This document shows, in pieces, positions 1-64,000 of a DNA stretch of 64,000 nt (position 1 is the first letter of the stretch; the number at the start of each line of letters is the position of its first letter). The notes beneath the pieces were generated by a model, which ran no database searches, was not told the DNA's origin, and worked only from the letters and a program-made list of their open reading frames with translations. The stretch comes from a virus (taxonomy: Duplodnaviria > Heunggongvirae > Uroviricota > Caudoviricetes). The position numbers and the translations under genes are program-made. The stretch is taken from the IMG/VR virus record IMGVR_UViG_3300028610_000968; one strand, 5' to 3'.

Positions 1-222
1 TATGAAACAAAGAGTGATGGTGCAAAAGAAGTTGAAGCACTGGAACAAATAATTGATAATGATATTTACTCAACTAATGGATTAACAGAACTTGAAAGAC
101 ATGTACTAATACTAAAGTTCTTCCAGTTCAGTAATACTCAAATATCTGATTTAGTAGACATCAATAGGCAAAAAATAGATGAGATAGTAACTACTGTAAA
201 AGAAAAACTAATGAATAGTTAA
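1..222 (+). CDS. partial CDS (C-terminal fragment); sigma-70 family region-4-like HTH protein (phage sigma factor candidate)
   Basis: Frame 1 is open from the window edge to TAA at 220-222. Translation ...LTELERHVLILKFFQFSNTQISDLVDINRQKIDEIVTTVKEKL fits the sigma-70 region 4 / LuxR-like HTH pattern. Confidence 0.45.
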   Translation, partial: YETKSDGAKEVEALEQIIDNDIYSTNGLTELERHVLILKFFQFSNTQISDLVDINRQKIDEIVTTVKEKLMNS

Positions 223-261
223 TATCCAAAACAAACCTTATTGTTTGGCCTCCTACGCAAC

Positions 262-323
262 CAGCTTGCTTGGTAAAGTCGCAGGTCAGGACTATTGACA
301 GCCCTTTTCTTTAATGGTATATT
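262..323 (+). promoter_or_regulatory. sigma-A-like promoter P1 (TTGACA 295-300, 17-bp spacer, extended -10 TGgTATATT 315-323) preceded by a conserved upstream element GCTTGGTAAAGTCGCAGGTCAGG
   Basis: Near-consensus -35/-10 with 17-bp spacing. The same upstream element recurs at 39481-39512 and, as a variant, at 27722-27745. Confidence 0.55.
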
Positions 324-422
324 GTACTAAGAAAATGGTTAAAAAGTAAAAAAACAAGATTAAAAAAATGTGCAGAGTACTTAATATACTGCACACAGGG
401 AGAAAGGAGACTATTTGAAAGA

Positions 423-626
423 GTGACAGAGTTTACTTATGGACAAATGTTCAAGGAATTAGAGAAACAATGTACTTGTCCCGAAAAAGGAGAAATACCC
501 ACAACAAACGAAGAACTAGCAAGAGCCTGTCCCTTTTGTTTTTATAAAAAAGGATTAATGTTATCTCAAGAAAAAGAAGAATTGGGTATTACTGAACTTA
601 TACCGACCAAGTATTTAATGTTTTAA
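423..626 (+). CDS. hypothetical small Cys-containing protein (67 aa)
   Basis: ORF downstream of P1 with GGAGA-type RBS. CxC...CPFC motif. No recognisable family. Confidence 0.4.
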   Translation: MTEFTYGQMFKELEKQCTCPEKGEIPTTNEELARACPFCFYKKGLMLSQEKEELGITELIPTKYLMF

Positions 627-710
627 GTTTGATGGTTTCACCTCCAATCCAGTAGTGTGGGTCGTTGTGGCATCCGGCCCATACTGCTGGACATATAACA
701 GGCAGAAATA

Positions 711-1103
711 ATGGCAATACTTTTTAGGAGCAACATGGGAACGGGAAAAGAACCAAGAGATAGATTAAGAAAATCAAGGACACCAGTGAAAAAAACTATT
801 AAAAATAAAAAACTTAATCTGTATCTGCTCGACCACCAAGGAACTCTTTGTTCTGTAATAATAGCGACTTCCCTAGAAGAAGCCTTGAGCATAGAAGCAG
901 AAGCTAATGGTTGGGCAGAAAACGGTGTAATGGATATGATTCGGCGTGTACTATTTGAATTTCAAGAAATACCATTGACAGCTGGGAAGATTACAACAAT
1001 TGATTATGACAATCCACATACGATGTTTGGCGGATTAGAAACAATGAAACCAGTGCTAGACCATGTGAACATAAGAACGTTAGAGAGTTTCAATAATGTC
1101 TAA
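711..1103 (+). CDS. hypothetical protein (130 aa)
   Basis: ORF track entry. The start is uncertain. Confidence 0.35.
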   Translation: MAILFRSNMGTGKEPRDRLRKSRTPVKKTIKNKKLNLYLLDHQGTLCSVIIATSLEEALSIEAEANGWAENGVMDMIRRVLFEFQEIPLTAGKITTIDYDNPHTMFGGLETMKPVLDHVNIRTLESFNNV

Positions 1104-2406
1104 TATCCCTCACCGCACCAATACCAATTCTATACACACTTTAACAAATAAGATTAAACGAAAAAAACAACCTGGCTCTATTGCTAAAGAAAGAAAAACA
1201 GTTTTAAGTGAGGCTTCCGAAGCATTAAAGGTTCAAAAGCAACATGTATCTTTTTTTGAAGAAGAGGATACTTTTAACCCCGGTAATACTATTACTGGGG
1301 CTTTTTGTGACGAACCGGGACTTATGTATGGCTCTTTATACATAGCTTCAGTCAACAAGAAATTTGTGCCTCAAAAAGTATTTAGTTACCCTAGCTTGGG
1401 CAATTTAGATAGTGAGACTGTGCCAACTTTCAAATACATAGTTGTGAGAGAGAAATTTGAAGGGTTCAGTGTATTAGGTTATAAGTATACTGATGGTGAA
1501 AAAGAGTTTGTAACATTCAAACCAAGAATAACTGAAATTCTTCGAGACACTATAGGTTTCCCAGCAGCATCTTTGTGGAAGAAAATATTAAAAATGTACC
1601 CACACATACCTGATGCAATAATGGATAACATGAACATGGTTTTTGAAGTGTTTGGGTATCAGGTATATGGTTGTATAAAGTATAACTTTGATTTAGCTGC
1701 TTCTACCTTGTTTGCAGTGCGACAAACAGATGGTCAAATGTTTGAATTAGGTGACGCAAAAGGACACTTACCACCCATCGCAATAAATGAATTTGATAGT
1801 ACGGACATGAAAACATTCCCTAGAGCAATAGCTTCTATGGAAAAATTTATGGATGAACTAAATAAAAATACAGTTAAAGAGACTATGCAAATAAGTACTG
1901 CTGGATATTGCTGCTATGCTTATGGAGACAAAGGACAACTATATGTTTACAGTTTCTTGAGTAGACAATTAAGAGCAACAGCAGAAAATTATATAAACAA
2001 ATTTATGATTTCAAGAACTCTAACTAAACAATTGGCTAATGGTTTTGTTGTGGATACAAAATACATTATGAAGGTTTTAGGAGAAGACTTTAACCCAGGA
2101 AAAATTTATAGAGCTGAAACATTAATTAATTGGACTATTAAAGGTTATCAAGACGAAAGGGATTTTGCAGCAGAAGTATTAGAATGGGCTTTAGAGTCAG
2201 GAATTAATTTCGATGACCCCAGAGAACGTCCCAAAATGATGGCCGAAGCTAGAGACAAATGGAAAGCTGACAAAATGTTACCAATTTGGAAAGTGCTGAA
2301 AGCAAATCTTCTAGAAATTCAACCAGCAAGAGGAATGGAAATAGATGAAACAGCGAATGGAACCAAAGAAAGCAGTGAGTTTGGAGAACAGCTCAAAATC
2401 AATTAA
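1096..2406 (+). CDS. hypothetical protein (436 aa)
   Basis: Long ORF overlapping the upstream gene by ATGTCTAA. No recognisable motifs. Confidence 0.5.
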   Translation: MSNIPHRTNTNSIHTLTNKIKRKKQPGSIAKERKTVLSEASEALKVQKQHVSFFEEEDTFNPGNTITGAFCDEPGLMYGSLYIASVNKKFVPQKVFSYPSLGNLDSETVPTFKYIVVREKFEGFSVLGYKYTDGEKEFVTFKPRITEILRDTIGFPAASLWKKILKMYPHIPDAIMDNMNMVFEVFGYQVYGCIKYNFDLAASTLFAVRQTDGQMFELGDAKGHLPPIAINEFDSTDMKTFPRAIASMEKFMDELNKNTVKETMQISTAGYCCYAYGDKGQLYVYSFLSRQLRATAENYINKFMISRTLTKQLANGFVVDTKYIMKVLGEDFNPGKIYRAETLINWTIKGYQDERDFAAEVLEWALESGINFDDPRERPKMMAEARDKWKADKMLPIWKVLKANLLEIQPARGMEIDETANGTKESSEFGEQLKIN

Positions 2407-2675
2407 TAAAAATCACTATTTAGCTTTCACAGAATCTAGTGAATATATAGGGCAGGTGGAAAGATTACCGAGTGAAGGAAACCTAAAACTACGGTTCTTG
2501 GATGAAGATGATGGCAACAGAGAAGACTTATTAGGGCAAGGGGTGTTCTTAATTCCATCTGAAGTAGTAGGGGAAAACAAATACACAGATATAATGGCAG
2601 AAGGATTTTCACTTATATCAACGTATATAATGTTTTCAAAAGAACAATCAAAAATAAACTAGGAGGACTATCGCC

Positions 2676-3140
2676 ATGAGCAAAAAAGTAAATAAAGAAA
2701 GAGAACATTCAGTAACAATAATAACCAAAACTTGTTCTGATGGAGACGTTTCTGTGGCTAACGTTGAAATGTCAATAATCAGTACTATTCCAAATAAACA
2801 AGGTTTTGTTGGTGATGCAAAAAGCTTATATGGAATATCATCAACTGGTAGAGCTGTTCGTGCTAAAGGAGACACACCGAACGCTGAACTTGGCGAGCAA
2901 ATTGCTTTAGCAAGAGCCTTGCATAATGTCTCAAGAAGATATGCTGAATCAATAAACGGTCTTATAAAACACCAAGACGATATACAAAGCCAGAGGAAAG
3001 AACAAAAAGACAACAAAGCTGGCAAAATTGAAGCGTATGAAAGGCGCAGAGATGAGAGCAAAGCTGCTAGAGTTGCTGCCAGGTTAGAAAACAAAACAAC
3101 GGAAAAAAAGAAAGAGACAGTCGAAGAGAACACAACATAA
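2676..3140 (+). CDS. hypothetical protein with Lys/Glu-rich C-terminus (154 aa)
   Basis: Strong RBS AGGAGGACTATCGCCATG. The C-terminal 60 aa are a highly charged K/E/R-rich predicted helix. Confidence 0.5.
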   Translation: MSKKVNKEREHSVTIITKTCSDGDVSVANVEMSIISTIPNKQGFVGDAKSLYGISSTGRAVRAKGDTPNAELGEQIALARALHNVSRRYAESINGLIKHQDDIQSQRKEQKDNKAGKIEAYERRRDESKAARVAARLENKTTEKKKETVEENTT

Positions 3141-3376
3141 TGGCAAACGCTGTGGTAAGAGAGAATATATACGAAGTTTTGTATATATTTACAATACCTA
3201 TAGATTTATATGAATTAATAAGCCGTAGGTATATAAGAGAATTTGCTAAATCTGGATTGACGTTTAATAAGTTTTATGAACATTTTGTAACTGACGTAGA
3301 AAAAAGAGTAATAATGTCTATAGAAGATGTGGGAGATAAGGAAAGATATAGAATAACATTTGAAAATGTAACCTAA
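3140..3376 (+). CDS. hypothetical protein (78 aa)
   Basis: ORF overlapping the previous stop (TAATGG). Confidence 0.35.
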   Translation: MANAVVRENIYEVLYIFTIPIDLYELISRRYIREFAKSGLTFNKFYEHFVTDVEKRVIMSIEDVGDKERYRITFENVT

Positions 3377-3573
3377 AATAAAATACACTGGAGCGCATTG
3401 CACGGACAGCAACTCCCGAAACAAGATGATGTACCATCACGAATTCAGCCTTAGCGCGACAACAATCAAGGATGTTGCTCCATTGTTACCTAGAAGCCTG
3501 TCAAATGCTTCCTGGTGGCTCCCCGACCGGGAGCTATCGGAAAGCACTTGAAAAGCAAATGAAAAGGAGTGTT

Positions 3574-3888
3574 ATGAGCGAAAAAGTAAAAATTAATGAG
3601 AATGTGTACTTACGAGTGTTTATGGTTGGAATAATTGTTTTATTATTCTTTTCTATCTGGAAAATACATACACTTGGAAATACTGTTGTCGCTTTAAAAA
3701 AGAGTGTTACTTCAAAGTCTACTCCAAAAATAATTGCGAACGAAAGCACTATAACTTTAATTAGAGAAGTAGTCATAGATGAAAAATTTGGTGGGGAGGA
3801 TGCTTTGGGAAGAAAAGAGTCCAAAACAGTGACTAAAGAGTTTGGTATACCAAGTGTGAATCCAATGCCCTCAGGAGACCCAAATTGA
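3574..3888 (+). CDS. small membrane protein (about 104 aa); start trimmed to ATG with RBS AAAAGGAG
   Basis: The ATG at 3574 is preceded by AAAGGAGTGTT. An N-terminal hydrophobic segment VFMVGIIVLLFFSIWKI is present. The track start at 3472 lies in a GC-rich untranslated-looking leader. Confidence 0.4.
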   Translation: MSEKVKINENVYLRVFMVGIIVLLFFSIWKIHTLGNTVVALKKSVTSKSTPKIIANESTITLIREVVIDEKFGGEDALGRKESKTVTKEFGIPSVNPMPSGDPN

Positions 3889-4442
3889 ATCCAATGGTTA
3901 TAAATATAGATACTACAGAGGAATGTGTCAGGGGAAGGTACGCTTCACCTCGTTTCCCTGGTTGTGTAGTTAACATCAATGATTTGCTACAGTGGAGTAG
4001 TGGTTATAATAGAGCAGTTCATGTAATAGATAGTCATTCTCCAGAAGATGTTGAATTTAAGGTGTGGGATAACCATGCTATGAAAGGTTCTCCTGCTGCA
4101 AGTCTTGTACCAGAGATAGCAGTTGATTATGAAAGAGATGAAGTTCTACACAAGAATTCTTTTTCTGCTTTTAATAACACAGGTTTGGATTATATTCTAA
4201 CTGAATACGCCGTAGACACATTAATTTTTACAGGAGCATTTTTAGACATTAGTATACGGCACAGTGTGATTGATGCTTTTTATCGTGGGTACGATACAGT
4301 AGTACCCTTCGACGCTGTTATGCTACATGCGTCAGATGAAGAAGTCGATGGTTCACTTGATATTGTAAATGAAATGAGAGTCATGTACGGTACTTTATTT
4401 GCTTTTACTGATGAAGTGTTGAGAATGGAAGTTAATAAATGA
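3885..4442 (+). CDS. isochorismatase-family hydrolase (nicotinamidase PncA-like?)
   Basis: Family motifs are present: N-terminal INID (Asp), K-N-S-F-S-A-F (Lys), and G-A-F-L-D-I-S at the position of the usual G-x-x-x-D-x-C-V motif. The usual catalytic Cys appears to be replaced by Ser. Confidence 0.5.
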   Translation: MNPMVINIDTTEECVRGRYASPRFPGCVVNINDLLQWSSGYNRAVHVIDSHSPEDVEFKVWDNHAMKGSPAASLVPEIAVDYERDEVLHKNSFSAFNNTGLDYILTEYAVDTLIFTGAFLDISIRHSVIDAFYRGYDTVVPFDAVMLHASDEEVDGSLDIVNEMRVMYGTLFAFTDEVLRMEVNK

Positions 4443-4948
4443 TGGAAAAACTATACAAAGTGTTTGTTTATGGTACTCTAAAAAGAGGTCATGGCAACCA
4501 CTATTTTTATTGCAAAGATGTTACACATGTGGAAGAAGGAAGTATTATCGGGAGAATTTATGATTTAGTACACGGTGCATTTCCTGGCATCCAGATTCCA
4601 CACCGTTCCATCATAGCGCATGGGACGAAAGACCATGAATTTGATGTTGAACTCCAAGAAACATTGACTGACCCGGAGTTTAATACATTTAATGACTATG
4701 GTGATGAATGGGGTAGAGTTTTTGGAGAAGTAATTACATTCAGAAATCCGTCATCTAGTTTTAATGATTTAGATAGATTGGAAGGATTTAGACCAGGCGT
4801 AAAAAATTGTTTGTACGAAAGAGCATTAGTTTTGACAGAATCTAATGGTAGTATTTTTCCTGTCTGGGCGTATCACATGAACAACAAAGACAATATGGAA
4901 GAACACGGAGCTAGAAGGATAGAAAGTGGAACCTGGAGAAAAAATTGA
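4439..4948 (+). CDS. gamma-glutamyl cyclotransferase-like (GGCT/AIG2 family) protein
   Basis: The N-terminal VFVYGTLKRG motif is the hallmark of GGCT/AIG2/BtrG-fold enzymes. Its start overlaps the previous gene (ATGA). Confidence 0.6.
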   Translation: MMEKLYKVFVYGTLKRGHGNHYFYCKDVTHVEEGSIIGRIYDLVHGAFPGIQIPHRSIIAHGTKDHEFDVELQETLTDPEFNTFNDYGDEWGRVFGEVITFRNPSSSFNDLDRLEGFRPGVKNCLYERALVLTESNGSIFPVWAYHMNNKDNMEEHGARRIESGTWRKN

Positions 4949-5073
4949 AAAAGTTTATATATGTGATATGCTTCCTTTTTGTGGGCAGACTCATTGTGAA
5001 ACCTTTTGGGGAAGCGATTGTATCCTTACTGTGGTGGGAAGAACAAAACACAAGTGCAAAGAAGTAAACAAGA

Positions 5074-5394
5074 GTGAGGTTGTTGATGCAAAATAAATTA
5101 AGACTTGAAAGACGCATTAGAACCGAAGATACAGGCAAAGGTGTAAAATTATTAAGAAATATTTCAATACATTTTGAGCCTACAAAACATTTAGATTTAA
5201 AAGTATCTAATCATGCAGGCATACCTAATTTTGTAATCGCTTCTTTGCATTACGAAGTAATTACTCACGTTATGGAAGCTCATGAATACGCTACATTGTG
5301 GGCTAAAGATGATAAGCACCTTGAAGATTTAGTAAGACAATATTTAAAAGAAGATTGGGTAATTATAGATAAGTATGGAGGTACTGAGCTATGA
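5074..5394 (+). CDS. hypothetical protein (106 aa)
   Basis: ORF overlapping the natV-like start by ATGA. Confidence 0.4.
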   Translation: MRLLMQNKLRLERRIRTEDTGKGVKLLRNISIHFEPTKHLDLKVSNHAGIPNFVIASLHYEVITHVMEAHEYATLWAKDDKHLEDLVRQYLKEDWVIIDKYGGTEL

Positions 5395-6344
5395 ACATGG
5401 AACCAGAAGAGGAACTCAGTGACATAGGTGTGATTGTGGGTAGATTCCAAACCCCTTATTTAACTGATGCACACAGAGACATGATGCACACTGTGCTAGG
5501 AAAAACTGGCAGATTGCTCATAATAGTGGGGGTAGCTCATACTAGAGTGACCATGAATAATCCTCTCAGTTACGAATCGCGGAGGCAAATGATATTTAAT
5601 GAGTTCCCAACCACGACAATAGCCTATATTAAAGATGTACCAGACAACGATGAATTGTGGTCAAGAAATCTAGACTCTATAATTAATGATTTCAGAGGCC
5701 CAAATCACAGTGTTATGTTGTATGGTGGTAGAGACAGTTTCATTGGCCGTTATCATGGTGGGTTTAATACACGCAAATTCTTAGAGAAGCCATGTCAATC
5801 TGCGACACAGTTGAGAAAAGAAACTGGTCTGCGTGAACTACCAACTGCTCATTTCAGAGCAGGTGTTACGTGGGCAGCTCAAAATAGATTTGCAACCTCT
5901 TATCAAACCGTGGATATTGCAGTTTTAAAAGATGAAGAACTGCTAATTGGTAGAAAAGAGAACGAAATAAAATGGAGATTTCCTGGAGGGTTTGTTGACC
6001 CGCAGAAAGATGATTCATTGGAAGCAGCTTGCAAACGAGAAGTCAATGAAGAGACATGTGCAGAAATAGATGATTTAAGATACGTTTGTAGTCTTAGAAT
6101 TAATGATGGTCGTTATAGTAGAGAAGAAGATAAAATAATGACCGCATTTTACACAGCCAAATATATCTTTGGTGATATACAACCAAGAGACGACTTAGAT
6201 GAACTGAAGTGGGTAAGATTTTTACCAAGTGGAAACACAGACATCCTGCCTGGTGATTTAATTCCCAGCCATGAAGACTTATTAAGGGAGTTAATACACC
6301 ATTGTAGAGAAAAAGGAATAAGTAAAGAAGAATTCACTGTTTAA
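5391..6344 (+). CDS. natV: bifunctional nicotinamide-mononucleotide adenylyltransferase / Nudix hydrolase (NadM/NatV-like)
   Basis: The N-terminus GVIVGRFQTPY...DAH is a nucleotidyltransferase (T/H)xGH-like motif. The C-terminal half carries the Nudix box GGFVDPQKDDSLEAACKREVNEETCAEI. It lies immediately upstream of nadV, as in the known phage NadV/NatV pairs. Confidence 0.7.
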   Translation: MNMEPEEELSDIGVIVGRFQTPYLTDAHRDMMHTVLGKTGRLLIIVGVAHTRVTMNNPLSYESRRQMIFNEFPTTTIAYIKDVPDNDELWSRNLDSIINDFRGPNHSVMLYGGRDSFIGRYHGGFNTRKFLEKPCQSATQLRKETGLRELPTAHFRAGVTWAAQNRFATSYQTVDIAVLKDEELLIGRKENEIKWRFPGGFVDPQKDDSLEAACKREVNEETCAEIDDLRYVCSLRINDGRYSREEDKIMTAFYTAKYIFGDIQPRDDLDELKWVRFLPSGNTDILPGDLIPSHEDLLRELIHHCREKGISKEEFTV

Positions 6345-6365
6345 TAATAAGGGAGAAAGGTAGAG

Positions 6366-7775
6366 TTGATGAGCAAAAAGAACATTATTTTAAGCACAGA
6401 CAGTTACAAAATTGGTGCTCACCACAATATGTATCCACCAGGCACACGAGGAATATACTCCTACCTGGAGGCGAGAAATACGGCAAGGTGGGATGAGACT
6501 GTTTTCTTTGGGTTACAATACATACTCAAGAACATGTTCTTAGGCCGAGTTGTGACCCAAGAAAAAATAGATGAAGCAGAAACATTGTGCTTGGCGCATC
6601 TAGGCCCAGGAGCCTTTAACAAAGCTGGGTGGGAGCACATACTCAATAAACACGACGGAAGATTGCCAGTAATGATAAAGGCAGTGCCGGAGGGCATGGT
6701 AGTTCCGAAAGATAATGTGATGCTCACCATACTAAACACTGACAAAGAGTGTGAGTGGCTAACATCATACTTGGAAACACTTTTGAGCCAAGTTTGGTAT
6801 CCAAGCACAGTGGCTACTCTCAGTCGTGAAGTCAAAAGAATTCTCAAAGCTTATTTGGGAATGACTTCAGACGATGTAAGTAGTCTACTCTTTAAGTTGC
6901 ATGACTTTGGAGCAAGGGGCGTAAGTACTATGAGTGGCGCTGAGATAGGTGGTCTTGCCCATCTAGTGAACTTTATGGGTACTGACACCCTGGCCGCGAT
7001 TGTGTGCGCTAGAGACTATTACAATGCCCCGCGTGACTTCAGCGATATTGCTTTCTCTGTACCAGCAACGGAGCATAGTATCATGACTAGTTACGGCAGA
7101 GAAGGAGAAATAAGGTTGTTGGGCGAAATATTAGCCAAATACCCTGCTGGAATCTTGAGCGTCGTGGGAGATTCTTACGACATTTACAGATTCGTAGACG
7201 AGTACATGGGCAAAATCTACAAAGAACAGATACTAAAACGTGATGGAGTATTCGTCGTTAGACCAGACAGTATATCTCCAGAGCATAGAACCCCTGGTGA
7301 GCAGGTACTTTGGATATTACAATCGCTTTACCATAATTTTGGAGGCGAAATAAACAGCAAAGGATACAAAGTTCTTAACCCGAAAGTAAGAGTTCTTTGG
7401 GGAGACGGACTAAGTATAGATTCAATCAGTGAGACATTAGCTTTTGTGGAACTAAACAAGTTCAGCACTGATAACATAGCTACATTTGGGATGGGTGGTG
7501 GCTTACTTCAAGACGTAAATCGAGACGTACAGCGGTTTGCTTTCAAGTGTTCTTCACAACTCAGAGATGGTACTTGGCATGATATTCGTAAACAACCAAG
7601 AGATGTGTACAAAGCGTCCAAAGCAGGAAGACTTAAATTAATCAAGGTTGGAGAAGAGTTCAAAACAGTCCTAATCTCAGAGGAAGGCGAAGACCTATTA
7701 GAAACCGTATTCGTTGATGGTCAATTGATACGTGATGAAAATTTTACCGACGTAAGAAAGAGAGCGGAACTTTAA
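6366..7775 (+). CDS. nadV: nicotinamide phosphoribosyltransferase (NAMPT / NadV)
   Basis: 469 aa with an N-terminus ILSTDSYKIGAHHNMYPPGT... typical of NAMPT. Size and overall pattern match. RBS GGGAGAAAGG. Confidence 0.8.
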   Translation: MMSKKNIILSTDSYKIGAHHNMYPPGTRGIYSYLEARNTARWDETVFFGLQYILKNMFLGRVVTQEKIDEAETLCLAHLGPGAFNKAGWEHILNKHDGRLPVMIKAVPEGMVVPKDNVMLTILNTDKECEWLTSYLETLLSQVWYPSTVATLSREVKRILKAYLGMTSDDVSSLLFKLHDFGARGVSTMSGAEIGGLAHLVNFMGTDTLAAIVCARDYYNAPRDFSDIAFSVPATEHSIMTSYGREGEIRLLGEILAKYPAGILSVVGDSYDIYRFVDEYMGKIYKEQILKRDGVFVVRPDSISPEHRTPGEQVLWILQSLYHNFGGEINSKGYKVLNPKVRVLWGDGLSIDSISETLAFVELNKFSTDNIATFGMGGGLLQDVNRDVQRFAFKCSSQLRDGTWHDIRKQPRDVYKASKAGRLKLIKVGEEFKTVLISEEGEDLLETVFVDGQLIRDENFTDVRKRAEL

Positions 7776-7776
7776 G

Positions 7777-8067
7777 ATGGGAAGGAGAGAAAAAAGCATG
7801 AGCAAAGATAAGAACGAACAACAGAACGAGAACAATGGAGAAAAGGTTGAACCAGCAGGCGCTGGAGCAGAGGAAGTCGTACAAGGGGAAACTGACAACG
7901 TTGATGTGCCTAAACTGGAGCTTGTTGAAGACGACAAGCAAGAAGAAGAGGAATTGGTGGTAGAAGAAAAGTCAGGAATTGGAGTCTGGACGGTCATAGG
8001 CTGTATCGTCGGCGGATTGGCTCTTGGTTTCCTCATTGGCAGCATACTAGTTTCATTGGGCTACTAG
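7777..8067 (+). CDS. acidic protein with C-terminal transmembrane anchor (96 aa)
   Basis: E/D-rich N-terminal 70 aa followed by GIGVWTVIGCIVGGLALGFLIGSILVSL. Confidence 0.4.
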   Translation: MGRREKSMSKDKNEQQNENNGEKVEPAGAGAEEVVQGETDNVDVPKLELVEDDKQEEEELVVEEKSGIGVWTVIGCIVGGLALGFLIGSILVSLGY

Positions 8068-8137
8068 CCCACACTCAATATACTCTATAGAGTATTGACT
8101 TTGATAGTAAGGTAAACAGGTAAAAGGAGTAACAAGC

Positions 8138-9088
8138 ATGGAGTTTTTAAAGTTTCTATTGTTTATGGTCACTCTAATTGGTTTGATTGGATGGATATGG
8201 AAGGGCATATCTTTCGACAGAACTGATTACGGTGATATCAGAGGGATTGCGAGTTTTCCAGTCTCTCGTACAGTAACAGGGCTGGTTGTATTGGTGGGAA
8301 TATTAGTATTCTTTTCTGCCATTCAGATCATGCCCGCAGGTCACAGAGGTGTTATTTACTCACAAAAATCTGGTGTAAAAAGCCGCATTTTGCAAGAGGG
8401 GTTCAACGTTGTAACCCCAGCGGTGGAGACAGTTCACGAGGTTTCGGTTCGAGTGAGAGAGCACACGGTCGTATTAGATGTCGAAAAGAATTCGGCGGCC
8501 TCCAAGGACACACAAGATGTTGGAGCGGTCGTCACAGTCAATTACCACTACGATGCTAAAAATGTCCATAGAATCTACAGGGATATTGGAGACGCAGATA
8601 CAGTTGCGAAAACCATCCTTGTGCCGAAAACTCAGGACGCAATCAAAAGAGCCACCGCAACATTCGAAGCCGAGGATATGATTGCTAACCGAGGGAAACT
8701 GGCCGAGTTGATCAAAACAACTCTATCCGACCGTCTCGCATCTTCATACTTGATCGTCGATGATATTTCGGTGCAGAATATCAGTTTCAAGAAGGACTTT
8801 ACCGCCGCCATCGAGAACAAAGTGAAGCAGAAACAATTGGCGAAGCAGGCAAAGCTCATAGTCGTGACAAAAGAGGCTGAAGCCGAACAGCTCATTGCAG
8901 AGGCAAGAGGCGTCAAAGAGTCTCGTATTCTCAAAGCTGAAGGTACTGCTAAAGCCAACGAACTACTGGAGCGCAGCTTAACTCCCGGAGTCTTACAACA
9001 ACGAGCCATTGATGTCTGGGATGGTAAGTTCCCCACGTACTACAGTGGCGGAGCGGGCGCACCGTTGCTGTTCAACATTCCTAAATAG
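8138..9088 (+). CDS. SPFH / band-7 (prohibitin/HflC-like) membrane protein
   Basis: N-terminal TM helix, then an SPFH core and a coiled-coil region (LAKQAKLIVVTKEAEAEQLIAEARGVKESRILKAEG). Confidence 0.7.
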   Translation: MEFLKFLLFMVTLIGLIGWIWKGISFDRTDYGDIRGIASFPVSRTVTGLVVLVGILVFFSAIQIMPAGHRGVIYSQKSGVKSRILQEGFNVVTPAVETVHEVSVRVREHTVVLDVEKNSAASKDTQDVGAVVTVNYHYDAKNVHRIYRDIGDADTVAKTILVPKTQDAIKRATATFEAEDMIANRGKLAELIKTTLSDRLASSYLIVDDISVQNISFKKDFTAAIENKVKQKQLAKQAKLIVVTKEAEAEQLIAEARGVKESRILKAEGTAKANELLERSLTPGVLQQRAIDVWDGKFPTYYSGGAGAPLLFNIPK

Positions 9089-9327
9089 TTTAGGTTTGCC
9101 AACCTGAACCACCTTTGTACGATAGCCCCTTGAGCCTTCATCGGCTCCTGGGGTGCTATGACAAGAAAGCGAATGAAAATAGAATTACTCACGGGAGTAG
9201 TGAGGTTAATCTTTGTGGCATGGTTTATATCTACACAGAAAGATTTTCCATTGTTTTTGCCAATAGGCATCACTATAATTTTCCTTGCGGGTATGAATTT
9301 TGAGAGAGTGGGTAGAGCTATTACAAA

Positions 9328-9702
9328 ATGAGTTGCACAGTAGAACATAAATACTTTATAGGTAATAAAGTTTGTAGAATTATCCGTAGAGGTATGGAGA
9401 TAAAATGCCCTTCCTGTGAAGGCGTTGGAGAAGTTGTGCTTCTGGATGGACAACTATACAAATGTCCTAAGTGTCTCGGCAGCAAAGTTATTGAAGCGCA
9501 ACCACAATGGATAGTTGAAGGAGTAGAAAGAACTGTAGATAAGATTGAAATTATTATATGCCCTAAACACACTTCCATTCAATATCACACAAGCATGTGT
9601 ACTCGGCACTACGAAATAGTAGATGAAAGACGTTTATTACCAACAAGAAAACTCGCACAAGAAAAATGTAAAAGGTGGAATTTAAAAGACAATGGCGAAT
9701 AA
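9328..9702 (+). CDS. small protein with DnaJ-type CxxCxGxG zinc-finger repeats
   Basis: Motifs CPSCEGVGEV and CPKCLGSKV. Confidence 0.45.
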   Translation: MSCTVEHKYFIGNKVCRIIRRGMEIKCPSCEGVGEVVLLDGQLYKCPKCLGSKVIEAQPQWIVEGVERTVDKIEIIICPKHTSIQYHTSMCTRHYEIVDERRLLPTRKLAQEKCKRWNLKDNGE

Positions 9703-9880
9703 AAAGAAAAAAGAGAGACCGCCAAAAGGGTCATGGAAGAAAGAACAAACTATCTGTGACAAAGATGGACACCATGATTACGTAACAGTTAAAAGAGATA
9801 AAGGTGTCTTCAAAAAAGGCGATATGGTCTGTGTTTATTGTGGGTACACAGTAAAAAGAGAGGAAAATGATGGGAAGTAA
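9692..9880 (+). CDS. hypothetical Zn-ribbon protein (62 aa)
   Basis: C..C...H spacing. Start overlaps the previous stop. Confidence 0.35.
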   Translation: MANKKKKERPPKGSWKKEQTICDKDGHHDYVTVKRDKGVFKKGDMVCVYCGYTVKREENDGK

Positions 9881-10292
9881 AAATTCTAGTTTCTTGCCAT
9901 TAGACTTTGAATTGGCAAAAGAGCTGAAAGAAGCTGGGTATTCACAATACGGAAAAAATTGGTGGGTTCTTGAAAACCATGAAACTGAGTGGAAAGAAGT
10001 AAATGAAGATACCCATCTAAATTTCTATGAGCTAGGGAAACGGCTTCAAGACAGTGCTTATCTCCCAACACTCTCAGAACTTATAAGAGCTTGTGATGTT
10101 CCATTCGAAAGAAGAATTACTACTATCCATCAGCAAGCAGAACCAAATGAGCATGGAAATGGCTGCATCGCTCGCTGGTATGCACATGGGGTTTGGTGGG
10201 ACACTAGTGAACATGACGTTTATGGTGAAGGTGACACGCCCGAACAAGCAGTAGCAAGACTATGGATAGCACTGAAGAAAGGTAAGTCATGA
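9867..10292 (+). CDS. hypothetical protein (141 aa)
   Basis: ORF track entry. ATGATGG overlap with the upstream gene. Confidence 0.45.
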   Translation: MMGSKNSSFLPLDFELAKELKEAGYSQYGKNWWVLENHETEWKEVNEDTHLNFYELGKRLQDSAYLPTLSELIRACDVPFERRITTIHQQAEPNEHGNGCIARWYAHGVWWDTSEHDVYGEGDTPEQAVARLWIALKKGKS

Positions 10293-10552
10293 GAATTAAT
10301 CGTAGATTGTTTGAATTTTTTCAAACTAAAGTTTTAACAGTTATCATTGGTATAATCGCGTGGGGAATATTGTCAGCTCCACTCAGTCTACTTGACTCAG
10401 TGTTTACGTGGTTCCAATTGTTTGCGTTCGGAATCTTTCTTGTATCAGTACTAGGTGCAGCGGCAACAGCAGTTGTGTTCATCGTGTGGGTAGCGGCATG
10501 TATGGCAAATGTATGGCATGGTAGAGAAGAACCTTGGAGGGTTTACAAATGA
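10289..10552 (+). CDS. membrane protein (87 aa, 2-3 TM)
   Basis: Hydrophobic throughout. Confidence 0.4.
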   Translation: MRINRRLFEFFQTKVLTVIIGIIAWGILSAPLSLLDSVFTWFQLFAFGIFLVSVLGAAATAVVFIVWVAACMANVWHGREEPWRVYK

Positions 10553-10722
10553 TTAAGCGAGTTGCAGGATGTATTACAGGTTTAGCTGGTCTATTGTTGG
10601 TATTATCAATTTTATTATCATTGAGTACCATCGCAGTAAAAGTATTTCTTTGTAGTATAGTTGTGCTGATGTTCGGTGCAGTTTTAGCGGTAATAGTGTA
10701 TTGGGAAGAAATAGATTGGTAG
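10534..10722 (+). CDS. small membrane protein (62 aa)
   Basis: Hydrophobic. Start overlaps the previous gene. Confidence 0.35.
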   Translation: MEGLQMIKRVAGCITGLAGLLLVLSILLSLSTIAVKVFLCSIVVLMFGAVLAVIVYWEEIDW

Positions 10723-10888
10723 GTGATAGCACATGAAACAGTGGTGTTTAGATCATCCTTTCTTAACAGTACTGATAGTGTTTATTTTTGTCACAAATGT
10801 TACACACATTATATGGACAATCTTAGCACTAGCGGCAATATTTGTTCTGTTAGCTACAGCAGATAAGAATTACAAGAAATGAGGAAAA

Positions 10889-11080
10889 ATGCGTGCTGGT
10901 CTAAAGTCTAAAGAAGAGTTTGTGGAAATGATGTACGAAGAATTTCGTGATCAACTTACTTTGCGCCAAAGATTCGAAGGTTGTGAGTATGGTGTAGAGC
11001 CTTCTGGTGGCATAGACGGAGTACGTAACGCCTGGGAGCACCACGTACCCAGAGTTTTAAAAATTTTTAGGAGGGTATAA
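10889..11080 (+). CDS. hypothetical protein (63 aa)
   Basis: RBS GAGGAAAAATG. Confidence 0.4.
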   Translation: MRAGLKSKEEFVEMMYEEFRDQLTLRQRFEGCEYGVEPSGGIDGVRNAWEHHVPRVLKIFRRV

Positions 11081-11496
11081 TGGAAACACCAGAACATGTA
11101 TTTGAAGACATGATGGGGCATGCAATAAAATTCGCAGCAGGAGATCAAGAGTTATACGCGAAATTAATACGCAATAGATTTAAGCTGGCTATGGAGCGAA
11201 GGTTTGAAGAGACTTGCCGTAGACTAGAAGAAAAAAATAAGCACAATATGACAAGAGCTATGATAACTAGTGCCATGCTCGCAGATATATGTGAAGATTT
11301 GTATGGTGAAAATTCATCTGATGCACCTAGTAATTTAGCATATGAACATCTTAATTGGACACTTGGGCCATCTAAAAACCCACATGAAACATACTATGAG
11401 TGGGCTATGGAGAAGTGCGGGGCTTTGAACAGTAGTGCTCGTGTGCCAGAGTGGAAAGACTTTTTAAAGGAACTTAGAATACAATGGAAAATATAA
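11080..11496 (+). CDS. hypothetical protein (138 aa)
   Basis: RBS AGGAGGGTATAATG. Confidence 0.5.
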   Translation: METPEHVFEDMMGHAIKFAAGDQELYAKLIRNRFKLAMERRFEETCRRLEEKNKHNMTRAMITSAMLADICEDLYGENSSDAPSNLAYEHLNWTLGPSKNPHETYYEWAMEKCGALNSSARVPEWKDFLKELRIQWKI

Positions 11497-11678
11497 AGAA
11501 GAGTGCAGAGGGATGGATTACTCCAAAAGACATTAAATATTTTGGTGTAGTAAGAGATAGATTTATGGTATTCACTATGTGGGACAAAGACCCAGGAAGT
11601 TATCCAGGTATGAGTAGGAAGTTTAAGCGAGTTAAGGTTAAATTGACATTAGAAGTTTTAGAAGAGAAGGAGGACTAA
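11484..11678 (+). CDS. hypothetical protein (64 aa)
   Basis: ORF track entry. Confidence 0.4.
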   Translation: MENIKKSAEGWITPKDIKYFGVVRDRFMVFTMWDKDPGSYPGMSRKFKRVKVKLTLEVLEEKED

Positions 11679-11681
11679 ATA

Positions 11682-11873
11682 ATGATAACGATAATAGTTG
11701 CTTTACTACTGATAATACTTGTCGTAGTGGTAGTGTCGGGCGTGGAAAGACAAATGAGTAAACCGCACACTGGACACCCGTGTACGCACGAAGTGACAGA
11801 AACCTTGTCAGACAACAGGGGAGAGTTCTGCATAAAGTGTGGAAAGGTATTGGACGATGCATCAATTAGATGA
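11682..11873 (+). CDS. small membrane/Zn-ribbon protein (63 aa)
   Basis: N-terminal TM helix, then C..C....C..C. Confidence 0.4.
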   Translation: MITIIVALLLIILVVVVVSGVERQMSKPHTGHPCTHEVTETLSDNRGEFCIKCGKVLDDASIR

Positions 11874-12117
11874 AGAACCAAAGGAGTACTTTGACTCCAT
11901 AGAACAGAGAAAGAAGGGAAACAAGAGTATGTGGAAATTTCTATTTAATGATGATCGAGACACCATTATTGGCGTTTCTATATTGATAGCTATCCTTGGA
12001 GCAATCTGTCTTTTAGTTACGCTATTACTGTCAGATACATCAACGGCAGCAAAGTTTGGATTAGTGGGATTTGTCACTATAGTTACCGGCCTTGTGTTGT
12101 GGATGGAAAATAGTTAA
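11839..12117 (+). CDS. membrane protein (92 aa)
   Basis: Two predicted TM helices. Confidence 0.4.
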   Translation: MERYWTMHQLDEEPKEYFDSIEQRKKGNKSMWKFLFNDDRDTIIGVSILIAILGAICLLVTLLLSDTSTAAKFGLVGFVTIVTGLVLWMENS

Positions 12118-12292
12118 TATCACTAAGCATAGGAGGAAAAAGTCATGCTAAGTGTCTTTGATTTAAAATGTTAATAATTGGATACAGTTTACTAGTCTTA
12201 ATCCTCGGATTGGCTTGGGGAATTTGGTTGCCTGAGAACGTTGCTATTGTTTTGATGGGATTAGCCTTTGCTATCTTGGGTGTAGGTATTCT

Positions 12293-12631
12293 ATGTGTGA
12301 TGTTCTTTGCTTGGTGGTTACAACCGTGAGTAAAGATATAGAGTTGCCATTATTAGATAAATACATAGAAGAATTGAGAGATAGCATTCCTAGGGAGAGG
12401 GCTAGTAATATTGCTAGAGTCTTCAAGGCTATTATGTTAGAGGTGGAGCACGGCGGAGAGGATGCTATCGACAAACTTTCTAAGAATGATTGGTTCATGC
12501 CTATTGACGTTGATGCGCCGCATTTGGATAATGTAGAGACTTGGATAATGCAGAACCAACTTAATCTATATAGAACGTTATTAAATAGTTTCATCAAGTT
12601 ATGTTTAATAACTGACTTGGAGGAAAAATGA
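12293..12631 (+). CDS. hypothetical protein (112 aa)
   Basis: ORF track entry. Confidence 0.4.
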   Translation: MCDVLCLVVTTVSKDIELPLLDKYIEELRDSIPRERASNIARVFKAIMLEVEHGGEDAIDKLSKNDWFMPIDVDAPHLDNVETWIMQNQLNLYRTLLNSFIKLCLITDLEEK

Positions 12632-12710
12632 AAGCATTAGTTGTTCTAGTTCTTATTTGGGTATTTACAATCTCTTGGTTCTTGGTTGAATCTGGTAGAG
12701 CACAAATATA

Positions 12711-12974
12711 ATGAAGGATGGTATGCCGTCAGCAGAACTTATGGATGAGGAACTGCATGAGGAACTTTTGACACCGGAGTGTTGTGGGAACTGTAGATTT
12801 AGTAAAGAGTATACAAATGTTGCAGTGGAAGGAGGGTATTCTACATATGAAACCCTGCATTGTCGTAGGTATCCTCCGGTACAGCAAAAAGATATTGACG
12901 ACCCAATATATCCAAAGGTAGGAAAAGAAGCATGGTGCGGGGAATATAAAGCAGGACATGTGATAGAAGGATGA
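12711..12974 (+). CDS. hypothetical Cys-containing protein (87 aa)
   Basis: CCGNC...C...C motif. Confidence 0.4.
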   Translation: MKDGMPSAELMDEELHEELLTPECCGNCRFSKEYTNVAVEGGYSTYETLHCRRYPPVQQKDIDDPIYPKVGKEAWCGEYKAGHVIEG

Positions 12975-13180
12975 AACCAAGTGAATTTGTTTTATCAATG
13001 TTGATATTGTTCACATTATTATTTGCTTTTTTCGCTGCTTTGTGGGTGTTCATTTATGGGATTACAGAGATTAGAAAAGGTGAACAAGATGCTTGGGTAC
13101 TTGTCGGGTACGGAGGATTAATGTCCTTTGCCTTTATTATATTAACTATTAGTTTGGTATTAGAAAGTATGGGGTATTAA
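12971..13180 (+). CDS. small membrane protein (69 aa)
   Basis: Two TM helices. Confidence 0.4.
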   Translation: MKPSEFVLSMLILFTLLFAFFAALWVFIYGITEIRKGEQDAWVLVGYGGLMSFAFIILTISLVLESMGY

Positions 13181-13387
13181 ATGAGCAAATCAACTTTCTA
13201 TGCTTTCTCAGACAGTGGGGAACTTATCATAACAAAAGCAGATACTTTACCAGGAGCTAAAAAGAAAGCTAGGGAAGTGGGCTTCAACCCTGCGGATTTT
13301 CAGTGGTGGGAATTATGTGACGAACCAGGGATTGTAGCAATGGAGCCTAGAACAAAAGGATATAGGTGGGTAAAACCTCATGAATAA
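13181..13387 (+). CDS. hypothetical protein (68 aa)
   Basis: ORF track entry. Confidence 0.4.
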   Translation: MSKSTFYAFSDSGELIITKADTLPGAKKKAREVGFNPADFQWWELCDEPGIVAMEPRTKGYRWVKPHE

Positions 13388-13390
13388 AAA

Positions 13391-13591
13391 ATGGTAACAA
13401 TGGATAATCTAAATATTCCAGAAGGAATAAAAAGAAGACTAAAGCTGGATGTACTGGCAGACTTTATTAGTCTTATTGAGTTTGAAGAAGATGAAGAATA
13501 CTACTACATTATTGCAGAGCCTTGGAATAGGAATTACAATATTATCAAAACTAGGATACCAAAGAAAAGGAAAATAAAATCAAATGAATAA
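13391..13591 (+). CDS. hypothetical protein (66 aa)
   Basis: ORF track entry. Confidence 0.35.
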   Translation: MVTMDNLNIPEGIKRRLKLDVLADFISLIEFEEDEEYYYIIAEPWNRNYNIIKTRIPKKRKIKSNE

Positions 13592-14105
13592 AGTAGCTAT
13601 ATACCCAGGTAGTTTCGACCCTATCACATTTGGGCATCTTGATATAATTGAACGCTCTACACATATGTTTGATAAAGTAATTGTTGGTATAGTTGCTAAC
13701 CCAAACAAAGAGCCTTCTTTCACAGTAAGCACACGCAGGCTTATGATAGAGAATGCGGTACACGATTTAAAAACAGGTCTGCACTACCAAAAGATAATAG
13801 TAGAAGTGAAAGCTTTTAGTGGCTTGTTAGTTGATTTTGTTAAACAACAGAAAGCAACAACCATAATAAAGGGTCTAAGAGCCATAACAGACTTTGAGTA
13901 TGAATTCCAGATGGCCCACCTTAACAAGCAGCTTGATGAATCGGTGGAGACAGTCTTCATGATGTCTGACCCCAAATATACATTCTTGAGTTCGAGCGCG
14001 GTCAAAGAGATAGTAATACTTGGTGGAGACGTATCATCTTTAGTACCAAGAACAACGAAAGAATGGCTAAAGAACAGATTCCCGGAAAAGAGAAGAAACA
14101 TATGA
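13584..14105 (+). CDS. coaD: phosphopantetheine adenylyltransferase (CoaD/PPAT)
   Basis: The N-terminus VAIYPGSFDPITFGHLDIIERS carries the classic PPAT (T/H)xGH motif. Size is 173 aa. Confidence 0.85.
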   Translation: MNKVAIYPGSFDPITFGHLDIIERSTHMFDKVIVGIVANPNKEPSFTVSTRRLMIENAVHDLKTGLHYQKIIVEVKAFSGLLVDFVKQQKATTIIKGLRAITDFEYEFQMAHLNKQLDESVETVFMMSDPKYTFLSSSAVKEIVILGGDVSSLVPRTTKEWLKNRFPEKRRNI

Positions 14106-14428
14106 TTATATATCTAATGTTATTGGTTCACCTGTTGTATGATTTCCATTGGCAGGGAGTATTTATAGGAGAATACAAAAGTAAATATCCATTTATAATG
14201 TTTGTACATTCTTTTACTTGGGCATTGATTGTTTATTTACCATTGTTGTATTTTACTGGTATCTTTGCTCCTATATTATTTTCATTTCTTATTTTCTCTC
14301 ACTACGTGATAGATACCTGGAAATGTAATGAATTAAAAAAGGGAAAGAAGATGTGGCTTGTGTATGTAGACCAAGTTCTTCATTTGGTCTCAATATTAAT
14401 AGTTTGGTACGTCGGAATAAATCTTTAA
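14102..14428 (+). CDS. membrane protein (about 108 aa)
   Basis: Start trimmed to the ATG at 14102, which overlaps the coaD stop. Three TM helices. Confidence 0.4.
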   Translation: MIIYLMLLVHLLYDFHWQGVFIGEYKSKYPFIMFVHSFTWALIVYLPLLYFTGIFAPILFSFLIFSHYVIDTWKCNELKKGKKMWLVYVDQVLHLVSILIVWYVGINL

Positions 14429-14852
14429 GAAAGTAAGTGAGTTAGATGTCTGAAAAATGTGCGAACTGTGGAGAAGAAACAACATCAATCACAGTCAAAT
14501 TTAACGACGAAGATACGGAAGTTACAAAGAAATTTTGTGGCATAGACTGTCTCATCAACTGGGCTATTGGTGTAGAAGATGGTTCAGTAAGTATACAAGA
14601 GGGGGTAATAGAATGAGAACATTAATAGCAGACTCCTTTGTGAATCCCTCTATAGTGGAAGCAACAACCGCCGTTGAGAATTCCGTTTCAGTTGGTTTTC
14701 CGTGGTGGGGATTTATTATAGTAGGAGTCATTCTCTTCATAATACTGGCGATACTCTTCGAGGACTAAGGTAGCTGAATGGAATTATTATTTGTGATATG
14801 TATGATAGTAGTAATTAACTTTGTATTCTGGAGTATTTAAACGGAGGCTAAA

Positions 14853-15458
14853 ATGAAATTTGGTTTTGAAAAAGAATTTTTTGTAATGAAAGGTAGAGAG
14901 GTAGTTCTTTGCCCAAATGGTGTACCAGCAGATGAATGTGGGTGGTTAGCAGAAGCAAGGGGTGAACCTCGTGATGATATAGCAGAAGCATACTTTAGCC
15001 TTGAAGCTGATATTTACAGATTGGAACAAAGGGCTGAAAAAGCTTCAGTAGACTTGAAAGAAGTTCCGTTAATGAAAGTCTCTAGGAAAACAAGACTCGC
15101 TGCTGCTAGGCAACATCACAAGGGGAGAATTACTTACCAAAATATCTATGGGCATGAACGGCACAAGTTCAATATGTCAGAAGCGGCAGCTGGGCTACAC
15201 ATATCTTTCACAGACGCGATGCACGTTAGAACAGAGCACGACGGCACACAGGTAGTAAACCAATTGTTTGACTTTGTTCAAATATTTAGAGCACTGGATA
15301 AAGCTTTCGCAACTGAAATTCTCTTAGCAAAGAGAAAACCAGGGTTCTACGAGATAAAAAACGACCTTAGAATTGAATACCGCTCATTGCCGAACAATGT
15401 AGATTTAGACAAGGTAATAAAGGTTCTAGGCAAAGCAAGGTACGCTGGGCAAGAATGA
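14853..15458 (+). CDS. hypothetical protein (201 aa); weak resemblance to glutamine-synthetase-fold amidoligases
   Basis: N-terminal GFEKEFFV and a later GLHISF echo the E-x-E and G-x-H-x-H motifs of GCS2-type ligases. This is very tentative. Confidence 0.4.
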   Translation: MKFGFEKEFFVMKGREVVLCPNGVPADECGWLAEARGEPRDDIAEAYFSLEADIYRLEQRAEKASVDLKEVPLMKVSRKTRLAAARQHHKGRITYQNIYGHERHKFNMSEAAAGLHISFTDAMHVRTEHDGTQVVNQLFDFVQIFRALDKAFATEILLAKRKPGFYEIKNDLRIEYRSLPNNVDLDKVIKVLGKARYAGQE

Positions 15459-15587
15459 GCATAGAGTTCATGGACGGCTTTGAACGTATGTCAATGAAGG
15501 AGATCATCAAAAGACGGATTGCACAAGGGATTCAAGACGCAGAGGACTATGCCAATAGAGGACAGTTCATTGATTGGGAGGATGTTG

Positions 15588-16001
15588 ATGGCTACAAGAA
15601 GAGTTAGGATAGACGAAGAAGTTCGCAGCTGTAGTAAATGTCCTTACCTAAAGTTTGAGCAAGATTATCCTTGCAAGCCCACGTATGCTTGTGAACACCC
15701 GACGAAAAAAAGAAAAAAGATAAATTATGAAGGAGAACCCAGTTACGGTAAGTTAATTTCAAGAGGTGGCGACCCCTCAGCAGTTAGAGCAAACATACCT
15801 GATTGGTGTCCTTTACCAATAGTCGGCAGACAGGTATTAAAGGGAAAGAAAAAGATAACTGAAATAGACTCAGCAAAAATGGTAATAAGAAGATACAAAG
15901 AATCTCTTGGTATTTGTGACGACTGTAGAGAACAAAACAACATCACCAAAGATGGTTGTTCTGCTTGTTGCCAAGCAACAATTGATTCGGAAAGGAAGTA
16001 A
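15588..16001 (+). CDS. Cys-rich protein (about 137 aa)
   Basis: Start trimmed to the ATG after GGGAGG. Multiple CxxC pairs. Confidence 0.4.
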   Translation: MATRRVRIDEEVRSCSKCPYLKFEQDYPCKPTYACEHPTKKRKKINYEGEPSYGKLISRGGDPSAVRANIPDWCPLPIVGRQVLKGKKKITEIDSAKMVIRRYKESLGICDDCREQNNITKDGCSACCQATIDSERK

Positions 16002-16006
16002 TTGAA

Positions 16007-16219
16007 TTGTATAAATTCATAAGACGAGCAAGAGTACCTTTTGTCACTTTGATGGGGATGTTAGCACAGTTTTCCTACTGGCATGATTACAACAGTATGG
16101 AACATGTTTCTTCTGCATTAATATGGATTGTCATAGTGTCGGCGGCAATACCAATTGTCTATATTATTGCTCAACTAACTAGAGACACTAGCACACACAA
16201 CCAAGAAGCGGACGAGTAA
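16007..16219 (+). CDS. small membrane protein (70 aa)
   Basis: Hydrophobic. Confidence 0.35.
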   Translation: MYKFIRRARVPFVTLMGMLAQFSYWHDYNSMEHVSSALIWIVIVSAAIPIVYIIAQLTRDTSTHNQEADE

Positions 16220-16223
16220 GAAG

Positions 16224-16418
16224 ATGAATAAAGGGATGGAACCAATTCATTGTGAAGAGTGTAGTGGTACAGGGAGAACTATAGGTGGTGAGGGAACTGT
16301 CATATATGATATTCCCTGTCCTGTCTGTAAAGGGCGATGTTCTAAGTGTGGAACCAACAGACTGAAAGAAACAGGACGGGTCAATTTGACACTTATACCA
16401 TGCCCTACTTGTACTTGA
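16224..16418 (+). CDS. DnaJ-type CxxCxGxG zinc-finger protein (64 aa)
   Basis: CEECSGTGRT, CPVCKGRC, CSKCG and CPTC. Confidence 0.5.
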   Translation: MNKGMEPIHCEECSGTGRTIGGEGTVIYDIPCPVCKGRCSKCGTNRLKETGRVNLTLIPCPTCT

Positions 16419-16583
16419 CGAGGAAATATAGGAACACAGTAGAGAAGTCTCTCAAATGTAGTGTGTGCAATAACATACTAACTATTTGGAGAAAGAAAAG
16501 CAAAGATAAACAACCAGGGCATTTAAAACATATGTGGTGTCCTATGTGCGGGAAAATAACCGCTCACCAGGAAATGAAACGAC

Positions 16584-16874
16584 ATGGAGGATATGGTAGT
16601 GACTAAAATAAACGGCAGAGAAGTAGCTAAAGAAGTTCTCTTATTTGATGGTGAGAACACAATGACCATAAAAAAGGATAGACTTCTGGAGCTTGTAGCA
16701 GCAAGTCCAGTCAAAATAAGCGCCACAGAGCACAAGCACGGATTCATAGCTGGTATAAGAAGTTCTGGAAAATTTAAGGACAAAGCTCTGTTCCTTAACC
16801 GTAATTACAATTGGGAAACAGGGTATGATGATAGTGGACACTTACTATTGATTCCCACTAAAAAAGGAAGATAG
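16584..16874 (+). CDS. hypothetical protein (96 aa)
   Basis: ORF track entry. Confidence 0.4.
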   Translation: MEDMVVTKINGREVAKEVLLFDGENTMTIKKDRLLELVAASPVKISATEHKHGFIAGIRSSGKFKDKALFLNRNYNWETGYDDSGHLLLIPTKKGR

Positions 16875-16897
16875 ACAATGACTAGGGAGAGTATTTA

Positions 16898-17140
16898 ATG
16901 GGAGAGTATGTGGCACATCTATATAACGTGGGAATATTTCTTGTCATGTTAATGACCATACTTCTCTTAGTGCTTGTGTTGTTTTCACCTTTACTTACAC
17001 TAATGTATTTGAGTGATTCAAACCACAGGCTGTACTTAAAGATAATAATAGAAGTGACTGTGATAGTGGCAGTAATACTGTTAGTACCTTTGGGAATAAT
17101 AATGCTGGACTATCTAATGGAAATTAAGAGAGCAACTTAA
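16898..17140 (+). CDS. small membrane protein (80 aa)
   Basis: Two TM helices. Confidence 0.4.
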   Translation: MGEYVAHLYNVGIFLVMLMTILLLVLVLFSPLLTLMYLSDSNHRLYLKIIIEVTVIVAVILLVPLGIIMLDYLMEIKRAT

Positions 17141-17156
17141 ATACTGGAGATGAGTC

Positions 17157-17549
17157 ATGGGTGCATACGATAAAAGATGTTCTATATGTGGAAAAGATAT
17201 GAGCACGTGGGATAAAATGGGGCTACCGTGTCCGTACTGTACTGCGATAAGAGACCGCAAGAGAGCAAAACAAGAAGCTACTCCCCAAGATAATCAAAAA
17301 GCAACAGAGAGGGCGAGGCACAAAGCATACGTTGACGCAAAATTTAAGGAGATATGGGAATACAAGGGCGAACCACCAGATGGTGAAAAATGTGCTTTCC
17401 CTGACATACTAGGGTCGTTCACTGATGCGTACTTTGCTCACCTAAGAGAAAACGGCTTAACACAAGAGACATCACCCAAGTTTGAGGTAGAGTGGAGTCA
17501 TAGTATAGGGAACGCGCAAAACCCATACAAAAAAAGAAGGCGGGTATAA
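17157..17549 (+). CDS. hypothetical Zn-ribbon protein (130 aa)
   Basis: N-terminal CSICG...CPYC. Confidence 0.45.
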   Translation: MGAYDKRCSICGKDMSTWDKMGLPCPYCTAIRDRKRAKQEATPQDNQKATERARHKAYVDAKFKEIWEYKGEPPDGEKCAFPDILGSFTDAYFAHLRENGLTQETSPKFEVEWSHSIGNAQNPYKKRRRV

Positions 17550-17681
17550 GATGTTCCTATGTGAGAAGTGCCATGAAAAAAGCAAGTGTGAGTTCATACA
17601 TTTTTCTACTTCCTATGGGCCATGTGAAGCCTGTCATACAGTGGGAGAAACCTGCGATTGTAAACCGAAAGAAGGCGAAAC

Positions 17682-17912
17682 ATGATTGTCGATAAAATAT
17701 TAATGACTAAAGCACAAGTAGCTTTATTGTGGCGAGTAACAAACTCCTTGCTTGACGCTAGGATTGCTATCAGTGAATTAAGCAGTGAGTTAGAAAGACC
17801 GAACCCAATACTCAGTATTATGGACGAACAGATAACTGTGGCATTAAAACTAAACTTCCATTTGAAGGATGCTTACAGTCCAGCACTGAACCCGAAAGTG
17901 GAGGACAAATAA
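17682..17912 (+). CDS. hypothetical protein (76 aa)
   Basis: ORF track entry. Confidence 0.35.
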   Translation: MIVDKILMTKAQVALLWRVTNSLLDARIAISELSSELERPNPILSIMDEQITVALKLNFHLKDAYSPALNPKVEDK

Positions 17913-18107
17913 TGTTAAATGATTGGTCAAAAGGATTTTGGACTGGCACTATACTAGTAAATGTTGTATGGGTGCTAATGATGTATTTCGGCACACGGCA
18001 ATAAGGAGCAGAGTAATGGTCACTTGGTGGTTCATGCCAAAGCAAGAGTAAAAAATTATTTATACTTCAAAGTTAATTTAAAAACAAACAAACGAGGGAG
18101 TAAAATA

Positions 18108-18986
18108 ATGAACAAACATATTGAACCTACTAGGTTAATCATGTTCTTAGAATTAGTAAAGGGGTGCAAAAACGCCGAGTGCCCTTCATTTGGTACTGTG
18201 TGCAAACAAACGGAGCAACGGTATATGTCTCTGTCCACCCTACTAGATATTGCAAAAGAAGTAAAATCTGCCCTGAAGGAAAAAGAACCAAAATTTGAAG
18301 TCGTTGATTTGTGGACATACGGAAACGGGGATACGTTCGACCACCCCGCATTTCAAGAGATGCTGCAAGTGGTCAGACTTCTGTTCCCGGATTTCAAACT
18401 GTCAATGGCGATAGACTCGAGGCGTGATTGTCCCGAGGGCGATTGGTGGCAGTACTTAGACAAAGTAAAAATGATTCACAAGCTACCAGAAACGTTTGAC
18501 TGGCTTGAAAGAGCTAGGTACTGGGCGCATAGAGTGCCGATTGATATGAGCCATAAGCTTATTACAAATCACCTTTCGAGTTCCATGTGGAAAACGTGGA
18601 AAAAAGTAGTTTGGGTTAAAGAGCTAAAAGCGGTTCCTTGGCACAACATTGAACTAGGGACGGATAAGCCAGTATTCACGCAAAGAGAAACGTTTACGTG
18701 CGACTCTGACATACCCGTTGAGAACGGCCCATATCCGGGCAGACCTGTACGCAGAGCTTTAATTCGACACAATGGCAAACCAAGAAGATGTTTGGTGTCA
18801 CCGACTAGTCATAAGACAATTACAAAACTGTTGCTCGGCGGGGATGATGTATGTCCTGAGTGCTGGCCTTTGACTGGCAGTGAACTAGCAAAGTTCTATG
18901 AAGATAAAATAGTCATAACACCATCGTCTAACTGTGTGTCTGATGGGTACTTCACACCAACATGGGAAGAAAACGTGTTGATCTAA
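18108..18986 (+). CDS. hypothetical protein (about 292 aa)
   Basis: Start trimmed to the ATG at 18108 after GAGGGAG. Confidence 0.5.
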   Translation: MNKHIEPTRLIMFLELVKGCKNAECPSFGTVCKQTEQRYMSLSTLLDIAKEVKSALKEKEPKFEVVDLWTYGNGDTFDHPAFQEMLQVVRLLFPDFKLSMAIDSRRDCPEGDWWQYLDKVKMIHKLPETFDWLERARYWAHRVPIDMSHKLITNHLSSSMWKTWKKVVWVKELKAVPWHNIELGTDKPVFTQRETFTCDSDIPVENGPYPGRPVRRALIRHNGKPRRCLVSPTSHKTITKLLLGGDDVCPECWPLTGSELAKFYEDKIVITPSSNCVSDGYFTPTWEENVLI

Positions 18987-18987
18987 A

Positions 18988-19410
18988 ATGGCAACTAAAT
19001 ACGACCCCACGTACCCAATAATTAAAGAGTTAAGGCAATTGGGTGTTACAAAGTATGAAATCAACTTTACGGCCAAAAGACCTATTGTAAAGATAGATGG
19101 TATTTCGGTGGTTAAAATCCCCTGCCATACTTGTGGAGGAAGAGGATATTACCACCTTGATTTGCCCAACCCTAACGTGCCTTTTGATATGGACATTGGT
19201 GGTGGGCTGGGTGATGAAGTTCGATGTTCTTGCGGTGGCAGTAAGGTTTATGTGCCAACTGACATAACTCGCGATAGGGTACTAAAGGTTAGGGACAAAC
19301 GACCAAAATACAAGTACCGATATTTGTATGAAGATTATTGGGGCTACATTCATCCTAGTATTTGGAAACGTATTAGGTCGCAGATAACTCAAGCCAAGAA
19401 TGAATTGTGA
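18988..19410 (+). CDS. DnaJ-type CxxCxGxG zinc-finger protein (140 aa)
   Basis: CHTCGGRGYY and CSCGGSKV. Confidence 0.45.
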   Translation: MATKYDPTYPIIKELRQLGVTKYEINFTAKRPIVKIDGISVVKIPCHTCGGRGYYHLDLPNPNVPFDMDIGGGLGDEVRCSCGGSKVYVPTDITRDRVLKVRDKRPKYKYRYLYEDYWGYIHPSIWKRIRSQITQAKNEL

Positions 19411-19799
19411 TTAATCCAGAGAGCGGGGGAAAACAATGATAGGTATAGGAGGTTATCGTAGTGAATGGGAGTTCCCATTAGCAGTGGGGGCAATAATCCT
19501 GTTTGGTATTGTAATACCTTGGTTTATCTTACCAAGATTTTTAGGTTAAACGAACAGAAACAATTGAATAATGCTTTATAAAAAAGTCCTGGGAATTTTC
19601 CTGGGATTTTTTTGTTGATTGGCTGGGAAAAAAGGTTGTTATATAAGAGATGTTCCTAGGGCGGCAGCCGCGCTGCCGTCTCTACAATTAGTGCAATAAC
19701 CCCCGCCTGCTTGTTAGTATCATCCCAGGTCAGCGCCTTGCGTCTGTACTCTTGGTGGAGGGAGGTACATAAAAAATGTTTAGCGTGGTCGGTATATAG

Positions 19800-19915
19800 T
19801 GCCTGTACAGGGTATAATTATAAATACATAGCAAGGCGAACCTTGAAAACTAAATAGTATAAGGTGGTGAAAGTCTAGGTAAGTGCTGTATAGCGTGCCT
19901 TGCTATAATGTAAAC
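19800..19915 (+). promoter_or_regulatory. promoter cluster upstream of the 19934 gene (TATAAT-type -10 elements near 19826 and 19904; 18-mer GCCTGTACAGGGTATAAT)
   Basis: TGcTATAAT extended -10 at about 19902-19909. The 18-mer recurs at 20703-20721. Confidence 0.4.
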
Positions 19916-19933
19916 CTAATAAGGTGGTTTCAA

Positions 19934-20587
19934 ATGGCACAAGAACAAAAGACAAAAGCCGCTGCTAAGGCCGAATTGGAAGCGGCACAAGCGGAACGCA
20001 AGACGGAACTTGACGCGCTTGGTGAACTTGACCAATTGGAAGCTATGCAAACTGTACAGGGTATGTGGGTTGAATTGAATGACCTTGACCAGGTTGCTGC
20101 TAGTGACCAAAAGCGGGAAGTGAAAACGTTGATCGACGCAATTGTGGCCGACCAGCGGGAAGCATTGGAAGCACAAGCGGAAAAAATTGTCGCTAAGAAA
20201 AGCGAAACCGCACGCGCCGAAATTATGGAACGTGTAGAAGCGGTTGAAAATGGCGAAAACATCCTAAACTTATTCGCCAAGCAAGCCGAAACGTTGAAAG
20301 AAAAAAAGCGGTCGGGTGGCAAGGGTGGTTCGCGCGGTGGTGCAAAAGTTACAGCGCCAGACGGTACAGAATTCGATAAGGCGAACGGTTCCAAAAAAGT
20401 CGAATTAAAAGTGGTCGGCGGAAAATTGCATACACGTTCCGAAACCGTATGCCGTGACGCAACCATCCCAGCGGGTGAAGGAATTAGCTTCACTAATATT
20501 ACTACAGCGTTGGGACGTTCCGACAGTCCAGCCGTGACGCAAGAAATACATGACTATCTTGCTAACCTTGACAGTGACGACAGCTAA
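19934..20587 (+). CDS. Ala/Glu-rich coiled-coil protein with a Gly/Arg/Lys-rich segment (about 217 aa); possible nucleoid-associated protein
   Basis: ATG at 19934 after AGGTGG. The N-terminal 130 aa are heptad-like AEL/AQA repeats, followed by GGKGGSRGGAKV. GC content is noticeably higher than the flanks. Confidence 0.5.
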   Translation: MAQEQKTKAAAKAELEAAQAERKTELDALGELDQLEAMQTVQGMWVELNDLDQVAASDQKREVKTLIDAIVADQREALEAQAEKIVAKKSETARAEIMERVEAVENGENILNLFAKQAETLKEKKRSGGKGGSRGGAKVTAPDGTEFDKANGSKKVELKVVGGKLHTRSETVCRDATIPAGEGISFTNITTALGRSDSPAVTQEIHDYLANLDSDDS

Positions 20588-20691
20588 CTTAGCAGCGGCA
20601 CATGGTAGACCGGGTGAAAGCCCGGTCTATTCGTGGTTGCTCCCATCCCATCCCTTTAACACGTTACTACGCTAAAGACACCGCTTGCTTG

Positions 20692-20721
20692 TTGGTATTG
20701 TGCGCCTGTATAGGGTATAAT
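20692..20721 (+). promoter_or_regulatory. sigma-A-like promoter (TTGGTA, 18-bp spacer, TATAAT) carrying the conserved 18-mer GCCTGTATAGGGTATAAT
   Basis: See the matching element at 19814-19831. Confidence 0.4.
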
Positions 20722-20770
20722 ATAGGTATATGGCTACGCGGGATACTGGACAGACGGGAGGGAGGGAGAC

Positions 20771-20923
20771 ATGATAGTATCTACAGGAAGGCTCGGGGAT
20801 AGACTGTGCGAACTATGCGGCTATACACACAACAAAGACGGACAGCTCAAGGAGACACAAATATCCGTTAATGCGCTTTCAGCTAAGATGAATGTGTGCA
20901 AAGATGGATGTGACAACAATTAG
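20771..20923 (+). CDS. small Zn-ribbon protein (50 aa), absent from the ORF track
   Basis: The ATG follows GGGAGGGAGGGAGAC. Motifs CELCG...CKDGC. The stop TAG is the first three nt of repeat R1. Confidence 0.45.
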   Translation: MIVSTGRLGDRLCELCGYTHNKDGQLKETQISVNALSAKMNVCKDGCDNN

Positions 20924-20970
20924 ACTTTGCTAGAACCTCTGGGAGACTAGGGGTTCCAGGGAAAGCCCAA
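20921..20970 (+). repeat. structured intergenic repeat R1 (TAGACTTTG, hairpin, GGAAAGCCCAA), a diverged copy
   Basis: Family consensus TAGACTTTG-YT-[stem]-[loop]-[stem']-TCTARGGARAGCCTAA. Here the stem is GAACC/GGTTC. Confidence 0.6.
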
Positions 20971-20992
20971 TAACTCAATGGGAGGGATACAA

Positions 20993-21319
20993 ATGGCAGA
21001 ACGTGTTGTATTGCGACTAGATAAAGCACCAAGGGAGATTCGAAACTGGAGAGCTACGGAAAGACGGTGGGAGACCTCTACTGGTGAGATCATCAATTCC
21101 ATTACGGAATATCCGTTAGAGCCTCGTGAGGTTTACCTAGGGAGCTTTGACTATCAAACACTGGTTGACCCGGATAACGAACTTGACTTCATTCGAGTAT
21201 TGAAGAACTTTAGAGCCATGTACGAACTGGATGGTGGCGAACTAATAAAGCTATTCAAGCGGAGTGGAGTTTTGTGCTGTCCGGCCCAATTCTATAGTAA
21301 GAGCAATTGCGTGTTTTGA
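20993..21319 (+). CDS. hypothetical protein (about 108 aa)
   Basis: ATG after GGGAGGGATACAA. Confidence 0.45.
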   Translation: MAERVVLRLDKAPREIRNWRATERRWETSTGEIINSITEYPLEPREVYLGSFDYQTLVDPDNELDFIRVLKNFRAMYELDGGELIKLFKRSGVLCCPAQFYSKSNCVF

Positions 21320-21368
21320 TGCTAGTACGTAGGCCGAGGACTATGTATCTGAACTGGGAAGATAGGAG

Positions 21369-21614
21369 GTGGAACAAATGTTTACAGCAGACGGAGTAAC
21401 AGAACGGTTTGGTTACAATAGTGACATTATTGAAAGCACTGATAAAGAATTTGACTATCAAACGCCCTGGTACAAGCAGCTGGGAGCTAATACAACCATT
21501 CAAGAGATGGTCATTTTCATGAAGGACAGAGCCAACCAAGAGCCTTACCCACAAGACGAGTTAGTAGGTGACTTGGAACTAATAGAAGTGCTCACTCGTG
21601 AAGTCCTCAAGTGA
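21369..21614 (+). CDS. hypothetical protein (81 aa)
   Basis: RBS GGAGGTGGAACAAATG. Confidence 0.45.
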   Translation: MEQMFTADGVTERFGYNSDIIESTDKEFDYQTPWYKQLGANTTIQEMVIFMKDRANQEPYPQDELVGDLELIEVLTREVLK

Positions 21615-21620
21615 CGGAGA

Positions 21621-21668
21621 CAGACTTTGTTAGAGTATCCTATAGACGGGTATTCTAAGGAAAGCCTG
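21621..21668 (+). repeat. structured intergenic repeat R2
   Basis: CAGACTTTGTTAGAGTATCC...GGTATTCTAAGGAAAGCCTGG. Confidence 0.6.
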
Positions 21669-21867
21669 GTCAAGACAGGTAAATATATAAGAGGTGCTTG
21701 TTATAATTGTAAGAAACTTGATATTAGTGGCAGTATATGTTGTTGCTGTCCTATATGGCTATTACTCTCTATGGGTATTCTTATGTCTATAGAGTATCCT
21801 TCGAGGAATAGGAAAGAATGGTCGGGGTTTGTTATTCATTCCCCCGCCCTTGGGAGGTATTAGAAGA

Positions 21868-21984
21868 ATGAAGCAACTATGGAGTGAGCTTGGTATAGTT
21901 GGTAAGGTTGGGCTGACAATGTTCTTGGTCGGTGCTTCCTTAAATATTATATTAAAGCTCTCTTACGTTATTGAAGGGAGGTGA
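21868..21984 (+). CDS. small hydrophobic peptide (38 aa)
   Basis: RBS GGGAGGTATTAGAAGAATG. Product MKQLWSELGIVGKVGLTMFLVGASLNIILKLSYVIEGR. Confidence 0.35.
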   Translation: MKQLWSELGIVGKVGLTMFLVGASLNIILKLSYVIEGR

Positions 21985-21989
21985 ACAGA

Positions 21990-22220
21990 ATGTCATTACA
22001 ATTAAAGCATCCAGGTGACAAAGCAGGTTATCCAGCTACAGCTAGGACATATATCTCAGACAATGGTTACAGACGTATTGAGGTACATAGTGGTTTTGGT
22101 TCTGGCAGCATCACTGTCACTGGTGACGAGACTCCCTGGTGCTATATGTTTGACAACCAAGGCCAGTATCAAGAGCTAGTAGCTTATATCGACGGCTTGT
22201 GTAACTGGTCTGAGGTATGA
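21990..22220 (+). CDS. hypothetical protein (76 aa)
   Basis: RBS GGGAGGTGAACAGAATG. Confidence 0.5.
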   Translation: MSLQLKHPGDKAGYPATARTYISDNGYRRIEVHSGFGSGSITVTGDETPWCYMFDNQGQYQELVAYIDGLCNWSEV

Positions 22221-22250
22221 ACATTATCTTATTGAAAGGAGGTGACAAAC

Positions 22251-22724
22251 ATGAAATGTGAAACTTGCAAAAAGTTTAAGATATGTGTGACCAGAGGAAC
22301 AGTTACAGCCGATACTAATGCCCCAAATAAATGTTACGAAGCTTTTTACAATGGCTACGAGCTTTCAGACAGAACGGAGAAGGGTGACGCTTACAAGTTG
22401 ATGACTCCCTTTGACGATGACGACAAGCTAGAGTCTGCTATTTGTGTGATTGAGTCTTCCATGATGTTATTACACACACTTAACATGACTTGCTCTGAAC
22501 TTGAGGCTGGTAGTTTGAATGGTAGCCTCGGGATGGTTATTGTTAACATTCAACGAGCCTTGGAAGTTCTTAGCTTGGCTGCGGGAGATTTGAAGGGTTG
22601 TGTTGATGACCCTAACTTCTGGACAAGTGAAAAGCTCAGTCCTATTGGTAGAGAGATGATGGGCTTGGGTGACAACGAGGCTATACAAGCTGAAATTGAA
22701 CGGTTACAAGGGATGTTGAAGTAG
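22251..22724 (+). CDS. hypothetical protein (157 aa) with N-terminal CxxC
   Basis: RBS AGGAGGTGACAAACATG. The stop TAG is embedded in R3. Confidence 0.5.
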   Translation: MKCETCKKFKICVTRGTVTADTNAPNKCYEAFYNGYELSDRTEKGDAYKLMTPFDDDDKLESAICVIESSMMLLHTLNMTCSELEAGSLNGSLGMVIVNIQRALEVLSLAAGDLKGCVDDPNFWTSEKLSPIGREMMGLGDNEAIQAEIERLQGMLK

Positions 22725-22800
22725 ACTTTGCTTGAACGCTCAGGCTATTGCCGGTAGTATAGCACGAAAGCAGGCTTGAGCGTTCTAGGGAAAGCCTAAC
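22722..22800 (+). repeat. structured intergenic repeat R3
   Basis: TAGACTTTGCTTGAACGCTCAGGC...GCTTGAGCGTTCTAGGGAAAGCCTAA. The stem sequence differs from the other copies but remains complementary. Confidence 0.65.
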
Positions 22801-22821
22801 AGTTGAAAGGTGGTGAATGAA

Positions 22822-23529
22822 ATGGATATAGAAGTACAAGATAAAGTAAAGAAGATACTTGCTTTATCGTATGGCACTGACTTTGTTGGTGAAGCTGAAG
22901 CAGCATTACTCAAAGCACAAACCATGCTGAAAGGGATAGGGCTGACAGTTGAGGAATTCGAGCGTCACACTGAAACTGAACAGTCCTTAGCGGCTCTTGA
23001 CGAGATATATGACACTACATCGGGAAAACGTAGTAACTTATATCTCTCCTTGATGGCTGTCATATCTAGTAACTTCAGGTGCATGGAATACTCGATAAGA
23101 AATAAGCATACCAAAGAGGTTCAAGCACGTTTGATAGGTAACAAGGAAGATATTGAGCTTTGTTTGATGGTTTACAAGGCTGCGGTCAAGTCAATGGAGC
23201 ATTTAGCCGACCGCTACTTACACAACCTAAGAGTTAATAGTTCCCCATTGTTGTCAAACTCTCCATCTAAACTGAAGAAGTCCTTTATGTGGGGATTCTC
23301 AAGCGGTTTGAACCAAAAGTTCGAGGAACAGAAAGCTGCTAACTCTTGGGAATTGGTGCTGGCTACTCCGAAAAATGTGACCGACAAAGCAATTGAGCTT
23401 AGACTAGTTTCTGCTCAGAAGTCACAGGCTAGGTTAAGCGGAGAGGCACATGAAAGCGGCTCTGAGGCTGGTAGGGACTGGAGCCATGCTGATGCTAACA
23501 ATGCTAGGGGCAAAGCCTTAGAAAGCTAG
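22822..23529 (+). CDS. DUF2786-family protein (about 235 aa)
   Basis: The N-terminus DKVKKILALSYGTDFVGEAEAALLKAQTML matches the DUF2786 signature (KIxKLLALAxxxxNxxEAxxAxxKAQxLM). Confidence 0.55.
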   Translation: MDIEVQDKVKKILALSYGTDFVGEAEAALLKAQTMLKGIGLTVEEFERHTETEQSLAALDEIYDTTSGKRSNLYLSLMAVISSNFRCMEYSIRNKHTKEVQARLIGNKEDIELCLMVYKAAVKSMEHLADRYLHNLRVNSSPLLSNSPSKLKKSFMWGFSSGLNQKFEEQKAANSWELVLATPKNVTDKAIELRLVSAQKSQARLSGEAHESGSEAGRDWSHADANNARGKALES

Positions 23530-23545
23530 ATGGGAGGTATTGAAA

Positions 23546-23671
23546 ATGCCGGATGAAGAAAACCAGTGTACGTGTGGTGGGTTTATCCATCCCATAACTG
23601 GGAAATGTAAAGAATGTGGTTCAATTGGGCCTTGGTTTCCAACAGATGAACCAGGTATTTTAGAGAGTTAG
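23546..23671 (+). CDS. small Zn-ribbon protein (41 aa), absent from the ORF track
   Basis: MPDEENQCTCGGFIHPITGKCKECGSIG... with RBS GGGAGGTATTGAAAATG. Its stop TAG is embedded in R4. Confidence 0.4.
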   Translation: MPDEENQCTCGGFIHPITGKCKECGSIGPWFPTDEPGILES

Positions 23672-23733
23672 ACTTTGCTTGAGCGCCCAGGTGAATTTCG
23701 CCGGACAGTCTGGGCGCTCTAGGGAAAGCCTAT
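23669..23733 (+). repeat. structured intergenic repeat R4
   Basis: TAGACTTTGCTTGAGCGCCCAGG-loop-CTGGGCGCTCTAGGGAAAGCCTAT, a perfect 10-bp stem. Confidence 0.65.
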
Positions 23734-23752
23734 ACACGATGGGAGGTGAGGA

Positions 23753-24019
23753 ATGAAAATTAGATTTGCTGTTGGTAGGAGGGCAATGCAAGATATTGTT
23801 ATGCGACGAGATGTTGCATTGCGGGCGGGAGACAGTGTTGAATCGGCAGTAGAAAATGTTGCCCATGTTGCTCTACATTTCAACGTAGACGAGATGGTAG
23901 AACGATGTAAGAAAGGTAACGTTGACATCAATGATGGCTTTATAATAATTGAAGCAGAGTTGAGGCAACACCACACAGTAGGAGGTGAAGAGAACAATGC
24001 GCTTGGAAGAAAAGAATGA
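23753..24019 (+). CDS. hypothetical protein (88 aa)
   Basis: RBS GGGAGGTGAGGAATG. Confidence 0.45.
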   Translation: MKIRFAVGRRAMQDIVMRRDVALRAGDSVESAVENVAHVALHFNVDEMVERCKKGNVDINDGFIIIEAELRQHHTVGGEENNALGRKE

Positions 24020-24059
24020 TATTTATGACCACGAAGCACAAGAGAAGGAGCCTAAGTCT

Positions 24060-24161
24060 ATGTCCCTTATAGTCCTAGGTTTCGGTGGGTTTGCTTGGTT
24101 CTACCTGTTACTCTGGGTAGGACTCAACGCGGAACTTATAAAAGATACATTGCACATTTAG
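24060..24161 (+). CDS. small membrane peptide (33 aa), absent from the ORF track
   Basis: MSLIVLGFGGFAWFYLLLWVGLNAELIKDTLHI with RBS AGAAGGAG. Its stop TAG is embedded in R5. Confidence 0.35.
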   Translation: MSLIVLGFGGFAWFYLLLWVGLNAELIKDTLHI

Positions 24162-24222
24162 ACTTTGTTAGAGTAGATAGGGTTTGATTCGGAGGACTCT
24201 ATCTGCTCTAAGGAAAGCCTAA
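24159..24222 (+). repeat. structured intergenic repeat R5
   Basis: TAGACTTTGTTAGAGTAGATAGG...CTATCTGCTCTAAGGAAAGCCTAA. Confidence 0.65.
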
Positions 24223-24241
24223 TATAATGGAGGTGAACAAG

Positions 24242-24544
24242 ATGGCATTGGTATGTATGTACTGTGGGACTCCGGTAGCGGATAACCTAAAAGCAGGTCT
24301 TGATATATGTCCTTGTAGAGCAAGGGTACTGGAGAATCTAGAGAAAGCTACTTCTGGGCTAACCAGTGAAAATAAAGTAATACTCTTAAATAGAAGATAT
24401 GAGGACTCTAGTTTCCAGTTGTTTTTGTCTGAGTTACTGACCGTATTCCGAAGGGCTCTTGTCGCTGAAGCTCTGGAATGTCCACCCGAAACCGACGCTC
24501 AACGAAAAGCTTGGTTATCGTGGAGAGATGTAACAAGGCTATGA
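24242..24544 (+). CDS. hypothetical Zn-ribbon protein (about 100 aa)
   Basis: RBS GGAGGTGAACAAGATG. N-terminal CMYCG...CPC. Confidence 0.45.
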   Translation: MALVCMYCGTPVADNLKAGLDICPCRARVLENLEKATSGLTSENKVILLNRRYEDSSFQLFLSELLTVFRRALVAEALECPPETDAQRKAWLSWRDVTRL

Positions 24545-24574
24545 ATAAACTTCACTTGGAAGGTGGTGATAAAG

Positions 24575-24907
24575 ATGCAAGAACATGAAACAAACATAGT
24601 ACATAATATTGCACCAAGGATTCTCTTTGAGAAAGATTGGCGCACACACATGTACGAACTCGACGCGAGAATGAACAAAAGCAACAGTTCTCCATCGCGA
24701 GTTTTACTGGACATCGCTCTCAAAGGGCTTGGCGACGAGATAGTTGTCCTTTGCTATCTGCCTGAGACTGGTACTAAAGGTGAGAGGTATGCCACATGGG
24801 TTTGTAGGAACGACGGCAAACTCATCACTACTAGCGGTAATTACTTCAGACATGACGACAGAAAAGGAGCTGAAGAGAACTTCGTTACGAGGCAAGACCG
24901 TAGATAA
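24575..24907 (+). CDS. hypothetical protein (about 110 aa)
   Basis: RBS GGAAGGTGGTGATAAAGATG. Confidence 0.45.
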   Translation: MQEHETNIVHNIAPRILFEKDWRTHMYELDARMNKSNSSPSRVLLDIALKGLGDEIVVLCYLPETGTKGERYATWVCRNDGKLITTSGNYFRHDDRKGAEENFVTRQDRR

Positions 24908-24979
24908 CAGACTTTGTTAGAGTGTCTAGTGACAGCGACGATGGGCTATCGGTCACTAGGCGCTCTAAGGAAAGCCTAT
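24908..24979 (+). repeat. structured intergenic repeat R6
   Basis: CAGACTTTGTTAGAGTGTCTAGTGAC...GTCACTAGGCGCTCTAAGGAAAGCCTAT. Confidence 0.65.
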
Positions 24980-24997
24980 AAATAAGGGAGGGGTACA

Positions 24998-25192
24998 GTG
25001 GAAGATGATGAACTAGCAAGTACAGAGCATAAGTGTGTGTGGTATGTGAGTTCGGCAGATGTAGTAACATCAACAGAAGATGTTACCGTCACTATCGCGT
25101 GTCATAGATGTGATGAGACAAAAACAGTTGCTTTCGATACTGACCTTATGGTAAATATGGCACTAATCTTTGATAGAAAAGGATTAAACTAA
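24998..25192 (+). CDS. hypothetical acidic protein (64 aa)
   Basis: GTG start after AGGGAGGGG. Confidence 0.4.
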   Translation: MEDDELASTEHKCVWYVSSADVVTSTEDVTVTIACHRCDETKTVAFDTDLMVNMALIFDRKGLN

Positions 25193-25449
25193 TGAGTAGA
25201 AGAAGACATGGATTAGGTGTGCGCGTACCAACATCTAAAGATATTCTGCACACTGCTAAGATAAGAAAAGAGAGCCAAACATTCAGCACTATTATGAGAT
25301 ATAAAGTGTTGGGAGAAGAAGACCAAAGCTCTGCAATAAGAAGGGCTTTTGTGGATGGCTACAATGAGCATAGAAAAGCTCTTAGTTTCTTGACTAATGC
25401 CGAGTTGGATTACTTAGAGAAATGGGAACACACAATAAGGACAAGTTGA
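25192..25449 (+). CDS. hypothetical basic protein (85 aa)
   Basis: ATGA overlap with the upstream gene. Confidence 0.45.
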   Translation: MSRRRHGLGVRVPTSKDILHTAKIRKESQTFSTIMRYKVLGEEDQSSAIRRAFVDGYNEHRKALSFLTNAELDYLEKWEHTIRTS

Positions 25450-25465
25450 GAGGGAGGTGAACAAG

Positions 25466-25747
25466 ATGTTTCCACCCAAAGAGTTCATAAGAGAAGATGG
25501 GGGCATGGACGTACTGGGATTTGCTGAACATATTGTACAAAAAACAGCAGATATCTGTGCAGAAATGCCTCTGGAACTTGAGAAGTATGAAGCCGAGGCA
25601 GCATTGGTGATGATTACTTGTCTCAAAGAATTGGAGATAACTCTAAGGATTATTGGCCATCAAGGTATGGCTAAGTCTGTCCACACAACATATGTGGAGT
25701 TTGAACTCCTAGTCATGCAGAGGATACCAAAAGAAATGGTAAACTAA
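25466..25747 (+). CDS. hypothetical protein (about 93 aa)
   Basis: RBS GGGAGGTGAACAAGATG. Confidence 0.45.
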   Translation: MFPPKEFIREDGGMDVLGFAEHIVQKTADICAEMPLELEKYEAEAALVMITCLKELEITLRIIGHQGMAKSVHTTYVEFELLVMQRIPKEMVN

Positions 25748-25765
25748 TGGAAAGAGGTGAGCAGA

Positions 25766-25948
25766 ATGGCATTTGAATCACAACTCAAAAAATATCAAGT
25801 ACTAGTCTATTATGGTAGCTCAATAGATAATGAAGAAGTGGAGGCTGAGAACGAACAAAAAGCCCTACACTTAGCTTACGTTGAGCTTGACTACACAGAT
25901 TACTTCAAGCAAAATGTAATCGAAAAGGTCGAGATAACTTTAATTTAA
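25766..25948 (+). CDS. hypothetical protein (about 60 aa)
   Basis: RBS AGAGGTGAGCAGAATG. Confidence 0.4.
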   Translation: MAFESQLKKYQVLVYYGSSIDNEEVEAENEQKALHLAYVELDYTDYFKQNVIEKVEITLI

Positions 25949-25949
25949 T

Positions 25950-26062
25950 TAGACTTTGTTAGAGCGCCTAGTGGAGAGGATGTCAACTAGGGATTACTTA
26001 GGTGTGGGAGAGTAGGGTTTGAATCCCTGCGGTATCCACCAGGCGTTCTAAGGAGAGCCTAA
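25950..26062 (+). repeat. structured intergenic repeat R7 (extended, about 113 nt)
   Basis: It shares the first 26 nt with R8 (TAGACTTTGTTAGAGCGCCTAGTGG). The extended loop contains AGGGTTTGAATCCCT, a T-arm-like mini-hairpin. Confidence 0.6.
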
Positions 26063-26080
26063 TACAAGGAGGTGAACAGA

Positions 26081-26404
26081 ATGATGGATTTTATAAAGTT
26101 AGACCAAGAAGAGGTACGTGCTCTTTTTAGGACAAGTGAAAACCAATCAGATATTGTACTAGCTTTGTACAAGATGGTATACCCTGATTGGGATGACATT
26201 AAATCTATTGAGGGTTATCCAACGATAAACCCAAAGACCAATGAAGAGATTTTCGGTATGTTTCGCATATTTGATAGGAACCATTGTCCCGACCAATCAA
26301 TCCTACGAGGTGCGTTGTGGTTCAATAAAGGGTTCTCTACTCTCAAGGGCAGTGATGTCCCAGAGTGGACAGTTGACCCAACCACAGCTCAAGTGAACTA
26401 TTAG
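26081..26404 (+). CDS. hypothetical protein (about 107 aa)
   Basis: RBS AGGAGGTGAACAGAATG. The stop TAG is embedded in R8. Confidence 0.45.
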   Translation: MMDFIKLDQEEVRALFRTSENQSDIVLALYKMVYPDWDDIKSIEGYPTINPKTNEEIFGMFRIFDRNHCPDQSILRGALWFNKGFSTLKGSDVPEWTVDPTTAQVNY

Positions 26405-26475
26405 ACTTTGTTAGAGCGCCTAGTGGTGTAGAGTTCCCCTCTCATTTACGCTAGGCGTTCTAAGGAAAGCCTAAG
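26402..26475 (+). repeat. structured intergenic repeat R8
   Basis: TAGACTTTGTTAGAGCGCCTAGTGG...CGCTAGGCGTTCTAAGGAAAGCCTAA. Confidence 0.65.
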
Positions 26476-26492
26476 ATGTGGAGGCACGACAA

Positions 26493-26792
26493 ATGGGATA
26501 TTATGTTGACCCAGAAACTGAAGAAAAAGAGGACTTTTTGGAGCGTGAAGGCCAAAAGGTAGACTCTGGTGATATACCTTGGGATGAAGTTCCTAATGGT
26601 ATGTTTCCAGTGATACTGGTAGAAAATCCAACATTCACAGCAGCTGTTATCTGTACTACAGATAAAGAGTTTCAGTACTTTTTACGCACTCCCGGAGACC
26701 CAAGACCAAAGACTCTATACCTTGTGGGCAAACGGGAGTTGTTAGCAGCATCAAATCAACTGTTTTTGAGAGACTTTGCAACATCACAGTGA
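26493..26792 (+). CDS. hypothetical protein (about 99 aa)
   Basis: ATG after GTGGAGGCACGACAA. Confidence 0.45.
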   Translation: MGYYVDPETEEKEDFLEREGQKVDSGDIPWDEVPNGMFPVILVENPTFTAAVICTTDKEFQYFLRTPGDPRPKTLYLVGKRELLAASNQLFLRDFATSQ

Positions 26793-26807
26793 AGGAGGTG
26801 AAATAAC

Positions 26808-27026
26808 GTGGCTAATTCATTAGATGCTGACCTCATGGGCAAGCACGTGATAGTACATGGGAGAACGGTTCTCGCAGTAAATGGTTTCGGGTCTTTTAGT
26901 TTTACTGTGGGTCGAGGACTATTCATCGAAGATGCGGATGGAGCCAACCATAGCATTTCTGGCTTTGATGTTGAACGATTTGCAAACGCTGGAGAAGTTG
27001 CTAATTTTAAGGAGATGCAAACATGA
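26808..27026 (+). CDS. hypothetical protein (72 aa)
   Basis: GTG start after GAAGGAGGTGAAATAAC. Confidence 0.4.
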   Translation: MANSLDADLMGKHVIVHGRTVLAVNGFGSFSFTVGRGLFIEDADGANHSISGFDVERFANAGEVANFKEMQT

Positions 27027-27205
27027 GCTACGAACAAATTATGGGGAGAGGGAAAAGGAGACCAGTGGAGAAGCTGTATTGTCCGTCTGGGCATCCAGTA
27101 CGTCTCAGAACACATGAGGACAGCACAGTGAAACCTGGATACTTTGCTGAGTGTTTGATATGCGAAGAAGACTATTACTTGTCTCAGTTGACAGCGGGTA
27201 AATAA
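27023..27205 (+). CDS. Zn-ribbon protein (60 aa)
   Basis: CPSGH...CLICEEDY. Confidence 0.4.
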   Translation: MSYEQIMGRGKRRPVEKLYCPSGHPVRLRTHEDSTVKPGYFAECLICEEDYYLSQLTAGK

Positions 27206-27239
27206 GTGTTTGAATATAAGATTGAGGAGGTGATTGAGA

Positions 27240-27422
27240 GTGAGCATGAAAATGGGCAGTTGGTGGGTAAGAAGCATAAAAGATAAAAGATGGGATGGTA
27301 CTGGCAAAGACATTGTTGGAGGTTTTGGAATACCACCGAAAGCTCAAGCTCACGTTGACAAGATCGAAAAGGAGCTTGGAGAAAAACCAGATGATCTTGA
27401 GTTCGGGTACATGAAAGATTAG
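27240..27422 (+). CDS. hypothetical protein (about 60 aa)
   Basis: GTG after GAGGAGGTGATTGAGA. The stop TAG is embedded in R9. Confidence 0.35.
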   Translation: MSMKMGSWWVRSIKDKRWDGTGKDIVGGFGIPPKAQAHVDKIEKELGEKPDDLEFGYMKD

Positions 27423-27490
27423 ACTTTGTTAGAGCCGGTAATGCCCCATCGCAAAGTTGTGGTACTTACCGGCTCTAAGGAGAGCCTAAT
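27420..27490 (+). repeat. structured intergenic repeat R9
   Basis: TAGACTTTGTTAGAGCCGGTAA-loop-TTACCGGCTCTAAGGAGAGCCTAA, a perfect 12-bp stem. Confidence 0.65.
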
Positions 27491-27515
27491 GCTCCAGAAA
27501 GGAGGTGTTGCCTGC

Positions 27516-27698
27516 ATGGGTAGAGAGGTGAAGCGATACGAAATGGAAGTATCTTTAACCATACATATATTTGCTGAGAGTGAAGAGCTAGCTAGGGACA
27601 AAGCTGCTGACTTAGAGTTCCCTAATTATGTGGGAGATACATTCGATATTAATCACGTAGTCGAAAATGAAATTGAAGATGGAGACGACAGAGAATAG
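27516..27698 (+). CDS. hypothetical protein (about 60 aa)
   Basis: RBS AAAGGAGGTGTTGCCTGCATG. The track ORF 27426-27698 begins inside R9. Confidence 0.4.
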   Translation: MGREVKRYEMEVSLTIHIFAESEELARDKAADLEFPNYVGDTFDINHVVENEIEDGDDRE

Positions 27699-27721
27699 AG
27701 TGCTCTTGGCGGCTTTCCGCT

Positions 27722-27778
27722 TGCTTGGTTAAGTGCCTGGTCACGGGGGTTGCTTGCGTTTTACGGTTATGCTATAAT
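27722..27778 (+). promoter_or_regulatory. sigma-A-like promoter P3 (TTGCTT, 17-bp spacer, TGcTATAAT) with a variant of the conserved upstream element (GCTTGGTTAAGTGCCTGGTCACGG)
   Basis: Extended -10 and a -35-like hexamer. The upstream element is similar to P1 and P2. Confidence 0.45.
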
Positions 27779-28006
27779 AAGGGAGCTAAGAAATTAACAG
27801 AATAGTATATAATTTGAGGAGAGAGGCTCTGCGAAGAGCGGCTAGACTAAACACGAGGATTAACGCAGTATGCCACTGCGCCCTCCCTGTGTGGAAGCTA
27901 GACGTTCTACGGAGAGTATTATAATGGTAGTAATCGTAGTCTTTGTACTTATAATGATAGCAGCAGCAGTAAATATCACATTCACTCTCGCCTCAGGTGA
28001 TGCTGA

Positions 28007-28360
28007 GTGAGAATTTTAGTATGCGGTAGCAGATGGTGGACTAGTAGAAGCGCCATTATGCGAGAATTAAGCAAGTTCGATATGAAAACCACCACGATAA
28101 TTGAAGGTGAAGCTCAAGGCGCTGATTTGATTGCTAGAGATGTTGGCAGCAAGTTAGGTTTCGACATAGAGCCTTATCCTGCCAATTGGACTAGGTATCG
28201 CCTGGGAGCTGGCCCAGTTAGAAACTCCAAGATGTTAACACAGGGCTATCCAGATTTAGTGTTAGCTTTTCACGAGAACATTGAGAAGAGCAAAGGCACT
28301 AAGGACATGATAGCCAAAGCCGAGAAAGCTGGAGTTGAAGTGAGGTTGTTTAGTGATTAA
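28007..28360 (+). CDS. SLOG-superfamily (DprA/LOG-like, DUF2493-type) Rossmann-fold protein
   Basis: MRILVCGSR...IIEGEAQGADLIARDVG... matches the small phage SLOG-domain proteins (GSR, G-x-G-x-D). Confidence 0.45.
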   Translation: MRILVCGSRWWTSRSAIMRELSKFDMKTTTIIEGEAQGADLIARDVGSKLGFDIEPYPANWTRYRLGAGPVRNSKMLTQGYPDLVLAFHENIEKSKGTKDMIAKAEKAGVEVRLFSD

Positions 28361-28529
28361 AATACCCAACCCAATTAAAATAACAAGAACTGGACTCACA
28401 CTCACAATAGGTTTTGCTTTTCTCTGTCCTGCGGCGTTTTGTGCCGGTGTCTACTCCATATCTATACTGAGTGGATTAATGTGTGTGTTTATTTTGTACA
28501 TAGAAATTACAATACAATGAGGTTATTCA

Positions 28530-30689
28530 GTGCCTAGCTCTGTGCTATTAGAAAAGTCCTTACTATATCTAGACAGTAAATGTGATGGAGCTGTCGATGA
28601 AGATGGCGTAGGCTTTAATGGCACAGACTCTCGCTTTGGCAAGTCACTAGCTGAACAAATAGGAGAAGGAGACACTCTATCAAATAGACAGCTCATAGCT
28701 GCTTATAGTATGATAGGGAAATATAGACGACAGCTAGAATCCGCAGGGATTGTTGCTTCAGAACTCACCGCAGAGAGACAGATAGCACTAGCAACGATTG
28801 AATTAGAGAAACCTGATACCAAAACCACAGGTACAATAAACCTCTCACGGGATGTTATGTCAGGTAATGACTATATAATAGTAAGATTTGAGTATGACAA
28901 TCTCCTTGTCCAGAAAATGCAGCCTCTGAAGAAGTCTATTGGAGCTTACTTCAGGAAGATAGATGGTGACAAGTTCTGGGTTATAAAAATAGAGTACTAT
29001 GCAACAATTGTTGAAAGGTTCCCAGACTTTGATATATCTCTTGAACTTAGTGATTATGCAAAGGCTCGTGGCCTAGATACAAAACCTATACCTAAAGAGC
29101 TGAAGCTAGTACCAACAGAAGAAATAGAAGATACAAATGCAGTAATACTTGAGCCTAAACCAGCACCAGTGGTGAAAGTTGATACTCACAAGGCTCCAGA
29201 AACCGCTAAATTAGATATGCAACAAATAACAATAGGAGAAGAGGAAGAAGAAGAAGCTAAAAAGCCTGAAGTAATAGCAAAACCTTTCCTCACTATTGGA
29301 GAACCAGCAAAACTAGCTCTTGAACTACGTCCGTTTCAAAACCACGGAGTGTCTTTTGTAGAACAAGTTGATGGTCGAGCTATAATAGCAGACGAGATGG
29401 GGCTTGGTAAGACTCCTCAAGGTATTGCATTTGTAGTTAAGCACGAATTTAGAGCTTTAGTGGTCTGCCCCGCCTCACTCAAAAGAAACTGGGAGCTTGA
29501 AATAAACAAGTTTTCTCCAGACAGTACAACAAATATACTAGATAGCTCAGATACTGACTACTACAAAGACTTCACTATCATCAATTATGACATTCTTGAT
29601 AACCATGTGGAGAATATACAAGGGTTATATGAGTTGGGAGTTGGCTTTGACGTACTTATATTAGATGAAGGACATTATATAAAGAACACAAAGACCAAGA
29701 GAACTCAAGCAGTGTTGGAGCTAGACTGTGTGCCTAGAAAGATAATACTCACTGGCACACCACTATTAAATAGACCAGCAGAGTTATTCCCACTGTTGAG
29801 ATTCATCAATCCTTGGAAATGGGATAATTTTGCTGAGTTCAAAAGGAAATTTTGTTCTGGTGGCATGACTTCATCCGGGTGGGATGGGAATGGTGCTTCC
29901 AATCTACAAGAACTACATGAATTATTACAAGACACTATGATTAGACGTAAGAAATCAGAAGTGTTACCAGAGTTACCAGACAAACAAATAACAGACATTA
30001 TGGTTGAGTTATCGCATGACACTAGGATAACCTACAATAGAATATTCGATAACTATATAGAATTTCTAAGAGAACAAGAACGATATGCTGAAGCCAAAAG
30101 AGCTGGAAATGCAGAGCATTTAGTTAAGATTCAAGCACTAAAACAGCTATGTTCTGCGGATAAACTGAAGTCTGCTAAAGAGTTCATAGACACTGCTTTA
30201 GAGCAGAACGGAGACTCCGGTAAAATACTAGTATTCTCTCAATACAAAGATGTGGTTAAGGACATCTATGAAGAGTACGGTAGCAAAGTTGTTAAAATCA
30301 CTGGCGAGAGTAGTTCATCACAAAGACAAAACGCAGTAGAGGAATTTCAAAATAACGATGAAGTTAAGATTCTTGTTGGTACTATAAAAGCAGCTGGGGT
30401 CGGGTTCACATTAACTCAAGCAGATAAAGTTCTATTCATTGATTTAGCTTGGACTCCCAGTGACCACGACCAAGCCGAGGATAGAGCGCACAGAATCGGT
30501 CAGAAAGAAGCATTAAATGTATACTATCTAATAGCAGATGAAACAATAGACCAGAAAATTAAAGGTATATTGGGTTCAAAAAGAAAGGTTATCAATCAAG
30601 TAATAGATGGCTCAACAGACGAAACTATAACAGACACATCAACTCTCAATGAGCTAACATCACAATTGAAGAGAGAGTATGCAATATGA
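28530..30689 (+). CDS. SNF2-family (Swi2/Snf2, RapA/HepA-like) ATPase/helicase with an N-terminal extension of about 270 aa
   Basis: Walker A ADEMGLGKTPQGIAF, DEGH box at LILDEGHYIKN, helicase-C motifs including QAEDRAHRIGQ. The first 270 aa have no recognisable motif. Confidence 0.8.
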   Translation: MPSSVLLEKSLLYLDSKCDGAVDEDGVGFNGTDSRFGKSLAEQIGEGDTLSNRQLIAAYSMIGKYRRQLESAGIVASELTAERQIALATIELEKPDTKTTGTINLSRDVMSGNDYIIVRFEYDNLLVQKMQPLKKSIGAYFRKIDGDKFWVIKIEYYATIVERFPDFDISLELSDYAKARGLDTKPIPKELKLVPTEEIEDTNAVILEPKPAPVVKVDTHKAPETAKLDMQQITIGEEEEEEAKKPEVIAKPFLTIGEPAKLALELRPFQNHGVSFVEQVDGRAIIADEMGLGKTPQGIAFVVKHEFRALVVCPASLKRNWELEINKFSPDSTTNILDSSDTDYYKDFTIINYDILDNHVENIQGLYELGVGFDVLILDEGHYIKNTKTKRTQAVLELDCVPRKIILTGTPLLNRPAELFPLLRFINPWKWDNFAEFKRKFCSGGMTSSGWDGNGASNLQELHELLQDTMIRRKKSEVLPELPDKQITDIMVELSHDTRITYNRIFDNYIEFLREQERYAEAKRAGNAEHLVKIQALKQLCSADKLKSAKEFIDTALEQNGDSGKILVFSQYKDVVKDIYEEYGSKVVKITGESSSSQRQNAVEEFQNNDEVKILVGTIKAAGVGFTLTQADKVLFIDLAWTPSDHDQAEDRAHRIGQKEALNVYYLIADETIDQKIKGILGSKRKVINQVIDGSTDETITDTSTLNELTSQLKREYAI

Positions 30690-30820
30690 AACTAACCCTT
30701 GTAGATAAATTAATTGTAGCTCTTGCTGTCATTGTAGCGTTTGCTATCTATTATCTTATATTCCTGGTGGTAGGATAATTACCTGTAATCCTCTTATGAG
30801 GTTGACGTAAGGAGTTTATT

Positions 30821-31087
30821 ATGGCGAAAAGAGGCCCACAACCGGGTACTCCACAAGCAAAGCGGGGAGGGGAGACAGTCAAGGAAAAGTACGGCCCTGA
30901 GTTCTATAAAAAGATAGGCAAAAAGGGTGGCGATGCTGTCAAAAAGAAGTATGGTGCTAGTTTCTACGAAGAGATTGGTAAAAAAGGCGGTGAATCTACC
31001 AAAGCAAAGCATGGCCTCGAATTCTATGAGAGAATAGGCAAAAAAGGAGGCCGCAGGAGCACAGAGGAAGGAGATGAAAAAACTTGA
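30821..31087 (+). CDS. GsiB/YciG-like KGG-repeat stress protein (hydrophilin), copy/segment 1
   Basis: Three tandem 20-aa repeats KYGPEFYKKIGKKGG, KYGASFYEEIGKKGG and KHGLEFYERIGKKGG, as in Bacillus GsiB (HDKEFYQEIGQKGGEAT). Confidence 0.6.
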   Translation: MAKRGPQPGTPQAKRGGETVKEKYGPEFYKKIGKKGGDAVKKKYGASFYEEIGKKGGESTKAKHGLEFYERIGKKGGRRSTEEGDEKT

Positions 31088-31107
31088 GTGACAGTGAAAA
31101 AGGTAAA

Positions 31108-31344
31108 ATGACGGTTGGTGCTGCTGGAAGTAAAGGTGGCAAAAGCACCATGAAGAAGTACGGCCCAGGATTCTATGAAGAGATAGGCAAAAAGGGCGGT
31201 ACTGAAACATCTCGAAAGTATGGGCGAGAGTTCTATCAGGAGATTGGCCACAGGGGAGGCCAGAAAGTGAAGAAGCTCATTGAGGCAGGCAAAAAAGCCG
31301 AAGCGGAGGCGGCAGGCAAGGGAACCGAAGAAGAAGAACTATAA
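31108..31344 (+). CDS. GsiB/YciG-like KGG-repeat protein, copy/segment 2
   Basis: Repeats KYGPGFYEEIGKKGG and KYGREFYQEIGHRGG. It is in a different frame from 30821-31087, and the two frames meet at an A6 run (31077-31082). This could be one frameshifted gene or two tandem genes. Confidence 0.5.
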   Translation: MTVGAAGSKGGKSTMKKYGPGFYEEIGKKGGTETSRKYGREFYQEIGHRGGQKVKKLIEAGKKAEAEAAGKGTEEEEL

Positions 31345-31390
31345 GATATTGTCGGGAAACCGACAGTAGAGCCAGGAATGGCTCTACTTT

Positions 31391-31474
31391 GGGCGAGTGG
31401 TGGAACTGGTATACACAACGGACTTAAAATCCGTCGCCTTAACCGGATTGGGGGTTCGAATCCCCCCTTGCCTA
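31391..31474 (+). tRNA. tRNA-Leu(TAA): tRNA-Leu (anticodon TAA), type II with a long variable arm
   Basis: Hand-folded. Acceptor GGGCGAG/CTTGCCT has two G-U pairs. Anticodon stem ACGGA/TCCGT with loop CTTAAAA. Variable arm of 16 nt. T-arm GGGGG-TTCGAAT-CCCCC. Confidence 0.6.
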
Positions 31475-31843
31475 CTGTCTCTGCAAACTGAAGAGCTGAC
31501 GAGCCTGAGAGAGAACTGCGGCTGTTCACCGTGACTCACTAGGGTTGCAGAGACTATGACATTATATTATATTGGAGGTGATAACTTATGCTATTTAACA
31601 GTACTAGTGTACTCTGGGTGTGTGAAGCAAGGACAACAGCAGAACCAAAACCGCACGTTCATCTTGATCGACTGAAGTATGCGGCAGAGTTTGCCCCGTA
31701 GCCGTGGCTGGCAACATGGAGATTAACATTATACCGTTAGATTAACAAAACAACTTACAGGAAATGATTTAAAGGTTTAACGGAGTGCCTGGACTGGTGA
31801 CCGGGTGCTCCCTCAAATCTTTAATGGAAGAGAGGTGATATTT

Positions 31844-32350
31844 ATGATTCAACATGGTATGAAAGTAAGGGACAATTTATCTGGATTTGAAGGAACAGTC
31901 ACAGCTATAAGTGATTGGGCTTTTGGCTGCATCCGCATCAAAGTAGAGCCAAACAGACTTGACGAAAAGGGTGCTCCAATTCAAAATCAAGTCTTTGATG
32001 AACAACGATTGGACATTATTGATGATAAGGGAGCGATTGTACCCGACATTGATGCAGACCCACCAATTGAGATGGGGTGGGAGGTAAAAGATTCCATAAC
32101 TGGGTTCAAAGGAATCGTTGTGTGCAGGACTACACATATCTCAGGTCTAGTCATAGTCCAAGTGGCAGCTGAGAAGATGAAAGAAGGCAAGCCAGTTGAG
32201 GAACAAGCCTTTGAAGAAAGGCGCTTAGTGAAAATCGAGGCCAAGAAAGTCAAGCACAGTAAAGATGCTATCAACAGGGAGAAGGATGCCCCGCAAGGCG
32301 ACCAGGTGGCAGCGGGGAGTAGCGTTCTCAATACGGGGAGTACCGTATAA
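31844..32350 (+). CDS. hypothetical protein with two tandem small beta-domain repeats (about 168 aa)
   Basis: ATG after AGAGAGGTGATATTT. The internal duplication is G-x-K-V-x-D-x-x-S/T-G-F-x-G-x-V at residues about 5-35 and about 80-110. Confidence 0.45.
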   Translation: MIQHGMKVRDNLSGFEGTVTAISDWAFGCIRIKVEPNRLDEKGAPIQNQVFDEQRLDIIDDKGAIVPDIDADPPIEMGWEVKDSITGFKGIVVCRTTHISGLVIVQVAAEKMKEGKPVEEQAFEERRLVKIEAKKVKHSKDAINREKDAPQGDQVAAGSSVLNTGSTV

Positions 32351-32421
32351 AGTTTTAAGGGCTATTGGCTCAACGGACAGAGCGCCGGGTTACGAACCCG
32401 GAGACTACAGGTTCAAATCCT
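32349..32421 (+). tRNA. tRNA-Arg(ACG): tRNA-Arg (anticodon ACG)
   Basis: Clean cloverleaf. Acceptor GGGCTAT/ATAGTCC, D-stem GCTC/GAGC, anticodon stem CCGGG/CCCGG with loop TTACGAA, T-arm ACAGG-TTCAAAT-CCTGT. Confidence 0.75.
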
Positions 32422-32437
32422 GTATAGTCCTCTATGA

Positions 32438-32506
32438 TATACTCTTGGTGTAGTGGATTGCACGGTTATCTCTGGTATGGAGATGATAAGTCTGGGTTCG
32501 ACTCCC
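32438..32506 (+). other. tRNA-like element with a canonical T-arm (CTGGG-TTCGACT-CCCGG) and a 5-bp stem ATCTC/GAGAT, but no resolvable acceptor stem; possible tRNA remnant or structured RNA
   Basis: GGTTCGACTCCC is a textbook T-arm. I could not pair the 5' and 3' ends into a 7-bp acceptor stem, and the candidate anticodon loop TGGTATG lacks U33. Confidence 0.25.
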
Positions 32507-32601
32507 GGAGGGTAAACTATGGATAGAGATAGAATAACATATAAGAAATTTAAACATGAGATGCGTTCTTTTTGGATATTTCTTTCGGTTCTTTTTAGTT
32601 C

Positions 32602-32886
32602 ATGGATTATTATGTGTGCTGTTGGTATGCACTTTGGACTCATCGGGAGGTTGTATTAACTATGGCAAATATTGATGATTTAATAAAAGCTATTGAAAAA
32701 GAATTATCAAGATATGATAGTTTTACTTTTGGCATTGAACGTAATATTCATGGTCGCTGGGCGGCGGAAGCTGATTATTACAATATCAAACAGATAAGAA
32801 CTGGTGAATGGTGTCATAAAGAAACAGAGTGGGTTGGCAGTTATGAAAAAGCTCTATCTAACCTACTTAAAGCTATAAGTAGATAA
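32602..32886 (+). CDS. hypothetical protein (94 aa)
   Basis: ORF track entry. Confidence 0.4.
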   Translation: MDYYVCCWYALWTHREVVLTMANIDDLIKAIEKELSRYDSFTFGIERNIHGRWAAEADYYNIKQIRTGEWCHKETEWVGSYEKALSNLLKAISR

Positions 32887-33062
32887 TTAAGGGAAGTGTA
32901 TAATGAGTGAGCTCGAAGACTTTTTAGTTGGTAAATCAGATGATAAAAAACCTTATAAATTATGTGATTGGCAGTGTGCTGTGCAATGGATTATTATCCT
33001 AGCAGTAATTGGCTACATTGTTGTGAGTTTTGTTATAAATAATCCTTAAAAAGAGGTGAAGT

Positions 33063-33326
33063 ATGTCAGAATATAGATTTATCTCAGACCCAGGACACGG
33101 GTGGCTCGCAGTACCATATCACGAGCTGCTCATGTTGAATATAGTTAATAAAATCTCAGAACATAGCCACAGAGATGGAAACGACATTTATCTTGAAGAA
33201 GATGTAGATGCCTTATGCTTTGTGGATGCTTGGGAACAAGCAAATAAGAAAAAGATTAAACTAATTGAGGTAACTCTATTACAAGAAGCAGATATAAGAA
33301 AAATGAATTCCTTCAAACTGATTTAA
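33063..33326 (+). CDS. hypothetical protein (87 aa)
   Basis: RBS AAAGAGGTGAAGTATG. Confidence 0.45.
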   Translation: MSEYRFISDPGHGWLAVPYHELLMLNIVNKISEHSHRDGNDIYLEEDVDALCFVDAWEQANKKKIKLIEVTLLQEADIRKMNSFKLI

Positions 33327-33335
33327 CAAAGGGGT

Positions 33336-33695
33336 ATGATGAGTAGTATTCATGACAAACTAACAGCAGCAAATATCACAGATAAAGTGCACCTGGGGAC
33401 AGCAAAAATATTAGATTGTATTCGTTGTCTAAAAGGAGAGGAACTCAACTGCGGCGTACCACCTGGAGATTGTGGTGATAATTTACCAGCAGCTCTGTGG
33501 GAAGCTATAAAAAAAGAAACTCAAGACCCCACTATAAACATTAAATGTACTTGTGCCGAGCCAATGATAGAACTTCACAGTGAAGTATCATTTAAGGGCA
33601 AACAGAGAATAACTTTGTCTATTTTTCAATGTGACTCTTGTGGAGATACGAATGAAGTAACGATTATAAGAGAGGAGGAAACGAATGGCGAATGA
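33336..33695 (+). CDS. hypothetical Cys-rich protein (119 aa)
   Basis: CIRC...C, C.C and CDSCG. Confidence 0.45.
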   Translation: MMSSIHDKLTAANITDKVHLGTAKILDCIRCLKGEELNCGVPPGDCGDNLPAALWEAIKKETQDPTINIKCTCAEPMIELHSEVSFKGKQRITLSIFQCDSCGDTNEVTIIREEETNGE

Positions 33696-33960
33696 TGATG
33701 ACGAATCAACTAATAATAGGGTAACTTTTTTGGTGTGGGTAGCAACGGGAGTAGCAATAATTGCTTGTTTTATCGCTTCTCTTGCTGTAGGAAGAACTGC
33801 CGTAATGCAAGGACAAATAGATGCTCTACACAAAGCTGCGCTTGACAACATAGGTAAAGACATCGAACATGTCCAAAGTGATGTAGACATACTAAAGATA
33901 ATAAAGCACTATCATCCGACAACAGGTAAACCAAAACAACCGGCGAAAATCGTACAATAG
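33685..33960 (+). CDS. membrane-anchored protein (91 aa)
   Basis: N-terminal TM helix. RBS GAGGAGGAAACGAATG. Confidence 0.45.
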   Translation: MANDDDESTNNRVTFLVWVATGVAIIACFIASLAVGRTAVMQGQIDALHKAALDNIGKDIEHVQSDVDILKIIKHYHPTTGKPKQPAKIVQ

Positions 33961-34060
33961 AGGAGTGAGGAAGTATGAGGTCTAAAATGGACGCAAAGAA
34001 GATCAAGCCCTGCCGCGTTTGGTTAAATTTTATATTGGATAAACTAACGTCGAGATTTAA

Positions 34061-34252
34061 ATGAAGTCTAAAATGGAGGAAAAGCGTAAAGGTGGTAAAA
34101 TAATATCAGGAGCACTGCTCATGAGTTCTGGTGCAGGTTATACTGCATGTATCTTTATGCTGGGGGTAAGTCCCGCATGGGCTTTTGTAGATGTTATATT
34201 TGCGACAATGGCGTTGTTGGGAGGGATTGCACTATCGCCTAACGTTGACTAA
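34061..34252 (+). CDS. small membrane protein (63 aa)
   Basis: Two TM helices. Confidence 0.35.
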   Translation: MKSKMEEKRKGGKIISGALLMSSGAGYTACIFMLGVSPAWAFVDVIFATMALLGGIALSPNVD

Positions 34253-34258
34253 ATATCG

Positions 34259-34331
34259 GGGTAGGTAACTCAGAGGCCAGAGTAGTGGACTTTTAATCCA
34301 TTCGCCGAGGGTTCGACTCCCTCTCTACCCA
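34259..34331 (+). tRNA. tRNA-Lys(TTT): tRNA-Lys (anticodon TTT)
   Basis: Acceptor GGGTAGG/TCTACCC, D-stem ACTC/GAGT, anticodon stem GTGGA/TCCAT with loop CTTTTAA, T-arm GAGGG-TTCGACT-CCCTC. Confidence 0.75.
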
Positions 34332-34333
34332 CT

Positions 34334-34570
34334 ATGCAAGAAAAAAATATATGTATAGATATAAAATGTGAACACTGTAAGGGAGAAGGCAGAGTTCTCG
34401 TTGACGACGAATGGGATAAATATTGGGAACACTTTGGAGAATTACCACCACCAAGTAATCAGTTATACAAAGGTGGTAGAGTGTGGGAAGAATGTGTAAT
34501 CTGTAGAGGAGAGCGCACAGTGGAAATAAAAGTTGGTATAAAATATGAGATAAGAATAAAGGAGGACTAA
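34334..34570 (+). CDS. DnaJ-type CxxCxGxG zinc-finger protein (78 aa)
   Basis: CEHCKGEGRV and CVICRGERTV. Confidence 0.5.
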   Translation: MQEKNICIDIKCEHCKGEGRVLVDDEWDKYWEHFGELPPPSNQLYKGGRVWEECVICRGERTVEIKVGIKYEIRIKED

Positions 34571-34573
34571 ACA

Positions 34574-34774
34574 ATGGCAGGTAATAAAAAAACAAAAGTC
34601 TACTACTTAAATGGAGACCCAGGTGCAGATTTTAGGGCTGTTAGAGATGATGAAGGCTGTCTAGCAATATTTCTGGATACTGGTGATTCTCTGATAGCAA
34701 GTAATCCATTTTCAAGGAATGAAGCCCTTGGTTTAATTGACTTTTTACAAAATCATCTACCGGAACCAGATTAG
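34574..34774 (+). CDS. hypothetical protein (66 aa)
   Basis: RBS AAGGAGGACTAAACAATG. Confidence 0.4.
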   Translation: MAGNKKTKVYYLNGDPGADFRAVRDDEGCLAIFLDTGDSLIASNPFSRNEALGLIDFLQNHLPEPD

Positions 34775-35047
34775 ATGGGAGCAGCTTGGGTGATATTAAA
34801 TATACTTGATGGTGGTCTAACATACTGGGCTATCACAAGTGGACAGGCTGTGGAGGGTAATCCTGTCTTGAATAGAGCCTGGCAATATGGATGGTTGCCG
34901 TTCTTTGCACTCAAGTTCACATCAGCCGCTATTGTACTTGGTGTGTATCGCTCATACAGAGCACACAGGAAGATAAGATATGCTATGGTTTTTGGTAATA
35001 TATTAATTGGAGCTGTAGTGGTGTATGAGATATTAAACTTAATATGA
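34775..35047 (+). CDS. membrane protein (90 aa)
   Basis: Three TM helices. Confidence 0.4.
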   Translation: MGAAWVILNILDGGLTYWAITSGQAVEGNPVLNRAWQYGWLPFFALKFTSAAIVLGVYRSYRAHRKIRYAMVFGNILIGAVVVYEILNLI

Positions 35048-35059
35048 GAGGAGAAAACA

Positions 35060-35233
35060 ATGACTTTAAGAGATGCTTTGTTTTTACTGTCTGGAACTAA
35101 CTACGGCGTGTCATTAGTTTTAGGAGTATCTGCGCTGAGGTTTGGTTCAGATGGCGTTGATGTGTACATAATTTTATTTAACGTTTTCTTTGGAACACTA
35201 AATCTTCTTGGTGCTTTGGGGAGAACAAGATAA
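35060..35233 (+). CDS. small membrane protein (57 aa), absent from the ORF track
   Basis: RBS GAGAGGAGAAAACAATG. It is the first of a run of tiny hydrophobic ORFs spanning 35.06-36.13 kb. Confidence 0.35.
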   Translation: MTLRDALFLLSGTNYGVSLVLGVSALRFGSDGVDVYIILFNVFFGTLNLLGALGRTR

Positions 35234-35488
35234 CGCTATGGAGTTTTGGTTATTGACAAGTGCAGTTGTGATTCTTATGATATTTATTTTAATCGCAGCG
35301 TGCCTATATATTAGGGAGGTGTAACATGTTTAAGAAAATAGTTCTTACCATAATATTATTACTTGCACTTGAGATGGCTCTTACTGGCGTGATAATTCTT
35401 AGTGCAACAGGTAATCCTTTGGCATTTATAGTGTGCTTTGGGATTGCACTACTTATGACTTATGGAGTAATTACTGCTATATAAAAAT

Positions 35489-35564
35489 AAGGGGAGTTAG
35501 CTCAACTTGGTATAGAGCCGCAGACTCATAATCTGTTGGTTGGGGGTTCGAGTCCCTCACTCCC
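35489..35564 (+). tRNA. tRNA-Met(CAT): tRNA-Met (anticodon CAT; initiator, elongator or Ile-lysidine type not resolved)
   Basis: Acceptor GGGGAGT/ACTCCCC, D-stem GCTC/GAGC, anticodon stem GCAGA/TCTGT with loop CTCATAA, T-arm GGGGG-TTCGAGT-CCCTC. Confidence 0.7.
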
Positions 35565-35940
35565 CACTGTGGTAATAGAGCGACAGGAGGAAACATGAAA
35601 GATTGGGTTAGAGGAATAGGATTTGGCTTTTCCGCTGCTTCACTGATTATAGGAACATTGTTGGAACCAATAATCGTGGGCATAGGTTTTATATTGTTAG
35701 TTATGACACTTGGATTCCTGTATGTTGGAGAGGTAATCGAAAAGCTAATCGAAACCCAAGAATAAAATGGAGGTAAACAATGAAAGTAACTTTAAATGAC
35801 ATTCAAGAGAATTTAGATGAGTTCCATTCAGCCGAAATGTTGGATGCAGAAGAATTTGAAGACCAAATAGAAAACATAAGTAAAGAGGTAAAAGGTGAAA
35901 GAGGCTCGGCTGAATTCGTCACCAGCCTCAAAAACGCTTT

Positions 35941-36126
35941 ATGGAAAAGAATATGAAAAAGAGTGAATGGCTTAGTGGATTAGGATACGGTTCTGGCATT
36001 GGCTCATTGCTTGGAGGGATATCGAGCGGCCAAATGGTACTTGTTGGGACAGGCTCAATAGTATTGATTTTAACAATCGGATTCTTATATATTGGAGAGC
36101 TAATTAGAGAGAAAGAAAAAGCATGA
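35941..36126 (+). CDS. small membrane protein (61 aa)
   Basis: Gly-rich TM helices. Confidence 0.35.
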   Translation: MEKNMKKSEWLSGLGYGSGIGSLLGGISSGQMVLVGTGSIVLILTIGFLYIGELIREKEKA

Positions 36127-36434
36127 GTGGTGATATAATTAGAATGAGCCTTCATTCACAAGTCATAGGAAAAGAAGGTAACAAAGAATATTTTGTATTA
36201 AAAGCTCCTGAAAGAGCTTCTGACTCACCAGCAAAGCACAACGCTCCTACTTTTTACATTGAGAGTAGAAGTTGCTGTGGAGTGGGCTGTTTAGTACCAC
36301 AAATGGTTGCTCATAATGATGATTACATGAGTGGTCATTCACTCAACAGACAAAAGACTCTTGAATTAATTGAGTTTTTACAAAGAAATCTACCAGACGG
36401 AAGAGACCACGATGGGAAGTTAGATGAAGGATAA
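36123..36434 (+). CDS. hypothetical protein (103 aa)
   Basis: ORF track entry. Confidence 0.4.
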   Translation: MSGDIIRMSLHSQVIGKEGNKEYFVLKAPERASDSPAKHNAPTFYIESRSCCGVGCLVPQMVAHNDDYMSGHSLNRQKTLELIEFLQRNLPDGRDHDGKLDEG

Positions 36435-36729
36435 ATATACTGACATGGCTGACGACTCAATAAAAAACCTCAATACATTTAGATGGGGATTATTGTATAT
36501 GGCAGCTTTCCTTAGTATGTTTTCATTTGGTACTATTGCAGCTCTTTTTGTGTTGGCTTTTGCTCTCGGGGCTAGTTCAATACTAGAGTACGCAAGAATC
36601 TTGAAATTCTTACACATAAGACAACTAAAAGAAGAGGAAAAACAGAAAAAAGAAGCATTTGAAAGAGTAGCAAAGGGCTTGGAACTACTGATAAAGGAAA
36701 CGGAGAAGAAGAAGAATGAAGAACGATGA
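36424..36729 (+). CDS. membrane protein with charged C-terminal helix (101 aa)
   Basis: ORF track entry. Confidence 0.4.
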   Translation: MKDKYTDMADDSIKNLNTFRWGLLYMAAFLSMFSFGTIAALFVLAFALGASSILEYARILKFLHIRQLKEEEKQKKEAFERVAKGLELLIKETEKKKNEER

Positions 36730-37000
36730 TACTGTTTGCTGTATGTGTGAAGACGATATTATAGAATTCCCGAATTATAAATTAGTGAGTCGCAATTGGT
36801 TATACAAATTGTGGAGTAGATTATGGAACAGATTAGCAAGCCCTAATTATGTTTTAAAAAAGTATTTTGTAGACAAGCACGGAGGATACGGATGGGAAGA
36901 TTTAAGTATATGTACTAAGTGTTCATCAGAACTATATGAAAATGTTTTAGCTAGACGAATAATTGAAGAAGCTGGATTGGAGACGTTGAGAAGGAGCTGA
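36716..37000 (+). CDS. Zn-ribbon protein (94 aa)
   Basis: CCMCE...CTKC. Confidence 0.4.
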   Translation: MKNDDTVCCMCEDDIIEFPNYKLVSRNWLYKLWSRLWNRLASPNYVLKKYFVDKHGGYGWEDLSICTKCSSELYENVLARRIIEEAGLETLRRS

Positions 37001-37075
37001 ATATGTCAACTAAGATAGCAGCAAACATTGCACTGTTGTTAGGTTTAGCTATAATAATCGCTGGACTGTATTATA

Positions 37076-37444
37076 GTGGATGACGGTTATCCACCCAATA
37101 TGCCGCCCATTCAGAGATGGGGAGAAGAGCTCACTTGTTGGGCTTGTGGTACTCCCTGGACTGTCTCTATGGAAAGAGACCTTGGACAGACTTATATGAG
37201 GAATGAAGACGATTCCAAGTGTCCTGAGTGCGGTGTGGATAGTAATGACGAGGACGAAGCCAAGAAGCTAGAGATTGAAGAGGGTGACAACAATACTTGG
37301 CTGACCAGAGATGGTCACATAGTATATGATAAGAGATATTTTCCGTATGTATATCTAGCTTTTGCGGGAGAAGAAGGAAATTACGAAGACTATAGAGGCA
37401 TGGAAAGAGAACTCATTGATGCAGCTAGGGAGTTGGAAGACTAA
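37076..37444 (+). CDS. Zn-ribbon protein (122 aa)
   Basis: CWACG...CPECG. Confidence 0.4.
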   Translation: MDDGYPPNMPPIQRWGEELTCWACGTPWTVSMERDLGQTYMRNEDDSKCPECGVDSNDEDEAKKLEIEEGDNNTWLTRDGHIVYDKRYFPYVYLAFAGEEGNYEDYRGMERELIDAARELED

Positions 37445-37783
37445 ATGTTAAATCTAGGACAGGTAATAAATGACACAGAGAACCAAGAACTAGTTGTATA
37501 CTTGGGCTTTTACGCTCTTGCTGGGGGTAAATATCCTAGAGAAAGAAGTGCAAGTTTTTACAGCGAAAAAAGAGGATATTTTAGAGGTCTTAATCCTCAC
37601 TCCCAGGATGGGCAAAGACAATTCCAGATGGTTCATACTAATAGGGACGAGGAAATGAAAGTAGTAGCTATCCTTAAAGGAGTTGAGGGACTATACTTTG
37701 GTGAAATCGACACTGACAAAATTCCAAAAGAACACCTAATCAGACTGTTGGACGAATGTGAGAAGGAGCAGAAAAAGAGATGA
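37445..37783 (+). CDS. hypothetical protein (112 aa)
   Basis: ORF track entry. Confidence 0.4.
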   Translation: MLNLGQVINDTENQELVVYLGFYALAGGKYPRERSASFYSEKRGYFRGLNPHSQDGQRQFQMVHTNRDEEMKVVAILKGVEGLYFGEIDTDKIPKEHLIRLLDECEKEQKKR

Positions 37784-37940
37784 AGTCTCGCAGAGAAATA
37801 ACTAATGGTAAGAAAATAAAACCTCCAATGAGTGAAGGAGAGTATACTAGATTATACCAATTAGATAAGAACGGTAAAAAACGTGGAGTTATATTTCAAC
37901 TCAATATGAGAACTAGATCACGCAAAGGAGGTACTTCATA

Positions 37941-38177
37941 ATGGATGGCCATTCAAAACCCAAAATGAATATTCAAAATTACATAACTTTTGATGAACTA
38001 TTAGAAAAGAGATGTCCGATTTGCGAAAATCCTCTAGTAGATAGAGAGGATTTAGTAGATGCTATAAATGGTGGACACTCTGTAAACATGGTTAGACACG
38101 AATGCGAAGATAACAGAATGTATGAAATATATTTAGAGGCTCAAGTGTTCACCATAACAACTGAGGAGAAAATATAG
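37941..38177 (+). CDS. Zn-ribbon protein (78 aa)
   Basis: CPICE...H.C. Confidence 0.4.
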   Translation: MDGHSKPKMNIQNYITFDELLEKRCPICENPLVDREDLVDAINGGHSVNMVRHECEDNRMYEIYLEAQVFTITTEEKI

Positions 38178-38355
38178 TATGAGTATGGCAATAAGGTTCT
38201 GTCCTCATTGTGGTTCGTCGCCACTACCACGCACAGGTATAGTTGGATGTGGTTGTGGTATGTACACCTGCGATACTTGTGGAGGAAAATTCAAGATACA
38301 AGAGGACGAGGAAAAAGAAGAGCTTTGGCCTGGAGCAAAAGGAAAGTGATTTGAA

Positions 38356-38919
38356 TTGGCTACTTCACGTATACTGCGCTCAGATGGCACTATAGAAGAA
38401 GTGGACGTACACAGCCCATCTAAGTTTTTTGACGCTGTAGACCGCTCTCTACGCGCTGGAATACCCTATTTAAACGCTAAGATGGTAGACCCAGTTGTAG
38501 AGAAAAATAGACCACCAGCAAAAGAACAGAAACCGACTATAGCATCTACGTTGGTTGAATTAATGGAGCTAAACAGAGAATATACTGTAACTGAAATAAA
38601 CGATTTGTTGGCTACTAAAGGTATCAAAAACTCTAAAATATCTAGTGTCATGGGACGACATGAAAAGAACTTCAAAAATGTAGGGTTCGCCAAATGGAAA
38701 CTTATCGGCACAGAAGAAACAGATAAGCGACCATCTATACAAACATTTATCGCGAGCAAGATGGAACCAGGGCGAGTATACTCTACAAAAGAGGTAAATG
38801 AACTTTGTGGAAAAAATGTAATAGGCTCACTCGGCCACCACACAAAGATATTTGAATTTGTTGGAACAGGTTTAAACGGAAAGAGAGATTATAAAAAGTA
38901 TTGGAAACTCGCAGGATAG
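38356..38919 (+). CDS. hypothetical protein with two tandem repeats of a roughly 60-aa domain (187 aa); possible DNA-binding
   Basis: Repeat 1 is YTVTEINDLLATKGIK...GFAKWKL. Repeat 2 is VYSTKEVNELCGKNVIG...YKKYWKL. Confidence 0.4.
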   Translation: MATSRILRSDGTIEEVDVHSPSKFFDAVDRSLRAGIPYLNAKMVDPVVEKNRPPAKEQKPTIASTLVELMELNREYTVTEINDLLATKGIKNSKISSVMGRHEKNFKNVGFAKWKLIGTEETDKRPSIQTFIASKMEPGRVYSTKEVNELCGKNVIGSLGHHTKIFEFVGTGLNGKRDYKKYWKLAG

Positions 38920-39179
38920 ACTATATGACAAACGAGCGTCGGCCTCACTGGAACCACCCAAGTTGGGATGGTTTTAATCACTGCACTTGTAGTAGTTGCG
39001 GAGGCATCGGTTGTGATTGGGATGATTGTTACAATGGTATAGTATACAGACCAGAGTGTTTGCCAGAGTTTCTCAGCTCATCTCTTTCAGACACTATGAA
39101 AGAAATAATAAGAGAATCGGTAGAAGAAGCAAAGCTACTGATAGAGATGGACGTAGACAAACTATTGGAGGGTATATAA
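38901..39179 (+). CDS. hypothetical Cys-containing protein (92 aa)
   Basis: CTCSSCGGIGCDWDDC. Confidence 0.4.
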   Translation: METRRIDYMTNERRPHWNHPSWDGFNHCTCSSCGGIGCDWDDCYNGIVYRPECLPEFLSSSLSDTMKEIIRESVEEAKLLIEMDVDKLLEGI

Positions 39180-39448
39180 TGCCTAGTTCTGTTTTTGCAC
39201 AGGTATCAGAAGAATTGGGATTTAATGAAAATGATTTTAATAACCTAAACTTTAGAGAACTACCTGATTTACCTTGGGGTGAATTTTTAGATGTACTCAT
39301 TCCAAAAGTCGAAGAAGGGAACATTGCAAAGTTTAGATTACTATTAGGTTACGCTAGATTTGCATTGCCCAGAGACGAAGAAGAACAACTTCTTATAGAA
39401 AGAATGAAGGAGGCCATAGATAATTGTAGACATATATATGGTGGATAG
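39179..39448 (+). CDS. hypothetical protein (about 89 aa)
   Basis: Start trimmed to the ATG at 39179 (ATAATGCC overlap). Confidence 0.35.
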   Translation: MPSSVFAQVSEELGFNENDFNNLNFRELPDLPWGEFLDVLIPKVEEGNIAKFRLLLGYARFALPRDEEEQLLIERMKEAIDNCRHIYGG

Positions 39449-39480
39449 CAATCCGTCAAAATGTTAAATGGCGTTTGGTC

Positions 39481-39542
39481 GCTTGGTTTTGCAAAGTCGC
39501 AGGTCAAGGCTATTGACAAGCGTTTTAAGACTATGGTATTAT
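39481..39542 (+). promoter_or_regulatory. sigma-A-like promoter P2 (TTGACA 39513-39518, 18-bp spacer, TGgTATTAT) with the conserved upstream element GCTTGGTTTTGCAAAGTCGCAGGTCAAGG
   Basis: Near-identical architecture to P1. It drives the 39601-47136 gene block. Confidence 0.55.
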
Positions 39543-39600
39543 GTGTTTGTGTTGTTGCAGTTACTAAATAGTAGCAAACACCCGATAGGAGGATTCGTAG

Positions 39601-40275
39601 ATGAGAGCTACAGCAAAACTTAAACTAAAGATAGGCAGACACTTTACAAACGTTGCATTATATAAAGCAACTGAAACAAAAGAGGTAACACGAAAAACCT
39701 TTCACATTGAAGATGATGGTGCTATCGAAACTAAATCGTTTTGTACTTATTGCGAAGCAGAAGTTGACGCAGACGATATAACGAAGAAAGTAATGATAGA
39801 CGGTGAACTATATGAATTGACAGATACACAAAAGGACAAAATATTAAATCCTGCTAAAGAGATTAAGGTGTTGCACTTGATACCAGAATCTAAAGCAGGC
39901 TCACTTTCGCCCGGTAGTAATCGTTACTATGTACGACCAGATAAGACTTTGAAAGATGAAACCGTGTTCAATGCCATATTTGATAACTTGGCAGAAAGAC
40001 AACAGATAGCAATAGTGGAATACGCTACGGGCAGTATCCCCTATATAGGATTTTTGACCAGCAAGGGGGTTTTACAATCACTACTGTACACGGACGAAAC
40101 TAGGGAAGCTCCAGATATGCCTACCGTTCAAGTGCCACGCCCCATGTACATACTCATGTCGAGGATTATGAACGAGAAAATAACCAACGACTTTGAGATA
40201 AAAAATACTGGGCCTAACAAAATTTACAGAAAATTACAAGAGCAAGCCAAACCGAAGACAGCCAAAACAAATTGA
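39601..40275 (+). CDS. hypothetical protein (224 aa), first gene of the amidoligase cluster operon
   Basis: RBS AGGAGGATTCGTAGATG. Confidence 0.5.
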   Translation: MRATAKLKLKIGRHFTNVALYKATETKEVTRKTFHIEDDGAIETKSFCTYCEAEVDADDITKKVMIDGELYELTDTQKDKILNPAKEIKVLHLIPESKAGSLSPGSNRYYVRPDKTLKDETVFNAIFDNLAERQQIAIVEYATGSIPYIGFLTSKGVLQSLLYTDETREAPDMPTVQVPRPMYILMSRIMNEKITNDFEIKNTGPNKIYRKLQEQAKPKTAKTN

Positions 40276-40290
40276 AAGGAAGTTTCATGA

Positions 40291-41355
40291 TTGGATTTAA
40301 GATTAGGAGCTGACCCAGAGCTACCATTAGTCAACAAAACGGGTCAAATAGTACCAGCGGAAGAAGTCTCAGCCGCAATCAGGCGAAGTCAAAAAGTTAA
40401 GAAAGACGGTATCAATGTTGAGATAAACCCCTCAGCAGCCTCGTGTAGAGAGCATTTACTCAGTTACATCGGTTCCTCGATAATGAGCGTTCAACGTATT
40501 TGCCAAAGCGAAGGTCTCGACGTTAGCAGGGCATCCACCTACGAAGTTCCAAGAAAAGTACTGGATGCTTTACCAGCAGCCGACAGACAGTTTGGTTGTG
40601 AAGAAGATAAAGATGCGTATTCCGGCAAAGTGAGAGTAGTCAAAGCCGACCCGAAGCAATTAGATAGGTATGCTGGTGGTCACATGCACTTTGGGTCTCC
40701 TTCATTAACTCGGCTCACCGACAAACAAATCCACGAAGTAGTACAGCTCTTAGATATAGGTGTTGGTAACATCGGTGTGCTCTTTGAGCAAGACCAAGAG
40801 GACAGCAACAAGAGGCGTAGGGAAGTCTATGGTTCCGCAGGAGCTTACAGACGGCCAGCACACGGGTTAGAGTACCGAGTTCCCTCTAATTGGTGGGTAT
40901 GGCATCCGGCAACAACTTCTATGATTTTCCTCTTAGCTAGGACTATGATAACCATGTACTTTGAGAACTCTGTCTTAGCCAAGACTATTATTTCTCATCT
41001 AGCGGAGTCTTCAAAGCAGGCTATCAACTTACAAGATAAGTACTTAGCTTTGGATAACATCGCTTACTTAATAGAGTTGTTCCACAGACAAAAACCATTG
41101 CCCAATAGGGTATCTGATGGCACTTTGATAGGTTTAGGTAAGAGGTTTTTTCGCCTCGACGACCCATTCGAGTGGGCTTCAATTATCTACTTGGCCGATA
41201 ACCAAGAAATTTTAGGAACAAATCTATTCACAAATTGGAAGGGTGTAGGATACGGAAAATCTGGTTATCAGAAGTTCATATCCAGCACATTGTCTCAAGA
41301 CCCAGGATTTATGGCTCAGTACGGCTTTCTAACTGGATTAAGGAGAATATTTTAG
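40291..41355 (+). CDS. GCS2/YbdK-like carboxylate-amine ligase (glutamine-synthetase-fold amidoligase)
   Basis: TTG start after GAAAGGAAG. The N-terminus LRLGADPELPLVN is a variant of the L-G-x-E-x-E motif, and GGHMHFG matches the G-x-H-x-H-x-G motif of GCS2 enzymes. Confidence 0.45.
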   Translation: MDLRLGADPELPLVNKTGQIVPAEEVSAAIRRSQKVKKDGINVEINPSAASCREHLLSYIGSSIMSVQRICQSEGLDVSRASTYEVPRKVLDALPAADRQFGCEEDKDAYSGKVRVVKADPKQLDRYAGGHMHFGSPSLTRLTDKQIHEVVQLLDIGVGNIGVLFEQDQEDSNKRRREVYGSAGAYRRPAHGLEYRVPSNWWVWHPATTSMIFLLARTMITMYFENSVLAKTIISHLAESSKQAINLQDKYLALDNIAYLIELFHRQKPLPNRVSDGTLIGLGKRFFRLDDPFEWASIIYLADNQEILGTNLFTNWKGVGYGKSGYQKFISSTLSQDPGFMAQYGFLTGLRRIF

Positions 41356-41684
41356 TGCTGTTAGTGCAAGTAGGTAATCCAGATCAACTTTATCTTATTG
41401 AGTTTCCAATGGCAGAGTTAGTTTGGTGCTATGGAGATTTAATAAGTGAAGAAAAGAAAATGGAACTGGAAACAGGGAAAGAGTGTGACAGACTGTTCTT
41501 TCAAATTGAAGGAGAGTTGTGGCTTTCGATTCCAAAAGATGTTCATTACTACTTTAAAGAATTGAGAACACACACAGGGGCTTTCACAAAAAAAGTGATT
41601 ACTCCACCAATGTTTTACAAGATATTTATGAATCCCACCGAAGTGACGGCTAGGATAGAGGATAAATTAGTATGTGCGGGATAG
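41355..41684 (+). CDS. hypothetical protein (about 109 aa)
   Basis: GTG start overlapping the previous TAG, after AAGGAG. Confidence 0.35.
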   Translation: MLLVQVGNPDQLYLIEFPMAELVWCYGDLISEEKKMELETGKECDRLFFQIEGELWLSIPKDVHYYFKELRTHTGAFTKKVITPPMFYKIFMNPTEVTARIEDKLVCAG

Positions 41685-42925
41685 TAGCGTTAAGTTTAGA
41701 GAACAAGGTAAGGACAGAGAAAGAGTACGGAGATATTCGTACCCTATTGGGTTCATTAATCCAATCTACTAGTAAAAGAGGAGAACACGCTACAGGGATA
41801 GTTACCATTAGTAAAAGTGGTGACGCTGTATTGCTCAAATCGAACGCCAAATCAGCGGAGTTCATTGAATCGGAACAATACAATATGCTAATCCCAACCA
41901 TAGGTGCTAGAACCAAAACTATCCTAGCTCATTGTAGGAGAACCACTAAGGGTTCAGCATCCATCAAACAGAATAATCATCCTGTATTAGTACACCCCTT
42001 TGTGGGGATACACAACGGTACTATTATGAATGATGATGAGTTGGTGAAAGAACACAAACTGTCCAGGGACGGCTCTGTTGATAGTGAAGTAATTATTAGG
42101 TTGCTCAAACATTACAACCCTAAGAAGATAACAAAGGAATCTATTAAGAAAACATGTGAGGAATTAGAAGGTGGATTTGCTTGCGTTACAGTTAATTTAC
42201 ACCAACCTAATATCTTGGGGCTTTACAAAAATCGTAACCCAATAATTGTTTTCAGAGTACCAGAGTTGGGACTTGTCGGAGTTGTTTCTGAGTACCTTTT
42301 CATTAGTGATGCTTTGAAGGCAGTAGGAATCAAAGGCACTAGTGATACTTTCCACATGCGCGGTGACAGAGGTTTAATCCTTGATTCTAATATACCCCAA
42401 AAAGGTATAGACTATGGAGACCAGGCGTTTCTAATTGACGATGCTAATCCGGTTGGAAAAAGTTTCGAGGGTTACTACACTGCTGCTGATAGAGCAGAAG
42501 TGCAAAGGAGAAGAAAAGCTGGTTTAGGGAGTGAGTTCGGACACAATCAAGGAGTAAATATTGATAGAAATAGGAGGCAGCACAGTTTAGCCCCAGGAAA
42601 ACAGTTAGGGGATACTACTATGGAAAGTGCTAAAATAAAAGCACAACTACACTACGCTATGAGTTCAGAGATATTTAAAACAAGGTTACTCAAGAACGGT
42701 GGACATGCTATGAATAGAAATGATAAGGACAATCTCCTAGATATATTCAATGCAGCCTATCTGATGGGTCGTTATACCTCTGGGCAAGAGCTTGAGAATG
42801 TAAAAACACTAGAGGAAGAGGCATTAATATCAAATATGGAAGTATTACTCACAGAGCGAGCTTCTTTCCTACAGTTGCCTTATGATGAATTGTCTGAAAA
42901 AGTAAAGAATAGGAAGAGTTCTTAA
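41672..42925 (+). CDS. class-II (Ntn) glutamine amidotransferase domain protein with an uncharacterised C-terminal domain of about 200 aa
   Basis: N-terminal MCGIV (Cys2 nucleophile), then HCRRTTKGS and NNHP, which are GATase-II signatures. There is no asparagine-synthetase SGGxDS motif. Confidence 0.65.
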   Translation: MCGIVALSLENKVRTEKEYGDIRTLLGSLIQSTSKRGEHATGIVTISKSGDAVLLKSNAKSAEFIESEQYNMLIPTIGARTKTILAHCRRTTKGSASIKQNNHPVLVHPFVGIHNGTIMNDDELVKEHKLSRDGSVDSEVIIRLLKHYNPKKITKESIKKTCEELEGGFACVTVNLHQPNILGLYKNRNPIIVFRVPELGLVGVVSEYLFISDALKAVGIKGTSDTFHMRGDRGLILDSNIPQKGIDYGDQAFLIDDANPVGKSFEGYYTAADRAEVQRRRKAGLGSEFGHNQGVNIDRNRRQHSLAPGKQLGDTTMESAKIKAQLHYAMSSEIFKTRLLKNGGHAMNRNDKDNLLDIFNAAYLMGRYTSGQELENVKTLEEEALISNMEVLLTERASFLQLPYDELSEKVKNRKSS

Positions 42926-44511
42926 TGGGCGGGAAAGATGAAGTATTTTTAACACAGCAAAAAGATACCATAACTGCCATTCAGTATGAGCAGATTATGG
43001 ATGGTCTATTGGCTACCCAAAAAACAGCGGTAGAGTTTGAGGTTCACATGGCTTGGAAACCACAAGATTACTGTCCTTGCTTACACTTCTCTGATAGAGA
43101 AGCGTGCATGTGTGAACTCATACCTAAATGTGTTCCCCAATGTACTATCTGCGTGAACCACAAGATGATATGTGGGCATCCTTACAACATGTACACCAAA
43201 AAAGCTGCCAAAGAGTGTAGGCAATTCCAACCTCTATGTAGTAGTAGCTGCCCTGAAAAACGTAGTGCAAAATCTTGTGTTAAATGCAAAGATAAAAGAA
43301 TTTGCTCACCTTGTACATTTTCTCGTTGCGACGCTACCACTAAGAAAAGAGTTAAAAAAGAGTTCATACAAACTCTTGCAAGAGAGTTACAGCCCACTTT
43401 GAGGCATGATATTACTGGCAAATGTGCAGCTCTGGAAGTTAAGACAGAAGGCTCTGTGCCGGATGGAATAGAAGTGCCAACAGTAGCTCAAAGAATAAAC
43501 TTTGGACTGATGAAGAACAACTTCGAGTCTATTATTAATACTTTATCGAATCATGGTTGTACTTTATCTCCAAGATGTAGCACTCACATACATTATCTCT
43601 TGGCTTACTATGATAATGGACAGACTGAGTACAACGAAATGGGCTTTACAATCCCTAGTATTGTGCTGAAAAATTTCTATCAACTACACAGGAGTTTTAC
43701 AGATGTTTTAATCTGGCTGACTTCGGCTGTTGATATTACGCACATCACTAGGTGGCAAAAACATAGGAATTTCCAAACACTGATTGGTGTGAATGGGACT
43801 CTGAATAGAAAAACGTTTGGCAGCATACAACAACACATGGCAAGACATGAGGGAAAATACTCCTTTCTGAACATTAACAATGTACAGATGGACGAAACAG
43901 GTAACATAGTAAAACTTCACGTTGAGGCTAGGTATCCTGATGGTATTTTTTCTCCAAGTGTGCTTAGTGCTTTTTGTGTATTAGTGTCTGCTATGATGAT
44001 GAAATCAGTTTCTCTTTCCAGATATGGATTAGTGGAAACAAGAGAAATGAATAACGTTAATCATTTAGCTAATAGTTTGGTGGCTGGCGGAGATTGGGAG
44101 CACAGAGCATCACAACCACACTTAAACACTAAAGACAGGAAAAAAGTCATAGATAGAAGTAAATACTTTGTAAACTTCTTAAAAGCAGAGATATTATCTT
44201 TGTCAGAAGAAGCTTACAATATCTTATTTTCCCTGTGTGAAACTCCTGTACACTCTCACTTCACTTCATGGAAAAATCAAGATTGGCGTGCAGTTGAGAA
44301 ATTTTACAAACAAAAGAATCAGGAGCATGATGAAGTTATTACAGCTATCATAGAGACTAACCAAGTCACTGCGGAGACTCCAAAGAAATGGTTTGCTGAG
44401 GTCAGCGCCCATAGTGGTTTACCTGCGCGAACTATAGAAACTTATGTTTCATCCAGACGGGAGTTGCTGTGGGATGGTTCTGTGGGACAATTCTTGTCCC
44501 TCAAAAGATAA
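42925..44511 (+). CDS. putative amidoligase (glutamine-synthetase-like, Amidoligase_2-type) with a Cys-rich insertion
   Basis: N-terminal VEFEVHM (E-x-E) and a later STHIHYL (H-x-H) bracket an insert of about 90 aa with at least 18 Cys. ATGG overlap with the GATase stop. Confidence 0.35.
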   Translation: MGGKDEVFLTQQKDTITAIQYEQIMDGLLATQKTAVEFEVHMAWKPQDYCPCLHFSDREACMCELIPKCVPQCTICVNHKMICGHPYNMYTKKAAKECRQFQPLCSSSCPEKRSAKSCVKCKDKRICSPCTFSRCDATTKKRVKKEFIQTLARELQPTLRHDITGKCAALEVKTEGSVPDGIEVPTVAQRINFGLMKNNFESIINTLSNHGCTLSPRCSTHIHYLLAYYDNGQTEYNEMGFTIPSIVLKNFYQLHRSFTDVLIWLTSAVDITHITRWQKHRNFQTLIGVNGTLNRKTFGSIQQHMARHEGKYSFLNINNVQMDETGNIVKLHVEARYPDGIFSPSVLSAFCVLVSAMMMKSVSLSRYGLVETREMNNVNHLANSLVAGGDWEHRASQPHLNTKDRKKVIDRSKYFVNFLKAEILSLSEEAYNILFSLCETPVHSHFTSWKNQDWRAVEKFYKQKNQEHDEVITAIIETNQVTAETPKKWFAEVSAHSGLPARTIETYVSSRRELLWDGSVGQFLSLKR

Positions 44512-44513
44512 GT

Positions 44514-44819
44514 ATGGTTATTAAACGACAATCAAACATATTGATAAAACTAGGAGTTTTAAAGACTAAACAAGCAGCAAGTGATAGAACTGAATACACA
44601 GATTGTGTTCCTGTGAACAGTGCTCACTACAAATATTGTCAATTGGGAGCGTGTTTGCCCAAAAGCTCTTCGAGTTGTTGTCAATTTTGTTCAGTGAGAA
44701 GCGCTTGTAGTGGTGTTTGTGCTAGTGTTGTAAAACCAAAAAAAGTGATGAGGAAAAGAAAACTAAAAACAAATGATACTGGGACTGGCACAATAGGCCC
44801 AATATGGAGAGATTTATAG
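44514..44819 (+). CDS. Cys-rich basic protein (about 101 aa)
   Basis: ATG at 44514. CQLGAC...CCQFCSVRSACSGVC. Confidence 0.35.
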   Translation: MVIKRQSNILIKLGVLKTKQAASDRTEYTDCVPVNSAHYKYCQLGACLPKSSSSCCQFCSVRSACSGVCASVVKPKKVMRKRKLKTNDTGTGTIGPIWRDL

Positions 44820-45482
44820 GTGAAAGTGTTGGATGGTAATGTAACAAATGGACAAAATGTTGGAAAAATACTTACCTCGCGTAGTTCACAGGGAGGTAGA
44901 TTGTACACTGTGGCTTGGGATACTGGATTAATTTCTCACTATCACTTAGAGGATTTATTAGGCAGTGGTATAAAGTGTTCCGAGTGCTTCACTTTCGGAG
45001 AGGATTTGCTTGTCTGTAAGACATGTGGAAAATATGTTTGTCCAGCACATGTTTTTAAGAAAAGAGGATTACATTTCTGTAAACAATGTTACACTGGAAA
45101 AAAAACATACAGGCGAGGACAATCTAGGGTAAGAGCTGAATTCACGGAAAGAACACGAAATTTGACTATCACTCAGGCTAGAGCAATACAAGAGGAAAGA
45201 CGCGCCGCCGGGCCTAATGCTAATCCTGTACCTCCTATACCTGAACCTCCAGCTCAGGGTGGGCCAATTTTCACACACATAGGTAATGCGTTCCATACTA
45301 CAATCAACCAAGATGGTACACACATCATGGATCGGGATGGTACAGTTCGACAACCTGTTGACATGGACAGGATTATGCGAGAATTTAACACTGAAGAGGA
45401 TGAAGAAGATGAAGAATTTGATGACGATGAAGTGTTTGATGAAGACGAGTTTGACGATGATGATGAAGATGGGGAGCTGTAA
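44820..45482 (+). CDS. Zn-finger protein with a poly-acidic C-terminal tail (220 aa)
   Basis: Eight Cys in four CxxC-like pairs between residues about 50 and 90. The C-terminal 30 aa are almost entirely D/E (EEDEEDEEFDDDEVFDEDEFDDDDEDGEL). Confidence 0.5.
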   Translation: MKVLDGNVTNGQNVGKILTSRSSQGGRLYTVAWDTGLISHYHLEDLLGSGIKCSECFTFGEDLLVCKTCGKYVCPAHVFKKRGLHFCKQCYTGKKTYRRGQSRVRAEFTERTRNLTITQARAIQEERRAAGPNANPVPPIPEPPAQGGPIFTHIGNAFHTTINQDGTHIMDRDGTVRQPVDMDRIMREFNTEEDEEDEEFDDDEVFDEDEFDDDDEDGEL

Positions 45483-45484
45483 GA

Positions 45485-46210
45485 ATGGTAACAAAACGAA
45501 GTGTTTATCATAGTGTACCTTTTAGTAGTGACACTATAGGTAATCTGAAAGATAATGCTTTTAGAGTGCTCAAAACCAACTCCAAAAAGAGAATTAGAAA
45601 TGGGCTATTACTAAACTTTGGAGCTGAAAGCATCGACTCTGAGCTAGCTGAGAATGTTGTGGTATTAAATCGCCCAGAGCATGTACAACAATCCAGTGAC
45701 AAGGTAACTATGTTCAACTTGTTATCTGAGTACATGCCGTACACCACAACCAACATTAACGAACTCCCAGATTTACCTTTTTATGCCAAAGGTAGAACAG
45801 GCAGGAAAGGGAGAAACAAAGAATTAGTGACTAAAGAGAACATAGACACTGTTAATTTGAGACAGTACAGTTTGTTTCAAACATTCATTGAAGCTAAAAG
45901 AGAGTTCAGGATTTTTGTCATTAAAACTCCAGACGGAGACCCCAAAATTCTAATCTCTCATATTCGTGAAGCTCCTGGAGTTTTTGTACAGTGCGGGAAA
46001 CGAGTTTCAAACGCGGGTGTAGATTTGATACACTTTTCTAGGAATGTGGCTGAACAAACACATCTAGATTTTATAGCTTTGGATATTCTTAGAGCGCCAA
46101 ACGAAGAACTCTTTCTTTTAGAAATAAATAGCTGCCCAGGCATAGGAGCCTCGACAGCTGTTAGGTTAGATTCATTTTTACAAAGGTGGTGGGAAGTACT
46201 AGATGGGTAA
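45485..46210 (+). CDS. ATP-grasp family ligase (RimK-like)
   Basis: The C-terminal motifs FRIFVI...ISHIRE...LDILRAPNEELFLLEINSCPG fit the ATP-grasp nucleotide-binding fold (E-x-N-x-x-P-G). Confidence 0.5.
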   Translation: MVTKRSVYHSVPFSSDTIGNLKDNAFRVLKTNSKKRIRNGLLLNFGAESIDSELAENVVVLNRPEHVQQSSDKVTMFNLLSEYMPYTTTNINELPDLPFYAKGRTGRKGRNKELVTKENIDTVNLRQYSLFQTFIEAKREFRIFVIKTPDGDPKILISHIREAPGVFVQCGKRVSNAGVDLIHFSRNVAEQTHLDFIALDILRAPNEELFLLEINSCPGIGASTAVRLDSFLQRWWEVLDG

Positions 46211-46766
46211 GGGTAGAAAGAGAAAAGGTAGAGGCAAAAACAACGTTGTGGTTATTGTCCCAGAAGAAAAAATTGACATAGAAGAAAAAGTTGACACAAA
46301 GCCAAAGAGCGAAGAGAAAGATACCAGCAAGAAACATTCTCCGTGCCAAGAAGAGCTTCTCTGTTGTCTTTCTTGTAAGAGAACAGAAGGGTTCACTGAT
46401 GAAGTGAATCACGGAAAAGGCAGAGGCAAAAGCTCCAGGCTTGTTCCGCCCTGTAGATATGCTGCCGCTAAGGTTCAATTTTACTTGAGCAACCACAAGG
46501 GTAGTTGGGAAGAAATGCTAGATTTACATTCAGTCAAAGAAACTACTATGGACAAAATAGTACAAGTTTTATCTGAATTTGATGCTGATAGATTTCACAG
46601 AAGATGTGGTCATGCGGGGTTAAATGATGTAAACAAAGGAACAGTACATTGTTTCCATTACTCCGTGGAGGCTATGTTGGAGGCTTGTATTGAAGAAACA
46701 ACCAAATGTAAAAAGTTTTATCCACAAAATAATGTTACTAGTGTAGCAGAAGGGTTCGTGATTTAG
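46203..46766 (+). CDS. hypothetical protein with basic N-terminus and Cys/His cluster (187 aa)
   Basis: ORF track entry. Confidence 0.45.
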   Translation: MGKGRKRKGRGKNNVVVIVPEEKIDIEEKVDTKPKSEEKDTSKKHSPCQEELLCCLSCKRTEGFTDEVNHGKGRGKSSRLVPPCRYAAAKVQFYLSNHKGSWEEMLDLHSVKETTMDKIVQVLSEFDADRFHRRCGHAGLNDVNKGTVHCFHYSVEAMLEACIEETTKCKKFYPQNNVTSVAEGFVI

Positions 46767-46767
46767 G

Positions 46768-47136
46768 TTGGTAGTACAGAAAACAGCATACACAAGGAGA
46801 ATCACATTAAACGAAAAAGGATGGGGCAAGTTAAAAGCTGTAGCTACTTGCAAAGCTCCCAGCAGGCATCCACTTGTGATGGCATGTTCAAAAGGTAATG
46901 GACTTACTAGATTTGCGGTGGTTATCATCATCAAAAAGATATACAACCACCTCGAAAAGAATTACACGAAAGCGCAAATCAAAGAACACACTACCGCGCA
47001 AACGGCAATGGAGATCCGTACCGATGAAAATATTTACGGTACTGGTGTTTGGACAACCGTATTAAGCCGCCTTCAAGGCACTTCGCCTGGAGTAAAAGTA
47101 AAAGAGGACTTCAAAACTAGACAAGTTGGACAATGA
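46768..47136 (+). CDS. hypothetical protein (122 aa)
   Basis: ORF track entry. It is the last + strand gene. Confidence 0.45.
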   Translation: MVVQKTAYTRRITLNEKGWGKLKAVATCKAPSRHPLVMACSKGNGLTRFAVVIIIKKIYNHLEKNYTKAQIKEHTTAQTAMEIRTDENIYGTGVWTTVLSRLQGTSPGVKVKEDFKTRQVGQ

Positions 47137-47171
47137 AACAGTAGTTTAGGAAAGCTCCTCTTTTTACACTC

Positions 47172-47199
47172 AAAAAAGCCCCACTTCGGGGCTTTTTTG
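47172..47199. terminator. bidirectional rho-independent terminator (AAAAAAGCCCC-ACTTC-GGGGCTTTTTT)
   Basis: Perfect GC-rich 5-6 bp stem with A6 upstream and T6 downstream, sitting between the convergent gene blocks. Confidence 0.8.
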
Positions 47200-47318
47200 T
47201 TGTCTAATATTCAATTGCAAACCAGCAGGTCAGCGACGCACTGAGACGGCTTCTAAGCGGCTTTTAGGACTTTTGCATACCCTAGCAACCCCAAACTTTA
47301 GAATAAACGAGTCTTTTT

Positions 47319-48287
47319 TTATAAAAAGAGACGTTCTCTAAACGTGTTCCAAATTGTCTTCCCATTCTCTTGTTTCAGTGTTACATAGCCGTTAGTTTGT
47401 GGTGAGGGATAACGGATACTCTGCTTCGCATAGTTCATTGACTGGCATAAGCAACCACCTTCTATCACTTTACAGTTAGTACTCTTGTAGCTCACTCCCA
47501 TTTGGTGTGTGTGGGCTACGCACAACGCTTTAAAGTCTCCAATATCTATATCGTCCTTCCACTCCCTAAACCACTTATAAGCGTTGATGGGAGTCTTTAG
47601 TTCCACTTTACTGTTAGCTTCTGGATGGGCAACAATCAAATCACCGTATTGCCAGTACCAGTTATCAACTATAGTAATGTTGGGGAACGGACTCATTAGT
47701 TTCTCTAATATATTTGCCTCTAGTAAAAAGAATAACGACGGAGGGACTACCTTCTGGAGTAACCTTTTCGGTCTGTTATCATGATTACAAGCTAACATCA
47801 CAATGTGATTCAAGTTCTGTGATAAATATTCTGCCACTCTCATTATGCCGTCCAGTTCTACTTCAAACGGTACTGAGTAGTCTTTCCTAAACACAGACAA
47901 CGCATAGCAATCCATAATGTCTCCATTGATAATAGTCAAGTCTGCTGTTAGGTTTCTTTCAACCGCGAACTCAAGTTTATCATCGTACTGAAAAGGAACG
48001 TGTAAGTCCTGAAGTATCAATATGTCTTCAGCATTACTTGGTACAGGGTTCTTTCTCGCGTGCAGACTATCCTCAATGGTTTTCTTGTACTTGTCATAGT
48101 ACGGCGTTGGTACTGAGACAGGTTTATCTTTTAAACTTACCATGTTTGTCCTTGCCCTGTCAATGGCGTGTCTAACCTTGTCCCTGGTCAGATCAATACC
48201 ATACTTCGCACTTAGTTCTTCTCCTATTTCCGATTGGCTCTTCTTTCCCCTATTCCATATTTCTAAAGCTTCTTTATCAATTTGCAA
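47319..48287 (-). CDS. calcineurin-like metallophosphoesterase with N-terminal HTH
   Basis: Phosphoesterase motifs are DLHVP (D-x-H), NGDIMD (GDxxD) and LACNHD (GNHD/E), with an N-terminal helix-turn-helix. Confidence 0.6.
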   Translation of the reverse strand: MQIDKEALEIWNRGKKSQSEIGEELSAKYGIDLTRDKVRHAIDRARTNMVSLKDKPVSVPTPYYDKYKKTIEDSLHARKNPVPSNAEDILILQDLHVPFQYDDKLEFAVERNLTADLTIINGDIMDCYALSVFRKDYSVPFEVELDGIMRVAEYLSQNLNHIVMLACNHDNRPKRLLQKVVPPSLFFLLEANILEKLMSPFPNITIVDNWYWQYGDLIVAHPEANSKVELKTPINAYKWFREWKDDIDIGDFKALCVAHTHQMGVSYKSTNCKVIEGGCLCQSMNYAKQSIRYPSPQTNGYVTLKQENGKTIWNTFRERLFL

Positions 48288-48292
48288 ATATC

Positions 48293-48706
48293 TTACCTAC
48301 CTTTATATTTTTTCAGTATTGCCTGTCTCTTCCTAGCCGTACTGAGATAATTAAAATCTTCCGACAATTCATCAAAATTAGAATCAGTGTAGGATTCTAT
48401 AACCTTTGTCATTACCGTTTTTTTATTAAGTTCTTTCTCACTCACAACGATTAGGTATAATCCATTAGTCTTCGCTATTATCCATCGTTTCTTATCTCTA
48501 GTTTTTTGCTTTTCCCAACCATCACTATCTTTGTGGAAAAATTCACTAGCCTCACTATGCTGAATACCATCAAACTCAGCTAAAAGAAATAGATTAGGAA
48601 CATAAAAATCATACGTTAAGCTTGCTATAGTGTGTTGAGACACTATTGGATGAAATTCAAACAGTCTCTTTAAAATTTCTCCTAATTTATCTTCTCCCTT
48701 ACTCAT
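48293..48706 (-). CDS. DUF559/Vsr-like PD-(D/E)XK endonuclease domain protein
   Basis: FDFYVPNLFLLAEFDGIQH matches the DUF559 core (DFxxP...EvDGxxH). Confidence 0.45.
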   Translation of the reverse strand: MSKGEDKLGEILKRLFEFHPIVSQHTIASLTYDFYVPNLFLLAEFDGIQHSEASEFFHKDSDGWEKQKTRDKKRWIIAKTNGLYLIVVSEKELNKKTVMTKVIESYTDSNFDELSEDFNYLSTARKRQAILKKYKGR

Positions 48707-48983
48707 GAAAGTAACTTTTCAACTCACAATCTTTTTCTGTTATAAAATTAACCTTTATAGTCCTGATACCAAGTTCTTTGGTGGCTTGTAATCTGTGCCA
48801 ACCATCAATGACATACCCACAATACATACACACTTCAATAGGTTCGAGAGCACTACTGGATATTACAACATTTTTGTAGTCGTCTACAGCGTCCCAATTA
48901 GGTTCAGGCTCTACTCCTTGTATAACATCACTGATATTAATTAAATTAACCACTGACCGCTTCCTTCCTAGCTCCTGCAACAC
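48699..48983 (-). CDS. ParB-like nuclease domain protein
   Basis: YVIDGWHRLQATKELG matches the ParB N-terminal nuclease motif. Confidence 0.5.
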   Translation of the reverse strand: MLQELGRKRSVVNLINISDVIQGVEPEPNWDAVDDYKNVVISSSALEPIEVCMYCGYVIDGWHRLQATKELGIRTIKVNFITEKDCELKSYFHE

Positions 48984-49497
48984 TATCTAGAATACAGGAC
49001 AAAGTTTGCCATCCTTCTACTCTATGAATTTTCTTGTGCTTGATACTTCTGTTCCAAGGTTTATCAATGAGGAAAACTGGTATACCTTTCTTGGCCACGT
49101 TGATCGCTACTGTGGGGTTGTCTTCAATAAACAAGTCCACCCCTAATTGTTTTGCTAACTCTGCTTTACCCGTTGAGAAAAATACCCTCGCGTCTAGGCC
49201 AGCATCCTTTATCCATTTAGATGTTTCTCTGGCATAAGATAAGTCTGCCTCTCTAGCTGTTATTACAAACAGTTCTGAATCTAAGGAGTTAAGGTGCTCA
49301 CAGGCAAATTTGTTGACAGAACACTTTGAGGCTACATATCTGAAGTCTAGCCTGCAAATGTGTCTGTATGGTATCTCATAAGTTGTTATTGATTCATACG
49401 ATATTTCAACGTCTAACAGCTTTTTAAGTTCTCTTATATATGTTTCTGTATAGTCGTTAAGTACATCGTCTAAGTCAACTGCTATTCTTAATCCCAA
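48946..49497 (-). CDS. 5'(3')-deoxyribonucleotidase-like HAD hydrolase
   Basis: N-terminal RIAVDLDDVL (motif I DxDxV) and a later LFIEDN (motif IV). Confidence 0.55.
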   Translation of the reverse strand: MGLRIAVDLDDVLNDYTETYIRELKKLLDVEISYESITTYEIPYRHICRLDFRYVASKCSVNKFACEHLNSLDSELFVITAREADLSYARETSKWIKDAGLDARVFFSTGKAELAKQLGVDLFIEDNPTVAINVAKKGIPVFLIDKPWNRSIKHKKIHRVEGWQTLSCILDSVAGARKEAVSG

Positions 49498-50464
49498 AAG
49501 CCTCTCGCACCCTGCTCTCTAGTTCATTTATATGAGGTAGTATTCCTTCCTTTGCGTTTTCTTTTCCCTGCCAACGCTCTTCACCGTAGGTATACCATGC
49601 CCCACTTAAATCTATAATACCTAAGTCTTTGGCCAAATCTAACACACAACCAACGTTATCAATACCACTACCATAAAGCAACTGAGCCTCAGCCACTTTG
49701 AACGGTGGTGCTGACTTATTCTTGACCACTTTAATCTTCAGCTCATGTCCTATAATTTCCAATGAGGGTTTAGCCTTAATCTGTCCTGCTATCCTCACAT
49801 CAAACCTGTAGTAAGCATAGAACTTTAATGCTCTTCCACCAGGCGTTGTCTCTGGGTTTCCGAACATGACACCAACCTTTTCCCTTAATTGATTAATAAA
49901 AATCAGACTAGTGTTGGTCTTGTTGCAAGTTCCTTTTATTCTTCTACAGAACGGAGACATCATGGCAGCTATTGAAGCCACCATAGGTTTGCCTGCCGCT
50001 ACTTCTGACTCCCTGTTTGGCAACAAAGCCGCCAAGGAGTCAACTACAATCATTCCCAATGAACCTGTTTTAGTCATTAAATCAATAATCTCGAATACCT
50101 GCTCTGCACTATCTGGCTGGCTGATTATTAACTTCTCTAAGTCCACCCCTAATTGTGAACAGTGACTTTGGGACAAAGCGTGCTCTGTATCAATGTACAA
50201 AACGTCCCTACCCTCAGCCTGTTCTTGAGCCACTAAGCTCAATGCTAGTGTTGTCTTACCACTTGACTCTGGCCCATATATCTCTACTAGTCTTCCGCGT
50301 TCTATTCCGCCTATACCTAAAGCTATATCTAACGATAAAACTCCTGTTGACACAACTTCCTTTGAGGGCTGCTGTACTTTATCCCCAGGTATAAACATTA
50401 CCCCTTCTCCATGCTTCTTTTTTAACAACGTTACTACTGCTTTCACTTCTGGATTATCTAACAA
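49475..50464 (-). CDS. recA: RecA recombinase
   Basis: Walker A GPESSGKTTLAL. RecA core LSLDIALGIGGIERGRLVEIYG. 329 aa. Confidence 0.85.
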   Translation of the reverse strand: MLDNPEVKAVVTLLKKKHGEGVMFIPGDKVQQPSKEVVSTGVLSLDIALGIGGIERGRLVEIYGPESSGKTTLALSLVAQEQAEGRDVLYIDTEHALSQSHCSQLGVDLEKLIISQPDSAEQVFEIIDLMTKTGSLGMIVVDSLAALLPNRESEVAAGKPMVASIAAMMSPFCRRIKGTCNKTNTSLIFINQLREKVGVMFGNPETTPGGRALKFYAYYRFDVRIAGQIKAKPSLEIIGHELKIKVVKNKSAPPFKVAEAQLLYGSGIDNVGCVLDLAKDLGIIDLSGAWYTYGEERWQGKENAKEGILPHINELESRVREAFGIKNSS

Positions 50465-50486
50465 ATTATTTCCTACCCTTCTCTAA

Positions 50487-50648
50487 ACTTCTTGGCTTCT
50501 GATTTCGCCACAATATTCGCAATAAATCACTGCTTTGATGACACTGGAATATTGTCCTGTTGCGTAGCTTGACAATCCCAACGTCTTCCAACAATGCTCT
50601 TCACACTGTTCGTTTCCTATATCCATACTCTTGATAACCATATATATC
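50487..50648 (-). CDS. small Zn-ribbon protein (about 53 aa), absent from the ORF track
   Basis: Minus-strand ORF MVIKSMDIGNEQCEEHC...YCEYCG with RBS GGTAGGAGATATATATG. Coordinates are approximate. Confidence 0.3.
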
Positions 50649-50650
50649 TC

Positions 50651-51097
50651 CTACCTTCCTTTAACTTCTTTAAACGATTTAATAAGTAATTCCACAAAGA
50701 GATTTCTCTGCCCTATAGTCTTATAGTCGTAGAGTATTGTGCCTGGTGTCCAACCATTGTCAGTTCTTCTAGTATAAGCTCTTATAGAGATACCATCCCT
50801 ACCCATGAAGAAAGGAAAGTTATTTACTATCTCTTTGTCAATTCTTCTCTTCCAAGCACTGTATATATCATAATCGTTTATTACAAACTCTATTAGTAGA
50901 TGTAAACTATATGTAAACAACTCCAAGCTGTCTGGGTGTCCTTGGCAACTACATGTTGTTTTTATCCACTGTCTTTCATTTATAAGTTTTACTAACGGTC
51001 TTATACTTTCATCTATCGCCAAGAGCCATAATCCGTCTGGATGGCTATTTCTTATAAAATTCCTCGGTATTACTTTCTTTTTTATATGTGTACCCAT
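50651..51097 (-). CDS. hypothetical protein (148 aa)
   Basis: ORF track entry. Confidence 0.45.
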   Translation of the reverse strand: MGTHIKKKVIPRNFIRNSHPDGLWLLAIDESIRPLVKLINERQWIKTTCSCQGHPDSLELFTYSLHLLIEFVINDYDIYSAWKRRIDKEIVNNFPFFMGRDGISIRAYTRRTDNGWTPGTILYDYKTIGQRNLFVELLIKSFKEVKGR

Positions 51098-51273
51098 GAT
51101 TTTCTCCTAACTATGAGTCCTATATTTGATTCAGTTACATTATTGAACTCAAAATTAATATCCCGTATAGAATAACCTTCTTTGAATTTTTTTCTAATTA
51201 ACCTCACTTGTTCTTCTGTTAATTTAGCTTGGCTGTGATTCTCCCCTACCAAAACTCTTCCTTTGGCAATCAT
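51082..51273 (-). CDS. small HTH protein (sigma-70 region-4-like / homing-endonuclease-associated DNA-binding module)
   Basis: GENHSQAKLTEEQVRLIRKKFKEGYSIRDI...RKSW. Confidence 0.4.
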   Translation of the reverse strand: MIAKGRVLVGENHSQAKLTEEQVRLIRKKFKEGYSIRDINFEFNNVTESNIGLIVRRKSWVHI

Positions 51274-51339
51274 GTCTTGAACATTGTCTTTGTTTGTTCC
51301 TAAAAATAAGTGGTCTGGATTTACACAATTAATAACCTA

Positions 51340-53169
51340 TCATTTGGCTTCAGCCCAACTTCTACCAACTCCTGTTGTAACTATCAAAGGAACTCTCAAT
51401 GGTTTTTTCATAGGATTTTCCATTAAGTATTTCAGCTCCTTTGATGCTTCTTCTTGCATGGTCGCCAGGGTACTGATAACGATTTCATCATGGACTTGCA
51501 ATAACATATCAATCGTATTACCAGAAACCATTTCTTCATCAACTACTATCTGAGCTTTCTTAACTAATTCTCCGGCACTACCCTGGATTTTATGGTTGAA
51601 GCTCTCTCTTTTTGCCGACTCTAACATACGGTCTGGACAGGAACGCAGAAAGGGAATGTCATAGCGCCTTCTGCGTCCTCCTAGAGTACGCGTATAGCCT
51701 TTACTTAACAACTCTTTGTGGCTGAACTCAATAAACTTTTTAACGTCTTTATACACCTTAAAATATTCGCTTACCAATTCTTGAGCTTCCCACATTTCAC
51801 ACTCCAAGGTCTTTGCCAACCTAGGTACTCCCATACCATAAATGATTCCAAACTGTAAATCCTTAGCCTGCCTCCTTAACTTATAGGTTACATCATCTGG
51901 GTGCAACTTAAACAAATTACACGCTGCTTGTACATGGATATCTTTACCAGGCTGACAAATCTCCATTAACTTCTTATCTCTACTCATGTGGGCTAATATT
52001 CTTATTTCTAATTGGTCATAATCAGCAGCAATAAGAACTTCATCTTCCTCACATATAAACGCTCGTCTAATAATGTCGGTATTCCTGGCTGGTATATTTT
52101 GTAAATTAGGGTTAATAGAACTTAGTCTCCCAGACTTAGCTATGAATTGAGTAAGGCTCGTGTGAACCCTATTGTTTTCATCTAATCTTTTTAATATACC
52201 AACAACATATGTACTATCCAGCTTGTCTACTGTCCTATACTCTAGAATCTTATCAATTAATTCTCTTCCAGCAAAGTCTTTCAGTATAGGTTCACTAACG
52301 ATTAAATTACCATCCTTAGTTCTCTTCTTCAACTTGATGCCACTGTTCACTAAAACGTCTGCCAATGCCACCTTACTATCAATGTTAAACTTCCTACCTA
52401 CTATATCATATATAGCATCTTCTAATATTTTGATTTCTTCCTGCAACGTTTTGTGCAATTCCACGAGATACTCTTTATCAATAAGAAACCCTTTTCTTTT
52501 CATTCTCATTAGAACTTTAATCAAAAGCATCTCTACTTTGTCATACAAACCTACCAAATTTTGTTTATCGAGTTTAGGTTTCAAAAACTTAAACAATTCA
52601 AGTGCTCCCAAAGCATCCTTGCCTGCATACTTTAGAGCGTCCACACACTGCATGTCCCTGATAGGACAACGTTGTTCTTTGAATGATTGTACTCCAACCC
52701 CCAACCCCCATTTTCTATCCTGGTCGTCTAAGGCCAGCTCACTCCACCTTTGAGTTTCATCATACATAAAGGTCATAATGATTGTATCAAAGATAGGAAA
52801 AGAAACATCTATACCATTCTTGTGGAATATCTCTAAATCGTAAACAGCGTTATGGAAAACTTTAAAAGGTAAATTACTAGTCAAGATAGGTGTTATTTTT
52901 TCTAACACGTAATCAATGTCTAACTGTGGCTCACCAGTATCATGTGTGACAGGGATATACCAGTACTTATCATTCTGAGAAAAACTTATACCTACTAGGT
53001 CAGCTATCCTTGGGTCGTTACTTGTTGTTTCAGTATCTACACCTAAGTAGTCCTTTGGGTTAACTTCCTCTATAAACTTCTCCAACTGTTCTTCCGTTTG
53101 TATTAATCCTTCTACTGGTTTCCAATTTCTCCACACATCGTACTCAAACGAAAGTCCTGATTGTTCCAC
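51340..53169 (-). CDS. polA: DNA polymerase I-type (family A) with 3'-5' exonuclease domain and no 5' nuclease domain
   Basis: Exo I motif VDTETT. Polymerase motif A DYDQLEIRILAH, motif B RRQAKDLQFGIIYGMG, motif C VHDEIV. Confidence 0.85.
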   Translation of the reverse strand: MEQSGLSFEYDVWRNWKPVEGLIQTEEQLEKFIEEVNPKDYLGVDTETTSNDPRIADLVGISFSQNDKYWYIPVTHDTGEPQLDIDYVLEKITPILTSNLPFKVFHNAVYDLEIFHKNGIDVSFPIFDTIIMTFMYDETQRWSELALDDQDRKWGLGVGVQSFKEQRCPIRDMQCVDALKYAGKDALGALELFKFLKPKLDKQNLVGLYDKVEMLLIKVLMRMKRKGFLIDKEYLVELHKTLQEEIKILEDAIYDIVGRKFNIDSKVALADVLVNSGIKLKKRTKDGNLIVSEPILKDFAGRELIDKILEYRTVDKLDSTYVVGILKRLDENNRVHTSLTQFIAKSGRLSSINPNLQNIPARNTDIIRRAFICEEDEVLIAADYDQLEIRILAHMSRDKKLMEICQPGKDIHVQAACNLFKLHPDDVTYKLRRQAKDLQFGIIYGMGVPRLAKTLECEMWEAQELVSEYFKVYKDVKKFIEFSHKELLSKGYTRTLGGRRRRYDIPFLRSCPDRMLESAKRESFNHKIQGSAGELVKKAQIVVDEEMVSGNTIDMLLQVHDEIVISTLATMQEEASKELKYLMENPMKKPLRVPLIVTTGVGRSWAEAK

Positions 53170-53366
53170 TAAACTACTTGTCCCTCTCTTTGTTCTTCAT
53201 AGGGTATACTTGGGTCAAACCCTAACTCCAAATCGTCTGGGTCAGCAGCTCCCCCATATATACAATCCGCACATCCAATGTCACCAGCGAATTCATACTC
53301 ACACTCAAATTCATCACCATCTGGAGTCCACGCCCAAAAGCCCAAACATCCCTCTTCACTTCCCAA
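53169..53366 (-). CDS. small acidic Cys-containing protein (65 aa)
   Basis: ORF track entry. Confidence 0.35.
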   Translation of the reverse strand: MGSEEGCLGFWAWTPDGDEFECEYEFAGDIGCADCIYGGAADPDDLELGFDPSIPYEEQREGQVV

Positions 53367-53384
53367 ATTAATCCAATCCTTTCC

Positions 53385-53648
53385 TTATAACATACAGTAT
53401 TTTTGTAAAAAATCTATCTGTTCTTTATTAAACCCTGCGTCTCTGGCGTTTCTCCTAAAATCTGAAACATGTTTATCGTGCCTCTGGCCATTGATTTTTT
53501 CCTCTAACCAACGTGCATTCCATTCTCCCTTAACTGCGTTAGGATGTTTATTGTAACAAGTCATACAACATTCCACGTTGTGCCAAGCTCCATTTTCACA
53601 ATGATACTTTACATTCATTTCCTCTCTGAACTTACCCAAGCTTCTCAA
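53385..53648 (-). CDS. Cys/His-rich protein (87 aa)
   Basis: HCENGAWHNVECCMTC. Confidence 0.4.
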   Translation of the reverse strand: MRSLGKFREEMNVKYHCENGAWHNVECCMTCYNKHPNAVKGEWNARWLEEKINGQRHDKHVSDFRRNARDAGFNKEQIDFLQKYCML

Positions 53649-54111
53649 GCTCCTTCTTGTGGTACGACAATAGATTCACTAATGATATTCCATGTTTGTC
53701 TACTGCTTTCTGAGCAACAGCTAACTTCCTCTTTCTAAAGCTGGCTTGCAAAAGCTCCATTCTTTTGTCTTGGTATTCATCTTTGTGCTCTGCCATAATC
53801 TTATTATTAATAAATCTTTCAGTGACTTGGCTCTTGCCGTACTGCTCTAGTAGTGCTGTCTTTGTTGCTTCATACAACTCCGCCAACCACACATCAAACT
53901 CATGTTGGAGCTTCTGCTCTAATAACGAAGCCTCTTCTGATTTGATAGAGTAATAAGCGTAGGTAGCTGCATGTTCTTTTAGTCTATCTGCAATATCGTT
54001 CGGGTCGCCACTGACAGCCAATTCTTTGGATAAATCAAATATTATCTTATCATTTCCTATTGTTATTTGAAACTTTAGTGTATCCTCTCTTGCCATAACC
54101 TTTCCTCCCAA
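53632..54111 (-). CDS. hypothetical protein (159 aa)
   Basis: ORF track entry. Confidence 0.45.
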   Translation of the reverse strand: MGGKVMAREDTLKFQITIGNDKIIFDLSKELAVSGDPNDIADRLKEHAATYAYYSIKSEEASLLEQKLQHEFDVWLAELYEATKTALLEQYGKSQVTERFINNKIMAEHKDEYQDKRMELLQASFRKRKLAVAQKAVDKHGISLVNLLSYHKKELEKLG

Positions 54112-54182
54112 TTACTAATATATATCTCAGTTTACTCCTGTCCACCAAATTATGTTTAATCATTGTTTCTATTGTTTTTGTT

Positions 54183-54551
54183 TTAAACAAACTTAAACCC
54201 TGCGATTTCATCATCCCTGATAACATCTATATTCCACTTCATAAGCGTATTAGTCATGTCCTTCCACTCTTCACCAGAATCTGTTATTAGCTCTGACACA
54301 CGATTAAGCTCATTGTATACTTCAGTACTAACCCTAAGTTCTTTTGGTTCATTATAATTGTTCTCTCTTTGAAAATCTCTAAGAGCCATTTGAATCCAAT
54401 CCATTATAGTTTTTTCAACCTTTACAGGAGTTAATTTAATACGGTCATACTCTTCTAGGTTATTGTCTGCCTTTAATCTATCAAAAGCTCTATCAATCAC
54501 AGCTTTTCTTTCTTGTAAAAGGTCTCTTACTTTAAACTCTACTGTCTTCAT
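54183..54551 (-). CDS. hypothetical protein (122 aa)
   Basis: ORF track entry. Confidence 0.45.
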   Translation of the reverse strand: MKTVEFKVRDLLQERKAVIDRAFDRLKADNNLEEYDRIKLTPVKVEKTIMDWIQMALRDFQRENNYNEPKELRVSTEVYNELNRVSELITDSGEEWKDMTNTLMKWNIDVIRDDEIAGFKFV

Positions 54552-54802
54552 TATTCCTCACCTTTAAATTCAAATACTTCATCATGGTCGTGAGCAGTGT
54601 TGTACTTTCTTTTTTCTCCCGGCACTATGGGAACCAATATAACTTTATCATACTTTTTTAGATAATCTTTTCTTTCAAAATTATCAAAAGACTTTTGAAC
54701 TGAAGATTTTTCCCCAGCAATAATTAATAATGTTCCATCATCCCTAGTGGTAACAAAAAGACTCGCCACAGTACTCTCTCTACATCTTTGTATTTCTGTC
54801 AT
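54551..54802 (-). CDS. hypothetical protein (83 aa)
   Basis: ORF track entry. Confidence 0.4.
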   Translation of the reverse strand: MTEIQRCRESTVASLFVTTRDDGTLLIIAGEKSSVQKSFDNFERKDYLKKYDKVILVPIVPGEKRKYNTAHDHDEVFEFKGEE

Positions 54803-55926
54803 TACTTTTTCTCCTTCAAATATAGTGTGGGCTTAGAGAAGTTGGCAGTTGCTCCTTCTAACAATGCTCTTTCTGTTTCTGCATCATTGACAAAAGCTTT
54901 AAGTTTAGTTTTGTTTACAGTGACACATTTCTGCCAATCGTCAGGTAATACATCCATCACAGTTTGTACTTTATAGTTGACGTATTTCTTAACTCCGAAA
55001 TCCACTACATTGTGGTTTAAAGTTATCTTGGTAGAGTCTAGCTCATTGGCCATACTCATAAAATAGTCTTCTATCTCTGACTTTTGTTTGCCCAATAATT
55101 TTATCTTCAGTCTAATATCTTTCAGCGTCGCTGCTGCTACATCAGGGTCACTGGTAATCAACGTACTAATATCTACGTTATCATTAATCCTTCTGTATGT
55201 ATCACAGCCGTTATTGTACGGACAGGAATAACAAAAATCATTAAGCTTCTCAAACGGTTCTGCCTCACCAATTTTTCTCCAAGAAGATTCTAAGAATGAC
55301 AACAGTTGTTCTCTTTGCTCAACATTATATTCATACGATATTTTACCATACCTTATCATATACATTGATACAAACAACTGCTTCAATGGCCCGATATGGC
55401 TAAAATGCTCTTCATGTATAACACGGAACACAAAATCATATATAGACATTTGTACATCATCTTCTAAGTCCTTTACTGACTTAGTTAATATACCAGTCTT
55501 ATAATCTACAATTTCCCACACACCATCACCATGATAATCAACACGGTCAATGAATCCTCTAACTGGAATATCACCTAGTTTGCCTTTCAAGTTCTCTAAG
55601 AACTCAAGCTCACACTTCACCACAGACAAATCGGTTAGTGGGTTTTCAGATTCGTACCTAGCTATCATCTTCAATCCGTCTCTATAATAATTTAAATTAG
55701 CTAGACTACCCTTTGTCCATTCTTCTTCATATAATCCTCTAAGAGATTTTTCTCCCGGGCCTTCCTCATAGAATCTTCTTAGAGCTTCGTGTACAATTGT
55801 ACCTAAATCTGCTTTACCCAAAGCGGTACTCCTTATTCTTTCTTCCGAGCTTTTGTTTAAAAACAACTGCTTAGGACATTTATCAAATTGAGATATTGTC
55901 GAAGCAGATAAATATTTAATCTTCAT
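54802..55926 (-). CDS. Cas4-like / RecB-family PD-(D/E)XK exonuclease with C-terminal Cys cluster
   Basis: GFIDRVDYHGDGVWEIVDYKTG is the RecB-nuclease motif. The C-terminal CYSCPYNNGC plus an N-terminal Cys suggests a Cas4-type Fe-S cluster. Confidence 0.65.
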   Translation of the reverse strand: MKIKYLSASTISQFDKCPKQLFLNKSSEERIRSTALGKADLGTIVHEALRRFYEEGPGEKSLRGLYEEEWTKGSLANLNYYRDGLKMIARYESENPLTDLSVVKCELEFLENLKGKLGDIPVRGFIDRVDYHGDGVWEIVDYKTGILTKSVKDLEDDVQMSIYDFVFRVIHEEHFSHIGPLKQLFVSMYMIRYGKISYEYNVEQREQLLSFLESSWRKIGEAEPFEKLNDFCYSCPYNNGCDTYRRINDNVDISTLITSDPDVAAATLKDIRLKIKLLGKQKSEIEDYFMSMANELDSTKITLNHNVVDFGVKKYVNYKVQTVMDVLPDDWQKCVTVNKTKLKAFVNDAETERALLEGATANFSKPTLYLKEKK

Positions 55927-56257
55927 TTAACCTCTCCTTTTTATTTGCCTTAGTTTTTGCATACTTAATTAACGCTTCCTCACCTTGTTTGATATGAGGT
56001 TCTAATATCTCCATTAATTTGTCTCGTCTGTGTACAGTGTGAGAAGTATAACCAAAAACACCACAACATTTACCACAGATATTGGGAGTAAAAACTTCTC
56101 CAATAGCTTTATCTACTCCCTTCGGAAAATATAATCCAAAATCATCTGGTATTGTTTTACAACTATAGTGACCGCACAAATAATCTCCACAGACTGAACA
56201 CTTTACAACAGAAAGACGTTCTTTGCATCTATCACATATATCAACCTTTTTCTTCAT
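55916..56257 (-). CDS. Zn-finger protein (113 aa)
   Basis: CDRC, CSVCG, C..C and CGKCC. Confidence 0.4.
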   Translation of the reverse strand: MKKKVDICDRCKERLSVVKCSVCGDYLCGHYSCKTIPDDFGLYFPKGVDKAIGEVFTPNICGKCCGVFGYTSHTVHRRDKLMEILEPHIKQGEEALIKYAKTKANKKERLNED

Positions 56258-56375
56258 CGTACTCTCCTTCTATGTGCTGCTAAAAGTGTGCCTATTATAA
56301 AGCACCCTGCTCCTATTTTTGGTGGTAATCCAAAAAAGAAAGACAGAGAACCTAATAAATAAAATACTAGGTCTA

Positions 56376-56582
56376 TCAATAGTCTAAATCCCCTGTTACA
56401 CGTTCAAACTCTACTGCGACTAAATCCATTTTAGTAATATCAAATATTTGTATCTGCCCTTTAGCTATTTTACCTGTTCCTCTATGATAGCCAGTTTTAC
56501 AAGGGATACAACAACGAATATCAGTGACTTTTGCTCTAGTTAGTTTCTTACCACAACCAGGACAATACTTTAAATTCTTCAT
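56376..56582 (-). CDS. Zn-ribbon protein (68 aa)
   Basis: CPGCG...CIPC. Confidence 0.4.
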   Translation of the reverse strand: MKNLKYCPGCGKKLTRAKVTDIRCCIPCKTGYHRGTGKIAKGQIQIFDITKMDLVAVEFERVTGDLDY

Positions 56583-57649
56583 TAAGCTATCAACGCCACT
56601 ACAGCTCTATATGAATCATCTTCATCAGAGTCAATGACTACTTTAGTGGAATCAACGTGCAGTTGCACACTGTCTCCCTTGATACAATTCAATATTCCTA
56701 ATAAGAAATTACTGTTGACGACAAACTCAGCAGAACCAGTACACTCTAATGTTGCTCTAGATGAATTACCTTTCTGGCTATCTCTACTAATTGTCATCTG
56801 CTTTCCATCAGCATTTACTTTCAAAGCTGATAATTGATGTTCTATAGAGGCAACAGTTGGTATTGCTTCTAATGTCTTTTCTCTATTGATAGTTATATTC
56901 TTTGCTCCTTCGGATGGTGCTAGGTTTTCCTCAAAGTTTGGATAGTTACAACCCACTACCACAGACTTCAGTATAAAATTATCCACAGAGAACTGCACCA
57001 CAGTACTAAATACCTCCATCTTCACAATCTCAGACGGTGGTAACTTCAACAGAGCACTAGCGGCCTGATATGGTATAACCACTTCAAACGGATTGTGCTT
57101 GGTATTCATTTTCTTGTTGCACAGCACTAGCTTGTTGGTTCCTAGAATATTTATCTCTTTCCCATCGCCTAATAGAAAAAGTGAATTTTGGACAAGCACA
57201 CCAATCCTGTAATCAGTAGCCCACAGGCAACTTTTAACGGATTCCGTAAAGTCATAAAAAGGTAGTTCTACCTCTTCCACTAATTCTTCATCAAATAATG
57301 TGGGAACTAAGTCTGCTTCTCTGGTAGAAAATGTGGCAGTAGAATTATTATTATCTGTAACTACCAGTTTATTTTCTTCCTTATCACATTCCAAAGTACA
57401 TGTATTCCCTCTTAGGCTAGACACAAACTTACTAAAGTCTCCAATAGATACAGCTAAAGAAAAGCCATTCCTGCCAGTAGTCTCTATCTCATACTGAGAC
57501 TCCACTACACCATTTAGTGTCCTGAATGTCATTCTCTTGCCTTTCTTTATAATCACAATGTAAGCAAGATTGTCACTCACTGCACTTGGGGGAGCTGTTT
57601 TTAACACCCCCGAAACTGCTCTTTTAAAATCAGTTAGATTTACTTCCAA
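56582..57649 (-). CDS. possible DNA polymerase sliding clamp (DnaN-like), weak call
   Basis: 355 aa. The N-terminal pattern FKRAVSGVLK...NLAYIVIIKKGKRMTFRTLNG loosely resembles the DnaN domain-1 start. Position in the replication module supports it, but no rigorous motif was found. Confidence 0.25.
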   Translation of the reverse strand: MEVNLTDFKRAVSGVLKTAPPSAVSDNLAYIVIIKKGKRMTFRTLNGVVESQYEIETTGRNGFSLAVSIGDFSKFVSSLRGNTCTLECDKEENKLVVTDNNNSTATFSTREADLVPTLFDEELVEEVELPFYDFTESVKSCLWATDYRIGVLVQNSLFLLGDGKEINILGTNKLVLCNKKMNTKHNPFEVVIPYQAASALLKLPPSEIVKMEVFSTVVQFSVDNFILKSVVVGCNYPNFEENLAPSEGAKNITINREKTLEAIPTVASIEHQLSALKVNADGKQMTISRDSQKGNSSRATLECTGSAEFVVNSNFLLGILNCIKGDSVQLHVDSTKVVIDSDEDDSYRAVVALIA

Positions 57650-57663
57650 TTCCTATTCCACTC

Positions 57664-58596
57664 CTATAATGTTAATTCTTTTTGCTCGTTATCTTTATTC
57701 CTAAGTTTAGCCACCGCGTTATAATCATCAAACGAATGGTGTCTCCACTGTCTGGGGGAGTTAGCCCAATTATTCAAGTGCCTTGTTAATCTTGGACTCC
57801 CCTCAAAGCATTGTACATGGGTATTTATATTGTAATCATGCAGCATGTTAACTCTATATAAATCCTCTTCATGGGTGCTGTTATAACCAACCAACACAAA
57901 TGCTCCTAGTCTATTTCTATTAATTGGGAATCCATTTCTCCTTAGAGTTTCTATTCCCTTTTTAACTGTCTTCTCTAACTTAATATCATCGAAAGCGAAT
58001 CTAGTATACGGTGGATTAGCATAAACAATCCCTTGTGCTATTTCATCTGTCATAATTCTCATGTCTATACCACCATTAAAATCAACCTTCAACTTTAGCT
58101 GTACTATTTCTTCCACTCTATCTTTCCAATCAGGATTAGCAAAGAAATTATTATCCAACAATATAATTTTATCACTCTTTGGATTATATATATCGTGGAC
58201 AGTAGCGACTGAACGCATCTTGCCTTCCTTCTCTGCAACAACACAGAAAGAACATTTCCGTATACAACCTCTAGACGTAAACCCAATCCCATGATGTATA
58301 TTAGGATATAACTCATAATCTGGTTTTATATATTCTATTTCATCTGCTAAATTCGTTTGTAAATCCCAGCCAGTTCCACCTACTTCTGCATCTGGATAGA
58401 TATTTAACCACTGGTCAACCTTTGCTCTATTCTTTTTAAAGATAGTAGAAATGAATACTTTATCAGGTCTCACATCTATATCATTGAGGTGAGTAAGATA
58501 ACCTAATTTTTTGTAATGGGCGCTAATTTTCATTAACGCCACATTACCAATCTTAGTTTTATCCATATCTATTAATAAGATATTTCCTTCAAACAT
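57664..58596 (-). CDS. radical SAM domain protein
   Basis: Canonical CxxxCxxC Fe-S motif in GFTSRGCIRKCSFCVV. Confidence 0.55.
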   Translation of the reverse strand: MFEGNILLIDMDKTKIGNVALMKISAHYKKLGYLTHLNDIDVRPDKVFISTIFKKNRAKVDQWLNIYPDAEVGGTGWDLQTNLADEIEYIKPDYELYPNIHHGIGFTSRGCIRKCSFCVVAEKEGKMRSVATVHDIYNPKSDKIILLDNNFFANPDWKDRVEEIVQLKLKVDFNGGIDMRIMTDEIAQGIVYANPPYTRFAFDDIKLEKTVKKGIETLRRNGFPINRNRLGAFVLVGYNSTHEEDLYRVNMLHDYNINTHVQCFEGSPRLTRHLNNWANSPRQWRHHSFDDYNAVAKLRNKDNEQKELTL

Positions 58597-59393
58597 TATT
58601 TTCTCCCTGTAGAATCCTCAATGCCTAAACCTTTGGCGGTGTCTCTCAGACTACTTGTGTCGTCTCCAGCTCTATAACCAGAAGCAAAAGCAGTAACAGT
58701 TTCCCCGACATTCATAACACCTGTATCTGAAGCAACATAAGAGAATGTATCTCCACCTCTGAAGCCCATGCCCATTCCTTCACTCCAAGCGTCTTGGTTA
58801 GCTCCTAAGTATAAGAACTTCCAGCCACACTCTTCTTTACTATTGATCAATCTTCTAACATCATCAGCGGTGTACTCAATGGATGAATTCTCCATGCCGT
58901 CAGTAATAACAACAACTAATGTTCTTGTTTTTTTAGTGACCGCACACCCGCACTCTCCACACTCAGTAAGTCTTCCTTCGCCAGAGAATTTATTGACAGT
59001 GTGCCCTACAGCATCTAATAGATTCGTACCACCTCTAGGTCTAAAACTGTTTCTAGAGAGATTAGGTACTTTTCTAACATCTTTCTGTGAATGCACAACC
59101 CTCACATCATCTGATATGTTTGCCTCTACCGGAAGAGGAGGCCACATAGTAGTCGTCGTCGTTGGCTCAAAAGGGTCAGGGCGCTGTTTCTTTTTTGTTG
59201 GTGCTACTAACCTCCGTTTGTTGTGAGATTTATCAAACGTAACTAACGTCATTCTAGTTTTTCCTTTTTCTCTGACTTGCTCATTTTTAAACTCATTGAA
59301 CATACCGATAGTGGCGTCCCTAATCTTTTCCATTGAACCAGACCTGTCAAGTATTACCACTATATCTAAATCCTTATTCTTTCCCATTCGCAT
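58596..59393 (-). CDS. von Willebrand factor A (VWA) domain protein
   Basis: MIDAS motif DIVVILDRSGSM near the N-terminus. Confidence 0.6.
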   Translation of the reverse strand: MRMGKNKDLDIVVILDRSGSMEKIRDATIGMFNEFKNEQVREKGKTRMTLVTFDKSHNKRRLVAPTKKKQRPDPFEPTTTTTMWPPLPVEANISDDVRVVHSQKDVRKVPNLSRNSFRPRGGTNLLDAVGHTVNKFSGEGRLTECGECGCAVTKKTRTLVVVITDGMENSSIEYTADDVRRLINSKEECGWKFLYLGANQDAWSEGMGMGFRGGDTFSYVASDTGVMNVGETVTAFASGYRAGDDTSSLRDTAKGLGIEDSTGRK

Positions 59394-59571
59394 CTAACCT
59401 TTCTATTGTTTTTTCTCTTCTGATATTGTCTATAAACCCACTTACCCGACTAACACAATTAGGACACAAACCAAGCGAACTGGCTCTCCCCAATTGCTGC
59501 ACATTGCCCTCAAATGGAGTAATGAATTCATCTTTTACTACAGTATCACAACCATCACAAAGTATTCTCAA
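59374..59571 (-). CDS. Zn-ribbon protein (65 aa)
   Basis: CDGC...CPNC. Confidence 0.4.
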   Translation of the reverse strand: MRILCDGCDTVVKDEFITPFEGNVQQLGRASSLGLCPNCVSRVSGFIDNIRREKTIERLDANGKE

Positions 59572-59885
59572 TCTTTACACATATCTTCTATAGGTTGGAC
59601 AACATAGCCCAAACTCTCTTTTCTTGTATCACTCTTGTTAAGAAATTCCTCTTGTACATTTTGATATTTAGTCATTGTAGTTTCTTTGTCAAACCCACCA
59701 GGTAAAAAGTTTATACCCTCTGGGTCGTCCCTATAATCCCAAACACCACCAAGACTAATAGGTTTGCCCATATCGTCTGTGTCTACTTCTAGAGCAAGAC
59801 CAAGTGGATGAAAAAACTGTCTATTAACTTCCTGTAAATATCCTCTCTCTAGAAACTCTATAATGTGTATCCTATTTACTTCCAT
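59568..59885 (-). CDS. hypothetical protein (105 aa)
   Basis: ORF track entry. Confidence 0.45.
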   Translation of the reverse strand: MEVNRIHIIEFLERGYLQEVNRQFFHPLGLALEVDTDDMGKPISLGGVWDYRDDPEGINFLPGGFDKETTMTKYQNVQEEFLNKSDTRKESLGYVVQPIEDMCKD

Positions 59886-60327
59886 TATACTCCTTTTCGT
59901 ATTTCAAAAGTTCCTCATGCCTTTCCTTCGAAATTATATGCAGACAATCTCTGTCTGCCTCTGTTTTCTTCCCACCATTAGAAGGATTGTATAAAACAAT
60001 CAATGGCTGATTTTGGTAAGTTTTTGCAGCATTGAAAGCCTGCTCAACTCCTTTTAAAAACCATTTGGGCAAATTAATTTTTTCTTTACATTCTAGAGAA
60101 TATTTTTCAAACACTCCATCTATTTGTAAATCTGTGTAATGCCCAACTCTTCCTGTAGAACTTGCTATTTGCTTAACAAGTGGATGCACTCCACCAGCAT
60201 GTTCTAACCCCCATTTACAAGCTTGTCGCTCATACTTCTTACCTTTAGCTCTATTAGCTTTGCCAATATTTTGACTTTTGTGTTTGTTCTCTCTACTTCC
60301 TTTGTTTCCTTTAGACTTTATTCCCAA
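59872..60327 (-). CDS. Holliday-junction resolvase-like PD-(D/E)XK nuclease (Hjc/RecU-like)
   Basis: KGKKYERQACKWGLEHAGG...DLQIDGVFEKYSLECKEK parallels the Hjc motif G-x-x-[FY]-E-R...D...E-x-K. Confidence 0.45.
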   Translation of the reverse strand: MGIKSKGNKGSRENKHKSQNIGKANRAKGKKYERQACKWGLEHAGGVHPLVKQIASSTGRVGHYTDLQIDGVFEKYSLECKEKINLPKWFLKGVEQAFNAAKTYQNQPLIVLYNPSNGGKKTEADRDCLHIISKERHEELLKYEKEYNGSK

Positions 60328-60764
60328 GGGAAATCATCAGTATCCATAGGAATATCTTCCTCAGTGGTTTCTTCCAACTTTTGCCTTATAGTGGGAGAAG
60401 GTTCAGTTTTTTTAGAAGTAGGTTTCCCCTCACCAGCACCGTTGTTGCCACCAAAATCTATTTCTCTACAGATAATACCGTTCCTGTTCCACCAGCTACC
60501 ATCCTCTTTTTTACCAGACACAGCTTCAAGCTCTCCAGTAATGGTGACTCTAGTTCCTTTTTTAATATAGTCATAGGCTATTTCTGCCAACTTCCCATAC
60601 GCCGTACAATTAATCCAATTCGTCTTTTCTTTTTCCTTAGACACAATCCTGTTGTTGGCTATCTTATAATTGATAACTGCCATTTCATTTGCTAAATACT
60701 TCAGCTCTGGGTCAGCTACTAGATAACCTACCACACAACATGTGTTAATATCATTCCTTGCCAA
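60318..60764 (-). CDS. ssb: single-stranded DNA-binding protein
   Basis: OB-fold pattern, a Gly-rich linker and an acidic tail ending DDFPWE. Confidence 0.75.
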   Translation of the reverse strand: MARNDINTCCVVGYLVADPELKYLANEMAVINYKIANNRIVSKEKEKTNWINCTAYGKLAEIAYDYIKKGTRVTITGELEAVSGKKEDGSWWNRNGIICREIDFGGNNGAGEGKPTSKKTEPSPTIRQKLEETTEEDIPMDTDDFPWE

Positions 60765-60887
60765 TTACATCATTCTCCCTTTTCATTTTTTTCAATTCAC
60801 TTTTACTAGATTTTTCATAGTTACATTCTTCACAATACTCTTCAGACATCCAAGCTCCACATTCAGGACACTTAAAATCCTCTACAC

Positions 60888-61385
60888 TCATCCGACACTA
60901 AACACATCCTCGCCTATCCTTTGTAAAATCAACTGATTTTCAGAACCAGCCCAACTCTTGTGTTTTGGACTTTCTTTTTCATATCTTCCTATCACCAAAG
61001 TTTCTATCTCTACTAACTCCATTGGTTCATTTTTGAATCTCTTCATAATGTCTTCTAGTTCATATCCAGTGTACAGCCAAATACTACTTTTGGGAAACTT
61101 GTCTTTGAATCTTATTATTAGCTCCTTAACGCTTTCCCACTGGTCAAGAGGTTCACCGCCAGAAACTGTCAAACCATCATATGCTCCTGCATTATTTTTC
61201 TCAAAATAATTCATTAAGTAATCAACAGTCGCTTCGTAGCCGTCGTGTGTGTTCCATGTGTGAGAGTTATGACAACCTTTACACTGTAAAGAACACCCTT
61301 GAACCCACAAAACATACCTCAACCCTGGCCCATTTACTATACTATCAGTTGTAATAGAGGATACTCTAATTTTCTTCTTCGACAT
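60888..61385 (-). CDS. nrdG: anaerobic ribonucleotide reductase activating protein (radical SAM)
   Basis: GPGLRYVLWVQGCSLQCKGCHN carries the CxxxCxxC motif. Size is 165 aa. Confidence 0.8.
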   Translation of the reverse strand: MSKKKIRVSSITTDSIVNGPGLRYVLWVQGCSLQCKGCHNSHTWNTHDGYEATVDYLMNYFEKNNAGAYDGLTVSGGEPLDQWESVKELIIRFKDKFPKSSIWLYTGYELEDIMKRFKNEPMELVEIETLVIGRYEKESPKHKSWAGSENQLILQRIGEDVFSVG

Positions 61386-61548
61386 TTTTCACCCCATTGT
61401 GATTTACTCTGTCTTCCAGCTCACTAATTTTAGCTGGGTTCCACTTATCTGTTTCAGCTAAATAACCTGTTATCCTTTGTATATATCTTATATCTGTACT
61501 TTTACAACTTGGACACTCTATCGCTTTTTGCTCTGTCACTATCATCAC
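61366..61548 (-). CDS. nrdD: NrdD C-terminal fragment: second zinc CxxC pair plus glycyl-radical domain, encoded as a separate 60-aa ORF
   Basis: CPSCKS...RITGYL...WNPAKISELEDRVNH matches the NrdD glycyl-radical signature (R-x-x-G-Y...W-N-x-G-K-x-x-E-x-x-x-R). Confidence 0.65.
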   Translation of the reverse strand: MMIVTEQKAIECPSCKSTDIRYIQRITGYLAETDKWNPAKISELEDRVNHNGVKNVEEEN

Positions 61549-61862
61549 CCCACGTGTATTATTTTTGTATCAGGACAATTCACTCTAAGATACTGCACTA
61601 CTTTCCATGTATCTTCATAGAATACTTCTAATCCCATTTCTTTTATAACTACGGATTTGTGTATTGCAGCGTCCTCATGTGTGAAATTCAAAGGATTAAA
61701 TGATACTGGATTATTGATGCCCCTTTGGTTTAGTTCATTTAATGTTCCTTCAGCAATAGAATAAACTCTGCCTGTAATTATAACAGCGTGTGACTCTGGC
61801 ATTAGCTCAGGCCCACCTATTATAACTCCATCTATATCATACCCTACTCTTAGTAATTCCAC
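61545..61862 (-). CDS. HAD-like protein (105 aa)
   Basis: GYDIDGVI (DxDGV motif I). Confidence 0.35.
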   Translation of the reverse strand: MELLRVGYDIDGVIIGGPELMPESHAVIITGRVYSIAEGTLNELNQRGINNPVSFNPLNFTHEDAAIHKSVVIKEMGLEVFYEDTWKVVQYLRVNCPDTKIIHVG

Positions 61863-62374
61863 TTTGCAATCTCCTCTATTAATTCTGTATCTCTGGATAA
61901 AATCCCTAGTCCATGCTCAACTCTCATCTCATACTTAGGCCAATCAATCTCCTTGAAAGTTTTTCCTACTCCCCAATCATAAGACATAGTATCATGAAAA
62001 AGCACTACCCCACGTGGTGAGAGGAACGGACTCCAATCATTAAAATCTTTCATAGACTGTACATCATCGTGAGTACCATCAATGTGGAGTATATCTATTG
62101 ATTCTTTCCAATCTTTCAATGCCTCTTCAAAGGTCATTTTCAACAAAGTTACGTTGCGAAGATTAAGTCGTTTTCTATACCCTTCGGCCTCGTCAATCTT
62201 ATCACTCAGATCAATTCCATAAACATGACCACTACAGTATCTGGCAAATACAAATGTTGAATACCCTAAATCCACACCTAAATCCACAATAACCTCTGGG
62301 TCTACTCTGCCCACCAACCACTCAGCAAACAACGTGTGCGCTTTCCAAGCACTCTCTATAACATTTAAATTCAT
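61850..62374 (-). CDS. class I SAM-dependent methyltransferase-like protein (174 aa)
   Basis: VIVDLGVDLGYSTFVFA is a motif I-like glycine-rich loop. Confidence 0.45.
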   Translation of the reverse strand: MNLNVIESAWKAHTLFAEWLVGRVDPEVIVDLGVDLGYSTFVFARYCSGHVYGIDLSDKIDEAEGYRKRLNLRNVTLLKMTFEEALKDWKESIDILHIDGTHDDVQSMKDFNDWSPFLSPRGVVLFHDTMSYDWGVGKTFKEIDWPKYEMRVEHGLGILSRDTELIEEIAKWNY

Positions 62375-62568
62375 TTAGTAAAACCAAACGGTATTTTATC
62401 TGGTTTATCCTTTCGTACAAGCTCTTGTCCATTGGCTCCATATATCACTATAGGTCTGCTGTATGTTTTTTCTTCCACGGTCAGCTCTGGATTGTGAGTT
62501 TTTCCACCGTGTCTCATATATCTTCCAGTCACACTGTTCCATTCCCAAGCACTATCTCTTTGTGTCAT
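62371..62568 (-). CDS. hypothetical protein (65 aa)
   Basis: ORF track entry. Confidence 0.4.
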   Translation of the reverse strand: MTQRDSAWEWNSVTGRYMRHGGKTHNPELTVEEKTYSRPIVIYGANGQELVRKDKPDKIPFGFTK

Positions 62569-62840
62569 TATTCTACCACCAGTTCATAGGTTTCTACAAA
62601 TATATCAGGTTTACAAGGATAATGTTCACCCTTAATTCCAGTGATTATCAAGTCACCGGGGCAAACAACATGCCCACCCTCAAGAGTATCAATCCAACCA
62701 TGACTTTTCATCATACAGCCACAATGTTCACACGACCCATCACGGCCAGAATCTTTAAGACTTTCTACTTCTGGATGATCGCCGTCCTTAAACCACTGGT
62801 CAGCTTCAATAACTACTGGTTTCTTTCTGAACTTTACCAT
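62568..62840 (-). CDS. conserved hypothetical Cys/His protein (90 aa)
   Basis: CEHCGC...H...C...C. Confidence 0.4.
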   Translation of the reverse strand: MVKFRKKPVVIEADQWFKDGDHPEVESLKDSGRDGSCEHCGCMMKSHGWIDTLEGGHVVCPGDLIITGIKGEHYPCKPDIFVETYELVVE

Positions 62841-64000
62841 CTACTCTCTCACCAATGTTCCACATTGTCTACACTCTGCTATATTATAATTTATAGCTCC
62901 GTACCCAACATCATTCTGTGACATTATCCTCACCACAGACATTACTGCTTCTGGGTTGTCCATTGGACTTGTATCAAACTCAATGTAAGATATATGTCCG
63001 CCGTTACAGTACTTGTGGAATCTCCCTTCCACTCTCATTTTGTCTACTATGGAAATCTTATGGTCTACTGGTACGTGGAAACTATTAGTATAGTATCCTT
63101 TATCAGTAATCCCTTTAATTTCACCAAACTTTTCCTTATCAATATTAGCGAATCTACCAGCAGTTGACTCAGCTGGTGTAGCCATTAACGAAAAGTTTAA
63201 ATTATATTTATCAGAGTAACCATCAATGTTTTTTCTCATATGTTTCACCACATGTTCAGCCATCTCTAAAGCGCCTTCATCTTCTCCGTGATGCTTGCCC
63301 ATCAAGAGTTTAACAGCCTCAGCCAAACCGACAAACCCCATTGACTGAGTGCCATTCTTCAAAGCTTCTCTAATCTCATCGTTGGGATTTAAATCTTCGC
63401 TGCCTTGATACAAATGCTGACCGAACATAAATGGAAAATCTTTCTTCTTCATTTTACTAACCATTTCAAATCTAAACGCAAGTTGTTCTGCTGCTAAATC
63501 CATAATTTTATCTAGTTGTTTATAAAAAAGTTCATCATTAAACAATCCTATAACTACTCTTGGTAAATTAATAGTAGTGAATGAAACATTACCTCTACCA
63601 CCCACAGTATTTTCACCAAATCTATTATTCAGTACTCTGGTTCTACAGCCCATATAACTTGCTTCATCAGCGTGGTCTATATTAAACGAAGCATCCATGA
63701 AACTATATGTGGGCCAAAATCTTCTGGCCGAGACTCTACAAGCTATCTCGAATAAATCGTAGTTAGGGTCTCCAGGTTCCATGTTGATACCCTTTTTCAA
63801 TCTAAACACTGTGTTGGGGAATATGAACGTTGTACCATCCATTCCCTTTTCCATCACATACAGTATACAAAGAGTTATTGCTCTCCCTAATTCTGTAGTA
63901 TCTGCTCCTATGTTAATAGAAGAAAATGGAACTTGTGCTCCAGCTCTAGAGTGCATTGAATTTAAATTATAAATGAATCCCTCTACACCTTGATACAGTT
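62841..64000 (-). CDS. nrdD: anaerobic ribonucleoside-triphosphate reductase NrdD, main catalytic body; partial (N-terminus beyond the window), ending just after the first zinc CxxC pair
   Basis: GRGNVSFTTINLPRVV is a class III RNR motif. It ends ...ECRQCGTLVRE then a stop. The reading frame stays open upstream of the annotated Met to the window edge. Confidence 0.75.
   Translation of the reverse strand, partial: LYQGVEGFIYNLNSMHSRAGAQVPFSSINIGADTTELGRAITLCILYVMEKGMDGTTFIFPNTVFRLKKGINMEPGDPNYDLFEIACRVSARRFWPTYSFMDASFNIDHADEASYMGCRTRVLNNRFGENTVGGRGNVSFTTINLPRVVIGLFNDELFYKQLDKIMDLAAEQLAFRFEMVSKMKKKDFPFMFGQHLYQGSEDLNPNDEIREALKNGTQSMGFVGLAEAVKLLMGKHHGEDEGALEMAEHVVKHMRKNIDGYSDKYNLNFSLMATPAESTAGRFANIDKEKFGEIKGITDKGYYTNSFHVPVDHKISIVDKMRVEGRFHKYCNGGHISYIEFDTSPMDNPEAVMSVVRIMSQNDVGYGAINYNIAECRQCGTLVRE

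What the first reader, a model, noticed from the sequence alone, without database searches (positions are those of the whole stretch)
3885..7775. NAD+ salvage/reconstitution module (NadV plus NMNAT-Nudix, with isochorismatase-like and GGCT-like neighbours)
nadV (NAMPT) plus a bifunctional NMNAT/Nudix enzyme make NAD+ from nicotinamide (plus PRPP and ATP). From established knowledge of KVP40 NadV/NatV, and as I recall from the recently described phage NAD+ reconstitution pathway NARP2, this pair counters NAD+-depleting defences such as Thoeris, DSR, SIR2-HerA and SEFIR. Here the pair sits with an isochorismatase-family (PncA-like) hydrolase, whose canonical catalytic Cys appears replaced by Ser, and a GGCT/AIG2-fold enzyme. 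Those two neighbours are not part of the described pathway and may extend or regulate it.
Basis: partly seen in the sequence, partly recalled or inferred. Interest (0 to 1): 0.55.

Follow-up and report, generated by a model that had tools for sequence, protein, structure and literature searches.

The report
Phage NAD+ rebuilding gene pair (NARP2-type)
An uncultured large phage carries the already-known two-gene kit (Nampt plus NMN adenylyltransferase/Nudix) for rebuilding NAD+ from nicotinamide. The two extra enzymes beside it are add-ons found only in this phage lineage, and one is an odd nicotinamidase look-alike whose catalytic cysteine is a serine.

Summary
Window 3885-7775 encodes, on the + strand and tightly packed:
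- an isochorismatase-family protein;
- a GGACT/AIG2-fold protein;
- a possible 56-aa ORF;
- a 102-aa ORFan;
- an NMNAT-Nudix fusion;
- a bona fide Nampt (NadV).

The last two form a NARP2-type NAD+ reconstitution pair. NadV keeps every catalytic residue and sits with Nampt, not with NARP1 Namat. The NMNAT-Nudix belongs to a divergent subfamily found mainly in large and huge phages. NadV lies within 8 kb of that subfamily's gene in 78 of 85 loci.

The "extended module" idea is mostly unsupported. Across 165 comparison loci there were no relatives of the window's isochorismatase-type protein and only two weak GGCT hits. The GGCT-like protein belongs to a subfamily of bacterial mobile elements and defence islands, usually coupled to a class-II glutamine amidotransferase. 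A homologue of that amidotransferase lies 37 kb away in this window.

The isochorismatase-like protein is nicotinamidase-like. Its Asp, Lys, Asp/His/His/Glu metal ligands and cis-peptide Gly are intact, but Cys->Ser is confirmed (1 of 148 homologues shares it). It appears to be under purifying selection.

A different, Cys-bearing PncA-like gene sits next to the same NMNAT-Nudix subfamily in another phage lineage. This hints at a real link to nicotinamide.

Overall this is a new member of a known kind, with one modest curiosity.

The parts
3894..4442 (+). The nucleophile Cys is replaced by Ser.
   Evidence: - Pfam PF00857, E 2.2e-24.
- Best PDB match by sequence is 3eef, E 1.3e-23.
- AF2 model pLDDT 94.3.
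- Foldseek ranks 3eef, then 3hb7, then nicotinamidases SpNic and BsPncA.
- D9, K90, D49, H51, E57, H64 and G117 are kept. F14->C and C123->S differ from homologues.
- The nearest non-self homologue is 38% identical and lies in a cellular context.
4251..4253 (+). AGT codon for Ser123 (Ser120 from ATG 3894), at the position of the catalytic Cys. It is one base away from TGT.
   Evidence: - Sequence read; alignment to 3eef DICVRH against DISIRH.
- The column is Cys in 127 of 148 homologues and Ser in 1.
- Ser is also present in the E80K strain variant P0001.
4439..4948 (+). GGACT/AIG2-fold (gamma-glutamyl cyclotransferase-like) protein, 169 aa, of a long subfamily with an insertion of about 50 aa. 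Its start overlaps the isochorismatase-like stop by 4 nt.
   Evidence: - Pfam PF06094, E 6.3e-17.
- YGTLKRG and LDRLEGFRP motifs are invariant in 39 homologues.
- AF2 model pLDDT 88.8.
- Foldseek matches YkqA 2qik, mouse GGACT 1vkb and At5g39720 2g0q.
- Homologues lie in bacterial mobile elements, with GATase_6 directly upstream in 3 of 5 distinct contexts.
4926..5096 (+). Possible small Cys-rich ORF (56 aa from GTG 4926). Uncertain.
   Evidence: - Listed.
- Called as a gene in the Logan assembly but not in the ENA assembly.
- Its reading frame is conserved in the 90%-identical relative L105, but the internal ATG is not.
5086..5394 (+). 102-aa ORFan. GAGG lies 7 nt upstream of the ATG at 5086. 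Its stop overlaps the NMNAT-Nudix start (ATGA).
   Evidence: - Sequence read.
- No Pfam, PHROG or PADLOC hit.
- The only database match is itself.
- No homologue in 165 related loci.
5391..6344 (+). Bifunctional NMN adenylyltransferase (N-terminal, about residues 9-160) plus Nudix hydrolase (about residues 165-300). It is a NadM-Nudix/NatV-like protein of a compact divergent subfamily.
   Evidence: - NUDIX PF00293, E 3.1e-11.
- NCBIfam PRK05379 models, E 4.5e-17 but 62 bits against a 449-bit cut-off.
- PDB 2qjt (F. tularensis NadM-Nudix) matches both halves.
- Motifs GRFQTPYL-TDAH, SATQLR and REVNEE.
- The subfamily is seen in 5 phage records of 309-642 kb and 80 IMG/VR loci.
6369..7775 (+). 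Nicotinamide phosphoribosyltransferase (NadV/Nampt), 468 aa from ATG 6369.
   Evidence: - NCBIfam NF006629, 535.6 bits against a cut-off of 405.
- PHROG 448, E 1.4e-146.
- PDB: Xcc Nampt 7yqo 399 bits and human NAMPT about 387 bits, against 241 and 221 bits for the lowest-scoring entries 9w5x and 9ke8, also deposited as nicotinamide phosphoribosyltransferase and not identified further here.
- The Nampt catalytic residues and a Nampt-type, non-aromatic segment FGMGGGLLQDVNRD are present.

Best explanation
Genes 5391-6344 and 6369-7775 form a NARP2-type (KVP40 NadV/NatV-like) NAD+ reconstitution pair in an uncultured phage of at least 129 kb.

Proposed mechanism:
- NadV condenses nicotinamide with PRPP to give NMN.
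- The N-terminal domain of the fusion protein adenylylates NMN with ATP to give NAD+.
- Its C-terminal Nudix domain most likely cleaves ADP-ribose to AMP and ribose-5-phosphate. The host Prs can turn ribose-5-phosphate back into PRPP.

Expressed during infection, the pair would refill the NAD+ pool. It would thereby blunt NAD+-depleting defences such as TIR or SIR2 effectors.

What is shown here: the sequence-level enzyme assignments and the conserved synteny. What is inferred from KVP40 and NadM-Nudix: the chemistry and the anti-defence role.

The four upstream genes are co-directional and translationally coupled. However, they are specific to this phage lineage and are not part of the conserved module.
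- The isochorismatase-like protein is a nicotinamidase-type metal-site protein with Ser in place of the nucleophile Cys. It most likely binds nicotinamide or a related pyridine carboxamide and turns it over slowly or not at all.
- The GGCT-like protein belongs to a gamma-glutamyl-(amine) cyclotransferase subfamily of mobile elements. Its usual partner is a class-II glutamine amidotransferase, not an NAD enzyme.
For: NadV:
- It passes the curated NCBIfam cut-off.
- It scores far higher against characterised Nampt structures than against the lowest-scoring entries 9w5x and 9ke8, whose identity I did not establish.
- It keeps the DSYK Tyr, KLHDFGxRG, GTDT (Asp219 equivalent), the catalytic His in ATEHS, RPDS, GDG and GGG-LLQ-x-x-RD.
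- It lacks the aromatic selectivity-clamp residues that define Namat (PMC12774641).

NMNAT-Nudix:
- Both halves align to F. tularensis NadM-Nudix 2qjt.
- The motifs (H/T)xxH = TDAH, ISxTxxR = SATQLR and the Nudix core REVNEE are present. They are conserved in the subfamily.

Synteny:
- In 85 loci of this NMNAT-Nudix subfamily, NadV lies within 8 kb in 78. It is immediately downstream on the same strand in 38.
- An NMNAT is found in 59 of 80 independent NadV loci.

Other points:
- No Prs/Adps-like gene was found in the 64-kb window.

Neighbours are not conserved:
- No relative of the window-type isochorismatase-like protein was found in 165 loci.
- Only two weak GGCT hits were found.
- Only 6 weak isochorismatase-type tblastn hits occur in 50,697 phage records.

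Isochorismatase-like active site: read against the nicotinamidase definition in PMC3581539. C->S variants are used to trap unreacted substrate: SpNic C136S in 3O94 and BiuH C169S in 6xjm.

Purifying selection: omega is about 0.07 over the last 33 codons of the isochorismatase-like gene and 0.34 over the GGCT-like gene, measured against a 90%-identical relative.

GGCT contexts. The window's GATase_6 homologue is.
Against: - No enzyme activity or phenotype has been measured for this phage.
- The NMNAT half scores far below the NCBIfam equivalog cut-offs and was missed by Pfam CTP_transf_like. Its first motif carries a 2-residue insertion and Thr/Ala in place of His/Gly.
- The Nudix box has non-canonical spacing upstream of REx2EE.
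- Only 64 kb of a genome of at least 129 kb was searched for Adps.
- Tight operon-like packing (4-nt overlaps, no predicted + strand terminator between 2500 and 9180) is compatible with co-expression of the neighbours with the pair. A functional link therefore cannot be excluded.
- A Ser nucleophile could still be catalytically competent.
Confidence: 0.75

Rival explanations
1. Extended module. The isochorismatase-like protein, and perhaps the GGCT-like protein, work together with NadV and NMNAT-Nudix. For example, a Ser-type nicotinamidase-like protein could bind, buffer or slowly deamidate the nicotinamide released by NADase effectors. That would hand it to NadV or feed the host PncB route.
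For: - The genes are co-directional with 4-nt overlaps, and no + strand terminator is predicted inside the cluster.
- The protein has a full nicotinamidase-type metal site (D49, H51, E57, H64), together with Asp9, Lys90 and the cis-peptide Gly.
- The gene is under purifying selection.
- Isochorismatase-family genes are very rare in phages. Even so, a second, unrelated PncA-like gene lies 0.5-1 kb downstream of the same NMNAT-Nudix subfamily in loci L035-L037 and L040.
- The isochorismatase-GGCT junction is kept in a 90%-identical relative.
Against: - No relative of the window-type protein, and only two weak GGCT hits, occur near NadV or NMNAT in 165 loci.
- An active nicotinamidase would compete with NadV for nicotinamide.
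- The nucleophile is missing and two pocket residues are changed (F14C, Y93F).
- Relatives of the GGCT-like protein are linked to GATase_6, SNF2 helicases and RM or defence islands, never to NAD genes.
- The other PncA-like loci lack NadV within 8 kb. The same PncA-like gene is not adjacent to NAD genes in three huge phages.
Confidence: 0.2
2. General metabolic booster rather than counter-defence. The pair raises NAD+ to support phage replication and nucleotide metabolism in any host. This was the original proposal for KVP40, and it requires no specific selection by NAD+-depleting immunity.
For: - NARP2 raised NAD+ even in cells without a defence system.
- The window carries many other metabolic genes: NrdD, CoaD/PPAT, GATase and COOH-NH2 ligase.
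- The pair is widespread in large and huge phages, which carry many auxiliary metabolic genes.
Against: - The two roles are not exclusive.
- The KVP40 pair abolished type I Thoeris and DSR2 defence when co-expressed.
- Nothing in this window distinguishes the two roles.
Confidence: 0.3
3. NARP1-like chemistry. The NadV homologue is a Namat that ligates nicotinamide to ADPR-PP made by an Adps encoded elsewhere in the genome.
For: - Namat and Nampt are homologous and share the catalytic core.
- Only half of the contig was searched for Adps.
Against: - The protein scores 399 bits against Xcc Nampt, compared with 221-241 bits for the lowest-scoring PDB entries, whose identity was not established.
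- The clamp positions are Gly and Asp, not aromatic.
- The gene is adjacent to an NMNAT, which NARP1 does not need.
- No phage was found to encode both pathways.
- No Prs-like ORF is present in the window.
Confidence: 0.03
4. The isochorismatase-like gene is a recently captured cellular gene that was inactivated by a single TGT->AGT change. It is a functionless passenger on its way to decay.
For: - The change needs a single nucleotide.
- The gene has no orthologue outside this lineage, and its nearest relative is cellular.
- Several near-invariant active-site positions are altered.
Against: - The reading frame is intact.
- Ser is retained in a strain variant.
- Six synonymous against 2 non-synonymous changes occur in the last 33 codons relative to a 90% relative, giving omega of about 0.07.
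- All four metal ligands, Asp and Lys are retained.
- The AF2 model is highly confident.
Confidence: 0.12

Closest known systems
NARP2 (Vibrio phage KVP40 NadV Nampt plus NatV Nmnat/Nudix; Osterman et al. preprint 10.1101/2024.02.11.579819)
   Same: - It has the same two enzyme families, Nampt and an NMNAT-Nudix fusion, placed side by side in a large phage genome.
- The Nampt catalytic residues are intact and no Adps was found nearby.
- In the preprint, 94% of phages with the KVP40-type Nampt also encode an Nmnat.
   Different: - NadV is below 50% identical to any catalogued phage NadV.
- The NMNAT-Nudix is only about 24-25% identical to classical phage NatV-like proteins.
- It lacks the linker of roughly 30-40 aa between the two domains.
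- Its first motif has a 2-residue insertion and reads TDAH.
- Activity and anti-defence effect are untested here.
NadM-Nudix bifunctional NMNAT/ADP-ribose pyrophosphatase (Francisella tularensis, PDB 2qjt; NCBIfam PRK05379 models)
   Same: - The domain order is the same, and both halves align.
- The GRFQ...H and SxTxxR motifs and the REx2EE Nudix core are present.
   Different: - It scores 62 bits against equivalog cut-offs of 354-449 bits.
- It belongs to a separate compact subfamily found in large and huge phages: Tunturi_5, LR756500, LR756502, LR756504, LR745206 and 80 IMG/VR contigs.
Nicotinamidase PncA/Pnc1 and the 3eef (Ta0454) branch of the isochorismatase superfamily
   Same: - The fold matches 3eef with TM 0.85-0.90 and nicotinamidases with TM about 0.8.
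- Asp, Lys, the Asp/His/His/Glu metal ligands and the Gly preceding the cis-peptide are all in place.
   Different: - The nucleophile Cys is Ser.
- The pocket residue Phe is Cys, Tyr is Phe and Thr is Ser.
- The NCBIfam PncA model gives 22.5 bits against a cut-off of 174.
- The gene is phage-encoded and lies next to a Nampt, whose substrate a true nicotinamidase would destroy.
GGACT/AIG2-like gamma-glutamylamine cyclotransferases (mouse GGACT 1vkb, B. subtilis YkqA 2qik; PHROG 2520)
   Same: - The fold matches, and the YGTL and catalytic Glu (LDRLEG) motifs are present.
   Different: - It has a conserved insertion of about 50 aa.
- TM scores are only about 0.5.
- It has no detectable tblastn relative in 50,697 phage records.
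- Its relatives lie in bacterial integrative elements and defence islands, often as a DUF5049-GATase_6-GGACT trio.

Membership tests
NARP2 (phage Nampt + Nmnat NAD+ reconstitution pathway) | A Nampt-clade, not Namat-clade, nicotinamide phosphoribosyltransferase | tested here: met
   - NF006629 gives 535.6 bits against a cut-off of 405.
- Xcc Nampt scores 399 bits and human NAMPT 387 bits, against 241 and 221 bits for the lowest-scoring PDB entries, whose identity was not established.
- The clamp positions are non-aromatic.
NARP2 (phage Nampt + Nmnat NAD+ reconstitution pathway) | An Nmnat homologue encoded in the same phage genome | tested here: met
   - The NMNAT-Nudix gene ends 24 nt upstream of NadV.
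- The same adjacency is seen in 38 of 85 subfamily loci, and NadV lies within 8 kb in 78 of 85.
NARP2 (phage Nampt + Nmnat NAD+ reconstitution pathway) | No Adps (PRPS-like ADPR pyrophosphokinase) in the genome | tested here: inconclusive
   - None was found among window ORFs of 200 aa or more scanned with Pfam or PHROGs.
- tblastn with a phage Prs-like protein against the 64-kb window found nothing.
- Three ORFs of 265-322 aa were covered only by tblastn.
- The rest of the contig of at least 129 kb was not searched.
NARP2 (phage Nampt + Nmnat NAD+ reconstitution pathway) | Makes NAD+ from nicotinamide, PRPP and ATP, and rescues phage from NAD+-depleting defence | not testable with these tools
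   This needs enzyme assays and infection assays. In the preprint only type I Thoeris and DSR2 were tested for NARP2.
NadM-Nudix / NatV bifunctional NMNAT | Nucleotidyltransferase (H/T)xGH motif and ISxTxxR motif | tested here: met
   - The first motif reads GRFQTPYL-TDAH. The subfamily pattern is (H/T)-(D/E)-(G/A/V)-H with a 2-aa insertion.
- The second motif, SATQLR, is present.
NadM-Nudix / NatV bifunctional NMNAT | Curated equivalog score (NCBIfam PRK05379 models) | tested here: not met
   The best score is 62 bits against a cut-off of 449. Pfam CTP_transf_like is not reported at E<=0.01. The protein is a distant subfamily, not an equivalog.
NadM-Nudix / NatV bifunctional NMNAT | Nudix box Gx5Ex7REUxEExGU | tested here: inconclusive
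   - The core REVNEE is present, and PF00293 hits at E 3.1e-11.
- The upstream spacing is 2 residues longer, and the final Gly is Cys.
- The annotated Synechococcus phage B3 protein has the same spacing.
Nicotinamidase (PncA/Pnc1) | Catalytic triad Asp-Lys-Cys | tested here: not met
   Asp9 and Lys90 are present, but the Cys position is Ser123. The triad definition is from PMC3581539.
Nicotinamidase (PncA/Pnc1) | Metal-binding motif (one Asp, two His, fourth ligand Glu) and a Gly preceding the cis-peptide bond | tested here: met
   D49, H51, H64, E57 and G117 are conserved.
Nicotinamidase (PncA/Pnc1) | Curated family score (NCBIfam NF008623 PncA) | tested here: not met
   The score is 22.5 bits against a cut-off of 174.
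Isochorismatase superfamily (PF00857) | Pfam gathering score and fold | tested here: met
   - The Pfam score is 86.9 bits against a cut-off of 27.
- The AF2 model has pLDDT 94.
- Foldseek matches 3eef at E 2.3e-18 with TM 0.85/0.90.
GGACT/AIG2-like (PF06094) | Pfam gathering score, YGTL motif, catalytic Glu and fold | tested here: met
   - The Pfam score is 62.7 bits against a cut-off of 22.8.
- Y11, G12, T13, L14 and E115 are invariant in 39 homologues.
- Foldseek matches 2qik, 1vkb and 2g0q.

The most novel reading that the evidence does not exclude
The Ser-for-Cys, metal-site-intact nicotinamidase-like protein is a phage-adapted nicotinamide-handling factor. It could be a non-hydrolysing binder or a slow Ser-hydrolase, and it would cooperate with the Nampt/NMNAT pair.

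More broadly, nicotinamidase-superfamily proteins may be a recurring accessory of phage NAD+ reconstitution that has not been described. Phages have acquired them independently at least twice next to the same NMNAT-Nudix subfamily. One case is the Ser variant next to NadV in this window. The other is a Cys-bearing PncA-like gene in loci L035-L037 and L040 that have no NadV nearby. The second case could mark a nicotinate-route variant of NAD+ rebuilding.
Probability: 0.15. Interest if true: 0.6.

Novelty: new member of a known kind. Interest (0 to 1): 0.3.

Why it matters
The finding adds a divergent lineage to the known set of phage NAD+ reconstitution pathways. That lineage is an uncultured phage whose NMNAT-Nudix belongs to a compact subfamily seen mainly in large and huge phages. 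Within this subfamily the Nampt-NMNAT linkage is very stable (78 of 85 loci).

The finding also corrects an attractive but unsupported idea that the two neighbouring enzymes extend the pathway.

The one point worth an experiment is the nicotinamidase look-alike with a serine nucleophile. If it binds nicotinamide without destroying it, it would be a natural counterpart of the laboratory C->S trapping mutants. It would also be a new kind of accessory to counter-defence metabolism.

Tried and rejected
Searches that found nothing or little:
- Megablast of window 3400-8100 against 50,697 phage records gave no match.
- Scans of IMG/VR for close relatives of the isochorismatase-like protein and of the NMNAT-Nudix with single-protein patterns found nothing. 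An alignment-based scan for the NMNAT-Nudix then worked.
- A JGI metagenome scan with the isochorismatase-like protein found nothing.
- A word-indexed protein search for the isochorismatase-like protein found only its own cluster.
- P0001 is not on record in the contig index.
- The 102-aa ORF has no homologue.
- PADLOC gave no defence-system hits for the isochorismatase-like protein, the GGCT-like protein, the ORFan, NadV, the mobile-element trio or the window's GATase and ligase. The only hit was a weak generic Nudix match.
- Rfam found no riboswitch or other RNA element in 3000-9500.
- The promoter scan gave no more sites than shuffled sequence.
- Literature searches for a phage GGCT anti-defence role or a phage nicotinamidase role in NAD+ depletion returned nothing relevant.

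Ideas considered and rejected:
- The 173-aa CTP_transf_like ORF at 13584-14105 is not a second NMNAT. It carries the GSFDPITxGH signature of PPAT/CoaD (the motif assignment is from my own knowledge).
- NadV is not a NARP1 Namat.
- The NMNAT motif is not degenerate. The whole subfamily shares the insertion and an (H/T)xxH motif.

Full report
**What is there**

Window 3472-9088 is a run of co-directional, tightly packed + strand genes:
- a small membrane ORF ending at 3888;
- an isochorismatase-family gene (TTG 3885, or more likely ATG 3894, to 4442);
- a GGACT/AIG2-like gene (4439-4948), whose start overlaps the previous stop by 4 nt;
- a possible 56-aa Cys-rich ORF (4926-5096);
- a 102-aa ORFan (5086-5394), whose stop overlaps the next start;
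- an NMNAT-Nudix fusion (5391-6344);
- NadV (ATG 6369 to 7775);
- a small membrane ORF, then an SPFH/Band-7 protein (8138-9088).

No + strand terminator-like site is predicted between 2500 and about 9180. Promoter-like sites are no more frequent than in shuffled sequence. No Rfam element lies in the region.

The window is phage DNA. It also encodes a family-A DNA polymerase, a sliding-clamp-like protein, a UvsX-like recombinase, a helicase, NrdD and five tRNAs. It is 100% identical to a 129-kb ENA metagenome contig and to a Logan contig. It has no close relative among 50,697 catalogued phage records.

**NadV is a true Nampt**

- It exceeds the curated NCBIfam cut-off: 535.6 bits against 405.
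- Its best solved relatives are Xanthomonas Nampt (399 bits) and mammalian NAMPT (about 387 bits). The lowest-scoring entries in that search (9w5x, 9w5w, 9ke8) reach only 221-241 bits. They are also deposited as nicotinamide phosphoribosyltransferase. I suspect they are phage Namat structures, but the output does not say so.
- The alignment shows the substrate and catalytic residues of NAMPT in place: the DSYK tyrosine, KLHDFGxRG, GTDT (the Asp that selects nicotinamide over nicotinate; residue role from my own knowledge), the catalytic His in ATEHS, and RPDS.
- The segment that forms the adenine "selectivity clamp" in Namat reads FGMGGGLLQDVNRD. This is Nampt-like and lacks the aromatic residues described for Namat (PMC12774641).

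**The fusion protein is a distant but credible NadM-Nudix/NatV relative**

- Both halves align to F. tularensis NadM-Nudix, 2qjt.
- Scores are far below the NCBIfam equivalog cut-offs, and Pfam CTP_transf_like is not reported.
- I first suspected a degenerate active site, because the motif reads GRFQTPYLTDAH instead of GRFQPxHxxH.
- Alignment with its closest relatives shows that the whole subfamily carries the same 2-residue insertion and an (H/T)-(D/E)-(G/A/V)-H motif. The relatives are Tunturiibacter phage Tunturi_5 and four uncultured phages of 462-642 kb.
- The second motif (SxTxxR, here SATQLR) and the Nudix core REVNEE are conserved.
- The subfamily also lacks the linker of roughly 30-40 residues found in classical NadM-Nudix proteins.

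**Synteny of the pair**

- An alignment-based scan of IMG/VR returned 80 more loci of this subfamily.
- Across 85 loci, NadV lies within 8 kb in 78. It is directly downstream on the same strand in 38.
- In 80 independent NadV loci from metagenomes, an NMNAT is present in 59.
- No Prs/Adps-like gene is detectable in the window.

The pair therefore meets the sequence-level definition of NARP2: a KVP40-type Nampt plus an Nmnat, not associated with Adps.

The chemistry is inferred from KVP40 and NadM-Nudix. Nicotinamide plus PRPP gives NMN, NMN plus ATP gives NAD+, and the Nudix domain cleaves ADP-ribose.

In the preprint NARP2 was tested only against type I Thoeris and DSR2.

**The isochorismatase-like neighbour**

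- The Cys->Ser replacement is real. Codon AGT at 4251-4253 aligns with the nucleophile Cys of 3eef, 3hb7 and S. mutans nicotinamidase.
- An exhaustive HMMER search of 1.84 billion representatives found no relative closer than 38% identity apart from its own cluster. The closest relative sits in a cellular PadR/ABC-transporter context.
- Among 148 homologues the column is Cys 127 times, Gly 9, Asp 4 and Ser once.
- The protein keeps Asp9, Lys90, the Gly preceding the cis-peptide and all four metal ligands of nicotinamidases: D49, H51, H64 and the Glu-type fourth ligand E57 (definition in PMC3581539).
- The segment carrying those ligands aligns only with the 3eef, 3hb7 and nicotinamidase branch. 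It does not align with CSHase, RutB or biuret hydrolase.
- The AF2 model is confident (pLDDT 94.3). Its closest structures are 3eef, 3hb7 and then nicotinamidases.
- Other near-invariant pocket positions are also changed: Phe14->Cys, Tyr93->Phe and Thr127->Ser.
- Laboratory C->S variants of this superfamily are used to trap unreacted substrate: SpNic C136S with nicotinamide in 3O94 and BiuH C169S with biuret in 6xjm.
- The gene does not look like a decaying pseudogene. A strain variant (E80K) keeps the Ser.
- A 90%-identical relative from the same sample shows 6 synonymous against 2 non-synonymous changes in the last 33 codons, giving omega of about 0.07. This is a small sample.

My best reading is a nicotinamide-type ligand binder with little or no turnover. 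I hold this with low confidence. A working Ser nucleophile or a different substrate cannot be excluded.

**Is the isochorismatase-like gene part of the module?**

- Comparative evidence says it is not a conserved part. No relative of the window-type protein occurs in the 85 subfamily loci or in the 80 NadV loci.
- Only 6 weak tblastn hits occur in 50,697 phage records.
- There is one intriguing exception. Four IMG/VR loci lack NadV within 8 kb: L035-L037, which gave identical search hits, and the related L040. They carry a different PncA-like gene 0.5-1 kb downstream of the NMNAT-Nudix, flanked by extra Nudix genes.
- That gene is 270 aa, bears the Cys, has WPPHC and SHCV motifs, and its best PDB match is yeast Pnc1.
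- The PncA-like family is also rare in phages (5 records). In three huge phages it is not adjacent to NAD genes.
- Two independent captures of nicotinamidase-superfamily genes beside the same NMNAT-Nudix subfamily suggest a link to pyridine metabolism. They do not prove one.

**The GGCT-like neighbour**

- The fold and catalytic motifs (YGTLKRG, LDRLEGFRP) are intact. The gene is under moderate purifying selection, with omega 0.34.
- It has no tblastn relative in catalogued phages.
- Its relatives, at about 40% identity, lie in bacterial integrative elements and defence islands. There they sit next to SNF2/NOV_C helicases, HTH_17, type I RM, Wadjet, AbiEii or prophage head-tail genes.
- In 3 of 5 distinct contexts a class-II GATase_6 gene lies directly upstream, in two of them with overlapping stop and start. 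It is often preceded by DUF5049.
- The window itself encodes a homologue of that GATase_6 (41672-42925; 26% identity, E 2e-23). It lies next to a phiEco32-type COOH-NH2 ligase, 37 kb from the GGCT-like gene.
- Guilt by association therefore points to gamma-glutamyl/amide chemistry with the amidotransferase, not to NAD+.
- Only two weak GGCT hits occur in 165 NadV/NMNAT loci.

**Verdict**

The pair is a new, divergent member of a known kind.

The "extended module" idea is unsupported for the GGCT-like gene. For the isochorismatase-like gene it is only weakly suggestive.

The serine-for-cysteine nicotinamidase look-alike is a modest curiosity that a simple binding and activity assay could settle.

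Noticed in passing
window 39601-44511: This stretch holds a Ku-like protein (39601-40275), a phiEco32-type COOH-NH2 ligase (40291-41355), a class-II GATase_6 protein (41672-42925) and a 528-aa protein with no hits. The GATase_6 is homologous (26% identity, E 2e-23) to the GATase_6 found directly upstream of GGACT homologues in bacterial mobile elements. It may therefore be the real partner of the GGCT-like gene at 4439-4948.
   Followed up: partly
L007 4689-6543; L010 988-2928; L100 4441-5528: A recurrent gene set occurs in bacterial integrative elements and defence islands: DUF5049, GATase_6 and GGACT in L007 and L010, and GATase_6 with GGACT in L100. It lies next to type I RM, SNF2/NOV_C helicases, AbiEii and HTH_17. 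It has no PADLOC match and its function is unknown.
   Followed up: partly
L035 7358-10227 (L036 and L037 gave identical search hits); L040 4433-7137: In L035 the gene order is Nudix, NMNAT-Nudix, Nudix, then a Cys-bearing PncA-like nicotinamidase. L040 has the NMNAT-Nudix followed, after one unidentified ORF, by the same PncA-like gene. No NadV lies within 8 kb in any of these loci. This could be a nicotinamidase-based variant of phage NAD+ metabolism. Whole contigs were not checked for NadV, PncB or NadE.
   Followed up: partly
window 13584-14428: A phage-encoded phosphopantetheine adenylyltransferase (CoaD-like; GSFDPITFGH motif, Pfam CTP_transf_like in the public gene call) is followed by a DUF3307 membrane protein.
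   Followed up: no
window 31391-35567: The window carries five tRNA genes (Leu-TAA, Arg-ACG, Thr-GGT, Lys-TTT, Met-CAT). Rfam confirms four of them.
   Followed up: no
window ~47000-48300: Gene orientation and GC skew switch at this point, from + strand genes to - strand genes. The - strand block encodes a UvsX-like recombinase, DNA polymerase, an exonuclease, a clamp-like protein and NrdD.
   Followed up: no
L105 1-675 (aligns to window 4339-5013): A second phage strain, 90% identical at the nucleotide level, is present in the same ENA sample. It keeps the overlap between the isochorismatase-like and GGCT-like genes and the reading frame of the small Cys-rich ORF. The contig is too short to show the Ser position.
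   Followed up: yes
window 8138-9088; L135 9696-10640; L070 2506-3393: An SPFH/Band-7 protein lies two genes downstream of NadV. Homologues also appear near NadV or NMNAT in a few other loci (1 of 85 and 3 of 80). That is too few to call a linkage.
   Followed up: partly
L020-L099 and L001-L005, within 5 kb of the NMNAT-Nudix gene: Several accessory families recur near the pair in related phages. They are a family of about 156 aa with an unassigned fold (16 loci), a PPK2-like protein (8 loci), a metallophosphatase-like protein (6 loci) and a Prs-like ribose-phosphate pyrophosphokinase (6 loci). Family labels come from motifs I recognised, not from HMM searches. None has a homologue in this window.
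   Followed up: partly

Follow-up and report, generated by a model that had tools for sequence, protein, structure and literature searches.

A run of small phage genes punctuated by hairpins that resemble RNase III-type processing sites of early mRNA

The closest described systems to the locus reported here are the RNase III sites of phage T7 and the early-mRNA hairpins of phages SP82 and SPO1. The T7 early precursor is roughly 7,000 nt long and is cut at five RNase III sites to give mono- and dicistronic mRNAs (PMC4858673). RNase III substrates typically span two helical turns, and internal loops confine cutting to one strand, leaving protective 3′ hairpins (PMC1540722). In the hairpin work on SP82 and SPO1 early mRNAs (Panganiban & Whiteley 1983 and Mitra & Bechhofer 1994, both as cited in PMC4838370 and PMC1935012), the SP82 early RNAs are described by these citing accounts as carrying internal-loop hairpins that receive one cut by the B. 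subtilis RNase III, in the downstream arm. We find six hairpins in the 132.5 kb of SPO1, all of them in the host-takeover module within the first 13 kb and none elsewhere, and we infer that these are the mapped RNase III sites. Two other systems have been likened to the present locus: integron attC sites, whose R″/L″ and L′/R′ boxes follow the pattern RYYYAAC ... GTTRRRY, and the PeSLs (promoter-early stem-loops) of T4-type phages, which combine an early promoter with a stem-loop.

The source is an uncultivated 129-kb phage, of which 81 kb (contig positions 28974–110252) was surveyed; the coordinates used here are those of the window, the whole 64,000-nt stretch of DNA that was analysed (Table 1). 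The array region contains 22 small genes, all on the + strand, slightly more than the approximately 20 first reported, together with the single DUF2786 protein reported among them (DUF2786/DUF7168). Of the 22 array proteins, g7 alone gives a credible family match and the other 21 give none, and a role of these ORFs in host takeover or anti-defence is a guess. The array is mildly GC-richer than its flanks, as had been observed (0.415–0.456 versus roughly 0.35–0.42 elsewhere).

Nine hairpin units, the number given in the preliminary description, are spread over positions 20920–27489 of the + strand, and both conserved halves are matched exactly in the window only at those nine + strand sites. 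The covariance-model scan that had been proposed, run with an array model (model R1) and filters off, returns the nine units as + strand matches with 54.5–75.5 bits (E 1e-13 to 5e-20), and the best unrelated score in 81 kb of contig is 13.3 bits. On the same contig, no further units occur in the 8.9 kb preceding the window or in the 8.4 kb following it. The array had been described as confined to its region, which holds for the nine units but not for a divergent tenth copy, R10, lying beyond the range then given; there are nine units, and probably ten with R10. This copy scores only 10.2 bits under the array model, has a lower stem altered in a compensatory way (GCUCUG / GGAGAGU), and is followed directly on its 3′ side by a hydrophobic 28-aa ORF (27924–28010). 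A decayed relic repeats both arms of R2 (GGGTATTCT / AGAGTATCC) plus GGAAAG, and its location beside R2 suggests local duplication. No true copies were found elsewhere in GTDB genomes, JGI metagenomes or IMG/VR, and the collections searched contain no related genomes of this phage. An Rfam scan at gathering thresholds gave only four tRNAs, at 31–36 kb, and no family match for the units, and a permissive scan of 20500–28000 gave only noise. Dispersed bacterial repeats and MITEs (REP, BOX, RUP, Correia) occur genome-wide in many near-identical copies and in both orientations; this identification was rejected, the units occupying one operon in one orientation and having unrelated upper stems.

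Table 1. Features of the hairpin array and its surroundings, in window coordinates (CM, covariance model).
Feature	Coordinates	Strand	Remarks
Near-copy of the sigma-70-like promoter at 20692–20721	19788–19818		
Sigma-70-like promoter, TTGGTA-18-TATAAT	20692–20721	+	10/12 matches; likely start of array transcript
Run of 22 small genes, g1–g22	20771–27698	+	38–235 aa; all with strong Shine-Dalgarno
Hairpin R1	20920–20970	+	CM 62.7 bits; fold −20 kcal/mol; g1 TAG stop at 20921–20923
Hairpin R2, shortest unit	21620–21669	+	CM 54.5 bits; U-A base pair changed to C-G
Possible extended −10, TGTTATAAT, in gap of 199 nt after R2	21700–21708		
Decayed relic of a unit, beside R2	about 21773–21822	+	Letters read directly and folded; missed by CM
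Hairpin R3	22721–22799	+	CM 68.6 bits; −33.6 kcal/mol, z −3.8; g6 TAG stop inside
Hairpin R4	23668–23733	+	CM 70.8 bits; −31.1 kcal/mol, z −4.1; g8 TAG stop inside
Hairpin R5	24158–24222	+	CM 70.9 bits; −29.7 kcal/mol, z −5.4; g10 TAG stop inside
Hairpin R6	24907–24979	+	CM 73.2 bits; −32.8 kcal/mol, z −5.2; abutted by g12 TAA stop
Hairpin R7	25949–26062	+	CM 69 bits; fold −43.9 kcal/mol
Hairpin R8	26401–26474	+	CM 75.5 bits; fold z −6.3; g17 TAG stop inside
Hairpin R9	27419–27489	+	CM 74 bits; −33.5 kcal/mol, z −6.5; g21 TAG stop inside
Next promoter-like site, TTGCTT-17-TATAAT with TG	27750–27778	+	End of array unit
Divergent hairpin R10, in leader of next unit	27826–27918	+	−41.9 kcal/mol, z −3.6; arm alignments

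Each unit as a whole forms one interrupted helix of about 20–30 positions, with at least 20 in all nine copies. The conserved flanks had been thought to lie unpaired around a stem of 10–16 bp; they instead base-pair with each other, forming in all nine units an invariant lower stem (UUAG/CUAA and CUUU/ARAG) that is separated from an upper stem of 13–20 bp by an A·C mismatch and a G/GG bubble, both invariant in 9/9 units. The unit ends read UUAGACUUUG ... GGARAGCCUAA. There are 21 invariant columns, which cluster in the lower stem and bubble, and seven base pairs without any variation, while the upper stem is wholly diverged; this pattern suggests that selection has acted on sequence as well as on pairing. 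The proposal that the stem varies while its pairing is kept is well supported, with 94.7% of cells paired and both sides changed in 10 of 21 pairs; none of 500 shuffles is as good, and controls slid out of register are 28–59% paired. Predicted fold energies range from −18 to −44 kcal/mol, and in eight of the nine units the fold of the + strand is the stronger one (summed energies of −276 versus −240 kcal/mol for the − strand), with 17 G·U cells versus 4 A·C cells at helix positions. This argument for the + strand depends on the upper stems, because the invariant A·C mismatch would be G·U on the − strand. Neighbouring units are the most alike, with R7 and R8 having 5′ arms identical over 27 nt and with R3/R4 and R2/R6 forming close pairs; the apical part of R7 contains an insert of roughly 60 nt that includes a T-arm-like stem-loop.

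The units are strictly intergenic (9/9) and are found at nine of the 21 gene junctions, splitting the 22 genes into ten segments of 1–4 genes each, without paralogs. They start 0–8 nt after the stop codon, and the upstream TAG lies inside the unit, as its first triplet, in six of nine (g1, g6, g8, g10, g17 and g21), just as originally counted. The distance from the unit end to the next start codon is 18–25 nt in 8/9, and it is this distance that is stereotyped rather than the ribosome-binding site; the GGAGGTGA motif that had been regarded as part of the repeat also precedes genes at hairpin-free junctions. The 3′ flanks are A-rich (CCUAAUA / CCUAUAA), and no T-tracts follow the stems, in agreement with the preliminary description. 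None of the 41 promoter-like sites found in 17000–32000 falls within a unit, and a terminator scan shows no terminator-like sites at the units. Because promoter-like sites bound the array on both sides and terminators are absent, we infer that a single transcript spans the units.

Judged by their anatomy and by the phage precedents, the units are rather probably sites where an early polycistronic phage mRNA undergoes RNase III-type processing and is stabilised, and they look like a fresh example of a known phage device rather than a new type of element. Among the three roles originally put forward, RNase III processing and mRNA stabilisation both fit the anatomy and have two phage precedents, whereas DNA recombination is without support. 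Processing and stabilisation would be one mechanism, because a single cut at the bubble leaves a protective 3′ hairpin (PMC1540722). A polycistronic and probably early transcript of roughly 7 kb would run from the promoter near 20700 to about 27700, with each unit forming a double-stranded RNA helix of about two turns or more. A host RNase III, probably that of a Gram-positive host, would bind the helix and cleave it, in all likelihood at a single position of the 3′ arm, at the bubble or beside it, such that the precursor would yield mono- to tetracistronic mRNAs. [quoted passage not shown] With regard to the hallmarks of RNase III sites, the helix length of all nine units matches two helical turns, and the A·C mismatch plus G versus GG bubble provides an internal loop or bulge in 9/9, with a predicted effect on cleavage drawn from PMC1540722 and PMC1935012. 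The surveyed parts of the contig show no RNase III gene, which is to be expected if the host enzyme serves but is no evidence that it does. The presence of a unit at only nine of the 21 junctions counts against the processing reading. The invariant lower-stem sequence is stricter than the known requirement of E. coli RNase III (PMC1540722), and a sequence-specific protein could equally well be its cause.

The array resembles the T7 RNase III sites (R0.3–R1.3, in the early region) in its predicted precursor of roughly 7 kb, its intercistronic hairpins of about two helical turns, and an internal loop of the kind that confines the cut to one strand (PMC4858673, PMC1540722, PMC1935012). It differs in number, with five early sites in T7 versus nine or ten units here; the T7 host is Gram-negative, and sequence similarity is not expected. 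To our knowledge, an embedded stop codon is not a feature of the T7 sites. The SPO1 hairpins share with the array their confinement to an early module of small genes (6/6, as the array units lie within about 7 kb), their position just past stop codons with UAG in the 5′ base of the helix (3/5 in SPO1 and 6/9 here), an invariant lower stem and internal loop with a covarying upper stem, the motifs UUGYUAG (5′ strand) and GGA..GCCUA (3′ strand), and the strong ribosome-binding sites that follow. In contrast, the lower stem of the array is two pairs longer and includes the A·C mismatch, its bubble is smaller (G/GG versus about 4/5 nt in SPO1), its upper stems are longer than the 10 bp of SPO1, and the SPO1 3′ flank GGCUACUAA is absent. 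The array covariance model matches four of the six SPO1 hairpins with weak scores of 8.5–14 bits, and an SPO1 model (model R2) likewise scores weakly in the window, with 11.8 bits at unit R2 and 10.3 bits at unit R1 (ranks 1 and 5, E about 0.4–0.9). Because the cross-model scores are only 8.5–14 bits, they do not show homology with the SPO1 hairpins.

The conservation of the lower stem bears on other readings at the RNA level. The hairpins could be sites for a sequence-specific RNA-binding protein or a nuclease other than RNase III, such as a phage-encoded regulator or a Cas6-like endoribonuclease that tunes the translation or stability of neighbouring cistrons and recognises the invariant lower stem, A·C mismatch and G/GG bubble. 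The fixed columns and pairs beneath a fully diverged upper stem are in favour of this, but we consider it unlikely: scans of the array proteins and the surveyed 81 kb gave no RNA-binding or nuclease domain, and the SPO1 family is conserved likewise, while the internal-loop hairpins of its relative SP82 are, in the account given by PMC1935012, cut by the host RNase III. It is quite improbable that the hairpins are uncut, passive elements that either halt 3′ exonucleases following random decay or insulate neighbouring cistrons by uncoupling their translation. Their stability and location immediately past stop codons would suit such a role, and a distantly related phage locus (L018) has a different short GC hairpin repeat in the same kind of position; however, a barrier needs no invariant sequence, conserved mismatch and bubble, or two full turns, and short GC hairpins of that type would suffice.

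Very little probability attaches to the hairpins being DNA-level recombination modules, akin to integron attC or T4-type PeSL elements, that swap small genes between phages. Like attC sites, the units are imperfect palindromes in which the ends and some unpaired bases are conserved and the centre varies, and they lie directly at ORF 3′ ends in a one-way array; adjacent units are the most similar, and the genes between them are unrelated orphans. However, the array has no integrase (no tyrosine recombinase or Phage_integrase domain is found in the 81 kb surveyed or the scanned window ORFs), no attI and no R/L box consensus, with no RYYYAAC/GTTRRRY box in any unit, and its segments can hold several genes and have no paralogs. 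Moreover, it is the coding strand that folds better, and the next start codon follows at a fixed distance, both of which speak for an mRNA-level element. T4-type PeSLs similarly form repeated regulatory units punctuating small, diverse early genes, but no promoter-like site is present in or at the array units. The sole other assembly is 100% identical, so there is no example of presence/absence variation of segments. The cassette array with attC- or PeSL-like sites envisaged in the preliminary description is thus without support, with no integrase in the 81 kb surveyed and neither attC boxes nor promoters in the units. Intrinsic terminators consist of a GC-rich stem followed directly by a U-tract, and the strong stems, correct orientation and location 3′ of genes could suggest partial terminators or attenuators that grade expression along the operon. 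This is scarcely credible: none of the units is followed by a U-tract, the flank on the 3′ side is A-rich (CCUAAUA...), the terminator scan is negative at the units, and a series of nine terminators served by one or two promoters would leave the distal genes silent.

We raise tentatively, and with some doubt, the idea that the array and the SPO1/SP82 hairpins are either true homologues or convergent answers to one sequence-specific recognition code; more exotically, the array hairpins may also act as recombination joints at which early genes are swapped. The code may consist of 5′-strand UUGYUAG and 3′-strand GGA..GCCUA, together with a UAG stop codon in the helix base. If so, a recognition code would be common to phages without detectable gene similarity, and early-mRNA processing in phages of Gram-positive hosts would use a conserved sequence determinant, read by RNase III or by a partner such as the ribosome, through binding to the purine-rich 3′ arm; this determinant would be directly testable with the nine natural variants of the array.

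The nine hairpin units (R1–R9) make up a family that is confined to one array of small genes, in agreement with the preliminary description. On the + strand of the 64 kb, AGACTTTGYT and CTARGGARAGCC are matched exactly at the nine units and nowhere else, and a covariance model built on the nine-unit alignment A1 (model R1, which is distinct from hairpin R1) and run on the window without filters returns exactly nine + strand matches, at 54.5–75.5 bits; the palindromic echo of the units on the − strand scores 18–31 bits, and the top unrelated match in the window 13.3 bits. The window comes from a metagenomic contig of 129,023 bp (ENA ERZ27251120 k141_3673617; window position is contig position minus 37,878), and model R1 finds no further copies in the contig sequence on either side (8.9 kb upstream and 8.4 kb downstream). 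The family is restricted to one operon, since copies are found nowhere else in the 81 kb scanned of this 129-kb contig. The most similar units are neighbours (R7 and R8 share 27 identical nt, and R3/R4 and R2/R6 are close); the family has thus expanded locally. The contig itself is phage-like, encoding a family A DNA polymerase, an SNF2 helicase, NrdD, NAMPT, RecA and five tRNAs; the coding strand switches near 48 kb, and all genes in the half containing the array are on the + strand. We note that the phage also encodes a protein with a Ku70/Ku80 beta-barrel domain (Pfam E 1e-16).

Each unit has the layout 5'-UUAG / A / CUUU / G / YUAGAG-variable stem...loop...variable stem-CUCUAR / GG / ARAG / C / CUAA-3', in which UUAG pairs with CUAA and CUUU with ARAG (U·G in R7 and R9), with an invariant mismatch of A opposite C and an invariant bubble of a single G opposite GG. 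Beyond the bubble the upper stem continues for 13–20 more pairs, and the whole helix spans 20–30 positions. The unit had been described as conserved flanks around a 10–16-bp hairpin; the conservation and the covariation are both borne out, but the flanks are not separate from the helix: they pair with each other, and each unit is therefore one long interrupted helix. Standard pairs account for 94.7% of 188 alignment cells, and in 10 of 21 pairs both partners have changed, values that are reached by 0 of 500 shuffles, and sliding the partner by 1–3 columns lowers pairing to 28–59%. Seven pairs are invariant, and these are limited to the lower stem and the adjoining first pairs of the upper one; the distal upper stems of non-neighbouring copies are unrelated. 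The unit is therefore selected for structure along its full length and for sequence in its lower half. The + strand folds better than the − strand in eight of the nine units (sums of −276 vs −240 kcal/mol), and helix positions contain 17 G·U cells vs 4 A·C cells, an excess that is expected if the selected molecule is + strand RNA. The invariant A·C would be G·U on the − strand, and the strand argument therefore rests on the upper stems. Two other resemblances were rejected: the units have no tandem G·A pairs as in a kink-turn, and mimicry of a CRISPR repeat or tracrRNA, prompted by UUAGAGC, has no Rfam support, with the variable upper stems speaking against the copying of one repeat.

The array contains 22 annotated small genes (g1–g22; about 20 had been counted before), and units are present at 9 of the 21 junctions, splitting the operon into ten segments of 1–4 genes each. 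The earlier placement of a stop codon inside the start of six of the nine units holds, with the upstream UAG forming the first triplet of the helix in these six and the stop lying 0–7 nt upstream in the remaining three. In eight of nine units the next start codon follows the helix's 3' end by 18–25 nt; R2 is the exception, with 199 nt. The ribosome-binding site, GGAGGTGA, had been described as stereotyped after the 3' half of each unit; it is located outside the repeat, and is equally strong at junctions that lack a hairpin. No unit is followed by a U-tract, as noted previously, and none overlaps a promoter-like or terminator-like site; the array is bounded by promoter-like sites at either end. 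A promoter-like element (GT.GGTAT...GCCTGTA.AGGGTATAAT) is present in two 81%-identical copies 903 bp apart, and this duplication suggests a phage-specific early promoter family. The closest match to the sigma-70 consensus in the region (TTGACA-16-AATAAT, 11/12) is a possible internal promoter; it falls within g9, some 50 nt before g10. Directly after the stop codon of a 234-aa gene, and before the array promoter, there is a strong hairpin outside the family (−31.6 kcal/mol, z −5.3) that has no clear U-tract and may be the end of the unit preceding the array.

Features of the array and of hairpin families in other phages
Sequence	Feature	Position	Strand	Remarks
Window	Promoter-like element, two copies	19788-19818; 20691-20721
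Window	Hairpin outside the family	20594-20641
Window	Promoter-like sites bounding array	20692-20721; 27750-27778
Window	g1-g22	20771-27698	+	22 small genes, 38-235 aa, each with strong Shine-Dalgarno
Window	R1-R9	20920-27489	+	Nine hairpin units
Window	R2 gap	21669-21868
Window	Possible extended -10 promoter	21700-21708
Window	Decayed duplicate of R2	21773-21822
Window	sigma-70 consensus match	23922-23949
Window	R7 apical part	25975-26040
Window	185-aa ORF, probably spurious	26756-27313	-
Window	R10 hairpin	27826-27918		Downstream of second promoter-like site, leader of next transcription unit; fold -41.9 kcal/mol, z -3.6
Window	28-aa ORF	27924-28010
Window	Ku70/Ku80 beta-barrel domain protein	39601-40275
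L018 (distant phage locus)	Hairpin repeat	2764-2804; 2984-3024; 3308-3348		Between stop codons and ribosome-binding sites, small-gene region
SPO1 (FJ230960)	Hairpins	5798-5863; 7107-7172; 11794-11859; 12216-12280; 12420-12487; 12717-12781		Without GenBank annotation

A hairpin to the right of the array, R10, has arms that align with those of R6–R8 and a compensatory change in its lower stem (ACUUUG/GGAAAGC to GCUCUG/GGAGAGU), and on this basis we regard it as a divergent tenth member of the family, despite a model R1 score of only 10.2 bits. Directly 3' of R10 is a 28-aa hydrophobic ORF (MVVIVVFVLIMIAAAVNITFTLASGDAE) whose sole Shine-Dalgarno-like run (GGAGAG) sits within the 3' arm of the hairpin, such that its translation might depend on the opening or cutting of R10. 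The apical part of R7 contains an insert of about 60 nt with a T-arm-like stem-loop (GUAGGG-UUUGAAU-CCCUGC) followed by ...CCACCA. It was rejected as a tRNA: ARAGORN reports it only at a relaxed threshold of 80%, the cloverleaf is poor, another part of the array yields a comparable false call, and Rfam gives no match. The gap following R2 is the array's only long one. Within it are a sequence that may be an extended −10 promoter (TGTTATAAT) and a decayed second copy of R2, in which both arm sequences are repeated with their order swapped.

The array genes themselves are largely without relatives. Only g7 has a family match (DUF2786 and DUF7168; phrog_421, of unknown function), and its sole match among 5.8 billion proteins is itself; the remaining 21 proteins have no credible match in Pfam or PHROGs. 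Paired CxxC motifs occur in several of the proteins; g4 and g10 encode hydrophobic peptides. An all-against-all BLASTP of the 22 proteins gives nothing better than E 0.04, and the absence of paralogs rules out growth of the array by duplication of gene-plus-hairpin units. From their position, a host-takeover role for these genes is plausible. The gene caller of one assembly annotated a minus-strand ORF across g19–g21, which is probably spurious, since the + strand genes there have strong ribosome-binding sites.

The phage is similarly isolated at the nucleotide level, with no match among 50,697 phage records by megablast of the region or blastn of R8. Pattern scans gave no matches in IMG/VR and single matches in JGI metagenomes (nine) and GTDB genomes (one), none of which folds into the hairpin, and these are therefore chance matches. 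A search with PolA found no relative in IMG/VR; the closest PolA in GenBank phages is 35% identical, and the closest homologue of the neighbouring helicase 45% identical. The sole other assembly, from SRR5210996, matches at 100% identity across 20,288 bases and therefore provides no strain variation. Copies of the hairpin family are absent from four distant helicase-bearing phage loci (L018–L021). One of these, L018 (a Logan SRR8476429 contig, also JGI Ga0302251_1000085), is tied to the present phage only through a 35%-identical SNF2 helicase. The short, GC-rich hairpin repeat of L018, ACGGTCCCGGCATAACGCCGGGGCC, belongs to a different family in the same kind of position.

Bacterial RNase III substrates typically comprise two helical turns, with internal loops restricting cutting to one phosphodiester, and the cut product bears a 3' hairpin that is resistant to 3'-5' exonucleases (PMC1540722). 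In T7 an early precursor of about 7,000 nt is cut at five RNase III sites to give mono- and dicistronic mRNAs (PMC4858673). Passages in PMC1935012 and PMC4838370 describe internal-loop hairpins in the early RNA of the B. subtilis phage SP82, each with a single Bs-RNase III cut in the downstream arm, and a statement in PMC7509114, citing Hue et al. 1995, has a ribosome-binding-site-like sequence contributing to SP82 mRNA stability. By analogy with these sites, the present units appear to have the anatomy of phage-type substrates of bacterial RNase III.

SPO1 is a close relative of SP82. Intergenic folding of its genome (FJ230960) reveals a hairpin family of the same design, with the consensus (UAG)GUUGCUAG - 10-bp covarying stem - YAUGGAGCCUAU, pairing of 93.3%, and 8 of 18 pairs in which both partners have changed. 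Searching the 132.5-kb record with a model of these hairpins gives six members, and every one lies within the host-takeover module. A second conserved motif, GGCUACUAA, comes after most of them. RNase III sites are mentioned for the SPO1 terminal redundancy in a passage of PMC3896407, citing Stewart et al. 1998. Both families are confined to a small-gene early module, place a UAG stop within the 5' base of the helix, have UUGYUAG in the 5' strand and GGA..GCCUA in the 3' strand, and combine an invariant lower half with a free upper stem. Model R1 matches four of the six SPO1 hairpins at only 8.5–14 bits, and the SPO1 model ranks R2 first (11.8 bits) and hairpin R1 fifth (10.3 bits) in the window. 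The likeness is suggestive of homology without establishing it, and a deep link between the present family and the SPO1/SP82 sites is possible.

Our working model, which we consider reasonably probable, is that a single transcript would span the array, with host RNase III cutting the 3' arm of every unit close to the bubble, such that the upstream pieces would end in a hairpin flush with the stop codon. Binding of the units by a sequence-specific protein other than RNase III would account for the invariance of the lower stem, but the 81 kb surveyed contains no candidate gene and we think this unlikely. It is somewhat less likely again that the hairpins act as uncut barriers, for which a conserved bubble or sequence would be unnecessary.

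The preliminary description offered RNA processing sites, mRNA stabilisers and cassette-shuffling DNA sites as candidates, and the likeness to phage RNase III substrates favours the first two; the cassette reading is not supported. A role as attC- or PeSL-like joints in DNA recombination is improbable, given that there is no integrase in the 81 kb surveyed, that the units have neither box sequences nor promoters, and that neither the strand bias nor the constant distance to start codons sits well with such a role. The most doubtful reading is that of attenuating terminators, for which U-tracts are lacking. The original observation is confirmed and extended, and its interpretation is supported in part.

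The units represent neither a new class of element nor a new mechanism. If the working model is true, the strategy of T7 and SP82, in which takeover genes are made as one long RNA that host RNase III turns into stable, well-translated pieces, would reach an uncultivated, taxonomically isolated 129-kb phage. The array's nine or ten versions of a single site, in which lower stem and bubble are invariant and upper stems free, would be a ready-made mutational series of natural variants, useful for the poorly defined recognition by Gram-positive RNase III or a partner, and the hairpins would mark boundaries among the 22 orphan early genes, which are candidates for host takeover.

Follow-up and report, generated by a model that had tools for sequence, protein, structure and literature searches.

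An uncultured phage of ~129 kb (IMGVR_UViG_3300028610_000968) carries nine related hairpins, every copy intergenic and on the + strand, at positions 20921-27488 of the 64,000-nucleotide stretch of its DNA analyzed here (the window), and these are probably RNase III processing sites of the SPO1/SP82 type that would divide a polycistronic early mRNA. Because the layout of the lower stem and its conserved core match the sites of those phages, RNase III processing is the most likely mechanism. The hairpins are under structural selection at the RNA level, they lie between the stop codon of one gene and, usually, the Shine-Dalgarno (SD) sequence of the next, and covariance models built from them and from SPO1 sites recognize each other's elements; we infer that the transcript is cleaved, where it is cut, by which enzyme, and that the operon is expressed early. 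The repeats are a clear further example of a known signal, and the kind of element is not itself new. They extend the SPO1/SP82-type processing signal to an uncultured large phage without close proteins in common, which suggests that phages of Gram-positive hosts use conserved hairpins more widely to punctuate their operons.

Nine intergenic repeats in an operon of small genes

Downstream of a candidate promoter (Table 1), the hairpins delimit tightly packed groups of small orphan genes, with 1-4 genes per group; R1 and R2 lie upstream of the interval that an earlier note on this DNA had quoted for the array (22722-27490). All nine share a common base, (U/C)AGACUUUG(Y)U(W)GA ... UC(Y)A(R)GGA(R)AGCC, which frames a variable upper stem, and the motif in their 3' flank was matched 9 times versus 1.7 expected. 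A covariance model of the nine copies, run on the window, returned exactly R1-R9 at 52-79 bits, with the next match at 12 bits. The rest of the window and 18 kb of contig flanking it yielded no further copies, and public collections held none beyond one isolated match in a coding region. When the window was searched with Rfam, only four tRNAs reached the gathering threshold, the hairpins giving chance-level matches.

The phage is a metagenomic orphan, its polymerase sharing ≤35% identity with any deposited phage and its helicase ≤46% with any non-self protein. Its GGAGG-type SDs and TGnTATAAT extended -10 motifs both fit Bacillota, and a host from this phylum is suggested solely by these two features. 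We infer that the operon is early and transcribed by the host polymerase. In a metagenomic phage otherwise made up of orphan genes, the hairpin motif offers a practical hint on both the host (Bacillota-like) and the operon structure.

Table 1. Hairpin copies and associated features in the window; scores are from the nine-copy covariance model.
Feature	Position	Strand	Score (bits)	Upstream stop codon	Remarks
Sigma-70-like promoter candidate	20692..20721	+			TTGGTA-18-TATAAT; just upstream of the array's first gene
R1 hairpin	20921..20969	+	55.5	TAG of R1, stop of ORF 20771-20923	Short, 10-bp upper stem; P1 weakened
R2 hairpin	21621..21668	+	52.5	TGA, ending 6 nt 5' of R2	CAG/CUG base, compensated; promoter-like TGTTATAAT 3' of R2 in place of SD
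Rearranged partial R2 duplicate	21773..21830	+			R2 3' arm GGGTATTCT, then 5' arm TAGAGTATCCT, then R2-like 3' flank
R3 hairpin	22722..22798	+	66.8	TAG of R3, stop of ORF 22242-22724	
R4 hairpin	23669..23732	+	70.2	TAG of R4, stop of ORF 23540-23671	
R5 hairpin	24159..24221	+	67.7	TAG of R5, stop of ORF 23985-24161	
R6 hairpin	24908..24978	+	68.2	TAA, directly 5'	CAG base
R7 hairpin	25950..26061	+	65.1	TAA, 1 nt 5'	R8-like, with enlarged apical insert; own TAG out of frame
T-arm-like mini-hairpin in R7 insert	26012..26030	+			GUAGGG-UUUGAAU-CCCUGC; GGGTTTGAATCCC at 26015-26027
R8 hairpin	26402..26473	+	79.1	TAG of R8, stop of ORF 26072-26404	
R9 hairpin	27420..27488	+	69.4	TAG of R9, stop of ORF 27234-27422	
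Decayed 10th copy	27836..27925	+	9.1		Stem GAGCGGCTAG/CTAGACGTTC; 3' flank TCTACGGAGAG, R7/R8-like; 5' base lost

Covariation and folding of the sense RNA

From the base upward, the shared layout comprises a 3-bp YAG/CUR helix, a 1x1 mismatch, a 4-bp helix (CUUU/AAAG) and an internal loop with conserved G x GG. The upper stem then opens with YUWGAG and runs for 11-24 bp in a copy-specific, compensated sequence. Under a 21-pair model, 95.2% of cells over the nine copies are paired in the true register versus 29-60% in slid controls. Compensatory changes, with both sides altered, occur at 10 of the 21 pairs, a level reached by 0 of 500 shuffles, and RNAalifold independently predicted a nearly identical structure. 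The covariation claimed in the earlier note thus has statistical support, and the stems quoted there do differ in sequence while staying complementary (perfectly in R4 and R9, with one G·U in R3 and two U·G in R6). As the phage has no close relatives, this covariation is measured among paralogues within a single genome, which include recent duplicates (R6/R7/R8 and R3/R4). Since the stems vary in sequence yet remain complementary, selection on the hairpin structure is statistically supported.

Folding the repeats both as RNA and as single-stranded DNA had also been proposed. The nine RNA hairpins fold with minimum free energies of -18 to -42 kcal/mol (z-scores, -2.2 to -5.4), and ssDNA folding is weak on both strands (-5 to -17 kcal/mol). 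In 9/9 copies the + strand gives a better RNA fold than the - strand, and G·U outnumbers A·C by ~15:4 among cells of the 21 modelled pairs; the two biases together argue that selection acts on the sense RNA. An invariant lower stem beneath covarying upper stems marks the parts of the substrate that a narrow-specificity RNase III probably reads.

Placement between stop codons and Shine-Dalgarno sites

Each hairpin starts 0-6 nt past an upstream stop codon, and in six copies (R1, R3, R4, R5, R8 and R9) the UAG of the repeat doubles as that stop; across the window, TAG makes up only ~19% of stops. The suggestion that the 5' TAG usually terminates the preceding ORF is therefore sound, the exceptions being R2 and R6, which have CAG, and R7, in which TAG is out of frame. 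The companion claim that the element is partly translated holds for the stop-codon overlap in these six copies but is otherwise overstated, as none of the repeat's sense codons is translated. On the 3' side, an SD lies 5-12 nt from the hairpin in 8/9 copies. No U-tract was found 3' of any of the nine, the next 10 nt being A/G-rich and leading into the SD. The hairpin forms an independent domain, with the downstream SD not consistently sequestered.

Comparison with RNase III sites of SPO1 and SP82

RNase III sites in SP82 early mRNA were reportedly described by Panganiban and Whiteley in 1983 and by Mitra and Bechhofer in 1994. Searched against SPO1, the model derived from the nine window copies only matched 12434-12484(-) at 19.6 bits (E about 1e-4), 7111-7160(+) at 13.7 bits, 11808-11854(-) at 8.0 bits and 12729-12778(-) at 5.3 bits, which are the annotated RS-B, RS-D, RS-C and RS-A, respectively; GenBank AF031901 labels these features 'RNAse III site RS-A/B/C/D', and strand and register agree. 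A fifth SPO1 look-alike scored 8.8 bits, one look-alike carries the annotation terminator TL2.7, and SP82G holds the same sites as SPO1 RS-A to RS-D, while RS-E and RS-F of SPO1 are unlike the window hairpins. A reciprocal model of five SPO1 sites, run over the 64 kb window, ranked R2 (15.8 bits) and R1 (13.1 bits) as its top two matches and also listed R4 (11.6 bits) and R5 (8.7 bits). The SPO1 RS annotations appear to be based on similarity to SP82. Because the two models score each other's sites only modestly (5-20 bits one way, E = 0.03-3 the other way), homology and convergence are indistinguishable, and the resemblance could reflect convergence on the requirements of one enzyme rather than common descent.

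Beyond a core detectable by profile in both directions, the window repeats share with the SPO1/SP82 type an intercistronic, sense-strand position among small genes with sigma-A-type promoters, the early timing being presumed in the window phage. The lower stem likewise has YAG/CUR, a 1x1 mismatch, a 4-bp helix and a G-containing internal loop, the variable but paired upper stem opens with YUAG and continues in copy-specific, compensated sequence, and a purine-rich SD follows the hairpin. In SPO1, the UAG in the base of the respective hairpin serves as the stop codon of genes 45, 57 and 58, as it does for the genes upstream of six of the nine window copies, and this common overlap adds a small detail on a possible interplay between translation and processing. 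The two groups differ in P2 (CUUU/AAAG in the window phage versus GGUU/AGCC in SPO1), in the 3' core (GGAAAGCC versus AUGGAGCC), in upper-stem length (11-24 bp versus about 10-13 bp) and in SD distance (5-12 nt versus about 20-35 nt), and the window phage is unrelated to SPO1/SP82 at the protein level.

RNase III cleavage sites have been reported in the host-takeover module of SPO1 (PMC3896407, citing Stewart et al. 1998), SP82 RNase III targets carry internal loops, and stems with such an internal 'bubble' receive a single downstream cut (PMC1935012). The early and late RNase III sites of T7 (R0.3, R0.5, R1.1 and others) are also related intercistronic hairpins with an internal loop, at which a single 3'-side cut leaves a stabilizing 3' hairpin on the upstream message; this likeness is functional and taken from established knowledge, and T7 differs in the specificity of the host enzyme and in sequence. 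By the processing mechanism that we favor, a host RNase III of narrow specificity would recognize the conserved lower stem and internal loop and cleave the stem once, on the 3' side. That would leave the upstream message with a protective 3' hairpin starting precisely at its own stop codon, and the downstream message would begin a few nucleotides 5' of a strong ribosome-binding site, shielding the new 5' end. A long early transcript would in this way be split into units, each separately stable and separately translated.

A bolder proposal, which we consider rather doubtful, is that the lower stem and UAG form a portable Gram-positive RNase III code that couples translation termination to processing and is gated by the ribosome. 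Halting at the UAG, a ribosome would open up P1, P2 and the internal loop, and the passage of the upstream ribosome would gate cleavage and release of the downstream cistron. Phages whose proteins show no detectable relatedness would have come to share such a code by ancient descent, horizontal spread or convergence, and nature would, with the nine compensated variants, have performed a mutational scan of the enzyme's determinants.

Alternative explanations

The hairpins are unlikely to be structured RNAs that escape RNase III and act instead as a barrier to 3' exonucleases, a translational insulator or a site for a phage or host RNA-binding protein. An invariant lower stem with a freely varying upper stem is typical of protein-recognized hairpins, and a hairpin domain that folds on its own, with no consistent sequestration of the SD, would suit such a role; however, the same lower-stem core is present at annotated RNase III sites of SPO1 and SP82G, no RNA-binding or RNase domain occurs among the precomputed Pfam hits over ~81 kb of the contig, and nine copies in 6.6 kb would be a high number for operator-type sites. 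It seems highly improbable that the repeats grade expression downward along the operon as transcription terminators or attenuators. Although stable, GC-containing hairpins close the gene groups and one SPO1 look-alike is annotated as a terminator, an intrinsic terminator combines a GC-rich hairpin with an immediate U-tract, whereas 0/9 copies have that tract before the A/G-rich 10 nt and SD, and a terminator scan reports 0/9 copies. Just as implausible is a functionless, MITE-like selfish inverted repeat, flanked by TA, that has spread within the operon. Imperfect terminal inverted repeats (TAGaCTTTg / cGGAAAGcCTA), TA at both ends of most copies and evident local duplication would accord with such an element, but the interiors are unalignable and yet paired, pointing to selection rather than decaying copies. 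The repeats also keep a single orientation and a single precise position relative to stop and SD, form one 6.6-kb cluster, with only the isolated coding-region match found elsewhere in the window, the 18 kb of flanking contig and the public collections, and show no consistent target-site duplication in the flanking bases.

That the repeats are DNA recombination sites or cassette boundaries (PeSL- or attC-like) for shuffling of gene groups, their RNA structure being incidental, is very unlikely in our judgment. The bounding of small orphan-gene groups, the near-identical direct repeats R7 and R8 around one gene, and the rearranged and decayed copies all fit this idea, but the excess of G·U over A·C and the 9/9 + strand advantage are unexpected for a DNA site, and exchange within stems is rare, the arms matching within each copy and not between copies. 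Integron attC sites, like the repeats, are imperfect inverted repeats, conserved at the ends and variable in the center, that follow successive small ORFs of the same orientation; attC sites have R'' (RYYYAAC) at the 5' end, R' (GTTRRRY) at the 3' end and an adjacent IntI integrase. We rejected this identity, as the GTTRRR/YYYAAC-like boxes of the window repeats (+ strand GTTAGAG...CTCTAAG) are reversed relative to R''/R' and unlike R''-L''...L'-R' in order and orientation, the G·U bias points to RNA and not to a folded DNA strand, and no recombinase or integrase domain is listed among precomputed Pfam hits covering the called genes in loci L121-L124. PeSLs of T4-type phages are likewise repeated intergenic stem-loops between small non-essential genes in a plastic region (PMC2839356, PMC4122927), both elements being able to promote duplication or exchange of gene modules, and PeSL-mediated shuffling has been demonstrated in these phages (PMC2839356). 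A PeSL, however, consists of a strong sigma-70 promoter and a terminator stem-loop (PMC2839356), and it was rejected because a promoter scan found no promoter inside the repeats and no U-tract follows them. The SAS/ESAS elements of Cluster K mycobacteriophages are comparable in that they, too, are conserved inverted repeats whose spacer varies and sit immediately 5' of translation starts, in intergenic gaps of unusual length (PMC3203893). For ESAS, mRNA hairpins have little support, since the consensus departures in its two inverted repeats do not point to pairing (PMC3203893), whereas the window repeats show strong compensation and have no 13-bp SAS-like motif beyond an ordinary SD.

Duplicated copies and the R7 insert

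R7 and R8 are identical over 25 nt from the TAG, or 27 nt with two upstream bases, where the earlier note gave a 26-nt identical 5' half. This identity supports the recent duplication proposed there, and the decayed and rearranged copies in Table 1 reinforce it. The 113-nt expanded loop attributed to R7 proved mistaken, since this figure approximates the full length of the element; the apical insert measures ~60 nt and exceeds that of R8 by roughly 40 nt. We rejected the insert as a tRNA gene because only its T-arm resembles a tRNA and the cloverleaf tests failed: the Rfam tRNA model gave no match to it even at E ≤ 10, and ARAGORN made no call at normal thresholds and one only at a very lax threshold. 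The T-arm-like mini-hairpin noted within the insert does exist: it departs from the tRNA T-arm consensus by one mismatch, is equaled within the window only by true tRNAs, and may be a tRNA-derived remnant.

Anatomy and covariation of the repeat hairpins

Nine copies of the repeat, R1–R9, lie at 20.9–27.5 kb, all on the + strand and each between + strand ORFs. Every copy folds as a long hairpin (~18–30 bp in total) with a conserved base, in which the base helix P1 pairs (U/C)AG with CU(A/G) beneath an invariant A x C mismatch, the lower helix P2 pairs CUUU with A(A/G)AG, and a G faces GG in the internal loop above P2. The upper helix P3 opens with (U/C)U(A/U)GA(G/A) and extends as an upper stem of copy-specific sequence, with hairpin loops ranging from 4 to ~60 nt. 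A covariance model built from the nine copies recovered exactly R1–R9 at 52–79 bits, the following hit in the window reaching 12 bits, and covariance-model and contig searches found no further copies in the rest of the window or ~18 kb of adjoining contig. No Rfam family matched the hairpins.

Positions of the repeat hairpins and of the SPO1 hits obtained with the window-derived covariance model
Feature	Position	Strand	Score	Annotation in AF031901
R1	20921-20969	+		
R2	21621-21668	+		
R3	22722-22798	+		
R4	23669-23732	+		
R5	24159-24221	+		
R6	24908-24978	+		
R7	25950-26061	+		
R8	26402-26473	+		
R9	27420-27488	+		
SPO1 hit	12434-12484	-	19.6 bits, E ~1e-4	RS-B
SPO1 hit	7111-7160	+	13.7 bits	RS-D
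SPO1 hit	12230-12275	-	8.8 bits	look-alike, annotated as terminator
SPO1 hit	11808-11854	-	8.0 bits	RS-C
SPO1 hit	12729-12778	-	5.3 bits	RS-A

The earlier note had claimed that the stems differ in sequence yet stay complementary, and had regarded a lack of statistical support for covariation as decisive against this view. In an alignment anchored on the structure (A2), for which 21 pairs were defined by hand, we found standard pairs in 95.2% of cells and changes on both sides in 10 pairs; because some copies group into subfamilies (R6/R7/R8 and R3/R4), independent events are fewer than such cell counts. The covariation score of 0.446, compared with 0.210 ± 0.028 for shuffled alignments, was attained in none of 500 shuffles, and sliding the 3′ partner by 1–3 columns reduced pairing to only 29–60%. 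The unguided RNAalifold structure was approximately the same as the hand-defined model, and the upper stems of R1, R2, R5 and R9 are mutually unrelated in sequence and fully paired in each copy. The claim therefore holds, and covariation of the repeat stems is significant among these nine paralogues of one genome.

Non-Watson-Crick cells within the 21 pairs comprised 15 G·U and four A·C, the invariant A x C mismatch counting as one inherited site. RNA of the + strand was more stable than RNA of the - strand in all nine copies (-18 to -42 kcal/mol), and folding as ssDNA left both strands weak, with the + strand better in seven of nine. Together, the G·U bias and the RNA stability of the + strand identify the sense-strand RNA as the selected form of the repeat, which is evidence against a purely DNA-level palindrome.

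Similarity to RNase III sites of SPO1 and SP82

The SPO1 host-takeover module is reported to contain RNase III cleavage sites (PMC3896407), and six, RS-A to RS-F, are annotated in its GenBank record AF031901 (Stewart et al. 1998). When we searched the initial 20 kb of the genome of Bacillus phage SPO1 with the covariance model derived from the nine window copies alone, the five best hits were all intercistronic hairpins in the correct strand and register, and four carry the annotation 'RNAse III site' (RS-B, RS-D, RS-C and RS-A). SP82G carries the same sites. Conversely, a model trained on five SPO1 sites ranked R2 (15.8 bits) and R1 (13.1 bits) as the first two hits in the 64-kb window, with R4 and R5 also among its hits. 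We estimate a probability of ~1e-4 to 1e-5 per direction for both leading hits falling by chance on sites of the other family.

The two groups share a lower-stem plan, as seen by comparing RS-B (CAG-A-GGUU-G-CUAG... ...CUAU-GG-AGCC-A-CUG) with R2 (CAG-A-CUUU-G-UUAG... ...CUAA-GG-AAAG-C-CUG). In addition, SPO1 genes 57, 58 and 45 end on UAG at the hairpin base, like the genes preceding six of the nine window copies. With cross-model scores that are modest, this likeness may reflect either homology or convergence on the requirements of one enzyme. Judged from sequence and predicted structure, the repeats are best filed as predicted phage RNase III processing hairpins of the SPO1/SP82 kind. A scan of IMG/VR for SPO1-type motifs returned, besides SPO1 itself, single weak matches only; it is uninformative because such matches were selected by the search pattern itself.

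Within AF031901, the hairpin at 10544-10592 (-), which lies directly 3′ of gene 58 and overlaps the terminator annotated as TL2.7, shows the complete consensus of RS-A to RS-D (UAGGUUGCUAG...AAUGGAGCCUA) and resembles a seventh RNase III-type site that the annotation lacks.

Genomic placement and proposed function

The opening TAG of the repeat is the stop codon of the preceding ORF in R1, R3, R4, R5, R8 and R9, as had been proposed for most copies. Since TAG accounts for merely ~19% of stop codons in the window, these six stops stem from the repeat itself. R2 and R6 begin with CAG, the stop lying 6 nt or 0 nt 5′ of the repeat, respectively, and R7 is preceded by a TAA 1 nt upstream; at the R2 base, the U-to-C change is compensated in the 3′ arm (CAG/CUG). 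A GGAGG-type Shine-Dalgarno (SD) sequence follows the last paired base by 5–12 nt in eight of nine copies, the exception being R2, which has a promoter-like TGTTATAAT in its place. Junctions that have no hairpin consist of overlapping genes or very short gaps, so the hairpins set apart blocks of one to four closely packed genes.

Division of the early transcript by RNase III is, we infer, the most likely way in which the hairpins work. Long early RNAs would be transcribed from the operon, and RNase III, reading the internal loop and the conserved stem below it, would make a single cut in the 3′ arm. This would leave the upstream RNA with a stable terminal hairpin starting at its own stop codon and no unprotected 3′ tail, and the downstream RNA would start a few nucleotides 5′ of a strong SD, where bound ribosomes could shield the new 5′ end. 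Hue, Cohen and Bechhofer (1995) reportedly described a purine-rich 5′ stabiliser of this kind downstream of an SP82 site.

Hairpins that are bound by protein or purely protective, and stay uncleaved, are a less likely account than such processing. So are repeats that mark module boundaries at the DNA level, a role they might have as a side effect: the G·U bias speaks against it, as does the fact that both arms of each copy match one another and not other copies. Terminators are likewise less probable, as no copy is followed by a U-tract and a terminator scan reported none of the nine, and the same grade applies to MITEs; membership of the attC, PeSL, MITE and terminator classes was rejected because each assignment lacks one or more defining features. 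We also rejected a model in which the freed 3′ arm sequesters the downstream SD, since the alternative pairing was not consistent among copies, whether the 5′ arm was masked or unmasked.

A sigma-70-like promoter candidate (20692-20721) lies 5′ of the first gene in the array. The sequence CCTGTAYAGGGTATAAT is present as two exact copies (19802-19818 and 20705-20721), both times as the -10 region of a promoter-like site 5′ of a gene start, which suggests a phage-specific early promoter variant. A 39-nt motif, AAGTCGCAGGTCARGRCTATTGACA..., which includes TTGACA, occurs at 270-308 and 39488-39526 (82% identity, ~39 kb apart) and is possibly a regulatory or promoter element common to both sites.

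Duplication, decay and the R7 insert

R7 and R8 share 25 identical bases from the TAG on, or 27 with the two preceding 5′ bases (26 nt in the earlier note); their 3′ arms are near-identical, and R7 is set apart by a bigger apical insert. At 27836-27925, a tenth, decayed copy has retained a stem and 3′ flank resembling those of R7/R8 and has lost the 5′ base, and R2 has a rearranged partial duplicate at 21773-21830. Together with the R7/R8 identity, these remnants indicate that the family grows by local duplication and that unmaintained copies decay. The decayed copy falls within ~300 nt 3′ of the array (27699-28006) that hold no convincing gene and contain an extended -10 motif, TGCTATAAT, at 27770. 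A 46-aa hydrophobic ORF (27870-28010) with no SD overlaps this copy.

The loop of R7 had been described as 113 nt long, a figure that corresponds to the entire element. The T-arm-like mini-hairpin noted there is real: GGGTTTGAATCCC (26015-26027) differs from the tRNA T-arm consensus at one position, and equally good matches in the window are found in true tRNAs only. By eye, a 7-bp pairing that resembles an acceptor stem can be traced, with ACCA after it. A tRNA gene was rejected because the insert gave no hit to the Rfam tRNA model even at E<=10 and no tRNA by ARAGORN at normal settings; alone, it folded no better than shuffles. The insert is possibly a tRNA-derived remnant.

The phage contig and its relatives

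The window belongs to a 129,023-bp metagenomic contig (ENA ERZ27251120 k141_3673617), with window position 1 at record position 37879, and an SRR5210996 assembly yields the same sequence. The contig is phage-like, with many small ORFs on one strand and five tRNA genes, and encodes a family A DNA polymerase, an SNF2 helicase and NrdD. Megablast and blastn found no DNA-level relatives of the region among 50,697 phage records. The polymerase has at most 35% identity to any phage record, and the closest non-self helicase has 45–46% identity. A protein-anchored search via the helicase found no relatives, a word search no homologue of the DUF2786/DUF7168 protein, and the two related contigs retrieved are identical to the window.

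Repeat pattern scans of viral, metagenome and genome collections gave no match except one in the viral contig IMGVR_UViG_3300008050_000692, where a hairpin at 4714-4762 (-), TAGACTTTGTTAGAG...TCTAGGAAAGCCTA, has the same lower stem as the window repeats. The window model gives it 30.3 bits, and it occurs once, within a 1700-aa ORF of an unrelated contig; with ~0.1 chance matches of this type expected per collection by our estimate, it may be a coincidence or an isolated in-gene site.

The tRNA genes (Leu-TAA, Arg-ACG, Thr-GGT, Lys-TTT and Met-CAT; 31391-35567) are single and scattered among small ORFs, unclustered, with tRNA-Thr below the gathering threshold of the Rfam tRNA model. Directly 5′ of the tRNA-Leu gene, a 60-nt periodic coding repeat of five copies (30880-31259) was read as encoding a putative KYGPEFY..IGKKGG-like motif.
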